From Coleofasciculus sp. B1-GNL1-01 (lineage in GTDB: Bacteria > Cyanobacteriota > Cyanobacteriia > Cyanobacteriales > Coleofasciculaceae): a stretch of 64,000 nt of DNA. The stretch's first letter is position 1. Each line of letters begins with the position of its first letter. Positions 1 to 64,000 of this stretch are shown piece after piece. The notes beneath the pieces were generated by a model that was given only the letters and a program-made list of their open reading frames with translations, searched no databases and was not told where the DNA came from. The position numbers and the translations under genes are program-made. Where the stretch lies: NCBI GenBank assembly GCA_040220235.1, contig JAVJTO010000088.1; one strand, 5' to 3'.

Positions 1-249
1 TCGACAAGTATTAAAAAAAACGAAATCAAGCCATGGTTAAATGAATCTTGGTGTATTCCTCCCCAAAAAAATTCTGAGTTCGTTTGCTGTATGGAGGAGG
101 TTTTAGATGTTTACACTCGTCCCTATGACTCGGATTACCCCACCGTGCGACTTTCCGGAATTTTTCTGTCGCCCAAATACAGGTAAAAACACTCTCCACT
201 TTGATGTAATGGGGTTGGACATCCGTTGTAGAGGAAGGGAATTTAGGGG

Positions 250-412
250 GTTTGCGATCGCGTTCCGGACTGAGTGCCTTTGGAAGCATCCCATTTTGGT
301 AACAACATCACCGAAAGCAACGGTATTTCAAGAGTTTCAGCCCTCCCCAAAGAGCTAATGTGCAAAATGGGGATGCTCCCGTGCCTTTCCCTTTGTCGGA
401 ACGGTCGTTGAT
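250..412 (+). ncRNA. ssaA: Probable 6S RNA (6Sa)
   Basis: Long irregular hairpin: GCGATCGCGTTCCGGAC pairs with GTCGGAACGGTCGT, and GGAAGCATCCCATTTTG pairs with CAAAATGGGGATGCTCC, separated by a bubble. Size and architecture fit cyanobacterial 6S RNA; no credible ORF. Ends and strand approximate. Confidence 0.55.
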
Positions 413-650
413 TGTTCTTGTTAAGCGGAAAAACCCCAAAATTTAAGGTTTTTTTGTACACCTGACTGTTAGATTTTTTTTCATAAAATAACTTTGAGAG
501 AACTTAAGTTTTGGGGTTCACTCTTAATTAGGATACCCAGATGGGGTCAACTTGTCAAAGCTGACTGGACAGCTTACTATATATGTCCAGCCTTCTGAAT
601 TGTTAAGAAAGATGTGAGTAATGCATAGCTTGCTAAGGGGGGAAATCTGA

Positions 651-936
651 AGGGGTGACAAGCAGTCTTACACCCTTGAAAATGAGGCTTTGAGCGATAT
701 TGATATCTCTAAAGATGAAGTCTTATTGACATGCTTATTGACAGATGAAGACCACCGGATGAGGTATGGGATTAGCGAAGCGTTGCGCAGGGGGTATGGG
801 GGAGGCGCTCGTCCCCCATTGGGGGGTCTGGGGGGCTAGTCCCCCAGAAAAAACTGCTATCTTTGACCCTATCTGTGACAAGAAGAAATGGGCTAAAAGC
901 AGTATGGCTTAACACTTCAGCTAGCTTGTCACCCCG
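651..936. mobile_element. MITE with GGGGTGACAAGC terminal inverted repeats
   Basis: GGGGTGACAAGC (652-663) and GCTTGTCACCCC (924-935); flanking TGA direct repeat at 648-650 and 937-939. Confidence 0.6.
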
Positions 937-939
937 TGA

Positions 940-1048
940 GGGGGGAAATATTTCCTCCCGGTTCCCTCCCCTTGATAAGGGGAGGGTTAGGGTGGGGTCA
1001 AATCAAGGAAGGTATTGCTTTCTTTTTTAGCTTGAGTTGACACCAATA
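940..1048. repeat. Partial copy of the MITE family seen at 17978-18168
   Basis: CCCTCCCCTTGATAAGGGGAGGGTTAGGGTGGGG and the AGTTGACACCAAT end match the 17978-18168 element. Confidence 0.55.
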
Positions 1049-1131
1049 CACGTCAGTGCGCCCCTACGATGAATGGTGCAAGATGTAACGTTGATGCACT
1101 AAAGTGCTTACTACGAACCAGGGAAACATTA

Positions 1132-2172
1132 ATGTCTAAATCTCAATCAACTCCAATCTGTCGCACCACCCAGCCCAGTGCTGAATTTTACTCGATTTTC
1201 TCAGATGTTGAAATCTTAGATATCATTCAAACCTTAGCCACCCGACGGGAAATTAGCCTCAAATATTCCTACAAAGGTCAAGGCGCAAACATCTGGGATA
1301 AATTTTATCTCAACTATCTACGTCCGCGCTGGTATCGACCCGTTAATCGGGAAATTGCCCTGTTAAATGATACTTTTGAAATCATCACCCGCAAAATTCC
1401 AGCCGTCAACACCGTTCATATCATCGATGTCGGCGCTGGCAATTCCTATCCCGTCAAACAGTTTATCCGTCGGCTGCATCGCTTAGGTAAAATCACTCGA
1501 TATATCGCCTTAGACATTAGCGACGACTTACTCAAACTATCCCGGCAAAACATCAAAAAATGGTTTCCTCATATCGACTTTATCAGCGACACAATTGACA
1601 TCGAAAAACATTCACTATCCCAAACCTTATTAAACCATCAGGTTAACCTAAAACCTAACGACACCGCCCAAATCATATTACACTTAGGTGTAACCATGGG
1701 TAATCATCACAATAGAACCGCCGTCCTGCAAAATTTTAGGGATAGCATGGGAAAGCAGGATGTCCTCGTCTTCACCAACGAAATTGGTTCTAACTCTCAA
1801 TGGGATGGAACAGTAAGAGGAGGATTAAAGTTTCATGTGGATCAAATCTATGCTTGGGTGAAAAATGCGCTGGGGATTCAAGCTGAGGATTGTGAACTGG
1901 TGCGAAAGTATGATCACAAAACTGATAGTATTGTGGCGACGATGAAATTTCGTCAGAACTATCGGATAAATTTTAGGTTAATGGGAGAGGATAAATGTCT
2001 AGAAATTGCTGAAGATGAAGAGATTACAATTTGGAGACAGCATAAGTTTGAAATCCCTGAACTGGTGCGAGAAATAGAACAGGCTGGACTCCAACTTATC
2101 CACGACAAAACTGACAAATATTCATCGAATATTATGGTAATTTGTGAGATTGATGAGCTGTCATGCCTTTAA
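1132..2172 (+). CDS. L-histidine N-alpha-methyltransferase-like (EgtD / Methyltransf_33) SAM methyltransferase
   Basis: REISLKYSY, IIDVGAGNSY, YIALDIS, LGVTMGN and EEITIWRQHKF motifs; ATG at 1132 preferred over 1069, which lies next to repeat DNA. Confidence 0.75.
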   Translation: MSKSQSTPICRTTQPSAEFYSIFSDVEILDIIQTLATRREISLKYSYKGQGANIWDKFYLNYLRPRWYRPVNREIALLNDTFEIITRKIPAVNTVHIIDVGAGNSYPVKQFIRRLHRLGKITRYIALDISDDLLKLSRQNIKKWFPHIDFISDTIDIEKHSLSQTLLNHQVNLKPNDTAQIILHLGVTMGNHHNRTAVLQNFRDSMGKQDVLVFTNEIGSNSQWDGTVRGGLKFHVDQIYAWVKNALGIQAEDCELVRKYDHKTDSIVATMKFRQNYRINFRLMGEDKCLEIAEDEEITIWRQHKFEIPELVREIEQAGLQLIHDKTDKYSSNIMVICEIDELSCL

Positions 2173-2479
2173 ATTGGGTATTATAGCGCTACGCGCTAGG
2201 CAATGGGCAATAGGCAACACCTCGGCTTACCTCGGCTTACCTCGGCTTCGCTCGGTGTTGAGCGATTTAAATTTTTCTTCTTTTGTCCTAACCTTAGAGC
2301 AAGATGTTCACACTACGTCCTGGCGATTCATCTGGTCGGTCAATCAGAGATTCGACGGCTTGACTGAGCGCTCGCCGAACGTCCGTGAGGCTTGGAGCCG
2401 ATAAGCTGATAATATTTATACTGACATCCTACCCGCGCCAGAAAAGGCGAACGGATGGTGCGCCGTTTCCCTAATCATC

Positions 2480-4627
2480 ATGGCTAAGAAATCGAAGACA
2501 ACGACCGAGGTTAGTCTGAGAGACCCTAAATACTACTTCAACCGGGAACTCAGTTGGTTGGAATTTAACGATCGCGTCTTGCATGAAGCCCTCGATTCCC
2601 GAACCCCACTGCTGGAACGCTTGAAGTTTCTGGCAATCTTTAGTTCAAACCTGGATGAATTCTTTATGGTTCGGGTGGCGGGTTTGAAGCAGCAGGTGGA
2701 AGCAGGGGTGACCTCCCTAACTGCTGATGGCCGCACACCTGGCGATCAATTGGATGGGATTAATCAGCGGTTACTCCCCATGGTCAAGGAACAACATGAA
2801 CATTTTGAACAAATCCTGCGACCATTATTGGCAAAACAGGGGATCTACCTGCTGGAGTACATGGATTTGAACTCCGAACAGCGGACTTATTTGCAAAACT
2901 ACTTTGAGGAGCAAATTTTTCCGGTTCTGACGCCGCTAGCGGTTGATCCTAGCCACCCGTTCCCCTATATTTCCAACCTGAGCCTGAATCTAGCGGTGGT
3001 GGTGAAAGATCCTGAGCAGGGCGAGGAATTTTTTGCCCGGGTGAAAGTTCCTAAAGTCTTACCTCGCTTTGTCACCCTTCCCGAACCGTTACGAGAGCGG
3101 CAAAAGGGAAAACCTGCTCTTTGGATGGGCGTTCCCTTAGAACAGGTGATTGCCCATAATTTAGAATTTCTGTTTCCAGGGATGAATATCCAAGAATATC
3201 ATCCGTTTCGGATTACTCGTAATGCTGACTTAGCCGTCGAGGAAGATGAAGCCGATGATCTCCTCTTGGCAATTGAAGAAGGATTGCGAAAGCGACGCCT
3301 AGGGGGTTCTGCCGTCCGCATGGAAATTCACGCGACTGTACCCGAAAACTTGCGGGAAACGCTGATGCGGGAGATGGGACTCCAGGACAGTGATGTTTAC
3401 GAAATAGACGGTTTATTGGGACTAGGGGACTTGATGTCGTTTATGGGATTACCCCTACCGGAACTCAAAGACACATCCTGGACACCCGTCATGCCCGTCG
3501 AGTTGCGATCGCTCTCTGGGGAGGAAGATGGCGAGGACTTCTTTAGCATTATTCGTAAACGGGATTTATTTGTCCACCATCCCTACCATTCCTTTAGCGG
3601 TACCGTGCAGCGATTTATTACCCAGGCGGCGGATGACCCGGATGTACTGGCGATTAAAATGACACTCTATCGCACCTCTGGCGATTCCCCAATTGTCAAT
3701 GCTTTGATTAAAGCGGCTGAAAATGGCAAACAGGTCGCCGTTTTGGTGGAATTGAAAGCCCGTTTTGATGAAGAGAATAATATTCTCTGGGCGCGTAAGT
3801 TAGAACAAGCTGGGGTTCATGTCGTTTATGGGATTATTAAGTTAAAAACCCATACCAAAATCGTACTGGTGGTGCGTCAAGAAGAGAAGCAGATTCGCCG
3901 CTATGTTCACATTGGCACGGGAAACTATAACCCGAAAACAGCCCGAATTTACACGGATTTAGGACTTCTAAGCTGTCGTGAGGATTTAGGGGCAGATTTA
4001 ACCGATTTATTTAATTTTCTGACGGGATACTCTCGCCAGCGCTCCTATCGCAAGTTATTAGTCGCTCCCGTGAATTTACGCGATCGCATGACGACGATGA
4101 TTCGGCGGGAAATCGAGCATTGTCGCCAGGGAAACACAGGGCGCATTGTTGCCAAAATGAATTCTTTAGTCGATCCTAAGATTATCGCGACTCTCTATGA
4201 AGCCTCCCAAGCGGGCGTACAAATTGATTTAATTGTCCGGGGAATTTGCTGTTTGCGTCCTGGTGTCGTAGGCGTTAGCGATAATATTCGCGTAATTAGT
4301 ATTGTCGGTCGCTTTTTAGAACATTCGCGGATTTATTATTTCTATAATCAGGGTGATGAAGAAGTGTATATTGGTAGCGCTGACTGGATGCGTCGCAACT
4401 TAGATCGACGAGTTGAGGCGATTACACCGATAGAAGATCCAGAAATTATCAAAGATTTGCAAGAAATCCTAGCCATTATGATGGCAGATAATCGCCAAGC
4501 CTGGGAATTACAACCGGATGGGCGTTATATCCAACGTCAACCAGAGGATGCGAAAGAGCAATGCGCTCAAAAGATTTTCATGGAGATGGCGAAGGACTCA
4601 GCAAAGGAGGCGGCGGGAATGGCATAG
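2480..4627 (+). CDS. ppk: Polyphosphate kinase 1
   Basis: YFNRELSWLEFN, SSNLDEFFMVRVAG, KTHTK, GSADWMRRNLDRRVE motifs. Confidence 0.98.
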   Translation: MAKKSKTTTEVSLRDPKYYFNRELSWLEFNDRVLHEALDSRTPLLERLKFLAIFSSNLDEFFMVRVAGLKQQVEAGVTSLTADGRTPGDQLDGINQRLLPMVKEQHEHFEQILRPLLAKQGIYLLEYMDLNSEQRTYLQNYFEEQIFPVLTPLAVDPSHPFPYISNLSLNLAVVVKDPEQGEEFFARVKVPKVLPRFVTLPEPLRERQKGKPALWMGVPLEQVIAHNLEFLFPGMNIQEYHPFRITRNADLAVEEDEADDLLLAIEEGLRKRRLGGSAVRMEIHATVPENLRETLMREMGLQDSDVYEIDGLLGLGDLMSFMGLPLPELKDTSWTPVMPVELRSLSGEEDGEDFFSIIRKRDLFVHHPYHSFSGTVQRFITQAADDPDVLAIKMTLYRTSGDSPIVNALIKAAENGKQVAVLVELKARFDEENNILWARKLEQAGVHVVYGIIKLKTHTKIVLVVRQEEKQIRRYVHIGTGNYNPKTARIYTDLGLLSCREDLGADLTDLFNFLTGYSRQRSYRKLLVAPVNLRDRMTTMIRREIEHCRQGNTGRIVAKMNSLVDPKIIATLYEASQAGVQIDLIVRGICCLRPGVVGVSDNIRVISIVGRFLEHSRIYYFYNQGDEEVYIGSADWMRRNLDRRVEAITPIEDPEIIKDLQEILAIMMADNRQAWELQPDGRYIQRQPEDAKEQCAQKIFMEMAKDSAKEAAGMA

Positions 4628-4663
4628 TTAGGGGCTGCGGAATAAGTCTTGTGGTGGGGTTAG

Positions 4664-4831
4664 AGAGCAGGGGGAGCAGGGGGAGCTGGGGGAGCAGGGG
4701 GAGCAGGGGAAGCAGAGGGAGCTGGGGGAGCAGGGGAAGCAGAGGGAGCTGGGGGAGCAGAGGGAGCTGGGGGAGCAGGGGGAGCAGGGGAAGCAGGGGG
4801 AGCAGGGGAAGCAGGGGGAGCAGGGGAAGCA
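4664..4831. repeat. 9-bp tandem repeat (GGGAGCAGG/GGAAGCAGG variants)
   Basis: About 18 imperfect units directly visible. Confidence 0.9.
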
Positions 4832-4982
4832 ATGGTACATTTTCGGTGATTATTCTATCGCCATAGTTTTGATAGATATAGCACTACGAGGTACGGAAAG
4901 GACATCAGTTGATTCCAAGAGGGAACAGGGAACAGGGAACAGTACAGAATGTCCTAACCTGTTTTGGTACTGCTATAAGCAG

Positions 4983-5050
4983 CATCTTCCCCATCTTCCC
5001 CATCTTCCCCATCTTCCCCATCTTTCCCATCTCTCCCATCTCCCCCATCT
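4983..5050. repeat. 9-bp tandem repeat (CATCTTCCC)
   Basis: About 7 units directly visible. Confidence 0.85.
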
Positions 5051-5067
5051 CCTCCTCACCTCAATCC

Positions 5068-6372
5068 TTATTTCCAGTCGGCGATCGCAGGCAGTAAAAT
5101 TCTGCTCAGAGGATGCTCAATGTACTCTTGCAGTCTGGTAATTCCGGCGCTTTGTACCGCTTCTATCACCCTGGATTTTAGCGGACGATTACTCTCAATC
5201 TGTTTAATCGCGGCGGCGACAGCAATTACTTTTTCTAATGGTGTATTTGTTGGGCAAGTTTGGCTCAATTCCTGTAAAAGTTGCTGAATTTCTGCGGCGA
5301 CTTCTGACCATTTAGGTTGGGAAAGATTCTGATCCAGTTGTTCTAAAATTCGGTGAACTTCCGATACCGCCTGTTGTAGATTCGGTGGGATAGTCGGGCT
5401 GTCACTTAGGGAAGAAGACGGGGGACTTAAGTCTGTTCCCTGAGAAACACTAGGCGTTACGGTATCATAAACGGGCGGTTGAATGTCTACTTTAATCGGC
5501 GGTGCGCCAGTCGTTGCGGTGTAATTGACAGGCGGTTGGTGGGGCTGTTGGATTTCAACTTTTACCTCGGGTGTACTAGCGGATCTATTCGGGTTTGGGG
5601 TTGGAGAAGCTTGAACTGGAGCAACATCTGGACTAACTTTGACTTGAACAGTGTTAAGATGCTGACGCCATAACTGAGTAAACTCTCCCGGAGCAAAACT
5701 TCCCTGATTGGGATGGCGTTGTTGTTGACCCGTTTGCAAGTAAATATAATCACAAATTACTTCGTCCAAGTTGGTAGCACTGTTGATTTGCCAGTCCTGC
5801 AAACAGGTTCCCGTTAAGATAGCTTTGTTAAAGTTTGCCGATAAGACTTGGGTTTTTTCTAAATTGGCTTCACTGAGATTTGCCATCCGCAGATTCGCTT
5901 CACTCAAATTTGCCACTTGCAGATTGGCTTCACTCAAATTAGCACCACTAAGGTTAGCCATCCGCAGATTGGCTTCACTTAAATTTGCCCCACTGAGGTT
6001 AGCAATTCTCAGATTCGCTTCACTCAGGTTAACCGCCGTAAGATTAGCATCAATAAAGTTGACTAAGGTTAAATAAGCTCCGTTTAAATCCGTACCCGTC
6101 AGGTTAGCTAGATTTAGGTTAACCCCTCTCAGGTTAGCCCCCCGGAGATCGGCGCTGCTGAGATCCGCACCCTGGAGATTCGCATCACTGAGATTTGCCA
6201 TCCTCAAATCAGCGTTCTGAAGGTTCACCCCACTCAAGTTTGCTTCATTGAGATTAGCTCTACTTAGCTGTGACTGACTCAAATCGGGTACGAGTTGAGG
6301 ATTCTCTTCCCGCCACTGATTCCAGGTTTCTACGCCTTGTTTAAGCAAAGCCGCATGTTCTTCATTTGCCAT
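5068..6372 (-). CDS. Pentapeptide repeat protein with Pro-rich linker and helical C-terminal domain
   Basis: MANEEHAALLKQGVETWNQWR start followed by many A(N/D)LxxA repeats. Confidence 0.92.
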   Translation of the reverse strand: MANEEHAALLKQGVETWNQWREENPQLVPDLSQSQLSRANLNEANLSGVNLQNADLRMANLSDANLQGADLSSADLRGANLRGVNLNLANLTGTDLNGAYLTLVNFIDANLTAVNLSEANLRIANLSGANLSEANLRMANLSGANLSEANLQVANLSEANLRMANLSEANLEKTQVLSANFNKAILTGTCLQDWQINSATNLDEVICDYIYLQTGQQQRHPNQGSFAPGEFTQLWRQHLNTVQVKVSPDVAPVQASPTPNPNRSASTPEVKVEIQQPHQPPVNYTATTGAPPIKVDIQPPVYDTVTPSVSQGTDLSPPSSSLSDSPTIPPNLQQAVSEVHRILEQLDQNLSQPKWSEVAAEIQQLLQELSQTCPTNTPLEKVIAVAAAIKQIESNRPLKSRVIEAVQSAGITRLQEYIEHPLSRILLPAIADWK

Positions 6373-6599
6373 TGACTGCTAACCTCTTCAGTTGCCCTTT
6401 TGTCGCAGCTTAGCTCAAGAAAACAGTAACCTACAAGATCCCTCGCCCTGCTCCTCTATTCCTGCATGTCCAAAAAGCTTCACCCTTAGGGGAAGCCTCG
6501 GTTTGCACCATGGTATGAAGCCTGAATTGAGGATACAACATCCAACAAAACCAATTTGAGTATAGCCTTCTGTCCTCTACCTTCTGTCCTCTGCCTTCT

Positions 6600-6630
6600 A
6601 AAAAAAAGAGAGGTAATCAAACCTCTCCTT
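6600..6630 (-). terminator. Rho-independent terminator of rbcLXS
   Basis: Minus strand GAGAGGT-loop-ACCTCTC followed by a T run, ~30 nt after the rbcS stop. Confidence 0.7.
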
Positions 6631-6661
6631 CCTATCTCAGCAGATTTTAAGCTTTTGCGAC

Positions 6662-7012
6662 TTAGTAGTAACCTCGGCTACGACCACCTTCACCGGGCTT
6701 ATAGATAATAAAGCTCAAAACTTGGCACTGCTTAATATTATCAAAACCCACAACCCGGATAAAATTGTCGCGATAGTCAGAGCGACAAGCATCTACCTCA
6801 GCCATAACTTCTTTAGGCGAAGTGGCGTTGAACAGGGGAAGCTTCCACATTGTCCAGTAGTGCTGTTCGGGTTCCGAACTTTCGCTAAATTCGATCGCGG
6901 GAATAAAGCCCTGATCCAAAATGTATTCAATTTGGCGGACAATTTGCTGATCGCTCAGAGGCGGCAAATAGGACAAAGTTTCGTAACGACGCTCTTTCGG
7001 TAACGTTTGCAT
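6662..7012 (-). CDS. rbcS: RuBisCO small subunit
   Basis: [29 protein letters not shown]; true start at 7012, not 7090. Confidence 0.98.
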
Positions 7013-7090
7013 GGGGTTTTTCTGTAATGGTTGTGTTTTTGAAGTCCGGGTATGCCAGCAGGTGACAAGAGTACCCGGTTGAATTGCCAA

Positions 7091-7477
7091 CTAGGTGTCC
7101 GAATCAGCTTGCTGTTCGGGTGAGGCTGGGTCAGATATACTGAGTTGCGTCATTCGCTCCAGATACTGACGTCGATATTCCATATTCGACTGCTGAATGT
7201 TACTCCGAACCATTTCTGGTAAGAAGTCTGCTACTTCTTCAGCTAGAAGCTGTCGCACAGTCATAATCCGAAACGCCAGTTCTTGTTTTTCCACCAAGAG
7301 TGCTTGGAGATAGGCATCTCCATCTTGAACGCCTTGGTTTGCCGAAAAAGAATGCAGCCACAGCGCCTGGGGGGGGTCAGTTTCACCCAATTGATCCAGA
7401 ACAATCCGTAGTGCTTGGTATGTCATGTAATTGGTAAGCACTTTGGCTGTATCTTTGGCAACTCGTTTTAGATCCAT
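7091..7477 (-). CDS. rbcX: RuBisCO assembly chaperone RbcX
   Basis: MDLKRVAKDTAKVLTNYMTYQA; located between rbcL and rbcS. Confidence 0.97.
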   Translation of the reverse strand: MDLKRVAKDTAKVLTNYMTYQALRIVLDQLGETDPPQALWLHSFSANQGVQDGDAYLQALLVEKQELAFRIMTVRQLLAEEVADFLPEMVRSNIQQSNMEYRRQYLERMTQLSISDPASPEQQADSDT

Positions 7478-7562
7478 AGTCTGATCCCAGCCTTCTAACA
7501 GTATGAAGTATCAATGATGAAGTATGAAGTTTTACACTTCATACTTCGCACTTCATCCCGTC

Positions 7563-8993
7563 TTAGACGGTATCAACAGCTTCATACTCGAACTTGATTT
7601 CCTTCCAAAGTTCGCAAGCCGCCGCTAATTCAGGACTCCATTTAGCGGCTTCGCGGATAACGTCGCCACCTTCACGCATCAGGTTGCGTCCTTCATTACG
7701 GGCTTGAATGCAGGCTTCTAATGCCACACGGTTAGCCGTTGCACCGGGAGCATTGCCCCAGGGGTGACCCAGGGTACCACCACCGAATTGCAGGCAGGAA
7801 TCATCACCAAAGATTTCTACCAGTGCAGGCATGTGCCAAACGTGGATACCACCAGATGCCACAGGCATTACACCGGGCATGGATGCCCAGTCTTGGGTGA
7901 AGTAAATACCGCGTTCGCGATCGCGCTCGATATGATCTTCCCGCATTAGGTCAACAAAACCCATGGTGATGCCTTTTTCACCTTCGAGCTTACCAACCAC
8001 AGTACCAGAGTGGAGGTGGTCACCACCAGACAACCGCAAGCACTTCGCCAGCACCCGGAAGTGGATACCGTGAACCTTCTGACGGTCAATTACGGCGTGC
8101 ATCGCCCGGTGGATGTGCAGGAGCAGACCGTTGCTACGGCACCATTTTGCCAAGGTGGTGTTAGCGGTGAAGCCACCTGTCAGGTAATCATGCATGACGA
8201 TCGGCGTACCCAGTTCTTTAGCGAACTCAGCCCGCTCCATCATTTGTTCACAGGTGGGGGCGGTAACATTCAGGTAGTGACCTTTAACTTCACCGGTTTC
8301 GGCTTGGGCTTTTTCAATTGCCTCTTGCACAAACAGGAAGCGATCGCGCCAGCGCATGAAGGGCTGGGAGTTGATGTTTTCGTCGTCTTTGGTGAAGTCT
8401 AGACCGCCGCGCAGACACTCATAAACGGCACGACCATAGTTCTTCGCCGATAGACCCAACTTGGGCTTAATCGTGCAACCCAACAAAGGACGCCCGTACT
8501 TGTTCAACTTATCGCGCTCAACCACGATACCGTGAGGCGGTCCCTGGAACGTCTTCAGATAAGCGACGGGAACCCGCAAATCTTCTAGACGCAGGGCTTT
8601 GAGAGCTTTAAATCCAAACACGTTCCCCACGATGGAGGTCAGCATGTTGGTAACCGAACCCTCTTCAAACAGATCCAAGGGGTAGGCAACGTAGCAGATA
8701 TACTGATTATCTTCGCCACGGACTGGCTCAACTTCATAGCAACGACCTTTGTAGCGATCGAGGTCAGTTAACAAGTCTGTCCAAACCGTTGTCCATGTCC
8801 CGGTGGAAGACTCTGCTGCTACTGCCGCACCCGCTTCTTCCGGGGGAACTCCCGGCTGCGGAGTCATGCGGAAAGCTGCCAGAATATCTGTATCTTTAGG
8901 AGTGTAATCCGGAGTGTAATACGTTAATTTATAATCCTTGACCCCGGCATCATACCCAGCTTTTGACTGAGTTTTTGTTTTAGCGTAAGACAT
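7563..8993 (-). CDS. rbcL: RuBisCO large subunit (form IB)
   Basis: [17 protein letters not shown] and overall RbcL sequence. Confidence 0.99.
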
Positions 8994-9635
8994 GTTTTCC
9001 TTCCTTAGGAACTACTGAATGTTGCGACAGGCTAAATTCATAAACATCATTAACGATTTTACGCCCTTAGTTAAGCACTAAAATCTCTAAAATGACGCTT
9101 AAAATTAGCCCTGATTGGGTGCATCCCCACACCCAACCTGCTCGTGTTGGTTTTTGGTGTCTGAATTACCTATTATCCGCCATATTGGGTCAAAAAACTT
9201 GACTAAGCCAAGACATTTTTTTATTGAGCGGATTGGGCAAGAGCTATCATCCCACAACACCAAACAAACAATTGCTTGATGGGGGTTCTCTTCCCTTATG
9301 GCTTTAGCTAATCCGGCAATTCATTTCACGCCAAGTTAAACAATCATAGCGTGTTGATGAAGCAGCATGTCATCATGCAGCTCCTTGCCAGACCCGTTAA
9401 ATTTTCAGCAACGTAGCTAATATACCAAAGAATTCAATAAGTTTAACTTCAAATATTCTTGAGAATTGTATAAGGTACTGTTATAAATCAACGAAATGTA
9501 AAAATATATTAATTTTTTGTTACAAATAAACCTATTTGGGACATTTTAAGGTAAAGATTCTATAGTCTAGGCTGTACCATCACTCTTTAATATAGATATA
9601 GATCTCGAAAAACTATCCAAATCGTCTCAGACACC

Positions 9636-10763
9636 ATGGCGTCTTTGAATGCCCCGATTCGTCTTTTCATCGGTGCTACCCTGCTAGGGTGGGGGTTGGC
9701 CCCGACCCGGCTCATCTCTCCTGTCGGGATGGGAACCGATCCGACCCTAGTGCTAGCCCAAGAGACCCTAGCTCAAACCGAACTAGGGACAGCCCCCGAC
9801 TATCGAGGTGCGCCTCCTCCCCCTGGCGGCGAACCGTTACCTCCTGAACGCTTGCGACGAGAAGTCGAACCCCTACCCACAGATTTTCGCGTCCCCGCTT
9901 TGCAACCGGACTATACAGGTGATCTCTGGGTGGGAACCTACTCAGGATTATCCCGAGTTGACCCGAACACCGGACGCTTGAAAGCCCGCGTTGATTTACC
10001 CAACTACACCATCGACGCCTTAGCCCAAGACCGGGTGGGACGAATTTGGCTGGGAACGTATGAAGGATTGTTACGAGTTGATCCTCGGAGTAACGAAGTT
10101 ACTGCACAAAACTTTACATTACCCTCGAATCGGGTCTTATCCTTACAAGTTGATCGGCGCGGGTATCTCTGGGTAGGAAGCGATCGCGGTTTGGCATTGA
10201 TTAGTCCCGACAAAGGATTATTAATGACCACAGTGCAAGAACTTCCCGGCGTTAGCGCCAATGCGTTGACATTAGATGAAGACGGTCAACTGTGGGTGGG
10301 TACATTAGAAGGATTAGTGCAAATCGATACCGCCAGCGCCTTTATCATTCGGCGGATTGGTAATCTACCCGGAACCATTGTCCAATCCCTAACCACCGGA
10401 CCCGATGGTAAGCTGTGGGTGGGAACTCCTAGTAGTTTGTTGGTGATTGACCCCAATAATCCCTTCGCTGAACCGCGTTCAGTGACACCATTACGGGGAC
10501 GTAGTGTAACGGCGGTGCGCTTTGCTCTAGATGGTAGTGTTTGGGTAGGTACGGAACGTAGCTTATTAAAAATCCGAGCGGAAACGGGAGCGGTGTTGGG
10601 TGAACTGTCGAATCTTCCCTCAGACTATATTCTTTCCTTGGCTCCAGATGTGGGAAATAAATTATGGGTGGGAACGACGGAGGGATTAGCCTGGGTTAGC
10701 CTATCCACGGGTCAAGTTAGACCTCATTTAGCGTTTGTGAAGAATCCGCCAGAGACGTTTTAA
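9636..10763 (+). CDS. Secreted beta-propeller protein (Reg_prop-type repeats)
   Basis: Signal-like N-terminus; repeated DxxGxLWVGTxxGL motifs. Confidence 0.85.
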   Translation: MASLNAPIRLFIGATLLGWGLAPTRLISPVGMGTDPTLVLAQETLAQTELGTAPDYRGAPPPPGGEPLPPERLRREVEPLPTDFRVPALQPDYTGDLWVGTYSGLSRVDPNTGRLKARVDLPNYTIDALAQDRVGRIWLGTYEGLLRVDPRSNEVTAQNFTLPSNRVLSLQVDRRGYLWVGSDRGLALISPDKGLLMTTVQELPGVSANALTLDEDGQLWVGTLEGLVQIDTASAFIIRRIGNLPGTIVQSLTTGPDGKLWVGTPSSLLVIDPNNPFAEPRSVTPLRGRSVTAVRFALDGSVWVGTERSLLKIRAETGAVLGELSNLPSDYILSLAPDVGNKLWVGTTEGLAWVSLSTGQVRPHLAFVKNPPETF

Positions 10764-11004
10764 GTATTGGTCATTGGTCATTTGTCATTCGTCAGAGTGG
10801 GTTTAGTCACATCCGGGTGGCACAAAATGTTAGTCGTCAAACCCACCCCTACACATCGGTCAGGGCGGGTTTTGTAGAAACGTTGACAAAAACAATTAAG
10901 ATGAATTCCTAAACCCGCCCCTACAAACTATGTCCGACAAGCGAAGCGAAGGTCTTCCCTAATTACCCTGTCATTAATCCCTAATCACCAATCACCCATC
11001 CCCA

Positions 11005-11784
11005 ATGGTCAATATCCAACAACTGAAACAATGGAAACAACAAGGGCGTCCGTTGGTCGTCTTGACCGCTTGGGATTATGCGATCGCACAATTATTAGAT
11101 GCGGCGGGAGTGGATATTATTCTGGTTGGGGATTCCTTGGGAATGGTCACATTGGGGTATGAGACCACATTACCTGTGACGTTGGATGAGATGCTGCACC
11201 ATGCTAAAGCCGTGCGTCGGGGTGTAAAACAGGCATTCGTGGTGTGCGATTTACCCTTTTTAAGTTATCAGGAAAGTTTACAACAAGCCATGCACTCGGC
11301 GGGTCGGGTATTGAAGGAAACCGGGGCGCAGGCGGTAAAGTTAGAAGGCGGACATCCAGCTATAGCCCAAACGGTAGCCCATTTAACGGCGGCGGGAATT
11401 CCGGTGATGGGTCATGTGGGGTTGACACCGCAGTCGGTACATCTTCTCGGTTATCGTCAGCAAGGGAAAACAGAAGCAGCAGCAGAGCGAATTTTAGCCG
11501 AAGCGATCGCCCTTGAGCAAGCGGGTGTTTTTGCCCTAGTTTTAGAGCATATTCCGGCGGATTTGGCTAGGAAGATTACACAAACCTTAACCATTCCCAC
11601 TATTGGGATTGGTGCAGGAGTCGATTGCGATGGACAGGTATTAGTCACCGCCGATTTACTGGGACTTTCGGAACGTCAGCCACCTTTTGCCAAAGTCTAT
11701 GCGAATTTGCGGCAAGTGATTACTCAGGCGGTGCAAGACTATAGTCATGATGTGCGAGAGCGACAGTTTCCAGAGGGGAAATAG
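11005..11784 (+). CDS. panB: 3-methyl-2-oxobutanoate hydroxymethyltransferase
   Basis: [31 protein letters not shown]. Confidence 0.97.
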
Positions 11785-11866
11785 TTAAACCAGATAGATA
11801 GTTTTGGAGATGTGAGCGTCTTTTGACTTTAAAATTTTCTTAGAGACTATACCAAAAGCTACCAAT

Positions 11867-12379
11867 ATGCAATCTCTGGGAAAAACCACACTATGGGTTT
11901 TATCGGTCTTGTTTATCCTGCTCGGGCTGGTATTTTTCGCTACTAACCTGTCTGCTGCACTAATGGCATTGCTGATAGGCGTTGTCTTGCTCCCTCCAAT
12001 GGCTCAGTTCATCGACTATCCACCATTCAAAGTCATTCGTTGGGTTATTGCAGGCGCAGCGTTTGGTTTATTTGTAGCGTTTGTTCCACCTTCAGAGAAC
12101 CCAGTCCAGCCACCTCAAGCCTCACCTACTCCTAGGCTGCAACGTCCAAGTCCAAGTCCTACTCAAAGATTAACACTAGAGGCTTTTAATCAGATAAAAG
12201 CAGGGATGACTTATGAACAGGTCATTGAGATTTTAGGAGAGGGGGAAGAAATCTCTAGAGTAGAAATTCCTGGGACGCCCACTACCGTCATGTACCAGTG
12301 GCAAACAGGACTTAGAAGTGTAAATGCCACATTCCAGGATAATAAGCTGATATCAAAAGCCCAGTTTAATTTAGATTAA
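11867..12379 (+). CDS. Membrane protein with C-terminal DUF3862/BLIP-like domain
   Basis: Three TM segments, Pro linker, FNQIKAGMTYEQVIEILGEG...LISKAQFNL. Confidence 0.7.
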   Translation: MQSLGKTTLWVLSVLFILLGLVFFATNLSAALMALLIGVVLLPPMAQFIDYPPFKVIRWVIAGAAFGLFVAFVPPSENPVQPPQASPTPRLQRPSPSPTQRLTLEAFNQIKAGMTYEQVIEILGEGEEISRVEIPGTPTTVMYQWQTGLRSVNATFQDNKLISKAQFNLD

Positions 12380-12425
12380 TCCGGCAAATATTGACAACTT
12401 CCCTGAGTAAGTCGAGCATAAAGCG

Positions 12426-13031
12426 TCAACCCAGCACCTGTTGCTCCTCCAACCAAGCCACTAAATCCGCAACTTGGAAAAAATCCAACAGCGCGACTCC
12501 CAACGCTTCCAACTGTTCTGTCGATAACCTGTGAATGCGATCGCGCAGTGAGGGGTCAACGTCACCCAGTCGTCGGGTTAGCTGGCGGAGAATCAAAGCG
12601 ATTTCCACGTCTCGCATCTTTTGTCGGTCAAACCAAGCGATTAAATCCGCAACTCCGGAAAAATCCAATAGCGCTACCCCCAACTCCTCCAATTCCTCGA
12701 TGGATAACGCCCGAACCCGCTCAATTGCGCCTGGGTTAACCTCACCTAGTGCAGCTTGGCAAAAATACTTGAGCAGCTTCGTAGATACGATGAAGCAGGG
12801 GGAGCAGAGGCAGCAGGGGAAGCGGGGGGAGATATTAGCTGTTCAGTTATTTCTGCCTTCTTGCACTAGCCGCCGATTGAGTTGGCGCATGACTAATGAA
12901 AGGGCTTCCTGTTGTCTTCCTTGTTGCAAGATATCTTGATAAATAACTGACTCGCGCATGATGTCCTCCCGAAAAAACCGACGTATCAAAGCTTTTTCAA
13001 ACCGCAATCCAGCTAAAATCTCCGCACCCAT
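12426..13031 (-). pseudogene. Rpn-family C-terminal fragment with two DUF4351 repeats, interrupted by a MITE
   Basis: EDIMRESVIYQDILQQG and RQLNRRL|GEV...LEELGVALLDF; the frame is restored if the 12750-12865 insertion and one CTAG are removed. Confidence 0.8.
12750..12865. mobile_element. Small MITE with CTAG (or TA) target duplication
   Basis: CTAG|TGCA...TGCA|CTAG; contains GGGGAGCAG units. Confidence 0.75.
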
Positions 13032-13114
13032 GAATGGGACTATCGGATCACTAAACTAGGATTGGGTGTATGTTGACCTACAATAAGGTTTTATGCTGTC
13101 CCTGACATGTTCCC

Positions 13115-14596
13115 CTAGGATTTCTTTAATTGAACACCATACCAATTTAGGACGGCTAACCATACTATTGATAGCAATCCCGCCAAACTCAAGGTTAAGC
13201 CACTATAGGGTACAAGTAACCCTAAAATCGGTAACACCATACCCGCGATCGTACACACTATCGCCGCCAGTGACGTTTGGCGATCGCGTCCTAATCCCCA
13301 AACCAATACCAACACTACCAACGAAATTCCTGTCCACGCTAACCTTGCATCGATAATCCGGCTAAAATAAGTCAAGGCTAGCAAACTAGCAAAAAATACA
13401 CCCCCTGCGATCGCAACATTCCGTAGGCTCAAGGGTAGGGAGAGATAGAGTAACAATATCCACCACAAAAATAATCCTGGCGCTAATAACAACAGACGCG
13501 GAATTACCCCAGTATTTGTAATCGGATTGGTTGCGGTAAACACACCGAACGGATTGCGAACCGATACATTATCCTCAAACAGCCAAGTAAACACCGTCCC
13601 CTCTCCCTGATTCTGCATTTGGGTGGGTATAATCCCACTGGCAAAATCCGCCTGGGGAAAATTAGCATCAATGGTGAGGCGAAAATTAGATAGTAACTGT
13701 CCCCCTGCATTGTAAACCCAGCGCGGTGCGCCTTGGGCTTGATAGGTTACCTGAAATTCCGTCTCTTCCCCCGGTTCTAAACGCAACGGAAAACTATAGT
13801 TATTTGGATTTGTCGGTTCGAGTCGCCTTCCCTGCTGTTCGACTCGGAAATTTTGTAATAATGAATAACCGTAGGGTGGTGAAATCTCAAAAAATAGTTC
13901 TTGCGTTTCTGCCAGAGTATTAGTAACCTGATACGTAGCCGTAAAGTCAATCTGGTAATGATTCGTCTGATCCTGCCAATTGCGGATTTGATCAATTGTC
14001 ACCTGAATTTCAGACCCTGCCAAGGCTAACAAGCGACTGACTTCTTGTGTATCTTCCACCTGAACAATTCTGCCATTAATTTGCTGATTGTAGGTAAACG
14101 GTTCCTCTACCACATAGCGAACTTGCGGCGCAGATTGTTCCAACCGTTCCCCCGCCACAGTTGCTGCAATTTCCGCGACTTGGGCTTGTTCCCAATGGTG
14201 GTAACGATTTCCCAAAGTGGAACAGAGAAAAAATCCCGCCACTAACAGAACAACGACGACTATTCCATGCAATAATACTCGTAAAAGTTGAGAATAGCGG
14301 ACAACCCATTCCCCGATAAAAATCGATTGTTCCGGTTGAGTGCGGCGCAATGCAGCACCAATCATGGCAATCACGATTCCTAACGCGCCAACCAGTAAGG
14401 CTAGGGTTAGGAATGAACTGAGTAGCTGTTCTCCAAACTGAATTAACTCTTGAGGATGGGTGAGATCAGGTAAGCCGGGAATACCTTGGGCAGTTTGATT
14501 CATTATTATACAATTCCCACTGTGAGTCGTCGTTGGCATCTTGTGCGAAGACGACTGATTCTCCTTTAGAGTTTCTACAATAGGAGAATTCATCAT
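13115..14596 (-). CDS. Multi-pass membrane protein with a large extracytoplasmic domain (CreD-like topology)
   Basis: Two N-terminal TMs, a soluble domain, then ~6 C-terminal TMs; start uncertain. Confidence 0.7.
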   Translation of the reverse strand: MMNSPIVETLKENQSSSHKMPTTTHSGNCIIMNQTAQGIPGLPDLTHPQELIQFGEQLLSSFLTLALLVGALGIVIAMIGAALRRTQPEQSIFIGEWVVRYSQLLRVLLHGIVVVVLLVAGFFLCSTLGNRYHHWEQAQVAEIAATVAGERLEQSAPQVRYVVEEPFTYNQQINGRIVQVEDTQEVSRLLALAGSEIQVTIDQIRNWQDQTNHYQIDFTATYQVTNTLAETQELFFEISPPYGYSLLQNFRVEQQGRRLEPTNPNNYSFPLRLEPGEETEFQVTYQAQGAPRWVYNAGGQLLSNFRLTIDANFPQADFASGIIPTQMQNQGEGTVFTWLFEDNVSVRNPFGVFTATNPITNTGVIPRLLLLAPGLFLWWILLLYLSLPLSLRNVAIAGGVFFASLLALTYFSRIIDARLAWTGISLVVLVLVWGLGRDRQTSLAAIVCTIAGMVLPILGLLVPYSGLTLSLAGLLSIVWLAVLNWYGVQLKKS

Positions 14597-14610
14597 TTTA
14601 TCGTGTCACA

Positions 14611-15098
14611 CCCCTGTAGGGGCGACCCGCCGAATTTAATTAACACCACCCAACCCTTAATTATATCGGGTCGCCCTGCCTCGGGTATAGCCAATTATTA
14701 AAGACCCGGTAAAATTCGGGTATTTTTGATTAAGATAAAACACCGTAGGGGCAAAGATACGTAACCAATTAACACCACCCAATTCTTAATTTTATCGGTT
14801 TTTCCCCCTGTAGGGGCGACCCGCCGAATTTAATTAACATCACCCAACCCTTAATTATATCGGGTCGCCCTGCCTCGGGTATAGCCAACTATTAATTACC
14901 CGGTCAAATTCGGGTATTTTTGATTAAGATAAAACACCGTAGGGGCAAAGATACGTAACCAATTAACATCACCCAACCCTTAATTATGTCGGGTCGCCCT
15001 CCGTCGGTTATCATCTGAAACCCCATACATTTAGACGGGGGCGAGTCGAGATAGGTTAATTCTCGCACCAAACATTTGTGCAGCGACTCGCCCCTACA
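14611..15098. repeat. ~194-bp tandem units built from GTAGGGGCG REP-like inverted repeats
   Basis: CCCCTGTAGGGGCGACCCGCCG at 14611 and 14805, plus a partial third unit. Confidence 0.85.
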
Positions 15099-15324
15099 GC
15101 CTACACCCTACAGGTTGTTATGTTTTTACAGCATTGCAGTTAGAATTCAACAATTCCTTATCGAAGATGACAATCTTGACAATCCTCCTCTGCCCAATCC
15201 TTGCTACCCCCTGGTGCTACAGTAACTGTATAACCTGTACCGCTCAAATCCACGATTGATCCGCCGGATGAAACATTCTCGGCATGACAGATTATTGTAA
15301 AAGAGCAGGGTTAGTGTAACGATT

Positions 15325-17709
15325 ATGGCATCTGTACCCAATCCCTCCCTTGATGCTGGTTTAGCGGCTCTTAAACAGGGCAATTACGATCTGGCGATCG
15401 CACACCTGGAAGGTGTGTGCGAATTTGAGTTAGATGAAGCCATTATCTCCCGCGCCAGTGTCGCCCTCGTCAAGGCTTATCGCCGCCGGGGTGATATCCA
15501 AAATGCGATCGCGCTTTGCCAAACCCTTACCCAAGATCCCAATCCCAAGGTGCAACAATGGGCAACAAATACCCTACCGGAACTCATGGCGGAATCCCCC
15601 CCGCCAGCGAATCAGACGGGGTTTACGCCAGAAGCAGACACTTCAGCGAATCCCACCGGATTTGTTCCTCTCAACTCGCCTTCCTCCCCAACTAAACCGG
15701 GAACGATTAAACAGCGGTTAACCGATTCGGCTAAACGCCTGTTTACAGGGGGCAAATCGCAGCAACAGTCTCCGGGAAATCAACCTCCTCCCTCTCAACC
15801 CTCATCCCAACTCCCGGTTGCGTTCACACCCCCTTCCGCGCCCTCTGTCTTTTCCCCCAGCCCTCGGTTTCGCAACTTAGGGCGTGCAGAAAACTGGCGT
15901 CCGTTCAAACGCCCGAAATTAAGGCAATTGGGGTTAATTGGGATTGGAAGTGCGATCGCGTTTGCTTGGGTGCTGCGTTTCTGGCTAAAGTTTCTGATGG
16001 CAACCACCAATACTATTTTGGTGCAATTGCCGCTATTATCACCCATTCAATGGTTCTACCGTGATCCAACTCCAGCTTTAGTTGTTTTGGCGATTGTGAC
16101 GCTAATCGTCTCTCCCTGGTTAATGGATTGGCTATTAAGACAGGTGTATGGATTAGAACCACTCTCCGTCAGCCAACTCTCGGCGCGATCCTCAGAATCG
16201 GCTAAAGTGATCCAACGGTTTTGTCGTCAACGCCGTTTACCGTTACCGACGTTGGGTATTTTACCCACAGAAGCGCCGTTAGCGATAGCTTATGGGAATT
16301 TACCGCGCACCGCCCGAATTGTCGTCAGTGAAGGACTTTTATCACAACTGGCGGAAGATGAAGTCGCCACGATTTATGCGGCTCAGTTAGGGCATATTGT
16401 TCACTGGGACTTTATCTTAAGTTCTCTGGGAACCTTAATTCTCCAGTTTCCCTATCTCCTTTATTTATATGTTGCTCAAGGGGGAGAACAGTTAGCGGAA
16501 TGGATTCGGCGCAAATACCCCGCCACCCAACGAGTGTTACCGCCTTTGTGTTTAGGAATTAGCAGTATTATTTCCAGCTTAGGTTACGCCACTTACTGGC
16601 TACTGCGTCTCCCCCTGCTATGGTTTTCCCGGATTAGAATTTACTATAGCGATCGCGTGGCGATAGAAACCACTGGAAATCCCAATGGCTTAACCCGGGC
16701 GCTATTGAAAATCGGCTTAGGGATGAGTCATGCAATCCATCAAGCCGAACAAACCCGCCCTTTGTGGGAAAGCTTTGATTTAGTCTTACCTGTAGGATAC
16801 CGACAAGGATTACTTTTAAGCAGTTGTTCGCCTCATGTTCCCTTTGAACGGGTTTTACAGTGGGAATGTACCAACCCTTACCGCCACTGGTTAATTATCA
16901 CAGCCGCGCATCCATTATTAGGCGATCGCTTGCATTTGTGCGCTCGTTATGCTCTTCATTGGAAACTAGGTACAGAATTAGATTTACCCATACCACCACC
17001 GCCAATACGGGATAATAAAACACGCTGGTTGAAACTTATCGCCAGTTATGAAGCCTTTCCCTTATTTCAAAGTGTTCTATTAACCGGATTCGTTGTCGGT
17101 GTTGTACTGCGAATTGGGTTCTGGTTACTCGGTATTCTCAGTGATTGGCTATCTCGCTGGTGGATAACTGGATTCTGGCGGCTAATCTGGTTACACAACG
17201 CCGGATCATTTCTGGATGCTTGTATCCTAATAGCCTTTAGTTTAAGTATTATTCTCTGGATTAATCGTTACTTTCCCGATATCAAACCTGCGGCGATTCG
17301 TCACCAACCCAGCTTGGAACAAATGCTAGCTGATCCGAATGCGTTACCCTCTACTCATCAACCTGTGGAATTTACAGGTAAACTTTTAGGGCGGCGAGGA
17401 TTGCAGAATTGGTTAGGCGTGGATTTAATTATTGAAACCGATAGTGGGTTAGTTAAATTGCATTACTTTTCAATTTTAGGTTCTCTGGGTAACTTACTCC
17501 CTCTGGGAACTCGCCCTAGTGATTTAGTCGGTGAATCGGTGACGGTAATGGGTTGGTTTCGACGGGGGGTGACGCCTTGGATTGATGTGGAGATGTTGAG
17601 TACATCAGATGGGAAAATCAGTCGCGCTCATTATCCGTTATGGTTAGTGATTCTGGCTGTGGTGGCGGCGATATGGGCATCCTATTTAATTTGGACATTA
17701 CCTGCATAG
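15325..17709 (+). CDS. TPR + M48 (HtpX-like) membrane protein with degenerate zinc motif
   Basis: N-terminal TPR; AYGNLPRTARIVVSEGLL, AAQLGH, TGNPNGLTRALLKI, HPLLGDRL. Confidence 0.85.
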   Translation: MASVPNPSLDAGLAALKQGNYDLAIAHLEGVCEFELDEAIISRASVALVKAYRRRGDIQNAIALCQTLTQDPNPKVQQWATNTLPELMAESPPPANQTGFTPEADTSANPTGFVPLNSPSSPTKPGTIKQRLTDSAKRLFTGGKSQQQSPGNQPPPSQPSSQLPVAFTPPSAPSVFSPSPRFRNLGRAENWRPFKRPKLRQLGLIGIGSAIAFAWVLRFWLKFLMATTNTILVQLPLLSPIQWFYRDPTPALVVLAIVTLIVSPWLMDWLLRQVYGLEPLSVSQLSARSSESAKVIQRFCRQRRLPLPTLGILPTEAPLAIAYGNLPRTARIVVSEGLLSQLAEDEVATIYAAQLGHIVHWDFILSSLGTLILQFPYLLYLYVAQGGEQLAEWIRRKYPATQRVLPPLCLGISSIISSLGYATYWLLRLPLLWFSRIRIYYSDRVAIETTGNPNGLTRALLKIGLGMSHAIHQAEQTRPLWESFDLVLPVGYRQGLLLSSCSPHVPFERVLQWECTNPYRHWLIITAAHPLLGDRLHLCARYALHWKLGTELDLPIPPPPIRDNKTRWLKLIASYEAFPLFQSVLLTGFVVGVVLRIGFWLLGILSDWLSRWWITGFWRLIWLHNAGSFLDACILIAFSLSIILWINRYFPDIKPAAIRHQPSLEQMLADPNALPSTHQPVEFTGKLLGRRGLQNWLGVDLIIETDSGLVKLHYFSILGSLGNLLPLGTRPSDLVGESVTVMGWFRRGVTPWIDVEMLSTSDGKISRAHYPLWLVILAVVAAIWASYLIWTLPA

Positions 17710-17977
17710 ATGTTTGTAACTTTTCCCACGGCGATTAAAATCGGAAGTATGTCATCTTTGTAGGTTGGGTTGAGGAACAAAACCCAACATCATCGTTAGT
17801 AACCCCCTTTTACCACGGCGATTAAAATCGCTGCTACACAAACAAAGTCCGCCTACGCGGACTGGGTTATAAAAGGGGGTTGCTAACCCTAATTTGGTAT
17901 AAATCTTTTGTCACCTTAATGTCACTAAATCCACCCTTTTGTAGGGGCGGGTTTCATATAGTAGGGACATGGCAATA

Positions 17978-18168
17978 CCCATTGGTGTTAACTTAAGCGG
18001 AAAAACCCAAGCAATACCTTGACTCTACCCCACCCTAACCCTCCCCTTATCAAGGGGAGGGAACATTTCCCCCCAAAGCACCGGGGGGATTAAGGGGGGT
18101 TAAGATTAAAACGATGAGATTCAAAGTCTTATAGGGAAAACTTTTCACATTAAGTTGACACCAATGGG
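17978..18168. mobile_element. MITE with TA duplication inserted in a REP palindrome
   Basis: TA|CCCATTGGTGTTAACTTAA...TTAAGTTGACACCAATGGG|TA inside GTAGGGACATGGCA...TGCCGTGCCCCTAC. Confidence 0.75.
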
Positions 18169-18337
18169 TAATGCCGTGCCCCTACAGGTAGCGCCTGTGC
18201 CGTCAATTTGCGTAAGTCCTATTTTGCTTCATGGGAGAAGGGGAACCATCAGCTAATTTTCACTTATCTGGACTTATTTCTATCGGGTTATCATCTAAGC
18301 TAAAATAGAGGCGTCAAGCTGAAACAAGATCATTCCA

Positions 18338-18448
18338 ATGGTAGTCCGACAACCCCGATACAGCAAAGAAGAATTTGCTCAACGTGGTGACGAAATCATC
18401 GCTCATAACTCAAAAACATCTGTTCGTTCAATCATAAACCATTCATGA
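18338..18448 (+). pseudogene. 5' fragment of a small conserved cyanobacterial protein
   Basis: MVVRQPRYSKEEFAQRGDEI, then the frame runs into the convergent gene. Confidence 0.5.
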
Positions 18449-18786
18449 TATAAAATTGCCAAAAAGAAATCTTCATCTTTCACCTTATCGCAAACAGCTA
18501 TATAGCCAGAGAAAAAGGGGTCATCATCATAGGTAGTGTCTTTGAAAAACAACGTCAGTGAATTACCATCCGCACTCCAAATTGAACGGATAATCGTGAT
18601 ATTGGCATGATGCTCTCGCTCGATAGGCAGAAGTACCCAACGCCCCTCAATTTCCATAAATTCGGGTTCGTAATATCTGAGAACCGACTCCCATTTTTCG
18701 GGACCTTCATGCTTTTCAATAATTCTGTCCCAGCGCACAGATTTAATTTTTTCCAGGGTGTCTGTTGATACGTTAGCGAGTTTCAT
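18403..18786 (-). CDS. Hypothetical protein
   Basis: 127-aa ORF with protein-like composition (WDRIIEKHEGPEKW). Confidence 0.75.
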   Translation of the reverse strand: MKLANVSTDTLEKIKSVRWDRIIEKHEGPEKWESVLRYYEPEFMEIEGRWVLLPIEREHHANITIIRSIWSADGNSLTLFFKDTTYDDDPFFSGYIAVCDKVKDEDFFLAILYHEWFMIERTDVFEL

Positions 18787-18919
18787 AGTCTGGTTTAACT
18801 GAAAGAAGGAATATCAATCTGACTTTTTTTTTGCACGAAAGGAGGAGAATTAAAAGCCTCTCTCCTTGCAGGAGAGAGGTTTGGAGAGAGGTTTTCCAGA
18901 TCCCGTGAAGTCAGAATAA

Positions 18920-19492
18920 TTACGGTGCCATAACGTTCTCTGGAAACTGCCCAATCACATTACCCGCAGGCGAATATTGGCAAACCACATAGAAGGCATT
19001 ATACTGAGTCCCTTGAATGGTTTTGACGCCCCGTGCCGCACCACATCCTAATTGGGTGCTATTCTTCCACACCACCTGGGTAAAATGCCCTGTCTCCGAA
19101 GAAAATCCTGGATTGGCATAGTCATAGTCTGAAACCTCGTTATACCAATTTGTAACCGCTTGGTTCGCCAGGGTAGCGGCGTCTACAGAGGATGCTGTCG
19201 TGTACGAAACATAGAGGTTTTCTCCTGCATCCGAGTTACTGTGTTTTAAAACACCATTGCTTGCCAGATAATTCGCCCAGTTTTGAGCGCTGTTGTTCAG
19301 GGAATTACTCAGGGTCATATCTGGACTATTATGGGTGTTCCGATAGGTATTGTGCTGAGACAAGGCTGTGTTACGAAATGTACTTAGGTTTATCCCTGTT
19401 TGCCCGATAACGGGGTGAGTGCCGATTATCCCCAAGGGTATTATTGTTGCCAAGCCGAGACAAATACCTTTAACGAATTGCTGCGGATTCAT
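18920..19492 (-). CDS. CAP (SCP/PR-1) domain secreted protein
   Basis: Signal peptide; HNTYR, GENL, GHFTQVVW, VVCQYSPAGN. Confidence 0.93.
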   Translation of the reverse strand: MNPQQFVKGICLGLATIIPLGIIGTHPVIGQTGINLSTFRNTALSQHNTYRNTHNSPDMTLSNSLNNSAQNWANYLASNGVLKHSNSDAGENLYVSYTTASSVDAATLANQAVTNWYNEVSDYDYANPGFSSETGHFTQVVWKNSTQLGCGAARGVKTIQGTQYNAFYVVCQYSPAGNVIGQFPENVMAP

Positions 19493-19604
19493 AGGCTATT
19501 CCTGCTTGCAGATGGAAAAAAGTTGTATATCCAAGCTAACTGATCAATTGATTGAATGTCCAGGAGACGGTTCAAACCCCAGAGATGGTTATGATCAAAC
19601 AATT

Positions 19605-20990
19605 TTAGATAAAAATCGGACGCACAACTTTGAGAACTTCATGTTTGAGTTTAGCAAATAGGGTCATCGATCGCGTTTCGATAGAGACATAGCCTGTCAT
19701 TCCCGGTTTCATCGGATTCGTATGATCATTGGCAATCGAAAGTCGTACTGTCCAGATGGGTTTGATTTGGTTTTCATCGGATTGCAGGGCTGAGGAAATA
19801 TTTTCTACCGCCGTGGTATAGGGTTGTAGTTCTCCTTGTTTGTAGAACTTGACTTGATCGCCTTGGAGGATAAATTTTTCATCTTCTTGGCGAATCTTGG
19901 CAATGACGGTTAAGTCAGATAAATCAACAATTTCCATGATTTTTTCACCCGCAGGATGCCAGGTATTTTCCAGTAAGTCTAAGTCTTCGGTGGTAATGGT
20001 TCCCGTTGTATCGGCGACTAAAATTAGCTGATCTCGTCGGGAGAGTTGGCGCTGAACTTCTGCGGTTAATTCCTGGATTTGTCGTTGACGATCCTTAACC
20101 ACAAGTTGGGCGGCGTTCAGGTTTTCCTGGACGGATATTCTGGCGGCGGTGGCGGCGTTTAATTCCGCTTGGGCGCGGGTTAATTTATCGTTAAGTTCCT
20201 TGACAATGGATTGAATTTGGGCTTGTTTTCTGCTAATTAAACTGGTAAGTTCAGCCAGTTCCCCTTGGCGGCTATAGGTATCATCTAGAAGTTCATCAAC
20301 CCGAATCGCTGGAATTACAGAACTTCCCGCTTCTTGGTTCACGGCTTTGATGGTTTTCAGACGCTGCTGGCGAAGGGTGAGACTGGCAGAAAGTTGTTCT
20401 TTTTTCTGGTAAAGTCCTTGAATATCCCGTTCTAATGCTTGAATTTGGGGGGGAGAATTGCCTTGGCGGATGCTAGCCAGTTCGTGTTGGATTCTATTCA
20501 CCGCTTGACGGGCATTATTTTCTAAGACTAGCATTTCCGCCTGGTTTGCCCGTAAATCTTCGACTAATCGCAAGGCGTCTTGTAGGGCGGATTGGGCTTT
20601 TCCCAGTTCAGTTTGGGCATTAGCGATCGCGCTTTCGATTTCCTGGCTTTCTAGTTGTACGAGTTTATCACCTTTGCGGACAGGTTGATTGGGTTTGACA
20701 TAGATTTGTTTAATCACACCCGCTACTTTTAAGGTAACATCTTGGCGGGCGTTGGAGGTAGAGGTGATATCGGCTTCTCCGCGTACTGAGTGGGGGAATT
20801 CGGGGATAAAGGTAACGTATCCGACACCTGCCATAATTGCGGTAATTAGGAGCCATTTTTTTAGGTTAACAGAAGGGCGTTTTTCTGGTTTGGGCAAAGC
20901 GGGTGAATCTGAGGCGGGTTGTACCGGGGATTTAGGTTGTGGGGGTACAACTTTGAGTTGATTTTGGCGGGAATTAATGGAAGGGTTCAT
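19605..20990 (-). CDS. HlyD-family membrane fusion / periplasmic adaptor protein
   Basis: N-terminal TM, lipoyl half motif GVIKQIYVKPNQPVRKGDKLVQL, long coiled coil, MKPGMTG. Confidence 0.9.
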   Translation of the reverse strand: MNPSINSRQNQLKVVPPQPKSPVQPASDSPALPKPEKRPSVNLKKWLLITAIMAGVGYVTFIPEFPHSVRGEADITSTSNARQDVTLKVAGVIKQIYVKPNQPVRKGDKLVQLESQEIESAIANAQTELGKAQSALQDALRLVEDLRANQAEMLVLENNARQAVNRIQHELASIRQGNSPPQIQALERDIQGLYQKKEQLSASLTLRQQRLKTIKAVNQEAGSSVIPAIRVDELLDDTYSRQGELAELTSLISRKQAQIQSIVKELNDKLTRAQAELNAATAARISVQENLNAAQLVVKDRQRQIQELTAEVQRQLSRRDQLILVADTTGTITTEDLDLLENTWHPAGEKIMEIVDLSDLTVIAKIRQEDEKFILQGDQVKFYKQGELQPYTTAVENISSALQSDENQIKPIWTVRLSIANDHTNPMKPGMTGYVSIETRSMTLFAKLKHEVLKVVRPIFI

Positions 20991-21066
20991 GATGAAATAA
21001 TCCTCAATTTAATTGTTCTGTCGGGGCGGGTGTCATTATTATCATTTCTCACCTTACCCAGAGGTA

Positions 21067-21315
21067 AGCTGTCATGCATTTAAATTGGGTATTAGTAGCG
21101 AGCAAGATGCTCAATGTAGCGAGCAAGATGCTTGATTTAGCGAGCAAGATGTTTGATTTAGCGAGCAAGATGCTTGATTTAGCGAGCAAGATGCTTGATT
21201 TAGCGAGCAAGATGTTTGATTTAGCGAGCAAGATGTTTGATTTAGCGAGCAAGATGCTCGCACTACGGCAAGGATTGCGCCATTATTGATATTAAGGTTT
21301 AAATGCCAAATAGCT
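21067..21315. mobile_element. AGCTG-TIR MITE with internal 21-bp tandem expansion
   Basis: TA|AGCTGTCATGCATTTAAA...TTTAAATGCCAAATAGCT|TA; ~8 units of TAGCGAGCAAGATG(C/T)TTGATT. Confidence 0.85.
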
Positions 21316-21421
21316 TAACAATAATTTTGTTTTCCTGTAGGGGCGGGTTTCACGATTATCCTTTCGTCTCTCACCCTGATGGAACTAAACCCGCCCCGAC
21401 TCAACGCCGCATAAATACCAA

Positions 21422-22861
21422 TCATTGATCGCGGGGGAAATAGAAATAAATCGCCCAGAGAACCAACAAACTCATCGCCAGAGTCGGAATATTGGCAAAA
21501 CTCCAGCCGATGACTCGATAGAGAATAAATCCGAAAACGAATTGCAAATAGAGAAAACTAAATGGGGCATAAGCTGCCAGAATCCAGGCGTCGCGGGGAC
21601 GTTCTTGAATCGGTTTTCGTCGCAGTAGATTGCCGTAAAATTTAAATGAACGACTGCGTAAATTGTTAATTCCAGTTAAGGCAACGGCGAGATAATAGCC
21701 GTCAAATTTAGCCAAAGGATTGAGGTTAAGGGCAACGGTAAATAATGCCGCCCCCATTAATAGATAACTGGTGGTAAATAGCCAACTTTCGGATACAGAA
21801 CCATTCCATAACCAAAGCGCGATCGCGGCAATAATCAGTTGACAGAGAACCCCAGCGGCGACAACCAGAACTCGTTGATAGTGTTTGACTAGACAATAGG
21901 CATCACTGGTATTTGTATACGCCGCAGGCATGAGAAACATGAAAAATACTCCCATTTCTGAGACTTGCAGGTTCAGGTGAGGGACTTGATTGGCATAATG
22001 TTTTAGGGTGAAAGCATGACCGAGTTCATGGAGGGAAACAACCAGTAAGGCGAGGAGGATAAAAGGGAGAAATAAGTTGCTACCTTGTGTGGTGATTAGT
22101 TTTTGTCCAATGGCTAAAATTTCCTGGCGTTGGTGCAGTCCAATGATTAGGGAAACGATTAAAAATAGACCTAATGTGAGAGCAAACTGCTTTGTCCAAA
22201 TCCAGGACAGGTTCTCAACATGACGGCTTAACCAAGGATCAGGATTAAACAGGGGAATGCGGAAATATAAGAGTTGTAAGGGCGTGAATTTACCTCGGCG
22301 GGGTTTCGGGGATTTGGTTCCTTCTAGCATGGCGGTGGCGGCGAGTTGTTGGAGGAGGATTCGCAGTTGATTAGGGGGAATGTTATAGGTTTGGCAGATA
22401 GCATTGGGGGAGAGATGTTCGAGTTCATTAATGACGGTTTTGGTTTGATTGTTGAGTTGGAGAAAGGTTCTATCTTCGGGGTTACGAAGTATCCAATAGT
22501 TGTCGGTGTGTTGAATCCATTGCAGGCTGGATTTGAGATGGGGGGAATTGGGATTTGGGTGGGAGGATGGGGTAGGATTGGGCTGATTTAGGTGGGAGGG
22601 GTCTAGGGTGAGGATGTTGAGGGTGATTAATTTTTGCAGGAGTTGTGTGACGAAATTGGGGGGGAGGGTTTCGCCGAGTTTCTGTTGGATTTGATTGACG
22701 GTATAGTGTCCAGTGAAATAGCGCAAGGCTTGGGCTTCAGTGGGGGAGAATTGATGGTGATGGTGGTTATTTGGGGTGTGGAGGATGAATTGGCTGGAGT
22801 CTCGTTGTTGGCTGAGTTTCCAGTAGGGTGTTATATCGGGACAAATCCAGTTGTTATCCAT
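21422..22861 (-). CDS. M50 (site-2) metalloprotease with two N-terminal PqqD/RRE-like domains
   Basis: HELGH and NLNPLAKFDGYY motifs, multiple TMs; two N-terminal beta3-alpha3-like repeats. Confidence 0.85.
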   Translation of the reverse strand: MDNNWICPDITPYWKLSQQRDSSQFILHTPNNHHHHQFSPTEAQALRYFTGHYTVNQIQQKLGETLPPNFVTQLLQKLITLNILTLDPSHLNQPNPTPSSHPNPNSPHLKSSLQWIQHTDNYWILRNPEDRTFLQLNNQTKTVINELEHLSPNAICQTYNIPPNQLRILLQQLAATAMLEGTKSPKPRRGKFTPLQLLYFRIPLFNPDPWLSRHVENLSWIWTKQFALTLGLFLIVSLIIGLHQRQEILAIGQKLITTQGSNLFLPFILLALLVVSLHELGHAFTLKHYANQVPHLNLQVSEMGVFFMFLMPAAYTNTSDAYCLVKHYQRVLVVAAGVLCQLIIAAIALWLWNGSVSESWLFTTSYLLMGAALFTVALNLNPLAKFDGYYLAVALTGINNLRSRSFKFYGNLLRRKPIQERPRDAWILAAYAPFSFLYLQFVFGFILYRVIGWSFANIPTLAMSLLVLWAIYFYFPRDQ

Positions 22862-23044
22862 AGTTTGTTGGTTTCGGATAAACGTTACGATTGTTGGCGG
22901 ATTTTTTTATGTACGAAGCATTCTTGACAAAATGTTACTACGGATGTAAAAGATTTATTCAATAATGCTTCGCCCAGATATCAACCTCAAAGTGACAAAA
23001 TAGAGGTAAGGATTAGGGGGGTTGGTGATATCACTCGGATGGGA

Positions 23045-23200
23045 AAACCTAACCCCCCCAGCCCCCCTTCCCTGCAAGGGAAGGGGGGAGTATTACTTGA
23101 TAATTGGGGAGTATTACTTGATGATCGGGGAGTATTACTTGATGATCGGGAACTCTTACTCCCCTCTCCTTGCAGGAGAGGGGTTGGGGGAGAGGTTTCC
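23045..23200. repeat. Palindromic repeat element with internal 21-bp tandem (GGGGAGTATTACTTGATGATC)
   Basis: CCCCTTCCCTGCAAGGGAAGGGG and CCCCTCTCCTTGCAGGAGAGGGG hairpins flank three tandem units. Confidence 0.7.
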
Positions 23201-23274
23201 CTTCTAGTATTGCGAGTGTTGGAGGGTAGATACATTGTCTTGATCATAGCTACAACTGATTATGTAAAATTTCT

Positions 23275-23445
23275 GTAGGGGCGGGTTTAGTCTTTAATTT
23301 TGATGTTATTGATAACGTTTCAACAAAACCCGCCCTGGTTCAAAATGGAGGTGTGTTTTAGGCGATCGCTCTTTTGATCAGGAATTAGTGCAAACCGGGA
23401 GGGGGAGGGCGATCACCGGGTGGAGATAGAGGAGGTGCGATCACA
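23275..23445. repeat. Single diverged copy of the ~190-bp REP/HIP1 unit
   Basis: Near-identical to the units at 24998-25575. Confidence 0.8.
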
Positions 23446-23668
23446 TTTGAGGAAAAGACCGAAACCGGGTTGATTCTCTCCGTGTAAATTTGGTGCGTTA
23501 CGTCGGGCTTTTTAATTGACTGATTAAGTCCGAAATTTATTCCCGACTAACGCACCCTACCGCTAAGGGAACAGGGAACAGTAAGGGTTTGAGGGCGATT
23601 TACTTGCACTTAATAAGCGTGCCGTTTTCTTTTGTCCGACCACTTATGTTCACTCAATTTGCCAGGGT

Positions 23669-24877
23669 TTAATGGTTTTCTGTAACAACAGTTTTAATCG
23701 GGACAGCAGGAGATTGAAATTGATGACGCCGAAGCGTTTGGGTTAAGGTTGTTAGGGTTTGGCTAAACTGAGCGAATTCAAATCGTTGAATGGTTTCCTG
23801 TCGCAATAGTTCGGGTTGAAATAGTAGGGGATTGGGGTAAGTCCCTTGTAAAATTTGTCGGAGATTTCGGGCAATTGCTGATTCATTTAAAGGGTCAACT
23901 AAACAGCCTAATTTGCCATGAACTAGGGGATCAACGGCTCCATCTTTGTTTCCGGCTAAGACGGGTTTTCCACAGGCGAGGGCTTCTAAATAAACAATGC
24001 CAAATCCTTCTCCTTGGCTGGGCATGGCAAAGATATCACAGAGGTTGTAATGGTCGCACAGTTCGGCGTCGGGGACGAATCCGGCTAAGGTGACAGACTG
24101 TTGTAAGTTAAGCTGGGCGATGAGGGCTTCAATTCGGGGACGATCATCTCCTTTGCCTGCCAGAATATAGTGGATGTTGGGGATGTGGCGGCGGATTTCG
24201 ACTAAGGCGCGGAGAATTTGGTCGTAGCCTTTGTAGGATGCAGAACGCCCTAGGCGGGTGACGGTGAGGATGACGGGTTGGTCTTTTGTGAGTCTGTAGC
24301 GTTGGAGTAGGTAATCGGGTTTGGGGGTGGGTTGGAACTGAGTCGCTGCAAAGGTGTTGGGTAGAACGGAGATTTGGGCGGGGTTGAGTCGTTGTTCTTG
24401 GAGCAGGCGATCGCGGGTATAATGACTGACGGCAATTATTTTGTCAGCATGGCGTAATGCTTTCTGGCGCAGGGGATGAGAGAGGTTCCATCCTTCTAAA
24501 CCGTGGACGATAACCCAGTAAGGGGTTCCGGTTAAACATTTGAGCCAGTAGCAGGGGATGCTGTAGTTGAGGTGGGTGGTGATAAGGGCGGTGGGTTGTT
24601 GCCAGATACCGAAGCTGATGGTTTTGAGAGTGAGCAGAAGGGTTTGTAAGAATCGAGACCAATTGCCGAGGCAGTGAAAGCGGGTTTGGCTTAAGAATGG
24701 GGGGTTGTCGGGAGTTTCGCGATCGTATTTGAGAAAGATATCATAGTTAGCTTTGGGATACAACTGCTGTAAGGCTTGTAGGAGGAAGATTGAGTAAACT
24801 TGTACTCCACCTTTGAAGCCGAAGATGTTAGGAAATAGTAAAAAAAAGTGGTGGTTTTGGGGTCGGGTTTTTAACAT
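23669..24877 (-). CDS. Glycosyltransferase family 4
   Basis: KGGVQVY, YKGYD, FAMPSQGEGFGIVYLEALACGKPV. Confidence 0.93.
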   Translation of the reverse strand: MLKTRPQNHHFFLLFPNIFGFKGGVQVYSIFLLQALQQLYPKANYDIFLKYDRETPDNPPFLSQTRFHCLGNWSRFLQTLLLTLKTISFGIWQQPTALITTHLNYSIPCYWLKCLTGTPYWVIVHGLEGWNLSHPLRQKALRHADKIIAVSHYTRDRLLQEQRLNPAQISVLPNTFAATQFQPTPKPDYLLQRYRLTKDQPVILTVTRLGRSASYKGYDQILRALVEIRRHIPNIHYILAGKGDDRPRIEALIAQLNLQQSVTLAGFVPDAELCDHYNLCDIFAMPSQGEGFGIVYLEALACGKPVLAGNKDGAVDPLVHGKLGCLVDPLNESAIARNLRQILQGTYPNPLLFQPELLRQETIQRFEFAQFSQTLTTLTQTLRRHQFQSPAVPIKTVVTENH

Positions 24878-24997
24878 TTTTAGGGGTATGGGGTTGTATT
24901 CTGATAGGTTGTGATGTTGGACGTTAATCGGGGGAGTTGGGCGATCTGCTGTAGGCTCTACTCGCTTCGCTATCGCAGGGTGGGGATAGAGAAGGTG

Positions 24998-25575
24998 CGA
25001 TCGCGTGGGAGTCCAGGTATTTGTAGGGGCGGGTTTAGCCGTTTAATTTTGATGTTTGTGATCACGTTTTAACAAAACCCGCCCTGACTCAAAATGGAGG
25101 TGTGTGTTTTAGGCGATCGCTCTTTTGATCAGGAATTAGTGCAAACTGGGAGGGGGAGGACGATCGCATTCTGGGAATAGAGGGGATGCGATCGCGTGGG
25201 AGTCCAGGTATTTGTTGGGGCAGGTTTAGCCGCTTAATTTTGATTTGTGTGATAACGTTTCAACAAAACCCGCCCTGGCTCAAAATGGAGGTGTGTTTTA
25301 GGCGATCGCTCTTTTGATCAGGGATTAGTGCAAACCGGGAGGGGGAGGGCGATCGCATTCTGGGAATAGAGGGGATGCGATCGCGTGGGAGTCCAGGTAT
25401 TTGTAGGGGCGGGTTTAGGCGTTTAATTTTGATGTTTGTGATCACGTTTCAACAAAACCCGCCCTGGCTCAAAATGGAGGTGTGTTTTAGGCGATCGCTC
25501 TTTTGATCAGGGATTGGCGCTAACCGGGAGGGAGAGGGCGATCGCACGCTGGGGATAGAGGAGGTGCGATCGCCT
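24998..25575. repeat. Three tandem ~190-bp units (GTAGGGGCGGGTTT...AAACCCGCCCT plus several HIP1 sites)
   Basis: GTCCAGGTAT at 25011, 25202 and 25391. Confidence 0.9.
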
Positions 25576-25625
25576 TTTTTTCGCCAGTTAGTACATCAGA
25601 AAAACCTTAGTAGTAGTTAAACCCA

Positions 25626-28600
25626 CTAAAAATCAATATAGTTCCTGGGGTTTTGTGCTGAGTTATTGACACGGATTTCAAAATGGAGGTGATGCCCAGT
25701 GGAGTTACCTGTATTACCTATATTACCAATGTGAGTTCCTGCATTTACTGTCTGTCCAGGACTAACATTGATACTGGACAAGTGTGCATAGCGCGTCTCT
25801 AGACCATTACTGTGATCGATTTTGATGTAGTTACCATAACCATCATTCCAACCATAACTTGCTATGACAACTGTACCGCCTTTAGCTGCTTTAACAGGTG
25901 GAGTAGTTCCATAAGTACCTAAATCAATCCCATTGTGCCAATTATCTCCACCCCATGCAGATTCATCGCGCCAACCAAATTCACTTGTTACCGGATAACC
26001 GGGAAGAGGATGTTGCCAAGATGTAGGTTGTGGTTCGGGATCAGGAGGAGGTGTAACAGGTGTTCCTGGACCCGTTGTATAACCGACAGGTAAATAAACT
26101 GACATCCCAACTTGCAGTCGCCGCGCTTCCGCCTCAGTAAACGTACTACCATCGGCTTTGGTAATTTCCCGCCAGCGACTACCATCGTTTAAGTATCGCT
26201 GGGCAATCCCCCAAAGGGTATCTCCAGACTTAATAATATACTGTTGCTGTTCACCGGGACGGGCGGGAGGTTCATTGAGCGAATTGTCGGGGCTACCATT
26301 AACAATCGCCGCTGAAATCCACTCATTGCTTCCCTGTATTTTGTACCATTTGTCTGTTGCTGTTCCTAAGCTAGGGAAGGAAATAAACTCACCCGTCGCG
26401 ACTTGATCAAAGGTAACTACTTCACCATAGTTTCGGGTTCCCACAAGAGAATTCCCTGTACTCGGTCCAGAGCGAACATTTGCGCCAATGGTGGCAATGA
26501 TTCGACCTGTAAAGGAAATGGGAGTATTATTATCTCCAGGGTTCTCGCTAGGTGGTGGAGCAGGTGCAGGAACTTCTTGGGGAATCTCAATGGTACTACC
26601 CGGATAGATAAGATTGGGGTTAGCAATCCCATTATGTTGAGCAATAAAATTGTAGTAAGTGGCAGAACCATTCCCCATTGTCCGGAGAGCAATTTCCGAG
26701 AGCGTATCACCGGATTGAATGGTATAAGGAACCCAGTCATAGTATTTACCCATAAAGGGAGTCGATACTGCCCGTTCCCCTGGTGTAACTTTTCCTTCCC
26801 CACTCCAACTTTCAGGAATGAGACTGGAGGGAGCATAATGCGTTTCTGGCTGCGTTGCCTTCGCCAGATTTACAGCCGCCGCCATGTTCAGCAACCCTGT
26901 ACCCGTTTCTGAGTTCCAGTTGGGTGTGCCTAAATCCGTTGCTGTATCCTTGAGAATATCAATCACTTGACGATAACTCAGTTCAGGATTCGCCGCCCAA
27001 ATTTGCGATGCGGCTCCCGTCACATTGGCAGTCGCTACCGAGGTTCCCGCCATTGTTCCTACACCTTCATCCGTCAATGATAGGGTGGGATTGTCAATTG
27101 TCCCCCCGTTAGACATAATGTCTAAACCGTTACCGTAGCTCGAAAAGTCACTCCGCTCAAATCCTTTCCAAACTGATGTATTCGGGTCAAACTGTTCGGC
27201 TGCACCAACCGTAATAATATTGTCAAACTCTTGAGAGGCTTGTCCCAACGCGGACATCACCCCGCCATCATTTCCCGCCGCCACCACCAGCATGACATTA
27301 TTTTGACGCGCATACTCAATCGCGGATCGTTCTTGAGGTGTAAACTCATAACGAGTGGTAACGTTTCCATCCGCATCAATTTGGGTTAAATCCATACTCA
27401 GATTAACCACAGCATTGGGTTGACCCGATTCTTGAGCCGCATCAACAAATTCAACTAATGATTCTGCCCATTGACCGGAACCCACAGCACGCCCAACCCA
27501 AATTGGCGCATCATCATTAATCCCTTCAACGCCAATATCGTTATCTTGAGTCGCCCCAATTATTCCTAACACATGAGTGCCATGTTCATTCCCCTCACCA
27601 GCTTCCATCAGAGGGTTATTATCGCCATCAATCCGGTCTTGCCCTAAACTGATTCGGCTATAGTCAATATCAGGATTATTGTCACTGAAACCTGTATCAA
27701 TAATGCCGACTAACGGCTGATTTTCCTGGGGAAACTCATTCCGGACAGGTTCAGCCAGTTCAGGATCTGTTGTGGGTTCGGCGATAATTTCACTGGTGTT
27801 AACAGGTTCATCGATAACAACATCCGTTGATTCTTCAGTCGTGGGTTCGGTGACAATTTCACTATTGTTAACAGATTCATCGATAACAACATCCGTTGAT
27901 TCTTCAGTTGTCGGTTCGGTAACAATTTCACTCTCATCGACTGGGATGTCATCGGTTGGCGATTCCCCGACTAATTCATCCGTTAATAGTCCGCCATCAT
28001 CAGGCGTATCCGGCGTAATATAAGGTTCGGCATAATCAATCAACGCTTGACCCAAATCCGTCTCCCGCCAATCCTTTCCAGACTCAATCACCTCATCCAT
28101 TAAAGCCGCTTCACCCGTCGCCCCGCGCACCTGGAAAATAACATCGTTATAATCCCCATCCGACTTCGTATCCACCCGCAAATCTTCCATCACAAACGTG
28201 CTACCATCCCCCGTGACATCGGCAATTTGCCCGACATGAAACCCATCATCTGGATTCGCTGTCGCCATGGAAAATAGGGGACGCGCCGCCCCTCCCACAT
28301 CGGGATTATCAAACACCCGTTGTACTGTATTATTGGGAACCAGCATGAAACCAAATTCATCCCCTGGACGCATTTGGACTGTCTGAACTCCCAAATACTC
28401 CCCAGAATTTCGGTCACCTTCTCCTAACTCTCCAACGAACCGCGCCCCCTCAGTTTGGTCAGATATCACCACATGACCTAATTCTGAATCACTCAATGCA
28501 CGAGAGGCGGCTTCCTGGATAAATTCTTCTGAACCGGGTTCAAATTCATCCATGCCATCTAAGCTAAAGATAGCCAGTTCGCCTTGATAACCCCCGCCAT

Positions 28601-29162
28601 CAAAGAGGAAATCAATGCTTACTTCCCCAGTTTCACCGACGGTGAATGTGCCAGACTCAAAGGTAGGATTGATAAAGGGAATGTCTTCGAGTTGATCGGT
28701 TAACAGTGGTGTCTCTGGCGTCGTTTCGGCACTACTATCAGCCGTATCTTCCAGGGTTAAATCGACATCCCCATCCATATTGCTAGAGGTTTGACTTTCC
28801 CCGTCTGAGATATCCCAATCCTCACCCAATTCTGGGAGTTCAGGGGTATCAATATCCATTGTTGCTAAGTCGGGTGTCTCATCGATGCCATCCACTAAAC
28901 CACTAGGAGTGTACATGGGTTCGAGGATAAAGGCTTGTAGCAATATTGGAGACTTGTCATCCAGGGATTGGTGATCAGGGGGTGATTTTGACCCGAATAA
29001 ACCATTCCAAAAACTCGTCAGCCATCGAAAAACACCATTGTGCGATCGCGCCTTGGTGCTGGATGCTGGAGATGGTTGAGTGGCTGTTGGTTTGCTTGTC
29101 GATACCTCTAAACGGTTCATAGAATTCGTTTCCTTAAAATCATGATCGAGAACTATGTCCAT
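25626..29162 (-). CDS. Large multidomain protein: LEP-motif N-terminus, DUF4114-like domain, S8 subtilase, LysM, SH3, LysM, M23 peptidase
   Basis: [16 protein letters not shown]8 triad IIDTG/HGTHV/GTSVA; Lys[14 protein letters not shown] and [23 protein letters not shown]23 HNGIDL/YAHLS/HLHFE. Confidence 0.9.
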
Positions 29163-29196
29163 TAAAAAGGGGTTTCTGGGTGCAGAACCCCCCGTT

Positions 29197-29257
29197 AGGT
29201 ATCAACTTCAATCGGGTTATTGCTATCAAAAGCTATCAGAAGGTATCAGGAGGTATC
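29197..29257. promoter_or_regulatory. Phased direct-repeat array (A/T)G(G/C)TATC with 10-bp period; putative operator
   Basis: Boxes at 29221, 29231, 29241 and 29251, plus one at 29197, just upstream of the S8-M23 gene. Confidence 0.55.
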
Positions 29258-29300
29258 ACAACCCAACTTTGGGGAGGTTCATTTGCTCATCGGTTGAGTA

Positions 29301-29424
29301 AGCGGTTATGCATTTAAATTGGGTATTAGTAGCGAGCAAGATGCAAAGCCTGCGGCATGGCTTCGCTAAACGCACTACAAGGATTTCGTCATTGTTGACA
29401 TTAAGTTTTGAATGCCGAACAGCT
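29301..29424. mobile_element. AGCTG-TIR MITE
   Basis: TA|AGCGGTTATGCATTTAAA...GAATGCCGAACAGCT|TA. Confidence 0.8.
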
Positions 29425-29730
29425 TAGAGGGTAAGCTATAACAACCACCAAGTCAGTAGGATGGGCATTGCCCACCAGCATACCAGTCAGTTAAATTCAA
29501 TTTAGTAAGTCCTGTAAGGACAAAAAAAACAGACGCCGCTTTCTCCTGCTGTTGCCTATTGAGTTTCACATCTCAAATGAAAACACTATATAAGGACACG
29601 ACAGTGTCGTGTCCCTACAAATAGGCAGAAACTTTTGGGTCAAAAATCTATGGTATTGATGAATCTATTCAACCTGTTTTAAGAGTAGGGGCGCACCGAC
29701 GTGCGCCCTATTCCCAACCTGCGCCCTATC

Positions 29731-29928
29731 TTATGTTTCTGCGCTCAATTCTCGCGACTTTTGCCTCACCATCCCCGCAATTACCGCTTGTTGCAATTTC
29801 ATAAAGGCGTTGATGTCTTCTAAGCCATATTTTGTGGTTTGGAGTAATTGTCGGAGTTGGTTTTCTGCTTCAACGCTAAGATAACCATTGGTGAGCGCTT
29901 GTTGTACAATTTGCCGAATTAAAATTAT
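29731..29928 (-). CDS. Small conserved cyanobacterial protein with apparent ATA start
   Basis: (I/M)ILIRQIVQQALTNGYLSVEAENQLRQLL; AAGGAGGG Shine-Dalgarno-like sequence upstream. Confidence 0.6.
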   Translation of the reverse strand: MILIRQIVQQALTNGYLSVEAENQLRQLLQTTKYGLEDINAFMKLQQAVIAGMVRQKSRELSAET

Positions 29929-30004
29929 GGTCTTTATCCCTCCTTGGAAACTGTCATGAATGACGGTTAGTAGAGACGTTGCCTGCAACGTCTCTACAAT
30001 TTGT

Positions 30005-30937
30005 TTACATCCGACGACGTTTGCGAAGTTGACTAACAAAAATTAAGCCTACGGTGCCTAAACCAAAAACTGTACCTGGTTCAGGTACAGATTCACAGTA
30101 ATCCCGTTCGCAAATACCGGATTTGTCAAATTTAAAGGCAATATTGTGATTGCCATCAAACTGATTTAAGTCGTAACCTGCCGTTATTAAATCAGAATCA
30201 CTCAGATATATAATATCGGCAATAAACTCTCCCGATGCAATAGAGTTGAGACTTTGACCTTGATCAAAATAGGTTGTTGTGGCGGGTAAATCCCCGAAAC
30301 TGGGTTCACATAAACCGGGAATACAGTCTCGGGTAACCACAGCATTATTATAGGCTTCTATGCTGCTAAAACCATTGTTTTCTCCTGTAACACTTTTGGC
30401 GGTAACATTGGCGTATAGACCCACTTCGGGTGCGCCGGAATCACTGTTGGGAGAGAAACGAACGGCAAATAAATCACCCGCGTCACTGGCGGTGGTAAAG
30501 TCTTGATCAGTCAAGTTGATGAATAAATCACCCCAACCCGTATTCCCGTCATCCGCGTCAGTTCCCTCTACACCGGTTAAGGGCATATTGCCATTGAGGA
30601 CAACCAAAATGCTATCAACGGTTTCTTTGACAGACATCCCGTAGAGTTCATAGCGATTATCTTTGCCGCCAACGATATCGCCATCAACGCCATCATTGGG
30701 GGAATCTTGACTATGATCCCAGGGGGCGTCATCACTAGGTTTGGGTCTGGGTTTTTTCCCCGGATCAAGTGCGCCGCCATCGTTGAGACATTCTTCAAAG
30801 ATACTGAGAATGGAGCCTTCATTTAAGGCTCGTAATGTGGCGGCTTGGGCGGCTTCTCCTGTGGGCAAAATTAAGCCCATTGCAGCGATTAAACTAATCA
30901 GTTTTGCGCTAATTAATAGTGTATTACGATTAGACAT
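30005..30937 (-). CDS. PEP-CTERM (exosortase-sorted) surface protein, XDD3-like
   Basis: Signal peptide; YELYGMSVKET..GWGDLF; C-terminal VPEP-TM-RKRRR. Confidence 0.88.
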   Translation of the reverse strand: MSNRNTLLISAKLISLIAAMGLILPTGEAAQAATLRALNEGSILSIFEECLNDGGALDPGKKPRPKPSDDAPWDHSQDSPNDGVDGDIVGGKDNRYELYGMSVKETVDSILVVLNGNMPLTGVEGTDADDGNTGWGDLFINLTDQDFTTASDAGDLFAVRFSPNSDSGAPEVGLYANVTAKSVTGENNGFSSIEAYNNAVVTRDCIPGLCEPSFGDLPATTTYFDQGQSLNSIASGEFIADIIYLSDSDLITAGYDLNQFDGNHNIAFKFDKSGICERDYCESVPEPGTVFGLGTVGLIFVSQLRKRRRM

Positions 30938-31294
30938 GGGTTTCTCCTTAAACTGTTATGGAGTCAGGGCTTTAGCCCTAAATTCTGTTGGGTTTCATGA
31001 CGGGGCTGGAGCGAACCTGGTGCGTTACGCTTCGCTAACGCACCCTACGACTAGAATACTGCATAGTGTACAGGGGTTAGCGTTTTATTTGTAAACCGAT
31101 ACAAACTCAGGTTCGTATTTGTCATCTGTCATTTTTCCTTTGTCCTTGGAAAATGGGAAATCCGGCGAAATTAGGCTTGCCTCGCTCCAATTCGTGGATT
31201 TTCTGACTATCCTTATTAAAGAGTAAACTTACTGCCCTTAACCCCCCGCAACCTATCAATTTGCCCGCTAACCTAGCGGTGGGGAATTTACAGA

Positions 31295-31379
31295 AAGTAT
31301 CAAAAGGTATCAAAAGGTATCAAAAGGTATCATCATCTTAAGTCAGGGTGGGTGGTGTGGATAAGGTATCGGTGGTATC
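31295..31379. promoter_or_regulatory. Phased direct-repeat array AAAAGGTATC (10-bp period) in a divergent promoter region
   Basis: Boxes at 31295, 31305, 31315 and 31325, plus 31364 and 31373. Confidence 0.55.
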
Positions 31380-31432
31380 CTCTGGTTATAGGCTAAACTC
31401 GCCCCTACAGGTGATTACAGGAAAATAGCTAT

Positions 31433-32770
31433 ATGTTGTGGGATGCATTTCTAGAACGAGTCGCGGATACTCATGATTTGTTTGCAGAAGATGAGCGACA
31501 AGCGTTCTTGGTTCGGTTTGATGAGCGAAATTTACCCCGTTCGGATATCCAGGTGGCACAGGATTTGAATATTAGTGAAGTGACGCTGCAACGGCGACTG
31601 GGGAAGGGGGTGTATACTCATTTGCTGAGGAGTTGTCCTCAGCTTAATACGGATAAAAAGGGAAAATTTAAGATAGTCCGAGATTGGTTAAAAAAAGGGT
31701 ATGTTCTCTGTCAAGGGAATGGCACCACGGGGATGAATAAAACGGCGGTAAGTTCACCCTCTCCAATCGCCAATTATCCTTATGTAGAACGCCCCCCAAT
31801 TGAATTGTGTTGCTATCAAAGTCTTTTTGCACCGGGCGCGTTACTTCGGATTAAGGCATCTCGGCAAATGGGAAAGACAGAGTTAATGGCAAGAGTTTTG
31901 AATTTGGCGAAACAACAAGGTTATCACCCAGTCTATTTAAATTTATGTCAACCGGAAGAATCGGTAGTCAAAAATCTGGATCAATTTTTGCGTTGGTTGT
32001 GTATGAGTGTCAGTCGTCAACTGCAAAAACCGCTGCAAATTCAGGAATATTGGGATGTGGATCTCAGTAGTAATGATAACTGCTCGGCTTATTTTCAGGA
32101 CTATTTATTAGAGCAAATTGATAGTCCCTTAGTTTTAGGCTTGGATACGGTTGATCGCCTCTTTCCTCATTTAGCGATCGCTCAAGACTTTTTTGGTATG
32201 CTACGGGCATGGCATGAGGATAGTAAAATTCTGGATAATTGGCAGAAACTGCGGTTAATTGTCTCTCATTCGACGGAAGCTTATATTCCCCTAGATATCA
32301 ATCACTCGCCGTTTAATGTGGGATTAACTGTTTCTTTGCCAGAATTTACCGCCGAACAAGTCACTGAGTTAGCCCAAAAGCATGGACAGGTATTCAATCA
32401 GGCTGATGTCAGTTTATTAATGAATCGGGTAGGCGGACATCCCGGCTTAATTAAAAAAGCGTTATTTGAACTCAAAACCTTACAGAATACGACTCTAACA
32501 CAGCTATTAAATGAAGCGGCGACAGATTCTGGTATTTATGGAAATTATTTACGCAAGATTTGGCTAGAATTGCAGGAAAATCCAGCATTAATTCCGGCGC
32601 TAAAAAAAGTAGTGGCTGCCAGCAATAGCGTAGAATTAGCGTCAAAACTTGCCTACCAGCTTGAAAGTCTGGGATTGGTAGATTTAAACGGAAATAGAGT
32701 AACAATCAGATGTGAGCTTTATCGTGACTATTTTGGCTCTCGCTTGGCGAATTTTGGGGAGGGTTTGTAA
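31433..32770 (+). CDS. HTH-like domain + AAA-like (AAA_35-type) NTPase
   Basis: DIQVAQDLNISEVTLQRRL HTH; YVERPP, ASRQMGKT, LGLDTVD, SPFNVG. Confidence 0.88.
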   Translation: MLWDAFLERVADTHDLFAEDERQAFLVRFDERNLPRSDIQVAQDLNISEVTLQRRLGKGVYTHLLRSCPQLNTDKKGKFKIVRDWLKKGYVLCQGNGTTGMNKTAVSSPSPIANYPYVERPPIELCCYQSLFAPGALLRIKASRQMGKTELMARVLNLAKQQGYHPVYLNLCQPEESVVKNLDQFLRWLCMSVSRQLQKPLQIQEYWDVDLSSNDNCSAYFQDYLLEQIDSPLVLGLDTVDRLFPHLAIAQDFFGMLRAWHEDSKILDNWQKLRLIVSHSTEAYIPLDINHSPFNVGLTVSLPEFTAEQVTELAQKHGQVFNQADVSLLMNRVGGHPGLIKKALFELKTLQNTTLTQLLNEAATDSGIYGNYLRKIWLELQENPALIPALKKVVAASNSVELASKLAYQLESLGLVDLNGNRVTIRCELYRDYFGSRLANFGEGL

Positions 32771-32880
32771 GCTGTCATGCATTTAAATTGGGTATTAGTA
32801 GCGAGCAAGATGCAAAGCCTGCGGCATGGCTTCGCTAAACCCACTACAAGGATTGCGCCATTATTGATATTAAGGTTTAA
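32770..32880. mobile_element. Truncated AGCTG-TIR MITE
   Basis: Same sequence as the other copies; lacks the right end; overlaps the stop codon of the preceding gene. Confidence 0.7.
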
Positions 32881-33036
32881 GCAACAGAGAATAATAACAA
32901 ATGACCAATGACACTTAAAATCCTAATCATCCTATCTTGATGAGAGAACTTTCCTTGTCTGTGTAATCAGTGTCAATAAGCTCTCACCTCCTACCCCTAT
33001 CTCCCCAATAAATCCGTGAAATCAGTGTTTTGACAA

Positions 33037-35526
33037 ATGACCAATGACTATCATGTAGGCGGAAGCTTACCACCAAATGCAACAAGCTATGTCATGCGTT
33101 CAGCAGATAAAGAACTCTATGAGGGATTAAAAGCCGGAGAATTTTGCTACGTGCTAAATTCCCGACAAATGGGCAAATCCAGCTTACGAGTAAACACCCA
33201 AAAACGCCTGGAAGCCGCAGGAATTGCCTGTGCGGTAGTTGATTTAACTCGAATTGGAAGTCAGGCGAATGAACAACAATGGTACAAGGGAATTGCTTAT
33301 CGTTTAGTCAGTGAATTACGACTGGCGAATCGCGTCAAATGGAAACTGTGGTGGGATGAACATGACTCCTTATCACCTGTACAGCGGTTGGGAGAATTTA
33401 TTGAAGCGGTTGTCCTAGACATTATCCCTCAAAATTTAGTCATTTTTATCGATGAAATCGACAGTACCCTAAATTTATCCTTCCCCACCGATGATTTCTT
33501 TGCCTTAATTCGATCCTACTATAATGGACGAGATACGAAGCAACGCTATCAGCGTTTAACCTTTGCCTTGTTAGGAGTAGCCAGCCCATCGGATTTAATC
33601 CAAGATAAAACGAAAACACCGTTTAATATTGGCAAAGCGATAGAATTACGGGGGTTTAAACTCAATGAAGCGCTGATTTTAACCAAAGGATTTGCAGGAA
33701 GGGTTAAGCATCCACGAAAAGTGCTGGAAGCGATATTATATTGGACAGGGGGTCAACCCTTTCTTACCCAAAAATTGTGTCATTTGGTACAACTGTCCTG
33801 TGACTCTCAGTTAGACAAAATTATCGACAAGGGAAGGTTGAGTCAAGTTATCGATTGCTGCGATAATTTTAGCCGTAAACCTCTAAGGATAAATCCGGCG
33901 AATTTCCCTAGATTAGGGGGTTTATCAAGAAGGCTTATGAGTAAAATTCGCCCCGACAACAATGAACGGGAATTCGTGAAACAAATCGTGCGATCGCAGA
34001 TTCTGCTAAACTGGGAATTCACCGATCATCCCGAACATCTGAGAACGATACGCGATCGCATCCTCCTTAGTCACCATGGTTCAATCCCCTTACTTCGCCT
34101 CTATCAGCAAATCCTACACCGAGGAGAAATTCCCACCGATGAGAGTCACACCCAACAGGAATTGCTACTCTCTGGATTAGTAGTTCAGCGTCAGGGTAAA
34201 CTCAGGGTTCATAACCCCATCTACAAATCCATCTTTAATCGCCAATGGGTCAAATCCCAACTTCCAGCACAAAATGAGCATTCTGTCAAGACCCCAGCTT
34301 GGACAATTCCGATCCTGAGTGGAGTTGTCAGCGTGGTGGTGATTGGCGTGCGATCGCTTGGCTTATTGCAAGGGTTAGAATTACAAGCCTTGGATGGATT
34401 AATCCGATTGCGCCCAACCGAAGCCTTAGACTCGCGCCTCTTGCTGGTGAAAATAACCGAAGCCGATATCAACCAATACCGCTATCCGTTATCCGATGAC
34501 ATTCTAGTCCAATTATTGCAGAAACTGGAATCAATGCAACCGCGAGTAATCGGCTTAGACATCTATCGAGATAACCCCATTCATTATCGCGATCGTACAG
34601 TAGAATCGTCCTTCGATTTACCCACCTATCTACGCCAAACCAATCAGGTGATTCATATCTGTAAAGTTAGCAGTGAAAGCGATCAAGGAACCGCCTCCTT
34701 CCCCAATCTTCCCTGGCAAAATCTCGGCTTTAGTAACGTATTAGTGGACAGCAACAACACCGAAACGGGTTCACTACGCCGCCAGTTATTATATCAAAAA
34801 GTCCCTTCAATTTCACCCTGTCCCACCCCCTACGCCCTCAACGTTCAACTCGCCTTTCGCTATTTAGCCGCCGAGAAAATTTTACCCAAATTTACCGCCA
34901 AAAACGGCAACTTACAGCTTAAGGATGTTATCTTTACCGATTTAAACCCCCGTGCTGGCGGATATCAACGCTATGATTCTAGAGGTCAACAAATCCTCCT
35001 CAACTACCGTGCGGTTCAACCCATCGCCCAATCCGTAACCTTAACCGAAGTTCTCCAAGGTAAAATTAATCCCCAATGGGTCAAGAATCGAGTAATATTA
35101 ATAGGCGTTACCGCCACCAGCATCAAAGATAGCTTCTCTACCCCCTACGGTGAAATGCGCGGCTTAGAAATTCAGGCGCATGGGGTGAGTCAGATACTCA
35201 GCGCGGTACTCGATCAACGTCCCTTAATTCAACCGGGGAATTTCTGGAGTGAAGTATTGTGGATTGGCGGATGTTCTTTCATCGGCGGACTATTGATTCA
35301 GTTAATCCCCAAACGCCCCTACCAAATCCTCGCCTTATGTACAGCATTAGTTTTATTATCAGGACTCAGTTTAATTCTATTAATTCACGGTTATTGGATA
35401 CCCCTAATCCCATCCGCGATCGCCTTAATGGTTTGTAGTAATGTTTGTAGTAATGTTTGTAGTAAGGGCTTTAGCCTTTTACCAGCCTCAAATCGTGACG
35501 ACACAAGTATAACAAAAAACAAATAA
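33037..35526 (+). CDS. AAA-like NTPase + TM + CHASE2 sensor
   Basis: [28 protein letters not shown]2 [23 protein letters not shown]; three C-terminal TMs. Confidence 0.9.
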
Positions 35527-35542
35527 AAAGGACAAACAACAA

Positions 35543-36283
35543 ATGACAAACAAACTATTCAACCTTGCCATTATACCCCTTCTAATCATCGCCCAGAAAT
35601 CCCCCCTCGACGCCCTCATCTTCAATCAACCACCACCCCCACCGGATAAAGACACACCGGGACAACAAGCGGATTCAGGAACCCGTGGACCCTGTGACGC
35701 ACAGCCCTCCGCAACCGATAAGCAATTAGTCGCCTTTGTCCCCACCATAGAAAAAACCCGGAACAGCTTACCAGAAACTCATGTTTGGGGATTAACCCAG
35801 AGTCAACATCCAACATTTTGGTTTTATCTTCCCGCCACAGCAGCATCGGCTCAAGTCGCCCAATTTAGCCTCGAAAATGAAGCAGATTACCAATCCAACT
35901 TTCAATTCAATCTCCCCCAAACTCCCGGAATTATTAGCCTAGCCATCCCCACCAATGAACCCCCACTAGAACCCGGACAATGGTATTATTGGTCACTGAA
36001 ACTCTATTGTCAGACTCAACCCTCAACACCTAACTTTTTTGTTGATGGCTGGATTCAACGGGTACAAAATGACACACCCTTTAACAGTGATACGCCCCAA
36101 GATAAAATAGTCATTTATGCTCAAAACGGTTTATGGTTTGACACCATCACCGAACTAGCCAACCTGCACCGCCAAACACCCCAAGAAACGGAGCCAGCCT
36201 GGGCAGATTTACTAGAATATATCGGTTGGGAATCCCTTGCTGAAAAGCCAATTCTACCCTGCTGCACCCTAGAAAAACAGTAG
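35543..36283 (+). CDS. DUF928 domain secreted protein
   Basis: GTRGPC, GLTQSQHPTFWFYLP, YAQNGLWFD, WADLLEYIG. Confidence 0.9.
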   Translation: MTNKLFNLAIIPLLIIAQKSPLDALIFNQPPPPPDKDTPGQQADSGTRGPCDAQPSATDKQLVAFVPTIEKTRNSLPETHVWGLTQSQHPTFWFYLPATAASAQVAQFSLENEADYQSNFQFNLPQTPGIISLAIPTNEPPLEPGQWYYWSLKLYCQTQPSTPNFFVDGWIQRVQNDTPFNSDTPQDKIVIYAQNGLWFDTITELANLHRQTPQETEPAWADLLEYIGWESLAEKPILPCCTLEKQ

Positions 36284-36405
36284 AAAAACTCCTCACATCT
36301 GACAACGACAAACCCTCTCTGCGTACCTCTGCGTAAAAAAAACATAATCATAATATCAATAACTAGGAGAGTAGAAGTTCAGGGAGGTAATGAGTATTGT
36401 CAGGT

Positions 36406-36762
36406 TCAAATGGGTAAGTAAATAATTTGGTCTTGATATTCGTCATCTAAAGCTCCTTCAGCAATAAGTATTAGTTCATTGATTGTTTCACCAATACCCA
36501 TATCAGGGTTTAAAATAAAAATTCCTGGTACGTGGCGACCTTGACTGAGGTGATCAGCTAAATGCACGGGCATTGAAGTACGATTATTAGTAACTAGAAT
36601 AAAGTTATGCTCTTCACACCAAATTAGGATTTCTGGATCTAATGTGCTTTTCACCGGAGTAGAGGGTTCTCCAACTGCCCGGATCACCAACTTTGGTTCT
36701 CGTCGTCGCAGTTGATTAATATAGATTGGATTCATATTTTCATCCATTAGATACTTGAGCAT
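36406..36762 (-). CDS. DUF5615 PIN-like toxin
   Basis: LKYLMDEN, DPEILIWC, ILVTNN, HVPGI; downstream of a DUF433 gene. Confidence 0.85.
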   Translation of the reverse strand: MLKYLMDENMNPIYINQLRRREPKLVIRAVGEPSTPVKSTLDPEILIWCEEHNFILVTNNRTSMPVHLADHLSQGRHVPGIFILNPDMGIGETINELILIAEGALDDEYQDQIIYLPI

Positions 36763-36769
36763 TATTTCT

Positions 36770-37093
36770 CTAATTTATTGCCTCGCTTTCCGCCTTTAAT
36801 TGCATGAGTTTTCTCACGACAGGTGATGGATTACGTCGTTGCTCTTGCCGCATTTTTTGCCCCCACTCTAACCAATCTTCTATATAGTTACTAACTGTTT
36901 CTTGATTATGCAGATAATAAAGAATTGTGGCATAAACTTGTTCTAGGGAAAGAGTAGTATAAATTTTGGCAATTTCTTCTGGAGTACGAGCGCGATAAAT
37001 GTACTCATACAAGATTGTCTCAATTCCGATCCGCGAACCTTTAAGCCTTATGTCATTGGGAGCGAGAATATTAAAATAGTCTTCGAGTTGCAT
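36770..37093 (-). CDS. DUF433 antitoxin
   Basis: IRLKGSRIGIETIL, TPEEIA, LSLEQVYATILYY. Confidence 0.87.
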   Translation of the reverse strand: MQLEDYFNILAPNDIRLKGSRIGIETILYEYIYRARTPEEIAKIYTTLSLEQVYATILYYLHNQETVSNYIEDWLEWGQKMRQEQRRNPSPVVRKLMQLKAESEAIN

Positions 37094-37300
37094 ATTGGGC
37101 TACCCGCTATTCAAAGTTAAAACGCAAAATGTAGTATTACTATACCATTTTATCCTCTTATAGCGCTACGTGCTAGAGAATAGGCAATAGCCAATAGTGA
37201 TTATAGGGCATGGCAATGCCATGCCCCTACCAAAGGGTAGAGATCATTAATTTGATTAGGTAGGGACACGATACTATCATGCCCTCATCTAGCGATAAAT

Positions 37301-40300
37301 TCATCCTGGAAACAGCGAAAGCCAATTGCCAATTAAAACAAAAGGTGCCCAATAATAGGGATGTTTATAATTCGCATTGGTTAAAAACGCCTTCTGAACT
37401 TGTTGTATCGCTTCCGCTTTGCTCATCGGTTCCGTGGAATTAGTTAACTGTTGATAAAGCAACTGAATAAAAGCAGTCGTTGATTGATCATTCACTTCCC
37501 ATAACGTCGCAATCGTACTCCGCGCCCCAGCCCGAACCGCTATTCCCGCCAGCCCTAATGTCGCCCGATTATCCCCATTAGCGGTTTGACAAGCACTCAA
37601 CACTAACAGTTCAATCGGATCAGGTAAACTTTCCTCGCGACTTTTGAGATAATGACTTAATTCATTCACCTGAATTCGTTTATCCCATGCCAAAATAAAG
37701 GTTTCATTGGGATTAGAACTAAATTGTCCGTGGGTGGCAAAATGAACAATAGAAAAGGGGCGAGCGTTGATTTGATTTTGCAGGGCTTGACTGGTAAATG
37801 CATCATTGAGTAGCGTTACATCTGACGGAATTTGTGATAGTTCGGCTTCAACATTGGCGAGGGATTGAAAGCTTTTATGAGGGGCAAAACCGGAGCGCAC
37901 CTGAGAGAGTCCAAAAGCCAGCGTCTGTAAGGGGTACTGGGAGAGGGGTACAGGGGCGAGTAATTGGGGTTCTCGATTTAGCGCGATCGCATATTTTTCA
38001 ATTAGGTACTGGTTCCCATCCCAAAGCACTGCCATGGGAATGGTTTGTAAGGCACCATCAAGGACAAAAACCAAGGTGTTTATCCTATTCGCTTTAAGCT
38101 GGGATTCAAAGGGAGCAATTAACCAATTATAGATGGGTTGCGAGGTATTTTGAATCGCTTGACTATAGCGAGAAGTCCGTTGGGGATTGGTAAGTTGAGT
38201 GCGGAGTTGATCAACTCTTTCTTCCACCTGACGGGGGGAAAGTTTGACGCGATGGTGTTGTAAAGTTGCACCCGCCAAAATTTCAGTGGGATTCGATTTA
38301 GAATGACTGGGGTTAATTTTCGATCGCCATGGTGTAGAGACGTTGCATGCAACGTCTCTACAGTGTTGACAGTTGTCGTCGTTAATTTTGTTACATTCCG
38401 AGGGTTGAGGTAATTTAAGGATAACCTCTAATCGATTATCTAAAAGAATGGTATAAATAACCGCCGTATTCGGGGCATGTTCATCAACAATTTGGTCAAT
38501 CAAAGCCGGATCTGATGATGCACAGGCTTCTTGTAAGTAGTTCTCTAATTCCGCTAATTGCAGTTGAGCTAAAACCTCTCTGGCTTGGATTAAATTTTGC
38601 GGAGATGGCGTTTCATCTCGCAAAAGCAAATCAATTAATTCTCGATAAATCGGCTCAACTTCATCGCGAAATGAAAAGCGAACATCAGGATTGAGAGTGG
38701 CTAAATCTTGGCGAATCGTATTGAGTGTATTGACCGCCGCTTGATAAGCCGCGATCGCGGAGCGTGTTCTTTCAGAACGTATCGCGCCCAATTCTCCTTC
38801 AATGTTTCCCTGGGCTTTCCGCAAGCGTCCCAGTTGCCATTGCCATTGATAAGCAATATCCCACGCCTGAATCGATTGGCTAATTTGAATCGCTTGATTA
38901 GTTAATTCCTGGGCATTGTCCAGGTTCTGAGTGGATTCATAGAGTTTACCACTAATCCCCGTCACATAAGCCTCACTGCGCCGATCCTCTACATCCTGGG
39001 TTTGTTGAATAATTTGTTGATTTTTGTCAAAGGTTGCGGTTAATAAACCCTCCAATCTTGTCCAAATGCTATGGCGATAAATGGTGGGAACCTGTACCTG
39101 GTTTTGGTTAACCGTTTCCTTAATTTGGTTTAAAGTAACCAGCAGTTGAGCAAACTGAATTTGGCAATCAATAGCGGTGTGATTAGGAGGTAATGTAGTG
39201 ATCTTGGCTTGAACTTGGGTTAAATTCGGCAGTTGCGGTACAAGTTTTTCCTGCCACCAGGTTTGAGCATTTGACCAGTGACGTTGCTTAAGTAACCAGT
39301 GTTGGGTATTGAATAAAACACTCAGGTAATTTAGCTGAGATTGGAGCGTAATTAGGGACGAATTAGATAGAGTTATTGCCTGTTGATAATAATCGCCAGC
39401 TTGAGCCACAGCATCCAGAACAGGTTGAATGTTCTGGAGAGAGGGGCGAGTTCTTTCGTAGAGACTGCGCTGGTGATGATAAGTATCCTTCGCCCAGTTT
39501 CCCAACTGGAAATACGCTTCAGCCATCGCTTCTGTATTGTCCAAGCTTTGCGCCAGAGTCAAACTTTTATCTAATAAGTATTTAGATTGCTCTAAGTTAG
39601 TTAAAGTATTGAACTGGAAAGATTGTTTTAAAGATAACCAATTGGGATCAGACAGATTAGAATTACCCACAACCCGCACCAATTCTCCTAAACGAGACCA
39701 AGCCGTAAATTTAAGCAAAGAATCCGGTTGGCGTTGCAGACGTATAGTTGCCAGAGTTAACGTTTTAAATGCCTCCCGTAACTGTCCTAGACTTTGTTGA
39801 GCTTGAGCTTGATTAATCAAGCTACCAATACTTCCGGTTTCATCTCCCAAGCGGGTGTAGAGGCGATGTACCTTTTCCCAAGTTTGTCGAGCATCAGCCG
39901 CATTTCCCAGAGCGAGTTGCAAATGTCCTTGATTATTAAGAACTTGAGCCAAAATTAAAGATTTATCCGGAGAATCAGGAAGAGATTGGAGTTGGTTAAA
40001 ACTGAGTGCGATCGCGTCTTTCGCCTCTTGCCATTTTCCCAATTCTTGGAAACCCAAAGCCAGATAACTTAAGACTCGCGCTTGTTGAAGTTGATTCCCT
40101 TCATCAGCCAATAGAGATACCGCATCTTGCCAGAGACTTACCGCCTCGATAAATTGTCCATTTTGATAATACCCTTGACCTTGTTCAATCAAAGTCTTGC
40201 TATCAACAATAGGACTTTGGCTAAGAATTCGCGGAGGTTCGGTACTAAGTACCGATTGACCAATGAGATAAGGTTGACCCAAGCCAATCAACAGAGTCAA

Positions 40301-40348
40301 ACAGAAACCAATCAGACCATATTTAAAGAATAAATTCATAAGAGTCAT
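37301..40348 (-). CDS. Secreted TPR + CHAT (caspase-like) protein
   Basis: Signal peptide, TPRs, HFATHG, LVLSAC, HPYYWAPFVLIGNW. Confidence 0.93.
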   Translation of the reverse strand: MTLMNLFFKYGLIGFCLTLLIGLGQPYLIGQSVLSTEPPRILSQSPIVDSKTLIEQGQGYYQNGQFIEAVSLWQDAVSLLADEGNQLQQARVLSYLALGFQELGKWQEAKDAIALSFNQLQSLPDSPDKSLILAQVLNNQGHLQLALGNAADARQTWEKVHRLYTRLGDETGSIGSLINQAQAQQSLGQLREAFKTLTLATIRLQRQPDSLLKFTAWSRLGELVRVVGNSNLSDPNWLSLKQSFQFNTLTNLEQSKYLLDKSLTLAQSLDNTEAMAEAYFQLGNWAKDTYHHQRSLYERTRPSLQNIQPVLDAVAQAGDYYQQAITLSNSSLITLQSQLNYLSVLFNTQHWLLKQRHWSNAQTWWQEKLVPQLPNLTQVQAKITTLPPNHTAIDCQIQFAQLLVTLNQIKETVNQNQVQVPTIYRHSIWTRLEGLLTATFDKNQQIIQQTQDVEDRRSEAYVTGISGKLYESTQNLDNAQELTNQAIQISQSIQAWDIAYQWQWQLGRLRKAQGNIEGELGAIRSERTRSAIAAYQAAVNTLNTIRQDLATLNPDVRFSFRDEVEPIYRELIDLLLRDETPSPQNLIQAREVLAQLQLAELENYLQEACASSDPALIDQIVDEHAPNTAVIYTILLDNRLEVILKLPQPSECNKINDDNCQHCRDVACNVSTPWRSKINPSHSKSNPTEILAGATLQHHRVKLSPRQVEERVDQLRTQLTNPQRTSRYSQAIQNTSQPIYNWLIAPFESQLKANRINTLVFVLDGALQTIPMAVLWDGNQYLIEKYAIALNREPQLLAPVPLSQYPLQTLAFGLSQVRSGFAPHKSFQSLANVEAELSQIPSDVTLLNDAFTSQALQNQINARPFSIVHFATHGQFSSNPNETFILAWDKRIQVNELSHYLKSREESLPDPIELLVLSACQTANGDNRATLGLAGIAVRAGARSTIATLWEVNDQSTTAFIQLLYQQLTNSTEPMSKAEAIQQVQKAFLTNANYKHPYYWAPFVLIGNWLSLFPG
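38333..38362. repeat. Perfect 30-bp REP-like palindrome inside the CHAT coding sequence
   Basis: TGTAGAGACGTTGCATGCAACGTCTCTACA; relatives are intergenic at ~29970 and ~46755. Confidence 0.85.
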
Positions 40349-40466
40349 TCAACCTTGTTCGTAATTGCGCTTGTAATTGCGCTTGTAGTTGCGCTTGTAG
40401 TTGCGCTTTAGCGCCAGTTCATCGTCACGCTTTCCCCCCAATAGCGACAGAACAAGAAATAGCTTA

Positions 40467-40794
40467 AGCTGTAATGCATTTAAATTGGGTATTAGTAGCA
40501 AGTGGGTATTAGTAGCAAGTGGGTATTAGTCGCAAGTGGGTATTAGTCGCAAGTGAGTATTAGTAGTGAGTGAGTATTAGTCGCAAGTGGGTATTAGTCG
40601 CAAGTGAGTATTAGTAGTGAGTGGGTATTAGTCGCAAGTGAGTATTAGTAGTGAGTGAGTATTAGTCGCAAGTGGGTATTAGTCGCAAGTGAGTATTAGT
40701 AGCGAGCAAGATGCAAAGCCTGCGGCATGGCTTCGCTTAACGCACTACAAGGATTGCGCCATTAATGATATTAAGGTTTAAATGCCGAACAGCT
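40467..40794. mobile_element. AGCTG-TIR MITE with internal 17-bp tandem expansion
   Basis: TA|AGCTGTAATGCATTTAAA...TTTAAATGCCGAACAGCT|TA; ~13 units like GTATTAGTCGCAAGTGG. Confidence 0.85.
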
Positions 40795-40901
40795 TACCAC
40801 CAACAAATATAGAATGGCGATCGCAGAACTCCTCTCTCTACTCTACACATAACATAATATGATAAAATCACAAAAGTATTCTTCTTGCCCAAAACTAAAA
40901 T

Positions 40902-41177
40902 ATGCGGCTTCAACCCATAAGCACAGAACATATTGCCATCGATCCTGACTATTGCTGCGGTAAACCTCGCATTGCTGGTACAAGAATGCCAGTAGCTACT
41001 ATTACCAAACTCTATCTAGAGATGGGAGAATCCCTAGAAGATATTGCTCAGGAGTATGATTTACCCTTAGCATCCGTTTATGCTGCTATTGCGTATTATT
41101 ACGATCATCGGGAAGAAATTGACCGTCATACAGCCGAAAGTGAAGCTTATGTTGCACAAATGAAGCGTAATAAGTAG
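40902..41177 (+). CDS. DUF433 protein without an adjacent PIN partner
   Basis: IAIDPDYCCGKPRIAGTRMPV, VYAAIAYY. Confidence 0.85.
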   Translation: MRLQPISTEHIAIDPDYCCGKPRIAGTRMPVATITKLYLEMGESLEDIAQEYDLPLASVYAAIAYYYDHREEIDRHTAESEAYVAQMKRNK

Positions 41178-41298
41178 GTGGGGACAATTAAAGTTAACGG
41201 TGGAGATCGTCATTCGTCATTCGTCATTTAAGTTCGCGATCGCTGATGCGACTGTTATAATTTATACAGATTCCCAATTGTTAAGGCTTGAGCAATTT

Positions 41299-41688
41299 AT
41301 GGAAACAATAAAAATATCGTCTCAAGGTCAAGTGATACTTCCTAAGTCTCTGCGAGATGCTCATCACTGGGAAGCCGGACTTGAATTAATCGCCATTGAA
41401 ATGGGAGATGGGATTCTTTTGAAACCGAGGAAACCTTTTCCAGAAACAACATTAGATGAAGTCGCAGGCTGTTTAAAGTATAATGGAACGCCTAAAAGTC
41501 TTGAGGACATAGATGAAGCAATTCGCCAAGGTATAAGCTGTTCGGCATTTAAACCTTAATGTCAATCATCATGAAATCCTTGTAGTGCGTTTAGCGAAGC
41601 CATGCCGCAGGCTTTGCATCTTGCTCGCTACTAATACCCAATTTAAATGCATGACAGCTTAGAGGAATTATGGCATGATCGCGATTGA
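41299..41688 (+). pseudogene. AbrB/MazE-family antitoxin with MITE insertion near its 3' end
   Basis: KISSQGQVILPKSLRD; removing the element restores ...IRQGIEELWHDRD*. Confidence 0.8.
41536..41659. mobile_element. AGCTG-TIR MITE (inverted orientation) with TA duplication
   Basis: TA|AGCTGTTCGGCATTTAAA...TTTAAATGCATGACAGCT|TA. Confidence 0.88.
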
Positions 41689-41720
41689 TACGAATGTTAT
41701 TGATGCTTTGCTTTTATTGC
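41675..41720 (+). pseudogene. VapC (PIN) toxin 5' remnant
   Basis: MIAIDTNV start overlapping the antitoxin's original stop; followed by repeat DNA. Confidence 0.65.
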
Positions 41721-41803
41721 ACGGAAGGGAGATAATTCAAAGCCTCTCTCCTCGCAGGAGAGAGGTTTGGAGAGAGGTTTTCCAGATCCCGACTAAAAGT
41801 AAG

Positions 41804-44800
41804 TTACGGGACAATCGCGTCATTCGGTGCAGGACAACTCGGAGTTTGCCAGGAACTATACAGCGTCGGATTCGGGACTTCCGCCACCAATTCTACCTCT
41901 CCATTTTCCTTAATAATCCATCCTTGCGCCTCAATAATTTGAGTTGATTTCCTCTCCGGCTGCGGATTATTTCCCCCTGAATTCACCCGATTTTCCGTCG
42001 AACCTATCGGATCACGAAAATCAACCCAACCCTGATTATAACCACCATTATTTATTGGATTGGGCGGTAAACCCCCGCGCCCGGAAATAATAAATTCACT
42101 GCTTCCACGCCGTTGACCGACTTGACATCGCGCTTCAATTGGGTCTACAGGTTGTAACTGGGGTAACGGTTCAAGTTGAGGTTGAGTTTCCGTATTAATG
42201 TCTACCGTTCCATCAATTCCCAATTCAGAACTCGCCGTGAAATCACTCTCTGGAGTGCGGCGGTCTTCAAATTGGCGAAACCCTTCAATTAGTAAAGCCG
42301 TCGCTGAAATATTTCCACCTTGACCCGAAAATGCATTAGCTACAACATCACTATTTTCCGAGAGAATTGCCCAAACAATTCCCCCAGCATTAATCGTAAT
42401 ATTGCCTCCATTCGCCGTACCAAACGCTTCCGCCGCAATTTCACTATTGAAGCGCATAATAATAGAATCGGTCACATCTAAACGAATATTCCCCCCTTGA
42501 CTAGCCATCGTTGTTGCCCGTAGGCGTCCTTGATTGGTTAAAAAGATAGAATCCGCCGTAATTTCCAAATCCCCAGACGTGCCAGCACCACTCCCACTCA
42601 CGGTTAATTGTCCCCCATTTTCCACGGTTAAACGACCCGTATTCAGCGTGATTCCTCTGGCATTCGCAAAACTTCGAGACTCAAAAAATAAGCCACTTCC
42701 TGAACCGTTAACGTCTACGGATTCTGAAGCGTTCACCTCTATAATTCCGCCCTGTCCAGAGTCAAAAGTTGTGGCGGATATTTGTCCACCGCCTTGAAGA
42801 ACTAACCGTTCTGTGTCAATCTTCAATTCTCCCGCATTACCGGAACCCGACGAATCAAAGACTAAAAGGCTAGGGGTTTGACCATTCGGTGATGTACCAA
42901 TAACTTCTACAGATTCAGACGCATTTACAGTTAATTTTCCGGCTTCCCCAGTATTCGCCGTTGTCGCTGACACCAATCCGCCATCTTGTACAATTAACCG
43001 ACTTGTATCAATAGTTAATTCTCCTGCATTTCCCCCAGTTTCTGAGGCTAAGGAATCAAACAATAAGCGACTAGGAGTAGTTCCATCCGGGGCTGTACCA
43101 ATAACTTCCACCGATTCAGACGCATTCACGGTTAATTTTCCCGCTTCACCAGTATTCGCCGTTGTCGCGGAAACCAATCCGCCATCTTTAACAATTAACT
43201 GACTTGTATCAATCGTTAATTCTCCTGCATTTCCTCCCGTTTCAGAAGCCGACGAATCAAATAATAAGCTACTAACAATTTGACCATTTGCAGAACTTCC
43301 AATTACTTGAACAGAATCAGCATTTACCTCCAACGTTCCAGCTTGACCTTGATCAGTAGTTTTTGCTGATACCAGTCCTCCATCCCGAACCAGCAACTGT
43401 CCAGTGGTAATGGTTAAATCTCCAGCATTACCTTCATCAGACGTATCAAAAGATACGCGACTTTGAATACCTGCCTCTGAAGTACCGATTACTTCCACTG
43501 AATCCGTAGCATTCACGTTCAAATTCCCGGCTCGACCTGAACTAAAAGTGCTAGATGATATTAATCCCCCATCTTGTACCAGCAATCGCCTGGTATTAAT
43601 CACCAAATCCCCACCATTACCAGAACCACCAGTTATTGCCTGTACTTTGCTACCATTCCCGCTAACTCTTGATGTTCCAATTAATTCCACCGACTCAAGG
43701 GCGTTGATAATCAATTTTCCTCCCTGACCTTCACGTTCAGTACCTGTTGATATTGATCCGCCATCTTGAACAATCAATCGCCCTGTTTCAATATTCAAGT
43801 CTCCTGCATTTCCAGAACCGCGAGAAAATGTAAACAAACCTCCAGGTGTTCCATTAGGTCTTGTGCCAATTAATTCCACTGAATCGGAGGCTTTGATTGT
43901 GACATTTCCACCCGCTCCACTACTGGTATTTTCAGGAGCCGCAGCAATCTCCGCCCCATCCCGGATAATCAATCGCCTGGTTTCAACGAAAATATCTCCG
44001 CCATCCCCATCAAGCAAACTCTGACTATAAATACCACTGGGACTCGGACGAGGATCTTCTATGTCTGGTGTACCCGACAATTCTATAAATTCAGACGCAT
44101 TAACTCTCAATGTTCCTGACTGCGCTGTACCACACCGACTAACTGCTCCGCTTCCACAATTAGTCGTTGATAGTATCCCACCATCTCGCAGAATCAACTG
44201 TCTAGTATTTACGGTCAAATCTCCAGCATCACCATCTCCCAAAGTCCTAGCTTGCAAACTGGTATTTATCGGCTGATCACTACCTGGGAGTATACCTAAA
44301 CCAATTACTTCCACAGATTCGCTGGCATTAATTGTCAGATCACCGCCTTGACCTGAATCCTCTCCCTCTCTTTGAGTAACCGTAAAAATTCTAGCTCCAT
44401 CCATCAGAGAAAGTGACCTAGTATTAATCTCAATATCACCGCCTTTACCTTGACCCTGAGTAACGCTACGAATTAAACTATTTACACTAGGGAGAACGAT
44501 TTCTTCTTGAGCCGTCACAGTAATATTGCCGCCGACACCAAACCCTAAACCATTATCAGGTCGAACCGAAGAATCAACATTGTCTGTAAAAGTAATATTT
44601 TGACCAGAAATAATCCGAATTTCACCGCCATTTCCGGAAACGCTGCTGGTATCAATCTGACCGACTTCTATATTGCCTCTGGAGTCAATAAAAATAGAGC
44701 CACTGTTCCCAAAAAAACCGCCATTAACATCATCGGTAAAAATCCAGGGTACAGTAATACTCCCCCCCGACAAGGAAAGATTGGGGCGATACTGATTCGT

Positions 44801-46117
44801 TAAAAGCAGCAATCCATCCGCCGCCTGAATATCGATAAAACCATCAATTCTAATATCTGCACTCGTTCCTGTACCTACAGCGTCAATCGTCGGCGCTGGA
44901 TCGAAGTCGCCAAAGGGATTAAAATTATCAAGTGGTGCAGCATTAGGCGTGCCAAAATCAGTCGTACCCGCACGGATATCTAAAGTGGGTCTTATCGAGC
45001 CATTAATCGTGATTTCTGTCCCATCCGATAAGACGATAATATCCCCATTAATCGCATCAGCATTTGCCTCGACACCTTCTATAGCAACATCCCCGGAAAT
45101 CGTGACACTTCCCCCAGCCAAAATATGTAAAGAAGGACCTGTGTAGCTATTAAAACTCACATCTCCCCTAGCCCGAATCACTGGGTCATAAGGACTTGAC
45201 AAATTCCCTAAACTACTATCTAACTGCTCAATCTGAAAATTTCCACCACTCCAGAAGTGAGCATCCGCACTCACGGTATTACTAGAACGCAACACCATAT
45301 CCCCACCGGAAAATAACCCACTATCGGGATGATTCAAGGCAAAAATATCAACCGTTTGATTCCCCTGTACCAAAAGTTGACCCATAGCTGAAGCAATAAA
45401 CGGACTCGCCACACTATCGCGCACCTTCAGCGTATCCGTCGCCAATAGAGTCAAATTCCCCCCAGCTTGTACCTGATTCTCTAGGTCAAGAGTTCGACCC
45501 GCCAGAATCAAATCCCCTCCTACCGCTAAACGACCAGAACTTGCGATCGCGCCTTGATAATTCGACCCATATTGCAATCCCGGCGTCAGGTTAATCGTCA
45601 GTAATGGCGGCGCTTGGGGGTTCGTCGCACTAAACGCTGTACCATTCTCAAACACCCACTCCTGTGCCGTAGACGCCACAAACGCCCCCTGAACATCCAA
45701 CTGGGCATTTTTACCAAACACAATCCCATTCGGATTAATCAGAAACAAATTTGCCCCACCATTGACCCCCAGAGTTCCCAAAATATCCGACATATCCGTA
45801 CCCGTCACCCGGCTGAGAATATTGTCAATTCCCGTCGGATTAGCGAAATAAACCCGTTGTCCCGCGCCGACATTAAACTCCGAGAAACTGTGGAACAGAT
45901 TGGTTCCTCGAATCGCCCCCCCATCAATTTGATCCGCCGAGAAACCCTGAATGATCACATCCGGCGTCACCACAGAACCTTCTACCCCTAGAGTAGAATC
46001 CGGAATAACTTGGGCAACGGTAGGAGTTGTCCAATGGGATAGAAGCCACGCGATCGCCACTCCTGCTGTGACACAAATTCCCCGACATGATTGACTTTGC
46101 CTGCATCTCACCATCAC
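41804..46117 (-). CDS. Filamentous haemagglutinin-family (TpsA-like) exoprotein
   Basis: AQVIPDSTLG, NLFHSFSEF, NLFLINPNGI; GxAGxLxI beta-helix repeats; C-terminal SEFIISGRGGLPPNP and IIEAQGW. Confidence 0.93.
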   Translation of the reverse strand: MMVRCRQSQSCRGICVTAGVAIAWLLSHWTTPTVAQVIPDSTLGVEGSVVTPDVIIQGFSADQIDGGAIRGTNLFHSFSEFNVGAGQRVYFANPTGIDNILSRVTGTDMSDILGTLGVNGGANLFLINPNGIVFGKNAQLDVQGAFVASTAQEWVFENGTAFSATNPQAPPLLTINLTPGLQYGSNYQGAIASSGRLAVGGDLILAGRTLDLENQVQAGGNLTLLATDTLKVRDSVASPFIASAMGQLLVQGNQTVDIFALNHPDSGLFSGGDMVLRSSNTVSADAHFWSGGNFQIEQLDSSLGNLSSPYDPVIRARGDVSFNSYTGPSLHILAGGSVTISGDVAIEGVEANADAINGDIIVLSDGTEITINGSIRPTLDIRAGTTDFGTPNAAPLDNFNPFGDFDPAPTIDAVGTGTSADIRIDGFIDIQAADGLLLLTNQYRPNLSLSGGSITVPWIFTDDVNGGFFGNSGSIFIDSRGNIEVGQIDTSSVSGNGGEIRIISGQNITFTDNVDSSVRPDNGLGFGVGGNITVTAQEEIVLPSVNSLIRSVTQGQGKGGDIEINTRSLSLMDGARIFTVTQREGEDSGQGGDLTINASESVEVIGLGILPGSDQPINTSLQARTLGDGDAGDLTVNTRQLILRDGGILSTTNCGSGAVSRCGTAQSGTLRVNASEFIELSGTPDIEDPRPSPSGIYSQSLLDGDGGDIFVETRRLIIRDGAEIAAAPENTSSGAGGNVTIKASDSVELIGTRPNGTPGGLFTFSRGSGNAGDLNIETGRLIVQDGGSISTGTEREGQGGKLIINALESVELIGTSRVSGNGSKVQAITGGSGNGGDLVINTRRLLVQDGGLISSSTFSSGRAGNLNVNATDSVEVIGTSEAGIQSRVSFDTSDEGNAGDLTITTGQLLVRDGGLVSAKTTDQGQAGTLEVNADSVQVIGSSANGQIVSSLLFDSSASETGGNAGELTIDTSQLIVKDGGLVSATTANTGEAGKLTVNASESVEVIGTAPDGTTPSRLLFDSLASETGGNAGELTIDTSRLIVQDGGLVSATTANTGEAGKLTVNASESVEVIGTSPNGQTPSLLVFDSSGSGNAGELKIDTERLVLQGGGQISATTFDSGQGGIIEVNASESVDVNGSGSGLFFESRSFANARGITLNTGRLTVENGGQLTVSGSGAGTSGDLEITADSIFLTNQGRLRATTMASQGGNIRLDVTDSIIMRFNSEIAAEAFGTANGGNITINAGGIVWAILSENSDVVANAFSGQGGNISATALLIEGFRQFEDRRTPESDFTASSELGIDGTVDINTETQPQLEPLPQLQPVDPIEARCQVGQRRGSSEFIISGRGGLPPNPINNGGYNQGWVDFRDPIGSTENRVNSGGNNPQPERKSTQIIEAQGWIIKENGEVELVAEVPNPTLYSSWQTPSCPAPNDAIVP

Positions 46118-46786
46118 ACCCTGTCTCCGACTCCGTATTTCTACTTACTTAAAATTAAGCCAGATATAGAAATGCGATCGCTACCGTAGAATTACGGAAA
46201 TTTGGCGCTTATGACAGGCTTCAACCCGTCAATATCTGATCACCACTTACCGCGAACACTGGGTTCACAGAACCTGATTCATAAATTATTTGTAACACAA
46301 ACGACAGCCTTTAATCATCGAAACGTAAACTTCTATGTCATTTACTTGTGCTTTCCTGCAAAGGTGATTACATTAGAAATTGAAGCCTAAAGGCTTACTA
46401 ATGACAGAAGTTGAACTGACAAAATCAAATTAGGAGGTATAAAACCGACTGATAAATTTCATTTCTATTTCCTCATTGAAAAGTAACAGCAACACTCAAC
46501 AAATTGCTGAGATTTCCTAAAATTGTAAACTAGGGAGATTAAGCACTCAAAACTAAATTTTTAGTGCAACTCCAGATAGAATTAACTTAAACAGGAAATC
46601 ATTCAAGCAAGCTAGTTTTGAGAATTGCTGTTACTTTATCGTTTGTCATTCATCATTCGTAATTCGTCATTTGTCGTACTCGCTTCTCTTCACGCAAGCG
46701 CAGTTTTAAACCCAGACTTAACGATAAAATTATAGAACTCTTCTTTTCCAGACTGTAAAGACGTTGCAGGCAACGTCTCTACAAGG

Positions 46787-47875
46787 CTATTCTGGCTCTT
46801 GAAACACATCACAGGAGAACATCTCCGTTAATGTCCGCAGATAGGGTAAAAAGGTTGCCATATTTTCGGGAGGTAGGCGATTGTACATTTCCCAACCAAT
46901 CGCTTTGAGCATATCTTGCACTAAACGCCAGCCCACACGCAGACGCGGATAAAGCATAACGCACAGGGGAAACAATTCTCGCTGCACTGCCCGAATGTCA
47001 TCTTCTAAGACACACAGACACAGATACACCTGAAACATTTCCACGTCGCGGATACTGGCAATTCTCACGGTTTTGCTAATCAACGAACCACTGTAGGTTT
47101 CGTAATTAGGATTCTGACGACAAACTTGTTGGCAAACGGAAATAGCCAGTTTCGTACTGATGGGTAACAGATTTTGTACCGCTAATAGCGCCGGGGAATT
47201 GTAGGGATGGTTCGCCGCCGCATCATACGCCGCTTGTAGGGGCATGTACATGTGGTCATCCATTACCTTTAAATAGGGAAGCCACAGCTTTTGTTCCGCT
47301 GGGGAGAGCCACTCCAGTAGCTTTTGACCCGTATAGTGGAATTGCATACTGACAAACCCGATCGCACGGCGGTCAACGCTAGTATATTTTTGGCGCACTT
47401 GACCAAAATCTTTGCCGACAATCACCGATAAACGTCGGGGTGTTGCGCGTTCAGCATAAGCATTCGCTGTCTTTTGAAACAGATAACGGGTATCAGCCGC
47501 AATTTCTAAGGGATTGACTAATTCAGGATTAATACCATGACGCCGAATTTCCTCCGATAGCAGCGTTTCGGTCAATGACCAGGCTTGGGCGCTGGCAAAG
47601 TTGAGCTTTTGCATCATTTTCTCTGCCGTGCTTTTTCTGGCTTCCAGTGAGGCAGTTTCCTTGAGATCCGCCGCCGCTAAACTGGATACTGACTCATCTT
47701 GGTCTTGGTTGGTAACAGCCGTATAGTATTTCCTCGCCCAAAGCACCGCCAAGGAATGAACTTTGGATGTTGACGAGTCGGACTTTGACGAGTTGGGTGG
47801 TTTGCCACCAGTAGAACGCTGACGCTGTGTCGGCTGGGACACGGAACGTTCTGTGGATGGGATGGAATAGGTCAT
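46787..47875 (-). CDS. Conserved hypothetical protein
   Basis: Long ORF with a helical, protein-like sequence; ATG at 47875 preferred. Confidence 0.75.
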   Translation of the reverse strand: MTYSIPSTERSVSQPTQRQRSTGGKPPNSSKSDSSTSKVHSLAVLWARKYYTAVTNQDQDESVSSLAAADLKETASLEARKSTAEKMMQKLNFASAQAWSLTETLLSEEIRRHGINPELVNPLEIAADTRYLFQKTANAYAERATPRRLSVIVGKDFGQVRQKYTSVDRRAIGFVSMQFHYTGQKLLEWLSPAEQKLWLPYLKVMDDHMYMPLQAAYDAAANHPYNSPALLAVQNLLPISTKLAISVCQQVCRQNPNYETYSGSLISKTVRIASIRDVEMFQVYLCLCVLEDDIRAVQRELFPLCVMLYPRLRVGWRLVQDMLKAIGWEMYNRLPPENMATFLPYLRTLTEMFSCDVFQEPE

Positions 47876-48334
47876 GGTAAAAATCCCGTTACACTCTAAT
47901 TTCCCTTCAATGGAGAGGATACAAAAAACCAATTTGTCTCACCTGTTGTCAGGTGAGAGTCAATCAGCACTAATTATGTATCCTCTCGGCGTTAAAAAAA
48001 GTCAGATGTTATATAGAAACTTTAAAAGAGCAGAGTCTGCGTCTGAACCCTTCTCCCAGACAAGCAGGGGACAAGCATTGCTGTAACGACTCTGCTCAAA
48101 AATCGCTTCTGTCATATTTTTGCTATTTTTATCATTCATAATACAGGACTATCACAATTATTAAAAGAAATGAACCATTCTCATTTAGTTTTCATCCAAC
48201 GGGTGAGACTGGCAGGGGATTAACCCCTCAATCGCATTCCCGGAAAGGGTTAATGGTTAATTGGGTGGGGGAGGCATAATTCTCAGATAAGTCTGCCGAG
48301 GGCGATTAAAGTGACTGGGATCACATCTTCTATG

Positions 48335-49258
48335 TTACCGCGCCCACTGATGTAAAAGATAGGAGTAGTATTGTGTCTTATCGACGGTATCCAGCACCCG
48401 AATCCGTTTTCCTCCCGCCTCAACCTGGATACGACCTTGACTGGAACCCTGCGGAATCACGGTGGTTTCCCAATCTTGCCAGGTAAAGAACTCGGGATGG
48501 GCGAGATAGGTGGTGGCGAGAACATCCCAGAAATAATAGTCTTGGGGAATCACTAAGGCGTAACATTGACCCGCCAAATCGGAAATGGGATGGTGACGCT
48601 GTTTCCCCAATTTGTAAACAAACTCAGAGGTAACCGGGACGGTATTGGTGAGGTCAAGAGGACAAAGGACAATAGGAATCTGAGTTTGCCAAATCTGATG
48701 GACGGCGAGGGAGTCCCAGTAGGCGTTCCACTCGGCTGAACCATCTTGTCCAGGTTCCAGGCTTTTTTCTACATTACCAGAAACGTGAATCGCCCCCCCC
48801 ATCCAGACGATTTTCTCAATGTTGGCTTCGATATCCGGGGCGAGGTTAAGGGCGGTGGCGACAGTGGTGAGAGGTCCTGTCACCATCAGGGTAACAGGTT
48901 GGTCAGCCGTTTGCAGCGATCGCACAATAAACTCTTGACCCGTTTCCTTCAGCAAGGGGGTTTGGATAGTGTCATTCTGGTTAAGAATTGGCAGATGATC
49001 CACAATAAACGCATCCCGGCGGTAAAGGGGAGGAAAGGGATTAATCCCGCGTACCGTACTTTCAGCAACGGGGATATGAGAACATCCGATTAGGTCTAAA
49101 ATTTTGCGCGTGGCGCTAACAGCAGGTTGAATATAGCAATCAGCCGGGGTGACAACGATACCCAAAGGTTGGATGTGATCCATTGTCATCAGCAAGACGG
49201 TTGCCAAGTAATCATCGACACCGCCATCATGATCCATGAGGACGAGAGGTTTGGACAC
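48335..49258 (-). CDS. Nucleoside hydrolase (IU-NH family)
   Basis: DHDGGVDD, TGPLT, WMGG, AEWN, PLDLT, YFWD; GTG start at 49258 likely. Confidence 0.92.
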   Translation of the reverse strand: MSKPLVLMDHDGGVDDYLATVLLMTMDHIQPLGIVVTPADCYIQPAVSATRKILDLIGCSHIPVAESTVRGINPFPPLYRRDAFIVDHLPILNQNDTIQTPLLKETGQEFIVRSLQTADQPVTLMVTGPLTTVATALNLAPDIEANIEKIVWMGGAIHVSGNVEKSLEPGQDGSAEWNAYWDSLAVHQIWQTQIPIVLCPLDLTNTVPVTSEFVYKLGKQRHHPISDLAGQCYALVIPQDYYFWDVLATTYLAHPEFFTWQDWETTVIPQGSSQGRIQVEAGGKRIRVLDTVDKTQYYSYLLHQWAR

Positions 49259-49355
49259 GAGGAGAAATTTTCCGCGAGCATACACTTGATTATTATCTCT
49301 CAATTCTCATCCCTGACCAGAGCCCCGACTTCTTGAAGAAGTCGGGGTTCTAAAT

Positions 49356-49387
49356 TGTCCGACTTATGTGTGACTTATATCTGACTT
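49356..49387. promoter_or_regulatory. Three GACTT boxes at 11-bp period; putative operator
   Basis: GACTT at 49361, 49372 and 49383, upstream of the XRE-AAA gene. Confidence 0.4.
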
Positions 49388-49446
49388 GGCGGGATCAGAG
49401 GGATGAGAAGACTATGATCACAGCAGGGTGATTCAAGTGTTTAATC

Positions 49447-50715
49447 ATGTCGCGATCGCTAAAAGTTGCTCCCCAGTATATCGAAATAGTCAAAGCTGCA
49501 CTACCGCGAAATCGTTTTGCGAGTCAGCGAAACTTAGCCGAGAGTGTACAGCTTTCTCTCTCCACCGTCTCCAATTTCCTCAATGGTAAACCTGTGGACT
49601 ATTTGAATTTTTATGAACTTTGCCATAAGTTGGGGCTGAATTTAGAGGAAATCGCTGATTTTTCTGTCGCGGATAAGAACTCATCTTTAGCAATAGAGGT
49701 AGATGAAGAACAGACGGGTACTGAACCTGAAGTCTCTACCTATATCCTGCGTCCCCCCAGCGAATCGCGTTGCTATGAAACAATCGTCAAGCCCGGTTCC
49801 CTACTGCGACTTAAAGCCCCAAAGCGGATGGGAAAAACGTTGCTGATTGATAAGATTCTCGAAAAAGCAGTTAAAGAAAATTATCGCACCGTTCGCTTAA
49901 ACTTACTCCACGCCGATCAAGCTGTTTTGCGCGGACTGGATGAATTTTTGCGCTGGTTCTGTACGTTTGTTAGTCGGCGGTTAAAGTTACCGACTCAACT
50001 GGCGGAGTATTGGGAAGAAGGGTTAGGAAGTTCTCAAAATTGTACGATTTATTTTGAAGATCATCTGTTATCTCAATTAGACCAGCCCTTAGTCTTAGCG
50101 TTAGATGACGTTGATCGAATTTTTCCCTATCCCAAAATTGCCCAAGACTTTTTTGGTATGCTGCGAGTTTGGCATGAGGAAGCAAAAACCAGCCGACTGT
50201 GGCAGAAATTGCGGTTAGTGATTTCCTATTCTACCGATGTTTATATTCAGCTTAATACGAATCGTTCACCGTTTAATGTTGGTGTGCCAATTGAATTGCC
50301 AGAATTTACATCCGAACAAATGCACGAGTTAGCCCAAAAACAAGGATTAAATTTGGATAATTCCCAGGTGACTCAGTTAATAGAGATGGTAGGAGGACAT
50401 CCGCATCTGATCCAGCTTGCCATTTATTCCCTGACTCGTGAGGATATTACGTTTGAACAACTCTTGCAAACGGCTGCTACCGAATCAGGAATTTACAGCA
50501 ATCATTTACGGGGACAGTTATGGAATTTACAACAGTATCCTGAGTTAGCCGCAGCAATGAAAACGGTAGTTGAGGCAAATTGTCCTATACCATTGGAATC
50601 GATACTGGCGTTTAAGTTACAAAGCTTAGGTTTAATACAATTAAAAAATAATGCTGTAAAGCCGCGTTGTCTATTATATTCCCAGTATTTTTCCCAGAAG
50701 TATTACCCCCTTTGA
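49447..50715 (+). CDS. XRE-type HTH + AAA-like (AAA_35-type) NTPase
   Basis: SQRNLAESVQLSLSTVSNFLNGKPV; APKRMGKT; LALDDVD; SPFNVG. Confidence 0.9.
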   Translation: MSRSLKVAPQYIEIVKAALPRNRFASQRNLAESVQLSLSTVSNFLNGKPVDYLNFYELCHKLGLNLEEIADFSVADKNSSLAIEVDEEQTGTEPEVSTYILRPPSESRCYETIVKPGSLLRLKAPKRMGKTLLIDKILEKAVKENYRTVRLNLLHADQAVLRGLDEFLRWFCTFVSRRLKLPTQLAEYWEEGLGSSQNCTIYFEDHLLSQLDQPLVLALDDVDRIFPYPKIAQDFFGMLRVWHEEAKTSRLWQKLRLVISYSTDVYIQLNTNRSPFNVGVPIELPEFTSEQMHELAQKQGLNLDNSQVTQLIEMVGGHPHLIQLAIYSLTREDITFEQLLQTAATESGIYSNHLRGQLWNLQQYPELAAAMKTVVEANCPIPLESILAFKLQSLGLIQLKNNAVKPRCLLYSQYFSQKYYPL

Positions 50716-50913
50716 CTACGGCGATTGAAATCGCTGCTACACCAATGTATGCGAAGCCTTCCCGAAGGGTAGTCCGCCTGCGCGGACTGGGTTATCACGG
50801 GGGTAGCTAACCCAGATTTTGTATTACCCCAAAAAAGGGTTTACCTATTGCATCATTACAAAATCAGTTGGCTTCTAGTTCACCCGAAAATGCTGATTAC
50901 AGGAGGTAAGCTT

Positions 50914-51537
50914 ATGGTTGAAACCATCGCCGCTCAGAAAATTAATCTCGATGATTTAATCGAAAAATTTGGTTTAGAACGTATCGATGATCTGCAATTC
51001 TTCCCTGAATGGCAATATGACTTACCTGAACTCACGGATTCAGAACGGCAAGCCTTAGATGAAGTTAAAGCAGACTATCTTCACTTATCTCGATATACCA
51101 TCCTTGAAGCCATCGTTAAACTTGTGGTGTTGTCACCCTTGTTAAAACTAGCAGGATTTTATCGTCCACCATTTTATCTCACGGCTGAGAAGGAGGTAGA
51201 AATTGTCTCAGAGGATGAGGAACTGATCATTAAAGGGCGTCTTGACCTTTTGATTTTTACGCCTGAGTTTTGGATACTGGTGATTGAGGCAAAAGGGGCA
51301 AAATATTCCTTAGATGCTGGGATACCTCAAGCTTTAACTTATATGCTGGGTCATCCTAATTCTGAGGAACCTGCATTAGGATTGGTTACAAATGGTATGG
51401 ATTTTATTTTTCTCAAGCTGATTAAACAGGATAGACCAAGATATGCTGAGTCCTATCCATTTTCCCTCAGACGCGGAGATGACATTTATACTGTACTGAG
51501 GATTTTAAAACGGTTTAGTCAATTACTCAGTCAATAG
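50914..51537 (+). CDS. PD-(D/E)XK nuclease-like protein (type I restriction R N-terminal-like)
   Basis: GRLDLL..VIEAK, QALTYM, GLVTNG; AGGAGG Shine-Dalgarno before ATG 50914. Confidence 0.82.
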   Translation: MVETIAAQKINLDDLIEKFGLERIDDLQFFPEWQYDLPELTDSERQALDEVKADYLHLSRYTILEAIVKLVVLSPLLKLAGFYRPPFYLTAEKEVEIVSEDEELIIKGRLDLLIFTPEFWILVIEAKGAKYSLDAGIPQALTYMLGHPNSEEPALGLVTNGMDFIFLKLIKQDRPRYAESYPFSLRRGDDIYTVLRILKRFSQLLSQ

Positions 51538-51600
51538 AACTTGTTTCCTACTAATCCAAAAATAAATATAGTGTCCGCTGCTACGAAGGACAAATGACTA

Positions 51601-54276
51601 ATGACAAAGGACAAAGGATCAATGACTAATTACGAATATCAAGTTGGCGGAAGTTTAGCGGCTGATGCTCCCAGTTATGTAATGCGTCAAGCTGACCAAA
51701 ATCTTTATCAGGCGTTAAAAGCTGGTAAATTTTGCTATGTGTTGAACTCGCGGCAAATGGGAAAGTCTAGCTTGCGGGTGCGAACGATGCAAAAACTGGA
51801 AAAAGAAAGAGTAAAATGTGCGGCAATTGATCTGACACTAATTGGCAGCGATAATGTTACCCAACCCGGCTGGTACATGGGCATATTTTACGATTTAGTC
51901 AGAAAGTTTGAGTTATCGGGTAAAATTAACAAAAGGGCATGGTGGAAAGAACATGAATCTTTATCCCCTGTGCAGCGATTGAGTAATTTTTTGGAGGAGG
52001 TATTATTAGCTGAGATATCAGACAACATTGTTATTTTTATCGATGAAATCGATACGGTACTCAGTTTAGAATTTCCCACCGATGATTTTTTTGCCTTAAT
52101 TCGGGGGTGTTACAATCAACGGGTTGACAATCCCGCTTATAAACGGTTGACGTTCTGTCTACTGGGTGTAGCCACGCCTTCAGTTTTTATTCAAGACAAA
52201 AATCGCACATCTTTTAACATTGGTTGTGGAATCGAATTATGTGGTTTTGAATTAGATGAAGCACAACCGCTAGCTGAGGGATTATTAGGTAGAGTTGATA
52301 ATCCTGAGATCATTTTAAAAGAGATTTTGACTTGGACAGGAGGACAGCCATTTCTCACCCAAAAGCTTTGTCAAATTGTTTATAATGCTTGTGGAGAATC
52401 CGATTTTTCTTTAAAGCCAGGAGAGACAGAGAAAAAATGGGTGGAAAAGTTGGTGCGATCGCACATCGTTGAAAACTGGGAATCTCAGGACAATCCAGAG
52501 CATTTGAGGACAATCCGCGATCGTATTTTGGGAAAAGGTCAGCGTAGTATTGATCTGCTGAGACTCTACCTGCAAATTTTGCAAGACAAAGAAGTAGAAG
52601 CTAATAGTCGTATTGAACAAACGGAACTGCGGTTGTCAGGTTTGGTCGTCAAACGGTACGATAGTTTAAGAGTTTATAATCGTATTTATGAAACTGTTTT
52701 TGACCACAATTGGGTCGCTAAAACAATAGTCGATCTGCGACCTTACGGAGAAGCGTTAGCCAGATGGATTGATTCTAAGCATCAAGACAAAAAGTGGCTG
52801 TTACGCGGGCGGGAATTACAGGAAGCACAAATCTGGAAAGCCAATAAAGACAACCTGAATTTAAGCGTTCAAGATTACCAGTTTTTGAGTGCTAGCCAAG
52901 AATTGGAAAGGCGAATAAACCAGCGAATTTTTAGGTTATTAGTCCTAGGCAACATACTATTTATAATTGGGTTGATTTTTGGATTTCGCCAGAACATTAG
53001 TCATTTAATTGAAGATTACTCTGCTCATTTGGCTGCACAAGTTGCTGGACAAGAACAATTTAGTGAAGGTGGAAAAACTTTTTTTGCCAGTAATGATAAT
53101 TTCAATCGTCAAATTGCCATTGAAGCATTCAAGCAACAGAATTACTCGACAGCGCTTGAATTCTTCAAGAGAGCCAAGCAATCTAATCCTAATGATCCGG
53201 AAATGTGGATTTACTATAATAATGCACGAGCTATTCAACAAGGTAAACCTCTAACTCTTGCCATTGTTATACCTGCCCACACTGATAGAGATATTGCTCT
53301 GGAAATGTTACGAGGTGTAGCCCAGGCACAGGATAGTTTCAATGAGCAGCGTGAAAAATTACAACTGCCCTTATTAAAAATCCTCATTGCCAATGATAGT
53401 AGCGATCCAACTCAAGCCAAAAAAGTTGCCCGAACTCTGAGTAGAAACCCAGATGTTTTGGGAGTAATTGGACATTATACCAGTAGTGCGAGTAATTCAG
53501 CTCTAAAAGAGTATGAAAGTGAAGGTCTAGCGATGATATCTCCTACTAGCACGAGTAATTCACTCAACGGTGATGTTTTCTTCAGAACAGTTCCTACCAA
53601 TCAAGATGCAGCTAAAATATTAGCCCGTTATGTCTGGGCAAATAAACTGAATAAAGTGGTCGTTTTTTATAACCCGAAAGACCTATATAGTCAGGACTTG
53701 ATGGATTCGCTAGAAAGTTCACTCAATCAGCACTCTGTCGAAATAAGTCAAAAAATAGACTTAAAAAATCTAGGACAGAAAGCCAATACTGAAACGTTCT
53801 TACTTAGTCACGTTAAACCAGAAACCAATGCAATAGTATTGCTGCCAAATACGGAACTAATTTCTGTTGCCATTGAAATTGCTCGTGCTAAAAACAATCT
53901 GGAAAGCTTAAAAAATAAGCCGCTGTTAGGAGCCAGTGCTTTGTATAGTTCAGAAGCTTTAAAAGTAGGGGGTTCAGCCCTAGAAGACTTGATTGTAGCG
54001 GTTCATTGGTTTGCCGATGCACCAGATTCACAAGACTTTGCCAATAAAGCTCAAGATATGTGGAAGGGGCAAGTCAATTGGCGTACTGCGAAGACTTATG
54101 AGGCGACACAGGCTTTCATTGAAGCTCTATCTGAATCCGATCAACCTTCTCGCTCAAGTGTGATTGAAAAACTCAAAACGATGAATCTTTCAGGCAAGGA
54201 ATCAGTGTTAGTTAAAGTCGTTAGAGGTGAAGGCGGTCCCCAAGGAAGTGACTTTCGTTATCAACTGGCTGAGTAG
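51601..54276 (+). CDS. AAA-like NTPase + TM + TPR + periplasmic binding (LivJ-like) domain
   Basis: [23 protein letters not shown]; single TM; LRGVAQAQ, VLGVIGHYTS, FFRTVP. Confidence 0.9.
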   Translation: MTKDKGSMTNYEYQVGGSLAADAPSYVMRQADQNLYQALKAGKFCYVLNSRQMGKSSLRVRTMQKLEKERVKCAAIDLTLIGSDNVTQPGWYMGIFYDLVRKFELSGKINKRAWWKEHESLSPVQRLSNFLEEVLLAEISDNIVIFIDEIDTVLSLEFPTDDFFALIRGCYNQRVDNPAYKRLTFCLLGVATPSVFIQDKNRTSFNIGCGIELCGFELDEAQPLAEGLLGRVDNPEIILKEILTWTGGQPFLTQKLCQIVYNACGESDFSLKPGETEKKWVEKLVRSHIVENWESQDNPEHLRTIRDRILGKGQRSIDLLRLYLQILQDKEVEANSRIEQTELRLSGLVVKRYDSLRVYNRIYETVFDHNWVAKTIVDLRPYGEALARWIDSKHQDKKWLLRGRELQEAQIWKANKDNLNLSVQDYQFLSASQELERRINQRIFRLLVLGNILFIIGLIFGFRQNISHLIEDYSAHLAAQVAGQEQFSEGGKTFFASNDNFNRQIAIEAFKQQNYSTALEFFKRAKQSNPNDPEMWIYYNNARAIQQGKPLTLAIVIPAHTDRDIALEMLRGVAQAQDSFNEQREKLQLPLLKILIANDSSDPTQAKKVARTLSRNPDVLGVIGHYTSSASNSALKEYESEGLAMISPTSTSNSLNGDVFFRTVPTNQDAAKILARYVWANKLNKVVVFYNPKDLYSQDLMDSLESSLNQHSVEISQKIDLKNLGQKANTETFLLSHVKPETNAIVLLPNTELISVAIEIARAKNNLESLKNKPLLGASALYSSEALKVGGSALEDLIVAVHWFADAPDSQDFANKAQDMWKGQVNWRTAKTYEATQAFIEALSESDQPSRSSVIEKLKTMNLSGKESVLVKVVRGEGGPQGSDFRYQLAE

Positions 54277-54437
54277 GGGAAAAGAGTGAGATTCATCATC
54301 TTGCCCCTGAAAACCGCGATCGCACAATCCAGAGGTCGAGAACTGGTAGAAAAAGCCCCTAAAGCGTTATTGTGTAAGAAGTCACGGCAATCCGACCCTA
54401 TCTCTCGTAACACTAAACTTTTAGACTAACGTTAACT

Positions 54438-55889
54438 ATGTTTGATGCTCTCGCCGAACGCTTAGAAGACGCCTGGAAGAAACTACGCGGTCAAGACAAG
54501 ATATCTCAAGCCAATATTCAAGACGCCCTGAAAGAGGTGCGTCGGGCTTTGCTGTCGGCAGATGTGAACCTGCAAGTTGTCAAAAAATTTGTTGCTGACG
54601 TTGAAAGCAATGCCATGGGCGCTGATGTCATCGCTGGCGTCCGCCCTGACCAACAGTTTATCAAGATTGTCTATGATGAACTGGTGCAGGTGATGGGGGA
54701 AAGTAATGTCCCCTTGGCTAAGGCAGATACATCGCCCACTATCGTGCTGATGGCAGGGTTGCAGGGAACCGGGAAAACTACGGCTACAGCTAAGTTAGCC
54801 TTACACCTGGCTAAGGAAAACCGCAGTTGCTTGATGGTGGCGACAGACGTTTATCGCCCTGCGGCGATTGACCAGTTGGTGACGTTGGGTGAACAGATTA
54901 ATATCCCTGTCTTTGAAATGGGGACGGATACTAACCCCGTAGAGATTGCCCGTCAAGGGGTTGCCCGTGCTAAGGAAACGGGTGTTGATACCGTAATTAT
55001 CGATACGGCGGGGCGATTACAAATCGACGCTGAGATGATGGCAGAACTTGCCCAGATTAAGGACAATGTTAAACCCCACGAGGTTCTGCTGGTTGTTGAC
55101 GCGATGACGGGTCAAGAGGCGGCTACCCTAACCCATACGTTTAATCAACAAATTGGGATTACAGGGGCAATTCTGACCAAACTGGATGGCGATACCAGAG
55201 GGGGTGCAGCCTTGTCTGTGCGCCAGGTATCGGGTCAGCCGATTAAATTTGTCGGTGTGGGTGAAAAGGTAGAAGCACTACAGCCATTTTATCCCGATCG
55301 CATGGCATCCCGGATTCTGGGTATGGGTGATGTGCTGACGCTGGTGGAAAAAGCCCAAGAAGAAATTGACATGGCTGACGCCGCCCAGATGCAGGAGAAA
55401 ATGCTCAATGCTCAGTTTGACTTCAGCGATTTCTTGAAGCAAATGCGGCTGTTGAAAAATATGGGTTCCCTGGGTGGGTTGATGAAGCTGATGCCAGGAA
55501 TGGGTAAGCTGAGTTCAGATCAACTGGAAAAAGGGGAAGGCAAGCTCAAGCAAACGGAAGCGATGATTAATTCGATGACGGCTGAGGAACGCCGTAATCC
55601 GGATTTGCTGGCTGGTTCTCCCAGTCGTCGCCGTCGTATTGCCCGGGGTTCAGGGCATAGCGAGCGTGAGGTGAGCAGTCTAATCAGTGAGTTTACCAAG
55701 ATGCGATCGCTGATGAAGCAGATGGGTCAAGGTCAAATGGGCGGACTTCCCGGAATGGGCGGAATGGGCGGAATGGGCGATATGTTTGGTGGCGGAATGG
55801 GCAATCGTGCCTCACAGGGTTGGCGCGGTAGCGGTCCGACGAAGAAGAAGAAAAAGGCGAAGAAGAAGAAGGGGTTTGGTCAGTTATGA
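54438..55889 (+). CDS. ffh: Signal recognition particle protein
   Basis: GLQGTGKTT, DTAGR, TKLDGD, M domain. Confidence 0.98.
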   Translation: MFDALAERLEDAWKKLRGQDKISQANIQDALKEVRRALLSADVNLQVVKKFVADVESNAMGADVIAGVRPDQQFIKIVYDELVQVMGESNVPLAKADTSPTIVLMAGLQGTGKTTATAKLALHLAKENRSCLMVATDVYRPAAIDQLVTLGEQINIPVFEMGTDTNPVEIARQGVARAKETGVDTVIIDTAGRLQIDAEMMAELAQIKDNVKPHEVLLVVDAMTGQEAATLTHTFNQQIGITGAILTKLDGDTRGGAALSVRQVSGQPIKFVGVGEKVEALQPFYPDRMASRILGMGDVLTLVEKAQEEIDMADAAQMQEKMLNAQFDFSDFLKQMRLLKNMGSLGGLMKLMPGMGKLSSDQLEKGEGKLKQTEAMINSMTAEERRNPDLLAGSPSRRRRIARGSGHSEREVSSLISEFTKMRSLMKQMGQGQMGGLPGMGGMGGMGDMFGGGMGNRASQGWRGSGPTKKKKKAKKKKGFGQL

Positions 55890-56049
55890 GGGAGATGGGG
55901 GAGATGGGGGAGATGGGGGAGATGGGAAAATCAACAAAGGACGAATGACGAATGACGAATGACAAATGACGAATGACAAATGACGAATCCCCATTTACCC
56001 TAAATTCTTAATCATCGCGTAAAATCAAACAGGTGAGTTATTGGAAACT

Positions 56050-56301
56050 ATGGTCAAAATTCGATTAAAACGATTCGGCAAAAAGCGTGAAGTGAGTTAT
56101 CGCATTGTGGCGATTGAGAGTAGTGCCCGTCGGGATGGGCGTCCTTTGGAGGAGTTAGGCTTCTACAATCCCAGAACTGATCAAACGACGCTGAATGCCC
56201 CCGCTATTACCAAGTGGCTGAAAAACGGAGCGCAGCCCACGGATACTGTTCGCAGCATTCTCAAGAAAGCCAATGTCCTTGAACAACAAGCCAGTGTCTG
56301 A
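56050..56301 (+). CDS. rpsP: 30S ribosomal protein S16
   Basis: [12 protein letters not shown]...GAQPTDTV. Confidence 0.97.
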
Positions 56302-56674
56302 AACTGGGCAGAAAACCAGCCCGGATTATGGGAGTCTGGTGCGATTTTTAGTTGAACCGTTTTTAGAGTCGTCCACGTCGCTGAGTTTAGACTGCGAACA
56401 TGCCCATGGTAATAATCGGGTCTGGATTCGGCTGGCGTTTGACGGAGAGGACAAGGGGCGAGTCTTTGGTCGAGGCGGTCGTAATATTCAGGCAATTCGC
56501 ACCGTTATCCAAGGGGTGGCTAAGATTGCAGGTGAATCGGTCTATTTGGATATCTATGATGAGTCGGGTGGCACATCCCGCCGTGAGACCCCTTCCGGGA
56601 GTAGATCCCAGGGGAGGAAAGGTTCGCCTCGACGCTTACCCTTGCCTAAACCTAACTCTAAGCCTCGTTCTTGA
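56273..56674 (+). CDS. khpA: KH-domain RNA-binding protein (KhpA-like)
   Basis: [17 protein letters not shown]; follows rpsP. Confidence 0.88.
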
Positions 56675-56840
56675 TTTGTCATTGGTCATTGGTCATTTGT
56701 CCTTTGTTTTCCCTGCCTGCTAATAGTTGCAAGACTTACGCAGCCACACCCGATATACTGGTTAAGGTGCGTTACGCTTCGCTAACACACCCTACCACCC
56801 TACTGGCTGATAACTGCTCACTGATAACTGATGATAAACC

Positions 56841-57797
56841 TTGAGTGAAGTATCAACAACGATTGAATTACCGAGTGTCCAGAGTGCTATGGTACTGGCG
56901 GGCGATCGCGAGAGTAATCTGAAATTGCTCGCTCAACGCACTGGCGCGAGTCTGGTTTTACGGGGACAGGAATTGCTCATTTCTGGCACTCAAAAACAAG
57001 TTGAGCGCGTCTCGTCTGTGGTGCGATCGCTTAAACCGTTTTGGCTGGAGGGTAGACGGATTGAAGAGGCGGATATTCGCACCGCGTTTCATGCTTTGGA
57101 TACTCACCGTCAAGATGAACTCCAGGATTTACATCATGATGTGCTGGCGCGTACTCGTCGCGGTGATGTGATTCGCGCCAAGACGTTTCGCCAGCGCCAA
57201 TACGTTAAAGCGGTTCTTACTCATGATTTGACGTTTTGTATTGGACCGGCGGGAACCGGGAAAACCTTTTTGGCGGTGGTATTGGCAACCCGGGCATTAT
57301 TGGCAAATGAGTATGAACGCCTTATTTTAACCCGACCTGCGGTAGAAGCGGGGGAAAAGTTAGGATTTTTGCCGGGAGATTTACAGCAGAAAGTGAATCC
57401 CTTTTTACGTCCGCTTTATGATGCGTTATATGAACTAATTGATGGGGAGAAAATTCCCAATTTAATGGAACGGGGAATTATTGAAGTCGCACCCTTAGCC
57501 TATATGCGCGGACGAACCCTGAATAATGCGTTTGTAATTGTGGATGAAGCCCAAAATACCACCCCAGCCCAGATGAAAATGGTATTAACTCGCTTGGGAT
57601 TTGGTTCTCGGATGGTGGTGACTGGGGATATTACTCAAACCGATTTACCGATGAATCAAGATTCAGGATTAGGGGTGGCACAAAAAATTCTGCGCTCCGT
57701 TGATGGGATTGCATTTTGCGAACTTTCCACTCAAGATGTGGTTCGTAATCCTCTGGTTCAGCGCATTGTTGAGGCTTACGAGAAACATCAAAAATAA
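56841..57797 (+). CDS. phoH: PhoH-family protein
   Basis: GPAGTGKT, RPAVEAGEKLGFLPG, MRGRT, DEAQN. Confidence 0.95.
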   Translation: MSEVSTTIELPSVQSAMVLAGDRESNLKLLAQRTGASLVLRGQELLISGTQKQVERVSSVVRSLKPFWLEGRRIEEADIRTAFHALDTHRQDELQDLHHDVLARTRRGDVIRAKTFRQRQYVKAVLTHDLTFCIGPAGTGKTFLAVVLATRALLANEYERLILTRPAVEAGEKLGFLPGDLQQKVNPFLRPLYDALYELIDGEKIPNLMERGIIEVAPLAYMRGRTLNNAFVIVDEAQNTTPAQMKMVLTRLGFGSRMVVTGDITQTDLPMNQDSGLGVAQKILRSVDGIAFCELSTQDVVRNPLVQRIVEAYEKHQK

Positions 57798-57879
57798 GGC
57801 AGTGGATAGAGGATAGAGGATAGAGGGTAGAGGAGAGAAGGAAAATTACTACTGCTCGGATAAGCTCTAATTTAATTTT

Positions 57880-57945
57880 TCTTCCCCAGCTCCCCCAGCT
57901 TCCCCAGCTCCCCCAGCTTCCCCAGCTTCCCCAGCTTCCCCAGAT
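57880..57945. repeat. 9/10-bp tandem repeat (CCCCAGCTT)
   Basis: Directly visible. Confidence 0.8.
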
Positions 57946-57999
57946 TCCAGACGCGCCATGGCACGTCTCTACATTGCTTCCCCTATCTTCCCCAGTTAT

Positions 58000-60900
58000 C
58001 TACTGAGGATTACCAATCAAGGTAAAGGGCGCCCAGTAGTACGGATGCGAGAAATTGAGATTTTTGGTCTTGGCGAGTTCTGCCATTTCTGGGGGTAAAG
58101 TTATGCTCTTATCTCCATAATTTAATTGACCGTTAGCAATACTAACTTCGCCGCGAATCATGGCAAGTTGCGCTCGGCGTAATGCCTCACTTTTAATCGG
58201 AACTTGGCTTAACTGACGATAAAATTCAGTGGTGACACCTAATGCCCCTTCATCACTGACGTACCATAGAGTAGCCAAGGTAGAATCAACACCTGCTTGT
58301 AAGGCTGAGCCAGCAAAACCTAATTCAGCCTCTTGATTACCGAGGGCAGTTCGGCAAGCACTGAGGACTAATAAATCGATAGCGGAATCAGATAAGCCCA
58401 ATTCCTTGAGTTCATTCAACCGGAGTTTGCGATTCCACAGTTGAATGTAAGAATTCTCTGGATTACCTGGTTTGAATTCGGCGTGAGTGGCTAGATGGAT
58501 GATACCAAATTCATTCTGGCTGATTTGTTCTTGCAGATTCTGGAAGGTGAACTTCTCATTGAGAAATGCTTTGCCTTTCCATAGGTATTCGGTAATTGTG
58601 GATAATTCTAGGGGGACATAAGGTAACTCTTGTAAATCGAGGAATTTCGACGCCCCCATCGCTAGAACTGGACGCGAACGAATGTCGGGATTGCGAGCTT
58701 GCATTAAGCTGAAGCTAGGAATCAAGTTGACACTATAGTTCTCGATTAAGAAGTTGTCTCCATCATGAAGGGCGGCGATGGGGAGCGATCGCAACCCGGA
58801 ATCCATTGCAAACATTAACCCTTGGATTTGGCGTGCTTCTAAATCGTCCGCTAAGGGTTCGATTAACCATTGGTAGAGTTTTTGAGCTGAATCCAGATAG
58901 TTCGTCGATCCGAGGTTACGGCGATCGCTGAGTGTCCGCTGAAACTTCTGAGTCTCTGCTAAAACCTCAGCCCGAATCGCATTAGGAACTCGACGTTGAA
59001 TGGCTTCACCATTAGCAGTAATCAGTACCAATTCTAGCTGTTGATTGTCTTCTGGTGAGCAATTGCTTGATGCTGAGGGGGTATAACCAAATCGGCGATC
59101 CACGGCTGGCGCAGACTCTGCTTGACAAGCATTAGCTTCTGAGTTCATGGGTTGAGGGACAAAGCTGACATAAATCACAGCGGTTTTCAAGCCAGTGACT
59201 TGTTCAATGTCGCGAGTCTGTTCGCTGATCTGTTGTAGATTTAGCTGTCTGGTGACAAATTGTTGTTGGAGATAGGTTTGGAATTCTTGGGTAAAAGCAG
59301 CTTCAAGTTGATCCACGCGATCGCTAACATTATCCGTTTCTGACGATGTTGATGATTCTTCCTGGTTTGAAGCCTGCTGTTGGGATGTCTCACTGGGGGT
59401 TCCATTACCGTTATTTGCGGCTGTGGTGTCTTGTCCAGAGGATTCAGGGGTATTGGAATTACCGTTGGCGATACCGGAATTATCGCCACTGTCGGTGGGG
59501 TTCGAGCCACCGTTATTCACCGTATCGCTATTGTCAGGAGTATCCGGATTAGGATTACGGCTATAGGTTTCGCCGCCATCATCATTAGAGGTATCGGTGT
59601 TGGCGTTCTCTGTCTCCGTCGGATCTGTATTGTCGGTGTTGTTATCTACCGTCTCTGTATCACTATTGTCTTCAGGGATCTCACTATTTTCAGTGGTATC
59701 GGAGTTACGGCTATAGGTTTCGCCGCCATCACCATCATCATTAGAGGTATCGGTGTTGGCGTTCTCTGTAGAAGGCGTATCGCTAGCTTGAGTCGGAGTC
59801 CGGCTGTAGGTTGTCGGAGGGGAGTTATTATTCCCGCTATTAGAATTATTGCTCTCGGCGTTACTTTCCGCTACATCCCCCTCTTCGCAGCTAGGGTCAT
59901 CTGCGGAGCAGTTTTCTTCATCTTCGTCATCATTATTAGTGTTGGTACTAGGAAGCCGACTATAAGTTCGGCTATAGGTTTGGCTGCTGTTTTCCGTATC
60001 TGAATTGGCAGCTTGAGTATCGCTGCTATTGTCCGAGGTATTTGTATCAGAATTAGCCGTCGTGTCAGTACCACCTTGACCTTGACCCTCGTCTAAGTTA
60101 TCTTGACCGCCGCCAACAACGTCCTGTTCACCCTCGTCTAAGTTATCTTGACCGCCGCCAACAACGTCCTGTTCACCCTCGTCTAAAACATCACCTTGGT
60201 CATCTTCTAAACCATTACCTTGGTCATCTTCTAAGTCATCTTCTTGACCTTCACCTACCAAATCGCTGACAACATCACCGAAGTCATCACCTAAACCATC
60301 TCCGTTGTCACCGCCAGAATTGTCTGTTTGTTCACCGCCAGAATTGTCCGTTTGGTCACCGCCAGAACTGTTGCTGAAAGGAGGAAAACTAACGCTATTT
60401 AAAGGATTAGATATAGAAGTATTATTCAGCTCAGTTACTACATCCCTGGATGGATCTATAACTTCACCCGGCTTTTGTTGGAAACTTTGGGCAAACCAGT
60501 TAAGTTGACCATCCTCACCATTGCCGTTGTTTCTTAACCTTATCGCTCCATCAATGTAAATGTCGCCCTGTGGTGCTTCTAATGTAAACGTGCTAGCATT
60601 TCCTCGACCGCTATTGTTACCAAAAATATTTTTGGTAGTTATATCACCGTCTCGGGAAGATATCTGTACAGAAACGCTATCATCGTCTGGTCCACCTCGG
60701 TCTTCTGTTCTGATATCACCCGTTTCAATATTGCCTATAGCGAGTAAGGATATATCGCCTGCTAAATTGTTACCCTGGGCACTGGTATCTAGTTCTCCTG
60801 TGGTAATACGATTGCCGCTGATACCAATTCCATCTTGCCCCCTGATCTTTCCAGTTGCGACAACATCGCCATTATTTACAGTAATTCCTGAGCCTGATAA

Positions 60901-61764
60901 GATTACCTGCTCACCATCCGCGTCCGCGATCGCTTGAGTGGCATGATCAATCCCTCCTCCTGTCAGCAGTTGAGGCAAAGAAGCTACATTACCATCCCAA
61001 CTGCCTGGATTACCACTTACTGAGTCTACAGGTTCAAACTCTAAATTTAGCACCATTCCCGGTTGGCTGAGGCGCACTACCGTATTACCGGGTACTGTGG
61101 CGATAGTCACTTGACCATCTGGTGCTGAGAGCGTGCCTTCACTGACAACAGTGCCACCGATTAAGGCTAAGTTCCCACTATCAACTGTTAGGTTAGCAGA
61201 GCTAACGATTCCTCCGGGTTCAGACGTATTAAAGGCAAAAGAATTGTTAGGATTTCCTGTTAGCTGACTTGCATCAATCTGCCCTGTCGCATTAAACCAC
61301 TGGTCATTGTCTAAACCAATTGACGTGGCGGTTGTGGCAGTAAAGGAACCTGGCACATCCAGACTTGCACCAGCTCCAAACACAATACCAGCCGGATTCA
61401 TCAAAAAGAGATTGGCACTGCTTCCTTCCGCGACTTTGATGATTCCGTTGATTTCAGAGGGACTACCACCCGTAATCCGACTCAGAATGTTTTGAATATT
61501 TGTATTATTGACATTAAATTTAGCCGTTTGCTCTGCGCCAATACTAAACTGCTCAAAGCTGTGAATCAGATTATTGCCAGCTTCAACACCACCGTCAATG
61601 TTATAAGTTCCGTTCTGTTCGTTAAAAGTCGTTGTGCTACCCGCTGTATTATCTGGAGTAACCTCGGCTTGGGCAAGCTTAGCAAAGCCCAGAAGCCCTG
61701 TTAGACTATAAAGGGCTGCCAGTGATTGACTTATTCGGCGTATGGCTGGTTTCATCTGGCTCAC
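58000..61764 (-). CDS. Haemagglutinin (TPS) N-terminal domain + acidic low-complexity linker + CHAT domain
   Basis: NLIHSFEQF, NLFLMNPAGI; HLATHA, LVLSAC, HPYYWAPFTLIGNP. Confidence 0.92.
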   Translation of the reverse strand: MSQMKPAIRRISQSLAALYSLTGLLGFAKLAQAEVTPDNTAGSTTTFNEQNGTYNIDGGVEAGNNLIHSFEQFSIGAEQTAKFNVNNTNIQNILSRITGGSPSEINGIIKVAEGSSANLFLMNPAGIVFGAGASLDVPGSFTATTATSIGLDNDQWFNATGQIDASQLTGNPNNSFAFNTSEPGGIVSSANLTVDSGNLALIGGTVVSEGTLSAPDGQVTIATVPGNTVVRLSQPGMVLNLEFEPVDSVSGNPGSWDGNVASLPQLLTGGGIDHATQAIADADGEQVILSGSGITVNNGDVVATGKIRGQDGIGISGNRITTGELDTSAQGNNLAGDISLLAIGNIETGDIRTEDRGGPDDDSVSVQISSRDGDITTKNIFGNNSGRGNASTFTLEAPQGDIYIDGAIRLRNNGNGEDGQLNWFAQSFQQKPGEVIDPSRDVVTELNNTSISNPLNSVSFPPFSNSSGGDQTDNSGGEQTDNSGGDNGDGLGDDFGDVVSDLVGEGQEDDLEDDQGNGLEDDQGDVLDEGEQDVVGGGQDNLDEGEQDVVGGGQDNLDEGQGQGGTDTTANSDTNTSDNSSDTQAANSDTENSSQTYSRTYSRLPSTNTNNDDEDEENCSADDPSCEEGDVAESNAESNNSNSGNNNSPPTTYSRTPTQASDTPSTENANTDTSNDDGDGGETYSRNSDTTENSEIPEDNSDTETVDNNTDNTDPTETENANTDTSNDDGGETYSRNPNPDTPDNSDTVNNGGSNPTDSGDNSGIANGNSNTPESSGQDTTAANNGNGTPSETSQQQASNQEESSTSSETDNVSDRVDQLEAAFTQEFQTYLQQQFVTRQLNLQQISEQTRDIEQVTGLKTAVIYVSFVPQPMNSEANACQAESAPAVDRRFGYTPSASSNCSPEDNQQLELVLITANGEAIQRRVPNAIRAEVLAETQKFQRTLSDRRNLGSTNYLDSAQKLYQWLIEPLADDLEARQIQGLMFAMDSGLRSLPIAALHDGDNFLIENYSVNLIPSFSLMQARNPDIRSRPVLAMGASKFLDLQELPYVPLELSTITEYLWKGKAFLNEKFTFQNLQEQISQNEFGIIHLATHAEFKPGNPENSYIQLWNRKLRLNELKELGLSDSAIDLLVLSACRTALGNQEAELGFAGSALQAGVDSTLATLWYVSDEGALGVTTEFYRQLSQVPIKSEALRRAQLAMIRGEVSIANGQLNYGDKSITLPPEMAELAKTKNLNFSHPYYWAPFTLIGNPQ

Positions 61765-62190
61765 TTGAAAAACAGTAAATGCTGAGTCTCCTAACTGCTG
61801 GTGTTGTCATGTTTCCTGGTGTAGTGGATAACCCAAACCGTTGCGGTAGGTAGCTAGTAGGAGTGTTTAGGCTGATCTGCTGATGATCTTGACTCTGGCT
61901 ATTGTGTGTTGTATATATTTTACCCTATACTCATCACTTTCTTGTCGAAAATTTTTTTCTTTCCACAAGCTTAATGATTGAGTTGTGACTAACGCTACAC
62001 TTTGAGCCAGGTAGGAAAACCTATACTTGATTGATATTATCGATCTATCCTAAACCTCCATTATATTAAATATTGTGAATTTGTCGAGAAAAAGGCTAGA
62101 ATCCGCATCTCAGGGTCGATACACTATGGAACAGTGCGGATGTACTGACAACTTGATTAAATCCCTAGTCTCAATGGCATTCCAGCCTGC

Positions 62191-64000
62191 ATGATTCCCC
62201 TGAAACTGACCCTGAAAAATTTCTTAAGCTACCGCGAAACGACCCTGGACTTTCGCGGACTGCATACGGCTTGTATCTGTGGCGCCAATGGTGCGGGCAA
62301 ATCGTCTCTCCTAGAAGCGATTACCTGGGCGATTTGGGGACAATGCCGTGCCGCGTCGGAAGATGATTTAATCCATTCCGGGGCGAAAAATGTGCGGGTA
62401 GATTTCATCTTCCATAATAACCAACAAACCCATCGGGTGATTCGCAGCAAGCAACGGGGACAAAGCAGTTCCCTAGAATTTCAAATTGAAACCCCAGATG
62501 GATTTCGTTCTTTAACTGAAAAAGGATTACGGGCAACTCAACAGCTCATCCTGCATCATATTAAGCTGGATTACGATACCTTTATCAACTCCGCTTATTT
62601 GCGTCAGGGGCGGGCGGATGAATTTATGCTACGGCGTCCCTCGGAACGTAAACAAATCTTAGCCGATTTATTGAAACTGGATCAATATGAAACCTTAGCC
62701 GATCAAGCCAAGGATTTATCCCGCCAATTTAAAGGTCAAGCCGAACAACTGGACTCCAGTTTACAAGCGATTGGGCAGCAACTGGAAGAACGAGAGGCGA
62801 TCGCACACCAACAAGACGCCACTCAAACCACCTTATCTCAACTGCGCCAAGACCAGGACACCGACCAAAGCCAACTGCACCACCTGCAATCTTTAAAACA
62901 CCAACGCCACACCTGGGAACAACAACTCACCTTTGTCCGCCAGCAATACCAAAATCTTACCCAAGAGTGCGATCGCCTACACCAGGATATCACCACCACC
63001 GAAAGCCAAAAGCAGCAATTAGCCACGATTCTCGACCAACAGGATCAAATTAACACGGGTTATGCCGATTATCTCACTCTGCAACAGCGAGAAGAAAGTC
63101 TCAGCCAAAAATTCCACGCCGATCAAAACGCCCACCGCCAAAAACAGCAGCACCAGCAGCAACTCAACCAACAGATTCAGGAATTGAATCTACAAATTCG
63201 CCAAACCCAAGCCCAACTCGACGCCCTGCGCCCCCAAGAACAAGAAATTCAACAGATGCTTACCCGTTCTGGAGACGTAGCGGAAGCCGTGGAAAAACTC
63301 AAAGCCGCCCGTACCCGCCTCAACCACCTGGATCAACTTCAACTCGATGTCTCCCCTATCCTACAACGTCGCGCCGCCTTGCAAAGTGAACTGGATCGCA
63401 ACCACGCCCGCCTCAGCGCCCGTTTAGATGAACTCAACGCCTCAGAAGATCAACTCTCGCACCAAATCGCCACTACCCCCCAACTGCGACAAACGGTTCT
63501 GCAAGTCGTCGCCGAAATCAGTACCTTAGAAAAAAAGAAAGTCTATCAACAGCGCGTCCAAGAAAAAGGACTCGAACGCCGCAGCTTCCAGGAACGACTG
63601 CAAGAAAGCCAGCGCCGTTATGAAAAGCAAATCGCCGAACTCACCCAGAAAATCCAAATGCTACAGGTTCAGGACGCCGTATGTCCCCTGTGCGATCGCC
63701 CCTTAGATGAAGCCCATTCTCAGCACGTTATCCAGAAAACTAGCACAGAACAACAGGAAATTCAAGATCAATTTTGGGTGGTGCGAGAACAGCTAGCGGT
63801 TTGTGAACGGGAACTGCAAGTCTTACGTCAAGAATACGCCCAACTCTCCCAAGAATTGGCACCGTTTGAACAATTACTCGAACAACGGGGACAACTCGAA
63901 GCCCGACTCGAAGCCACCGATGAAGTGTATGATCGCCTCTACGACATCTCCGAAGAAAAGAAACAACTGGAGCGATCGCTAAGTGAAGGAACCTACGCCC
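62191..64000 (+). CDS. sbcC: Exonuclease SbcC (Rad50-like SMC ATPase), partial, runs off the window
   Basis: MIPLKLTLKNFLSY, GANGAGKSSLLEAITWAIWG, YLRQG, coiled coil, CPLC zinc hook; missing from the ORF track because it has no stop. Confidence 0.93.
   Translation, partial: MIPLKLTLKNFLSYRETTLDFRGLHTACICGANGAGKSSLLEAITWAIWGQCRAASEDDLIHSGAKNVRVDFIFHNNQQTHRVIRSKQRGQSSSLEFQIETPDGFRSLTEKGLRATQQLILHHIKLDYDTFINSAYLRQGRADEFMLRRPSERKQILADLLKLDQYETLADQAKDLSRQFKGQAEQLDSSLQAIGQQLEEREAIAHQQDATQTTLSQLRQDQDTDQSQLHHLQSLKHQRHTWEQQLTFVRQQYQNLTQECDRLHQDITTTESQKQQLATILDQQDQINTGYADYLTLQQREESLSQKFHADQNAHRQKQQHQQQLNQQIQELNLQIRQTQAQLDALRPQEQEIQQMLTRSGDVAEAVEKLKAARTRLNHLDQLQLDVSPILQRRAALQSELDRNHARLSARLDELNASEDQLSHQIATTPQLRQTVLQVVAEISTLEKKKVYQQRVQEKGLERRSFQERLQESQRRYEKQIAELTQKIQMLQVQDAVCPLCDRPLDEAHSQHVIQKTSTEQQEIQDQFWVVREQLAVCERELQVLRQEYAQLSQELAPFEQLLEQRGQLEARLEATDEVYDRLYDISEEKKQLERSLSEGTYA

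Follow-up and report, generated by a model that had tools for sequence, protein, structure and literature searches.

A locus in the filamentous cyanobacterium Coleofasciculus sp. B1-GNL1-01 (GCA_040220235.1, contig JAVJTO010000088.1) raises the question of how a large enzyme without an obvious secretion signal could leave the cell in the company of a membrane protease and a HlyD-type adaptor but no ABC transporter. The analysed stretch of 64,000 nt is referred to below as the window, and the coordinates of genes and features are those of the window. The first-pass annotation, made from the sequence alone, described four co-oriented genes with no adjacent ABC, RND or TolC gene and read them as a non-canonical export system. 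The four ORFs indeed all lie on the minus strand, at 25626-29162 (1178 aa), 23669-24877, 21422-22861 (479 aa) and 19605-20990 (461 aa); the window shows no gene for an ABC exporter, RND or TolC, and the closest ABC exporter (contig position C88:72638) is more than 40 kb away from the cargo gene. Because the intergenic gaps measure 430-810 bp and contain dispersed repeats, the four genes are not taken to form one operon. The features of the locus are as follows.

19605-20990, minus strand: cognate HlyD-type periplasmic adaptor, 461 aa (HlyD_D23/HlyD_3)
21422-22861, minus strand: predicted tandem-RRE site-2 (M50) intramembrane zinc protease, 479 aa, with H278-E279-x-x-H282 and D387 present (profiles, conservation, fold)
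22319-22549, minus strand: RRE-like domain 2 of the protease, residues 105-181 (lasso-peptide B1 6jx3, Z 10.4, rmsd 2.0, 76 aligned; TbiB1 5v1u, Z 9.4)
22601-22861, minus strand: RRE-like domain 1 of the protease, residues 1-87 (PqqD 5sxy, Z 8.4, rmsd 2.7, 83 aligned)
23278-23448, unstranded: dispersed 171-nt repeat on one side of the GT4 gene (family D1; 7 genome matches of at least 100 nt)
23669-24877, minus strand: GT4 glycosyltransferase (PF00534)
25029-25577, unstranded: three more copies of the same repeat with a 189-nt period, on the other side of the GT4 gene (families D1, D3)
25626-29162, minus strand: cargo, multi-domain protease/peptidoglycan hydrolase (Pfam, motifs, hydropathy; start from relatives)
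25647-25937, minus strand: C-terminal M23 peptidase of the cargo, with HxxxD (1076-1080) and HxH (1158-1160) present (PF01551, E 2e-31)
26895-27719, minus strand: subtilase S8 domain of the cargo, with catalytic D489, H527 and S708 present (PF00082, E 3e-34; motif positions)
28122-28373, minus strand: DUF4114 domain of the cargo, residues 264-347 (PF13448, E 4.6e-25)
28899-28931, minus strand: 11-residue leader core of the cargo, residues 78-88 (motif search)
30005-30937, minus strand: XDD3-family PEP-CTERM surface protein, encoded immediately upstream of the cargo gene (NF041930, 199 bits, cut-off 80)

The cargo comprises, in order, the leader, an acidic linker, DUF4114, subtilase S8, LysM, SH3b, LysM and M23 peptidase, and its M23-bearing half has been exchanged between close relatives. 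Since agreement among these relatives begins only at Met15 (position 29120), the protein probably starts there, which gives 1164 aa. The lack of an obvious hydrophobic Sec signal was confirmed by a hydropathy scan, in which the top hydrophobic 11-mer of residues 1-100 coincides with the motif region and scores 1.66, whereas 61 PEP-CTERM proteins of the same genome have a median of 2.02; the scan found no hydrophobic core in the leader. Tagged cargos across genomes span 1,000-4,200 residues and are mosaics of subtilase, cell-wall-hydrolase or adhesin type, many of them with peptidoglycan-binding or -cutting domains and some with Calx-beta, cadherin, dockerin, PA14 and lectin domains, which are typical of outside proteins. 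RTX nonapeptides were found in none of the 52 non-redundant leader ORFs of at least 900 aa (some ended by locus edges), and four occur in the positive control, the single leaderless DUF4114 protein of the genome (C167). The cargos would be extracellular proteins of polymorphic make-up (proteases, wall hydrolases and adhesins), probably directed at neighbours or the mat matrix.

The LEP motif, originally placed near residue 80, belongs to a leader family with the consensus [TS]-F-I-L-E-[PKR]-I-[LIVY]-T-P-S, usually preceded by a basic and followed by an acidic stretch; one cyanobacterial variant reads GLEPRLTPS. A role as subtilase propeptide is ruled out because the leader is retained on cargos that have neither S8 nor DUF4114. 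The leader resembles the LEPR-XLL domain (NF012209) in being N-terminal, in the basic residues before it, in its presence on giant signal-less proteins encoded next to homologous M50/HlyD genes and in sharing F-x-L-E-P in the same register (FALEPRFMFDA in LEPR-XLL, FILEPILTPSG here), but differs in the second half, which here reads I-[LIVY]-T-P-S and includes a conserved Pro. The initial assignment to the LEPR-XLL family did not hold: at a cut-off of 17 bits, NF012209 matches neither the cargo nor 21 leaders, whereas two of three proteobacterial control leaders match at 15-16 bits (E 0.006 and 0.012), slightly below that cut-off. A profile comparison with hhalign against only 3 sequences gave no significant match (probability 0.4%, E 0.15).

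In the own genome, a search of 19,644 ORFs with the motif or its HMM recovered only two tagged ORFs (F-I-L-E-P-[IM]-[LY]-T-P-S), one beside each of the only two M50 homologues, an association that exceeds chance. At the second locus, on C54, cargo and M50 are again partners, but in divergent order. The neighbourhood survey proposed in the first-pass annotation extends this pattern to the phylum: among 401 genomes, the tag occurs in 25 of the 29 with a strong M50 match vs 1 of the 372 others, although these counts overstate independence, given that the genomes are related to one another and that duplicates occur among the loci. Twelve of the M50 genomes contributed no sequence to the leader model, and 8 of them have the leader. 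The four M50 genomes in which it was not detected are G083, with broken genes, G093, G089 and G005 (three were searched again); in G089, the cargo adjoining M50 has a degenerate leader at most. G047, which lacks M50, has the leader on a 68-aa ORF. Held-out metagenome loci with at least 5 kb upstream yielded the leader in 20 of 37 cases, cargo domains with no leader detected in 6 and neither in 11; across loci, the cargo is encoded on the strand opposite to M50 in 38 cases and on the same strand in 13. A partnership of leader and M50 is highly probable.

The two N-terminal repeats of the protease, first described as ~70 aa long, are two domains of ~80 aa each, folded in the predicted model (pLDDT 90.9) as three strands followed by three helices. 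Fold matches to 6jx3, 5v1u and, for residues 1-86, 5sxy, together with tandem-RRE ThcOx, indicate that both modelled domains are of the RRE/PqqD winged-helix fold, as had been proposed. Domain 1 is missing in one lineage of relatives, and the single-RRE forms found there keep domain 2, which for this reason is the likelier putative leader-binding domain. The M50 motifs are intact, as claimed, with HELGH at residues 278-282 and NLNPLAKFDG at 379-388. H278, H282, N381, D387 and G388 are invariant across 100 homologues, and all 98 M50s of the loci have HExxH, 95 of them also NxxPxxxxDG. The modelled core, which matches RseP, MjS2P and SpoIVFB (Z ~8), sets both motifs in a multi-helix membrane region, as expected of a site-2 protease; the PF02163 score of the 479-aa protein is 21.4, below the cut-off of 27.2, and relatives score above it. 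The suggested structural check, run on M50 plus leader, gave a score of 0.58 vs 0.00 for the best of 3 controls (contact agreement between runs at least 74%, partner pLDDT at least 46; no interface given). Of 157 solved complexes, 116 attain this mark, as do 2 of 215 mismatches, yet scores at the mark but not above 0.60 include only 18 of the 157 solved complexes and both mismatches. Since RRE-leader complexes have already been solved, the pass may reflect likeness, and the model lends weak support to M50-leader binding.

The cognate HlyD has a single N-terminal membrane anchor (residues ~47-65), and an L-K-V-V-P-P peptide specific to the subfamily lies before it. Its link to M50, assumed in the first-pass annotation, is borne out by adjacency and by repeated fusion: the C54 copy of M50 is a 990-aa RRE-RRE-M50-HlyD protein, and an HlyD-like part is present in 80 of the 81 homologues of at least 680 aa among 150 representatives. 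The cognate HlyD occurs in 19 of the 401 genomes, all M50-positive, and each cyanobacterial locus has one HlyD-like gene only. In three genomes (G008, G091, G311), HlyD lies away from M50, yet within 3 kb of a leader gene, and thus is tied to the cargo independently of M50. The adaptor is not, however, a required part as initially supposed: the cognate HlyD is missing from 10 of the 29 M50-positive genomes (in five that were searched more fully, the best E values were 1e-22 to 1e-29, where cognates reach 1e-89 or better), and tagged cargo persists in 9 of these 10. HlyD therefore is dispensable in some lineages, and the core of the module is M50 plus the tag. PEP-CTERM genes recur next to the module, and in HlyD-less loci a PEP-CTERM gene holds the place of HlyD (30 loci, never both). 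Because HlyD-less M50s are nested in the tree within HlyD-linked and fused ones, the trans-envelope form looks ancestral.

The predicted distal TolC was found, as a single gene in the genome, away from the locus. Of the 21 ABC-membrane matches in this genome, several have no adjoining HlyD, and the five long exporters of HlyB size each have an adjacent HlyD of their own. Neither M50 copy is adjoined by an ABC exporter, and a motif-based scan of the loci recovered no recurring one (ABC-motif ORFs of mixed kinds, 1 across 43 metagenome loci of at least 10 kb and 4 across 40 genome loci), in agreement with the claim that the module has no dedicated ABC gene. Nor was a second SecA found in the six genomes searched (G000, completeness 100, G008, G029, G091, G229 and G025), each with a single canonical-size SecA_DEAD match. 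No ATPase belonging to the module was found.

We propose that the cytoplasmic RRE domain or domains of the inner-membrane M50 would bind the basic/FILEPILTPS leader of large, acidic, signal-peptide-less cargo, and that the zinc site would remove it, the latter step being likely. With a cognate HlyD present, as here, M50 would sit at the adaptor base in place of the ABC transporter, and the cargo would cross HlyD and the shared TolC of the genome to the outside, so that its peptidoglycan hydrolase domains bypass the wall of the producer; energy might come from the proton-motive force, a folding ratchet or ordinary SecA. We would put ABC-free export through M50, HlyD and TolC slightly above an even chance, and the same slight leaning applies to the scheme as a whole. 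The original export reading stands as regards the RRE fold, the tag-M50 and M50-HlyD links and the lack of a dedicated ABC gene, and is not supported as regards LEPR-XLL membership by the NCBIfam model and obligatory HlyD; nor is GT4 a core part. A tentative suggestion is a distinct secretion route whose inner-membrane translocase is the site-2 protease with its fused RiPP-style leader reader. If this route is real, the cyanobacterial branch would be its minimal form of two proteins plus a shared TolC, without a dedicated ATPase, in which a portable ten-residue tag exports polymorphic wall-degrading enzymes of 100-450 kDa, and an adaptor-free unit of M50 plus leader would survive in some lineages.

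Alternatively, RRE-M50 could read and remove the leader and hold HlyD while a distal ABC exporter moves the chain, as in a split peptidase-containing ABC transporter. RiPP site-2 proteases such as YydH act beside ABC transporters, and the missing ATPase, the orphan ABC exporters of the genome and the need of HlyD-less lineages for another route in any case all favour such an arrangement; it is nevertheless unlikely, given that the loci share no recurring ABC exporter, that the HlyB-size exporters have their own HlyD, that the cargos lack RTX repeats and that repeated covalent M50-HlyD fusion sets M50 in the normal place of the pump. M50 might instead serve housekeeping SecA/SecYEG as leader receptor and signal peptidase, delivering to the periplasm cargo that could remodel the cell's own wall, with HlyD-TolC as an optional extension. 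This would fit the secondary SecA in related loci of other phyla (PMC4452313), the persistence of M50 and leader without HlyD, the many peptidoglycan-directed domains and the PEP-CTERM genes that stand in for HlyD, but the nesting of HlyD-less M50s, the outside-type domains of the cargos and the leader without a hydrophobic core make it improbable.

A switch, in which the leader holds the enzyme in an inactive or membrane-tethered state until M50 cuts on a signal, as SpoIVFB does with pro-sigmaK, and release follows by lysis or vesicles, would suit the match of the M50 core to SpoIVFB and MjS2P, a module that encodes no motor and wall hydrolases with a possible use in programmed lysis or in breaking the filament. 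It appears very improbable, because it leaves unexplained the restriction of the HlyD subfamily to M50 genomes (19 of 19), the repeated fusion with M50 and the placement beside the cargo, and adhesin-type cargos would have little purpose within the cell. Finally, the wide repeat-filled spacers, the gain and loss of GT4 and the 11 of 37 M50 loci without cargo nearby could suggest functionally unlinked neighbours in a repeat-rich variable region; the recurrence of the same partners in divergent order at the second locus and the co-occurrence across the phylum largely refute this already, and chance is scarcely credible.

The proposed leader-read export with M50 at the adaptor base has partial counterparts among known systems. 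In type I secretion (HlyB/HlyD/TolC), the peptidase-containing kind of ABC transporter removes an N-terminal leader at the inner membrane. The present module shares with it a HlyD-type adaptor, a TolC in the genome and large, acidic, signal-less cargo, and differs in having no dedicated ABC gene, in cargo without RTX repeats and in the use of a putative RRE reader and M50 cutter instead of a C39 domain. In daptide MpaP/DapP (NF041824) and in YydH/LiaK (NF058609), an RRE is likewise fused to an intramembrane HExxH protease, and MpaP is described as a leader-removing, RRE-fused site-2 protease (10.1101/2023.03.08.531785). NF041824 is the best NCBIfam match of the 479-aa protein (149 bits, E 1.6e-43), below the 300-bit cut-off, and neither the daptide modifying enzymes (DUF-RRE, dehydrogenase, aminotransferase, methyltransferase) nor short precursors recur as families among the locus ORFs, so that a daptide biosynthesis locus was rejected; moreover, the substrates here are giant proteins rather than short peptides, and the protease is linked to HlyD.

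An ABC-less M50/HlyD export machine, with M50 as a possible pore, was put forward as a hypothesis for other phyla in 2015 (PMC4452313). The locus of Kamneva, Poudel and Ward, as set out in the main text of that paper, which mentions neither cyanobacteria nor PqqD, combines a secondary SecA_DEAD, Peptidase_M50/HlyD, HlyD and GAF-HlyD, with or without OEP, in PVC bacteria, Proteobacteria, Nitrospirae and Chlorobi. The two share an M50 membrane protein tied to HlyD without an ABC gene, and the nearest outside relatives of the 479-aa protein are M50-HlyD fusions of 700-850 aa; the named proteobacterial loci have giant cargo, TolC and three adaptors, and no ABC gene. Compared with that description, the cyanobacterial module has no second SecA (6 genomes), one adaptor instead of three and neither GAF-HlyD nor TolC in its loci; its M50 usually has two RRE domains and is mostly separate from HlyD, which is lost in some lineages, the leader is different and the cargo of 1,000-4,200 aa is rich in enzymes. 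It is best regarded as a cyanobacterial, stripped-down branch of a proposed RRE-M50/HlyD export module whose general idea was already published there.

GT4, which lies between cargo and M50 in the window as one of the four co-oriented genes, is absent from this position in two close relatives (L006, L007), whereas orthologues of 60-66% adjoin the module in G173, G229 and G395. It appears to be an optional passenger that may modify the cargo, and the three repeat copies at 25029-25577 probably offer a site for the recombination by which it is gained or lost.

All four ORFs of the module, on the minus strand of the window (19605..29162), lie where the first-pass annotation had placed them. In Pfam searches, the 1178-aa cargo comprises DUF4114, subtilase S8, LysM, SH3b, LysM and M23 domains, with the subtilase triad (D489, H527 and S708) and the M23 zinc motifs all found, and the other three ORFs encode a GT4 protein, a protein with a weak M50 match and a HlyD adaptor. 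Within the window there is no sign of an ABC exporter, an RND or a TolC gene, in line with the claim that none is adjacent, and the only clear TolC of the genome is encoded on a different contig; for DUF3467, the genome yields a sub-cut-off match alone. The two short motifs relevant to the argument map to the window as follows:

28899-28931, minus strand: leader core of the cargo (11 residues)
20940-20957, minus strand: L-K-V-V-P-P, cytoplasmic peptide of the HlyD adaptor (residues 12-17), specific to its subfamily

The leader motif, or an HMM made from it, matches 2 of the 19,644 ORFs of the genome, which also encodes two M50 homologues. The second pair, found on another contig (C54), consists of a leader-bearing protein (1256 aa or more) and a divergently transcribed 990-aa fusion that combines both RRE domains, M50 and HlyD in a single chain. 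The two cargos are alike over their N-terminal 750 residues (65%) and divergent beyond. Close relatives of the M50 protein, at 92-96% identity, come from Coleofasciculus MAGs.

Among 401 genomes of the phylum, 36 contain an M50 match at E <=1e-15, namely 29 strong matches, one RRE-only fragment and six distant ones; the last seven were placed among the negatives. The M50 counts omit the distant M50s of genomes G022, G046, G061, G079 and G085, the fragment of G195 and the fusion of G025. A leader model made from 21 leaders, with sequences supplied by 17 genomes, detects 26 genomes, that is, 25 of the 29 with M50 vs 1 of the 372 others, which bears out the proposed co-occurrence of leader and M50; the surveyed genomes are related to one another and some loci occur in duplicate, so that these counts describe a pattern rather than a statistical test. 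In four M50 genomes no leader was detected. Of the 12 M50 genomes outside the leader model, eight carry a leader, in most cases at distant loci; a single draft contains eight leader copies. Many scattered cargos can accompany a single M50/HlyD pair, as in G173 (loci L016, L061, L085 and L090; eight leader matches) and G327 (L076-L080; five matches). Among 80 metagenome loci fetched later, 37 include at least 5 kb upstream, where a leader was found in 20, cargo domains alone in six and neither in 11. The one-contig genome G047, without an M50 match, retains a leader relic (locus L089, 6591-11488) in which an XDD3-like gene is followed by a 68-aa ORF whose leader is near-perfect and by a separate 916-aa ORF.

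In five non-photosynthetic relatives (G022, G085, G061, G046 and G079; L046-L050), a distant RRE-M50 adjoins a subtilase with an ordinary lipoprotein-type signal, no HlyD being seen at these loci, possibly as a separate peptide-processing system. In L167 and L172 (8066-12492), an 860-aa fusion of tandem RRE, M50 and HlyD (32% identity) comes after a 570-aa ORF in which no leader was detected and which could be a different type of cargo.

The 65 distinct leaders conform to the consensus [TS]-F-I-L-E-[PKR]-I-[LIYV]-T-P-S, some positions of which are fixed by the search pattern itself, and the same N-terminal motif recurs in the large neighbors of strong M50 matches, usually between a preceding basic stretch and a following acidic one. 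Separate leader clades read FILEPILTPS, FILEKIVTPS and FALDDIITPS. The motif had been equated with LEPR-XLL (NF012209), an identity that the NCBIfam model does not support: the leader scores nothing against NF012209, with two of three proteobacterial control leaders matching slightly under the cut-off. The two motifs have F-x-L-E-P in common, in register, and the comparison of their profiles is not significant. The leader is not a subtilase propeptide, given that it occurs on cargos lacking S8. Judging from the sequences, it is most readily understood as part of an export or processing step rather than of one enzyme domain because it is kept on cargos without S8, DUF4114 or both.

The non-redundant leader proteins of at least 900 aa (n=52) have a median length of 1,610 aa, the largest having at least 4,216 aa. 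None of the 52 contains an RTX nonapeptide, and an N-terminal hydrophobic stretch above 1.8 is present in only two. The DUF4114 protein of this genome that lacks a leader ends in RTX repeats, as if leader and RTX repeats were alternative export signals. Most of the 17 leader proteins scanned combine S8 with M23, lysozyme, CHAP, LysM, LGFP, PA14, lectin, cadherin or Calx-beta domains, and some lack S8, DUF4114 or both. An immunity gene downstream of the cargo was considered and rejected, as no small partner recurs among the locus ORFs. Of the DUF4114 cargos in L027 (7521-13745), L146 (333-4796) and L031 (11597-18229), two contain a calpain (C2) domain and are followed by a PpiC-like foldase (TIGR04500-like, under cut-off); the only leader of the L027 and L146 cargos is a degenerate one at the extreme N-terminus.

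The M50 model derived from a 100-sequence alignment (pLDDT 90.9, vs 45 from the single sequence) consists of a helical membrane core preceded by two domains of three strands and three helices each. Foldseek gave no match for M50 at E <=0.001. In a wider fold search of 48,161 solved chains, residues 105-181 match leader-bound lasso-peptide B1 proteins (6jx3, Z 10.4, rmsd 2.0, 76 aligned residues; 5v1u, Z 9.4), residues 1-86 match PqqD (Z 8.4, rmsd 2.7, 83 aligned), and the core matches RseP, MjS2P and SpoIVFB (Z about 8), in agreement with the assignment of both N-terminal domains as RREs. The zinc ligands are invariant across the M50 alignment, and HExxH is present in all 98 M50 homologues of the loci. 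The top NCBIfam match is the daptide RRE-protease (149 bits, below the cut-off of 300), which is said to take off a leader peptide (10.1101/2023.03.08.531785).

The cognate HlyD represents a distinct subfamily (E <=1e-89 vs 1e-31 for other adaptors) that is found in 19 of the 401 genomes. The view of HlyD as a partner of M50 stands in one direction: all 19 HlyD genomes encode M50, but the cognate HlyD is absent from 10 of the 29 genomes with M50. Nine of these 10 still have leader cargo, and a fuller search confirmed the absence of HlyD in five. A locus without HlyD is also carried by plasmid2 of Nostoc sp. HK-01. In three related genomes, the cognate HlyD is encoded apart from M50, beside leader genes. 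Because the HlyD-less M50s branch from within the HlyD-linked and fused M50s (FastTree, protease core, root on a distant homologue), the absence looks like one or two losses. The gene after M50 encodes HlyD in 54 of 116 loci, fused HlyD in four, a PEP-CTERM protein in 30 and another protein in 11, with no room in 17; HlyD and PEP-CTERM never both follow M50 directly, and the replacement of one by the other may amount to one or two events only. PEP-CTERM genes adjoin the module repeatedly (window 30005-30937, L030, L036, L039, L071-L074, L082, L094, L133, L143 and others) and belong to XDD3, choice-of-anchor E, choice-of-anchor C-like and short forms. The L-x-V-V-P peptide, located at the start of split HlyDs, is shared by 37 of 47 of these and 5 of 15 readable fusions and is absent from the 18 other adaptor-like proteins of the genome; it may be a docking peptide. 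RRE1 was rejected as the binder of HlyD LKVVPP, since single-RRE M50s adjoin HlyDs with a similar peptide.

RRE-M50 and leader form the invariant pair of the module. Modelling them as a complex gave weak support, with a score of 0.58, the best control reaching 0.00, and solved RRE-leader complexes may have aided this pass. Of the 157 solved complexes, 116 attained this mark, as did 2 of the 215 mismatches; just 18 of the 157, as well as both mismatches, reached it at <=0.60. Contact agreement across the runs was at least 74%, with partner pLDDT of at least 46. Because M50 and HlyD have been fused repeatedly (80 of 81 long representatives with a HlyD-like part), M50 would sit at the foot of the adaptor, the usual position of an ABC transporter. 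RRE-M50 would bind the leader, the leader would then be removed, and the cargo would leave in one step through HlyD and TolC; such export would account for wall hydrolases without a recurring immunity gene. Alternatively, the motor may be an ABC exporter borrowed from elsewhere in the genome. SecA is present in a single copy in this genome and five others.

The module is real and conserved, a cyanobacterial variant of an export system so far only proposed; its leader is newly defined, and its enzyme cargos vary. The locus described by Kamneva, Poudel and Ward in 2015 for other phyla (PMC4452313) comprises a secondary SecA, M50/HlyD, HlyD and GAF-HlyD and no ABC gene, M50 being suggested as the pore; the main text mentions neither cyanobacteria nor PqqD. 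The cyanobacterial module would work in the same way, without the second SecA and with one adaptor in place of three. It differs from both a daptide cluster and a classical type I system. M50 and HlyD do not figure in the main text of the RRE-Finder paper (PMC7470986), and no paper on the cyanobacterial module was found in the main texts searched, which include few subscription journals; the variant is apparently undescribed so far. At the named proteobacterial plasmid loci, a giant cargo is accompanied by TolC and by three adaptors, and the annotation of the stretches fetched includes neither an ABC nor a SecA gene; in Variovorax CP063167.1 (L093, 21925-30555), a type II secretion gene set directly follows such a locus.

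No test of the 2015 proposal of ABC-free M50/HlyD export was found in the papers searched. The cyanobacterial branch makes it tractable, with two dedicated proteins, a short, sharply defined leader and cargos whose activities can be assayed, and the steps are separated by naturally occurring variants (M50 and HlyD fused or split, HlyD relocated beside the cargo or lost, a single RRE domain or two). If the proposal is correct, RRE domains would also be secretion-signal receptors, beyond small-peptide chemistry, site-2 proteases would be able to serve as a translocase or gate, mat and crust cyanobacteria would possess an unrecognized arsenal of exported wall hydrolases, and engineering could make use of a short N-terminal tag capable of exporting very large proteins.

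GT4 is not a core component: two close relatives have no GT4 gene between cargo and M50, and in the window a dispersed repeat flanks it. Its orthologues adjoin the cassette in three further genomes. The RNA-labelled runs consist of contigs of flat depth and do not reflect expression; GT4 had no coverage in 4 of 4 runs, which is no more than consistent with its absence in relatives. Short tandem repeats with 21-nt and 10-nt units occupy spacers of the window (21075-21279, 23085-23160, 29214-29268 and 31278-31342), and the high depth that they reach in total across related samples suggests that they are dispersed elements found genome-wide. The adjacent stretch (31433-46117) starts with a pair of AAA_35 proteins (Pfam), followed by what we take to be a CHASE2-like, DUF928-like, CHAT-like and filamentous-haemagglutinin-like set.
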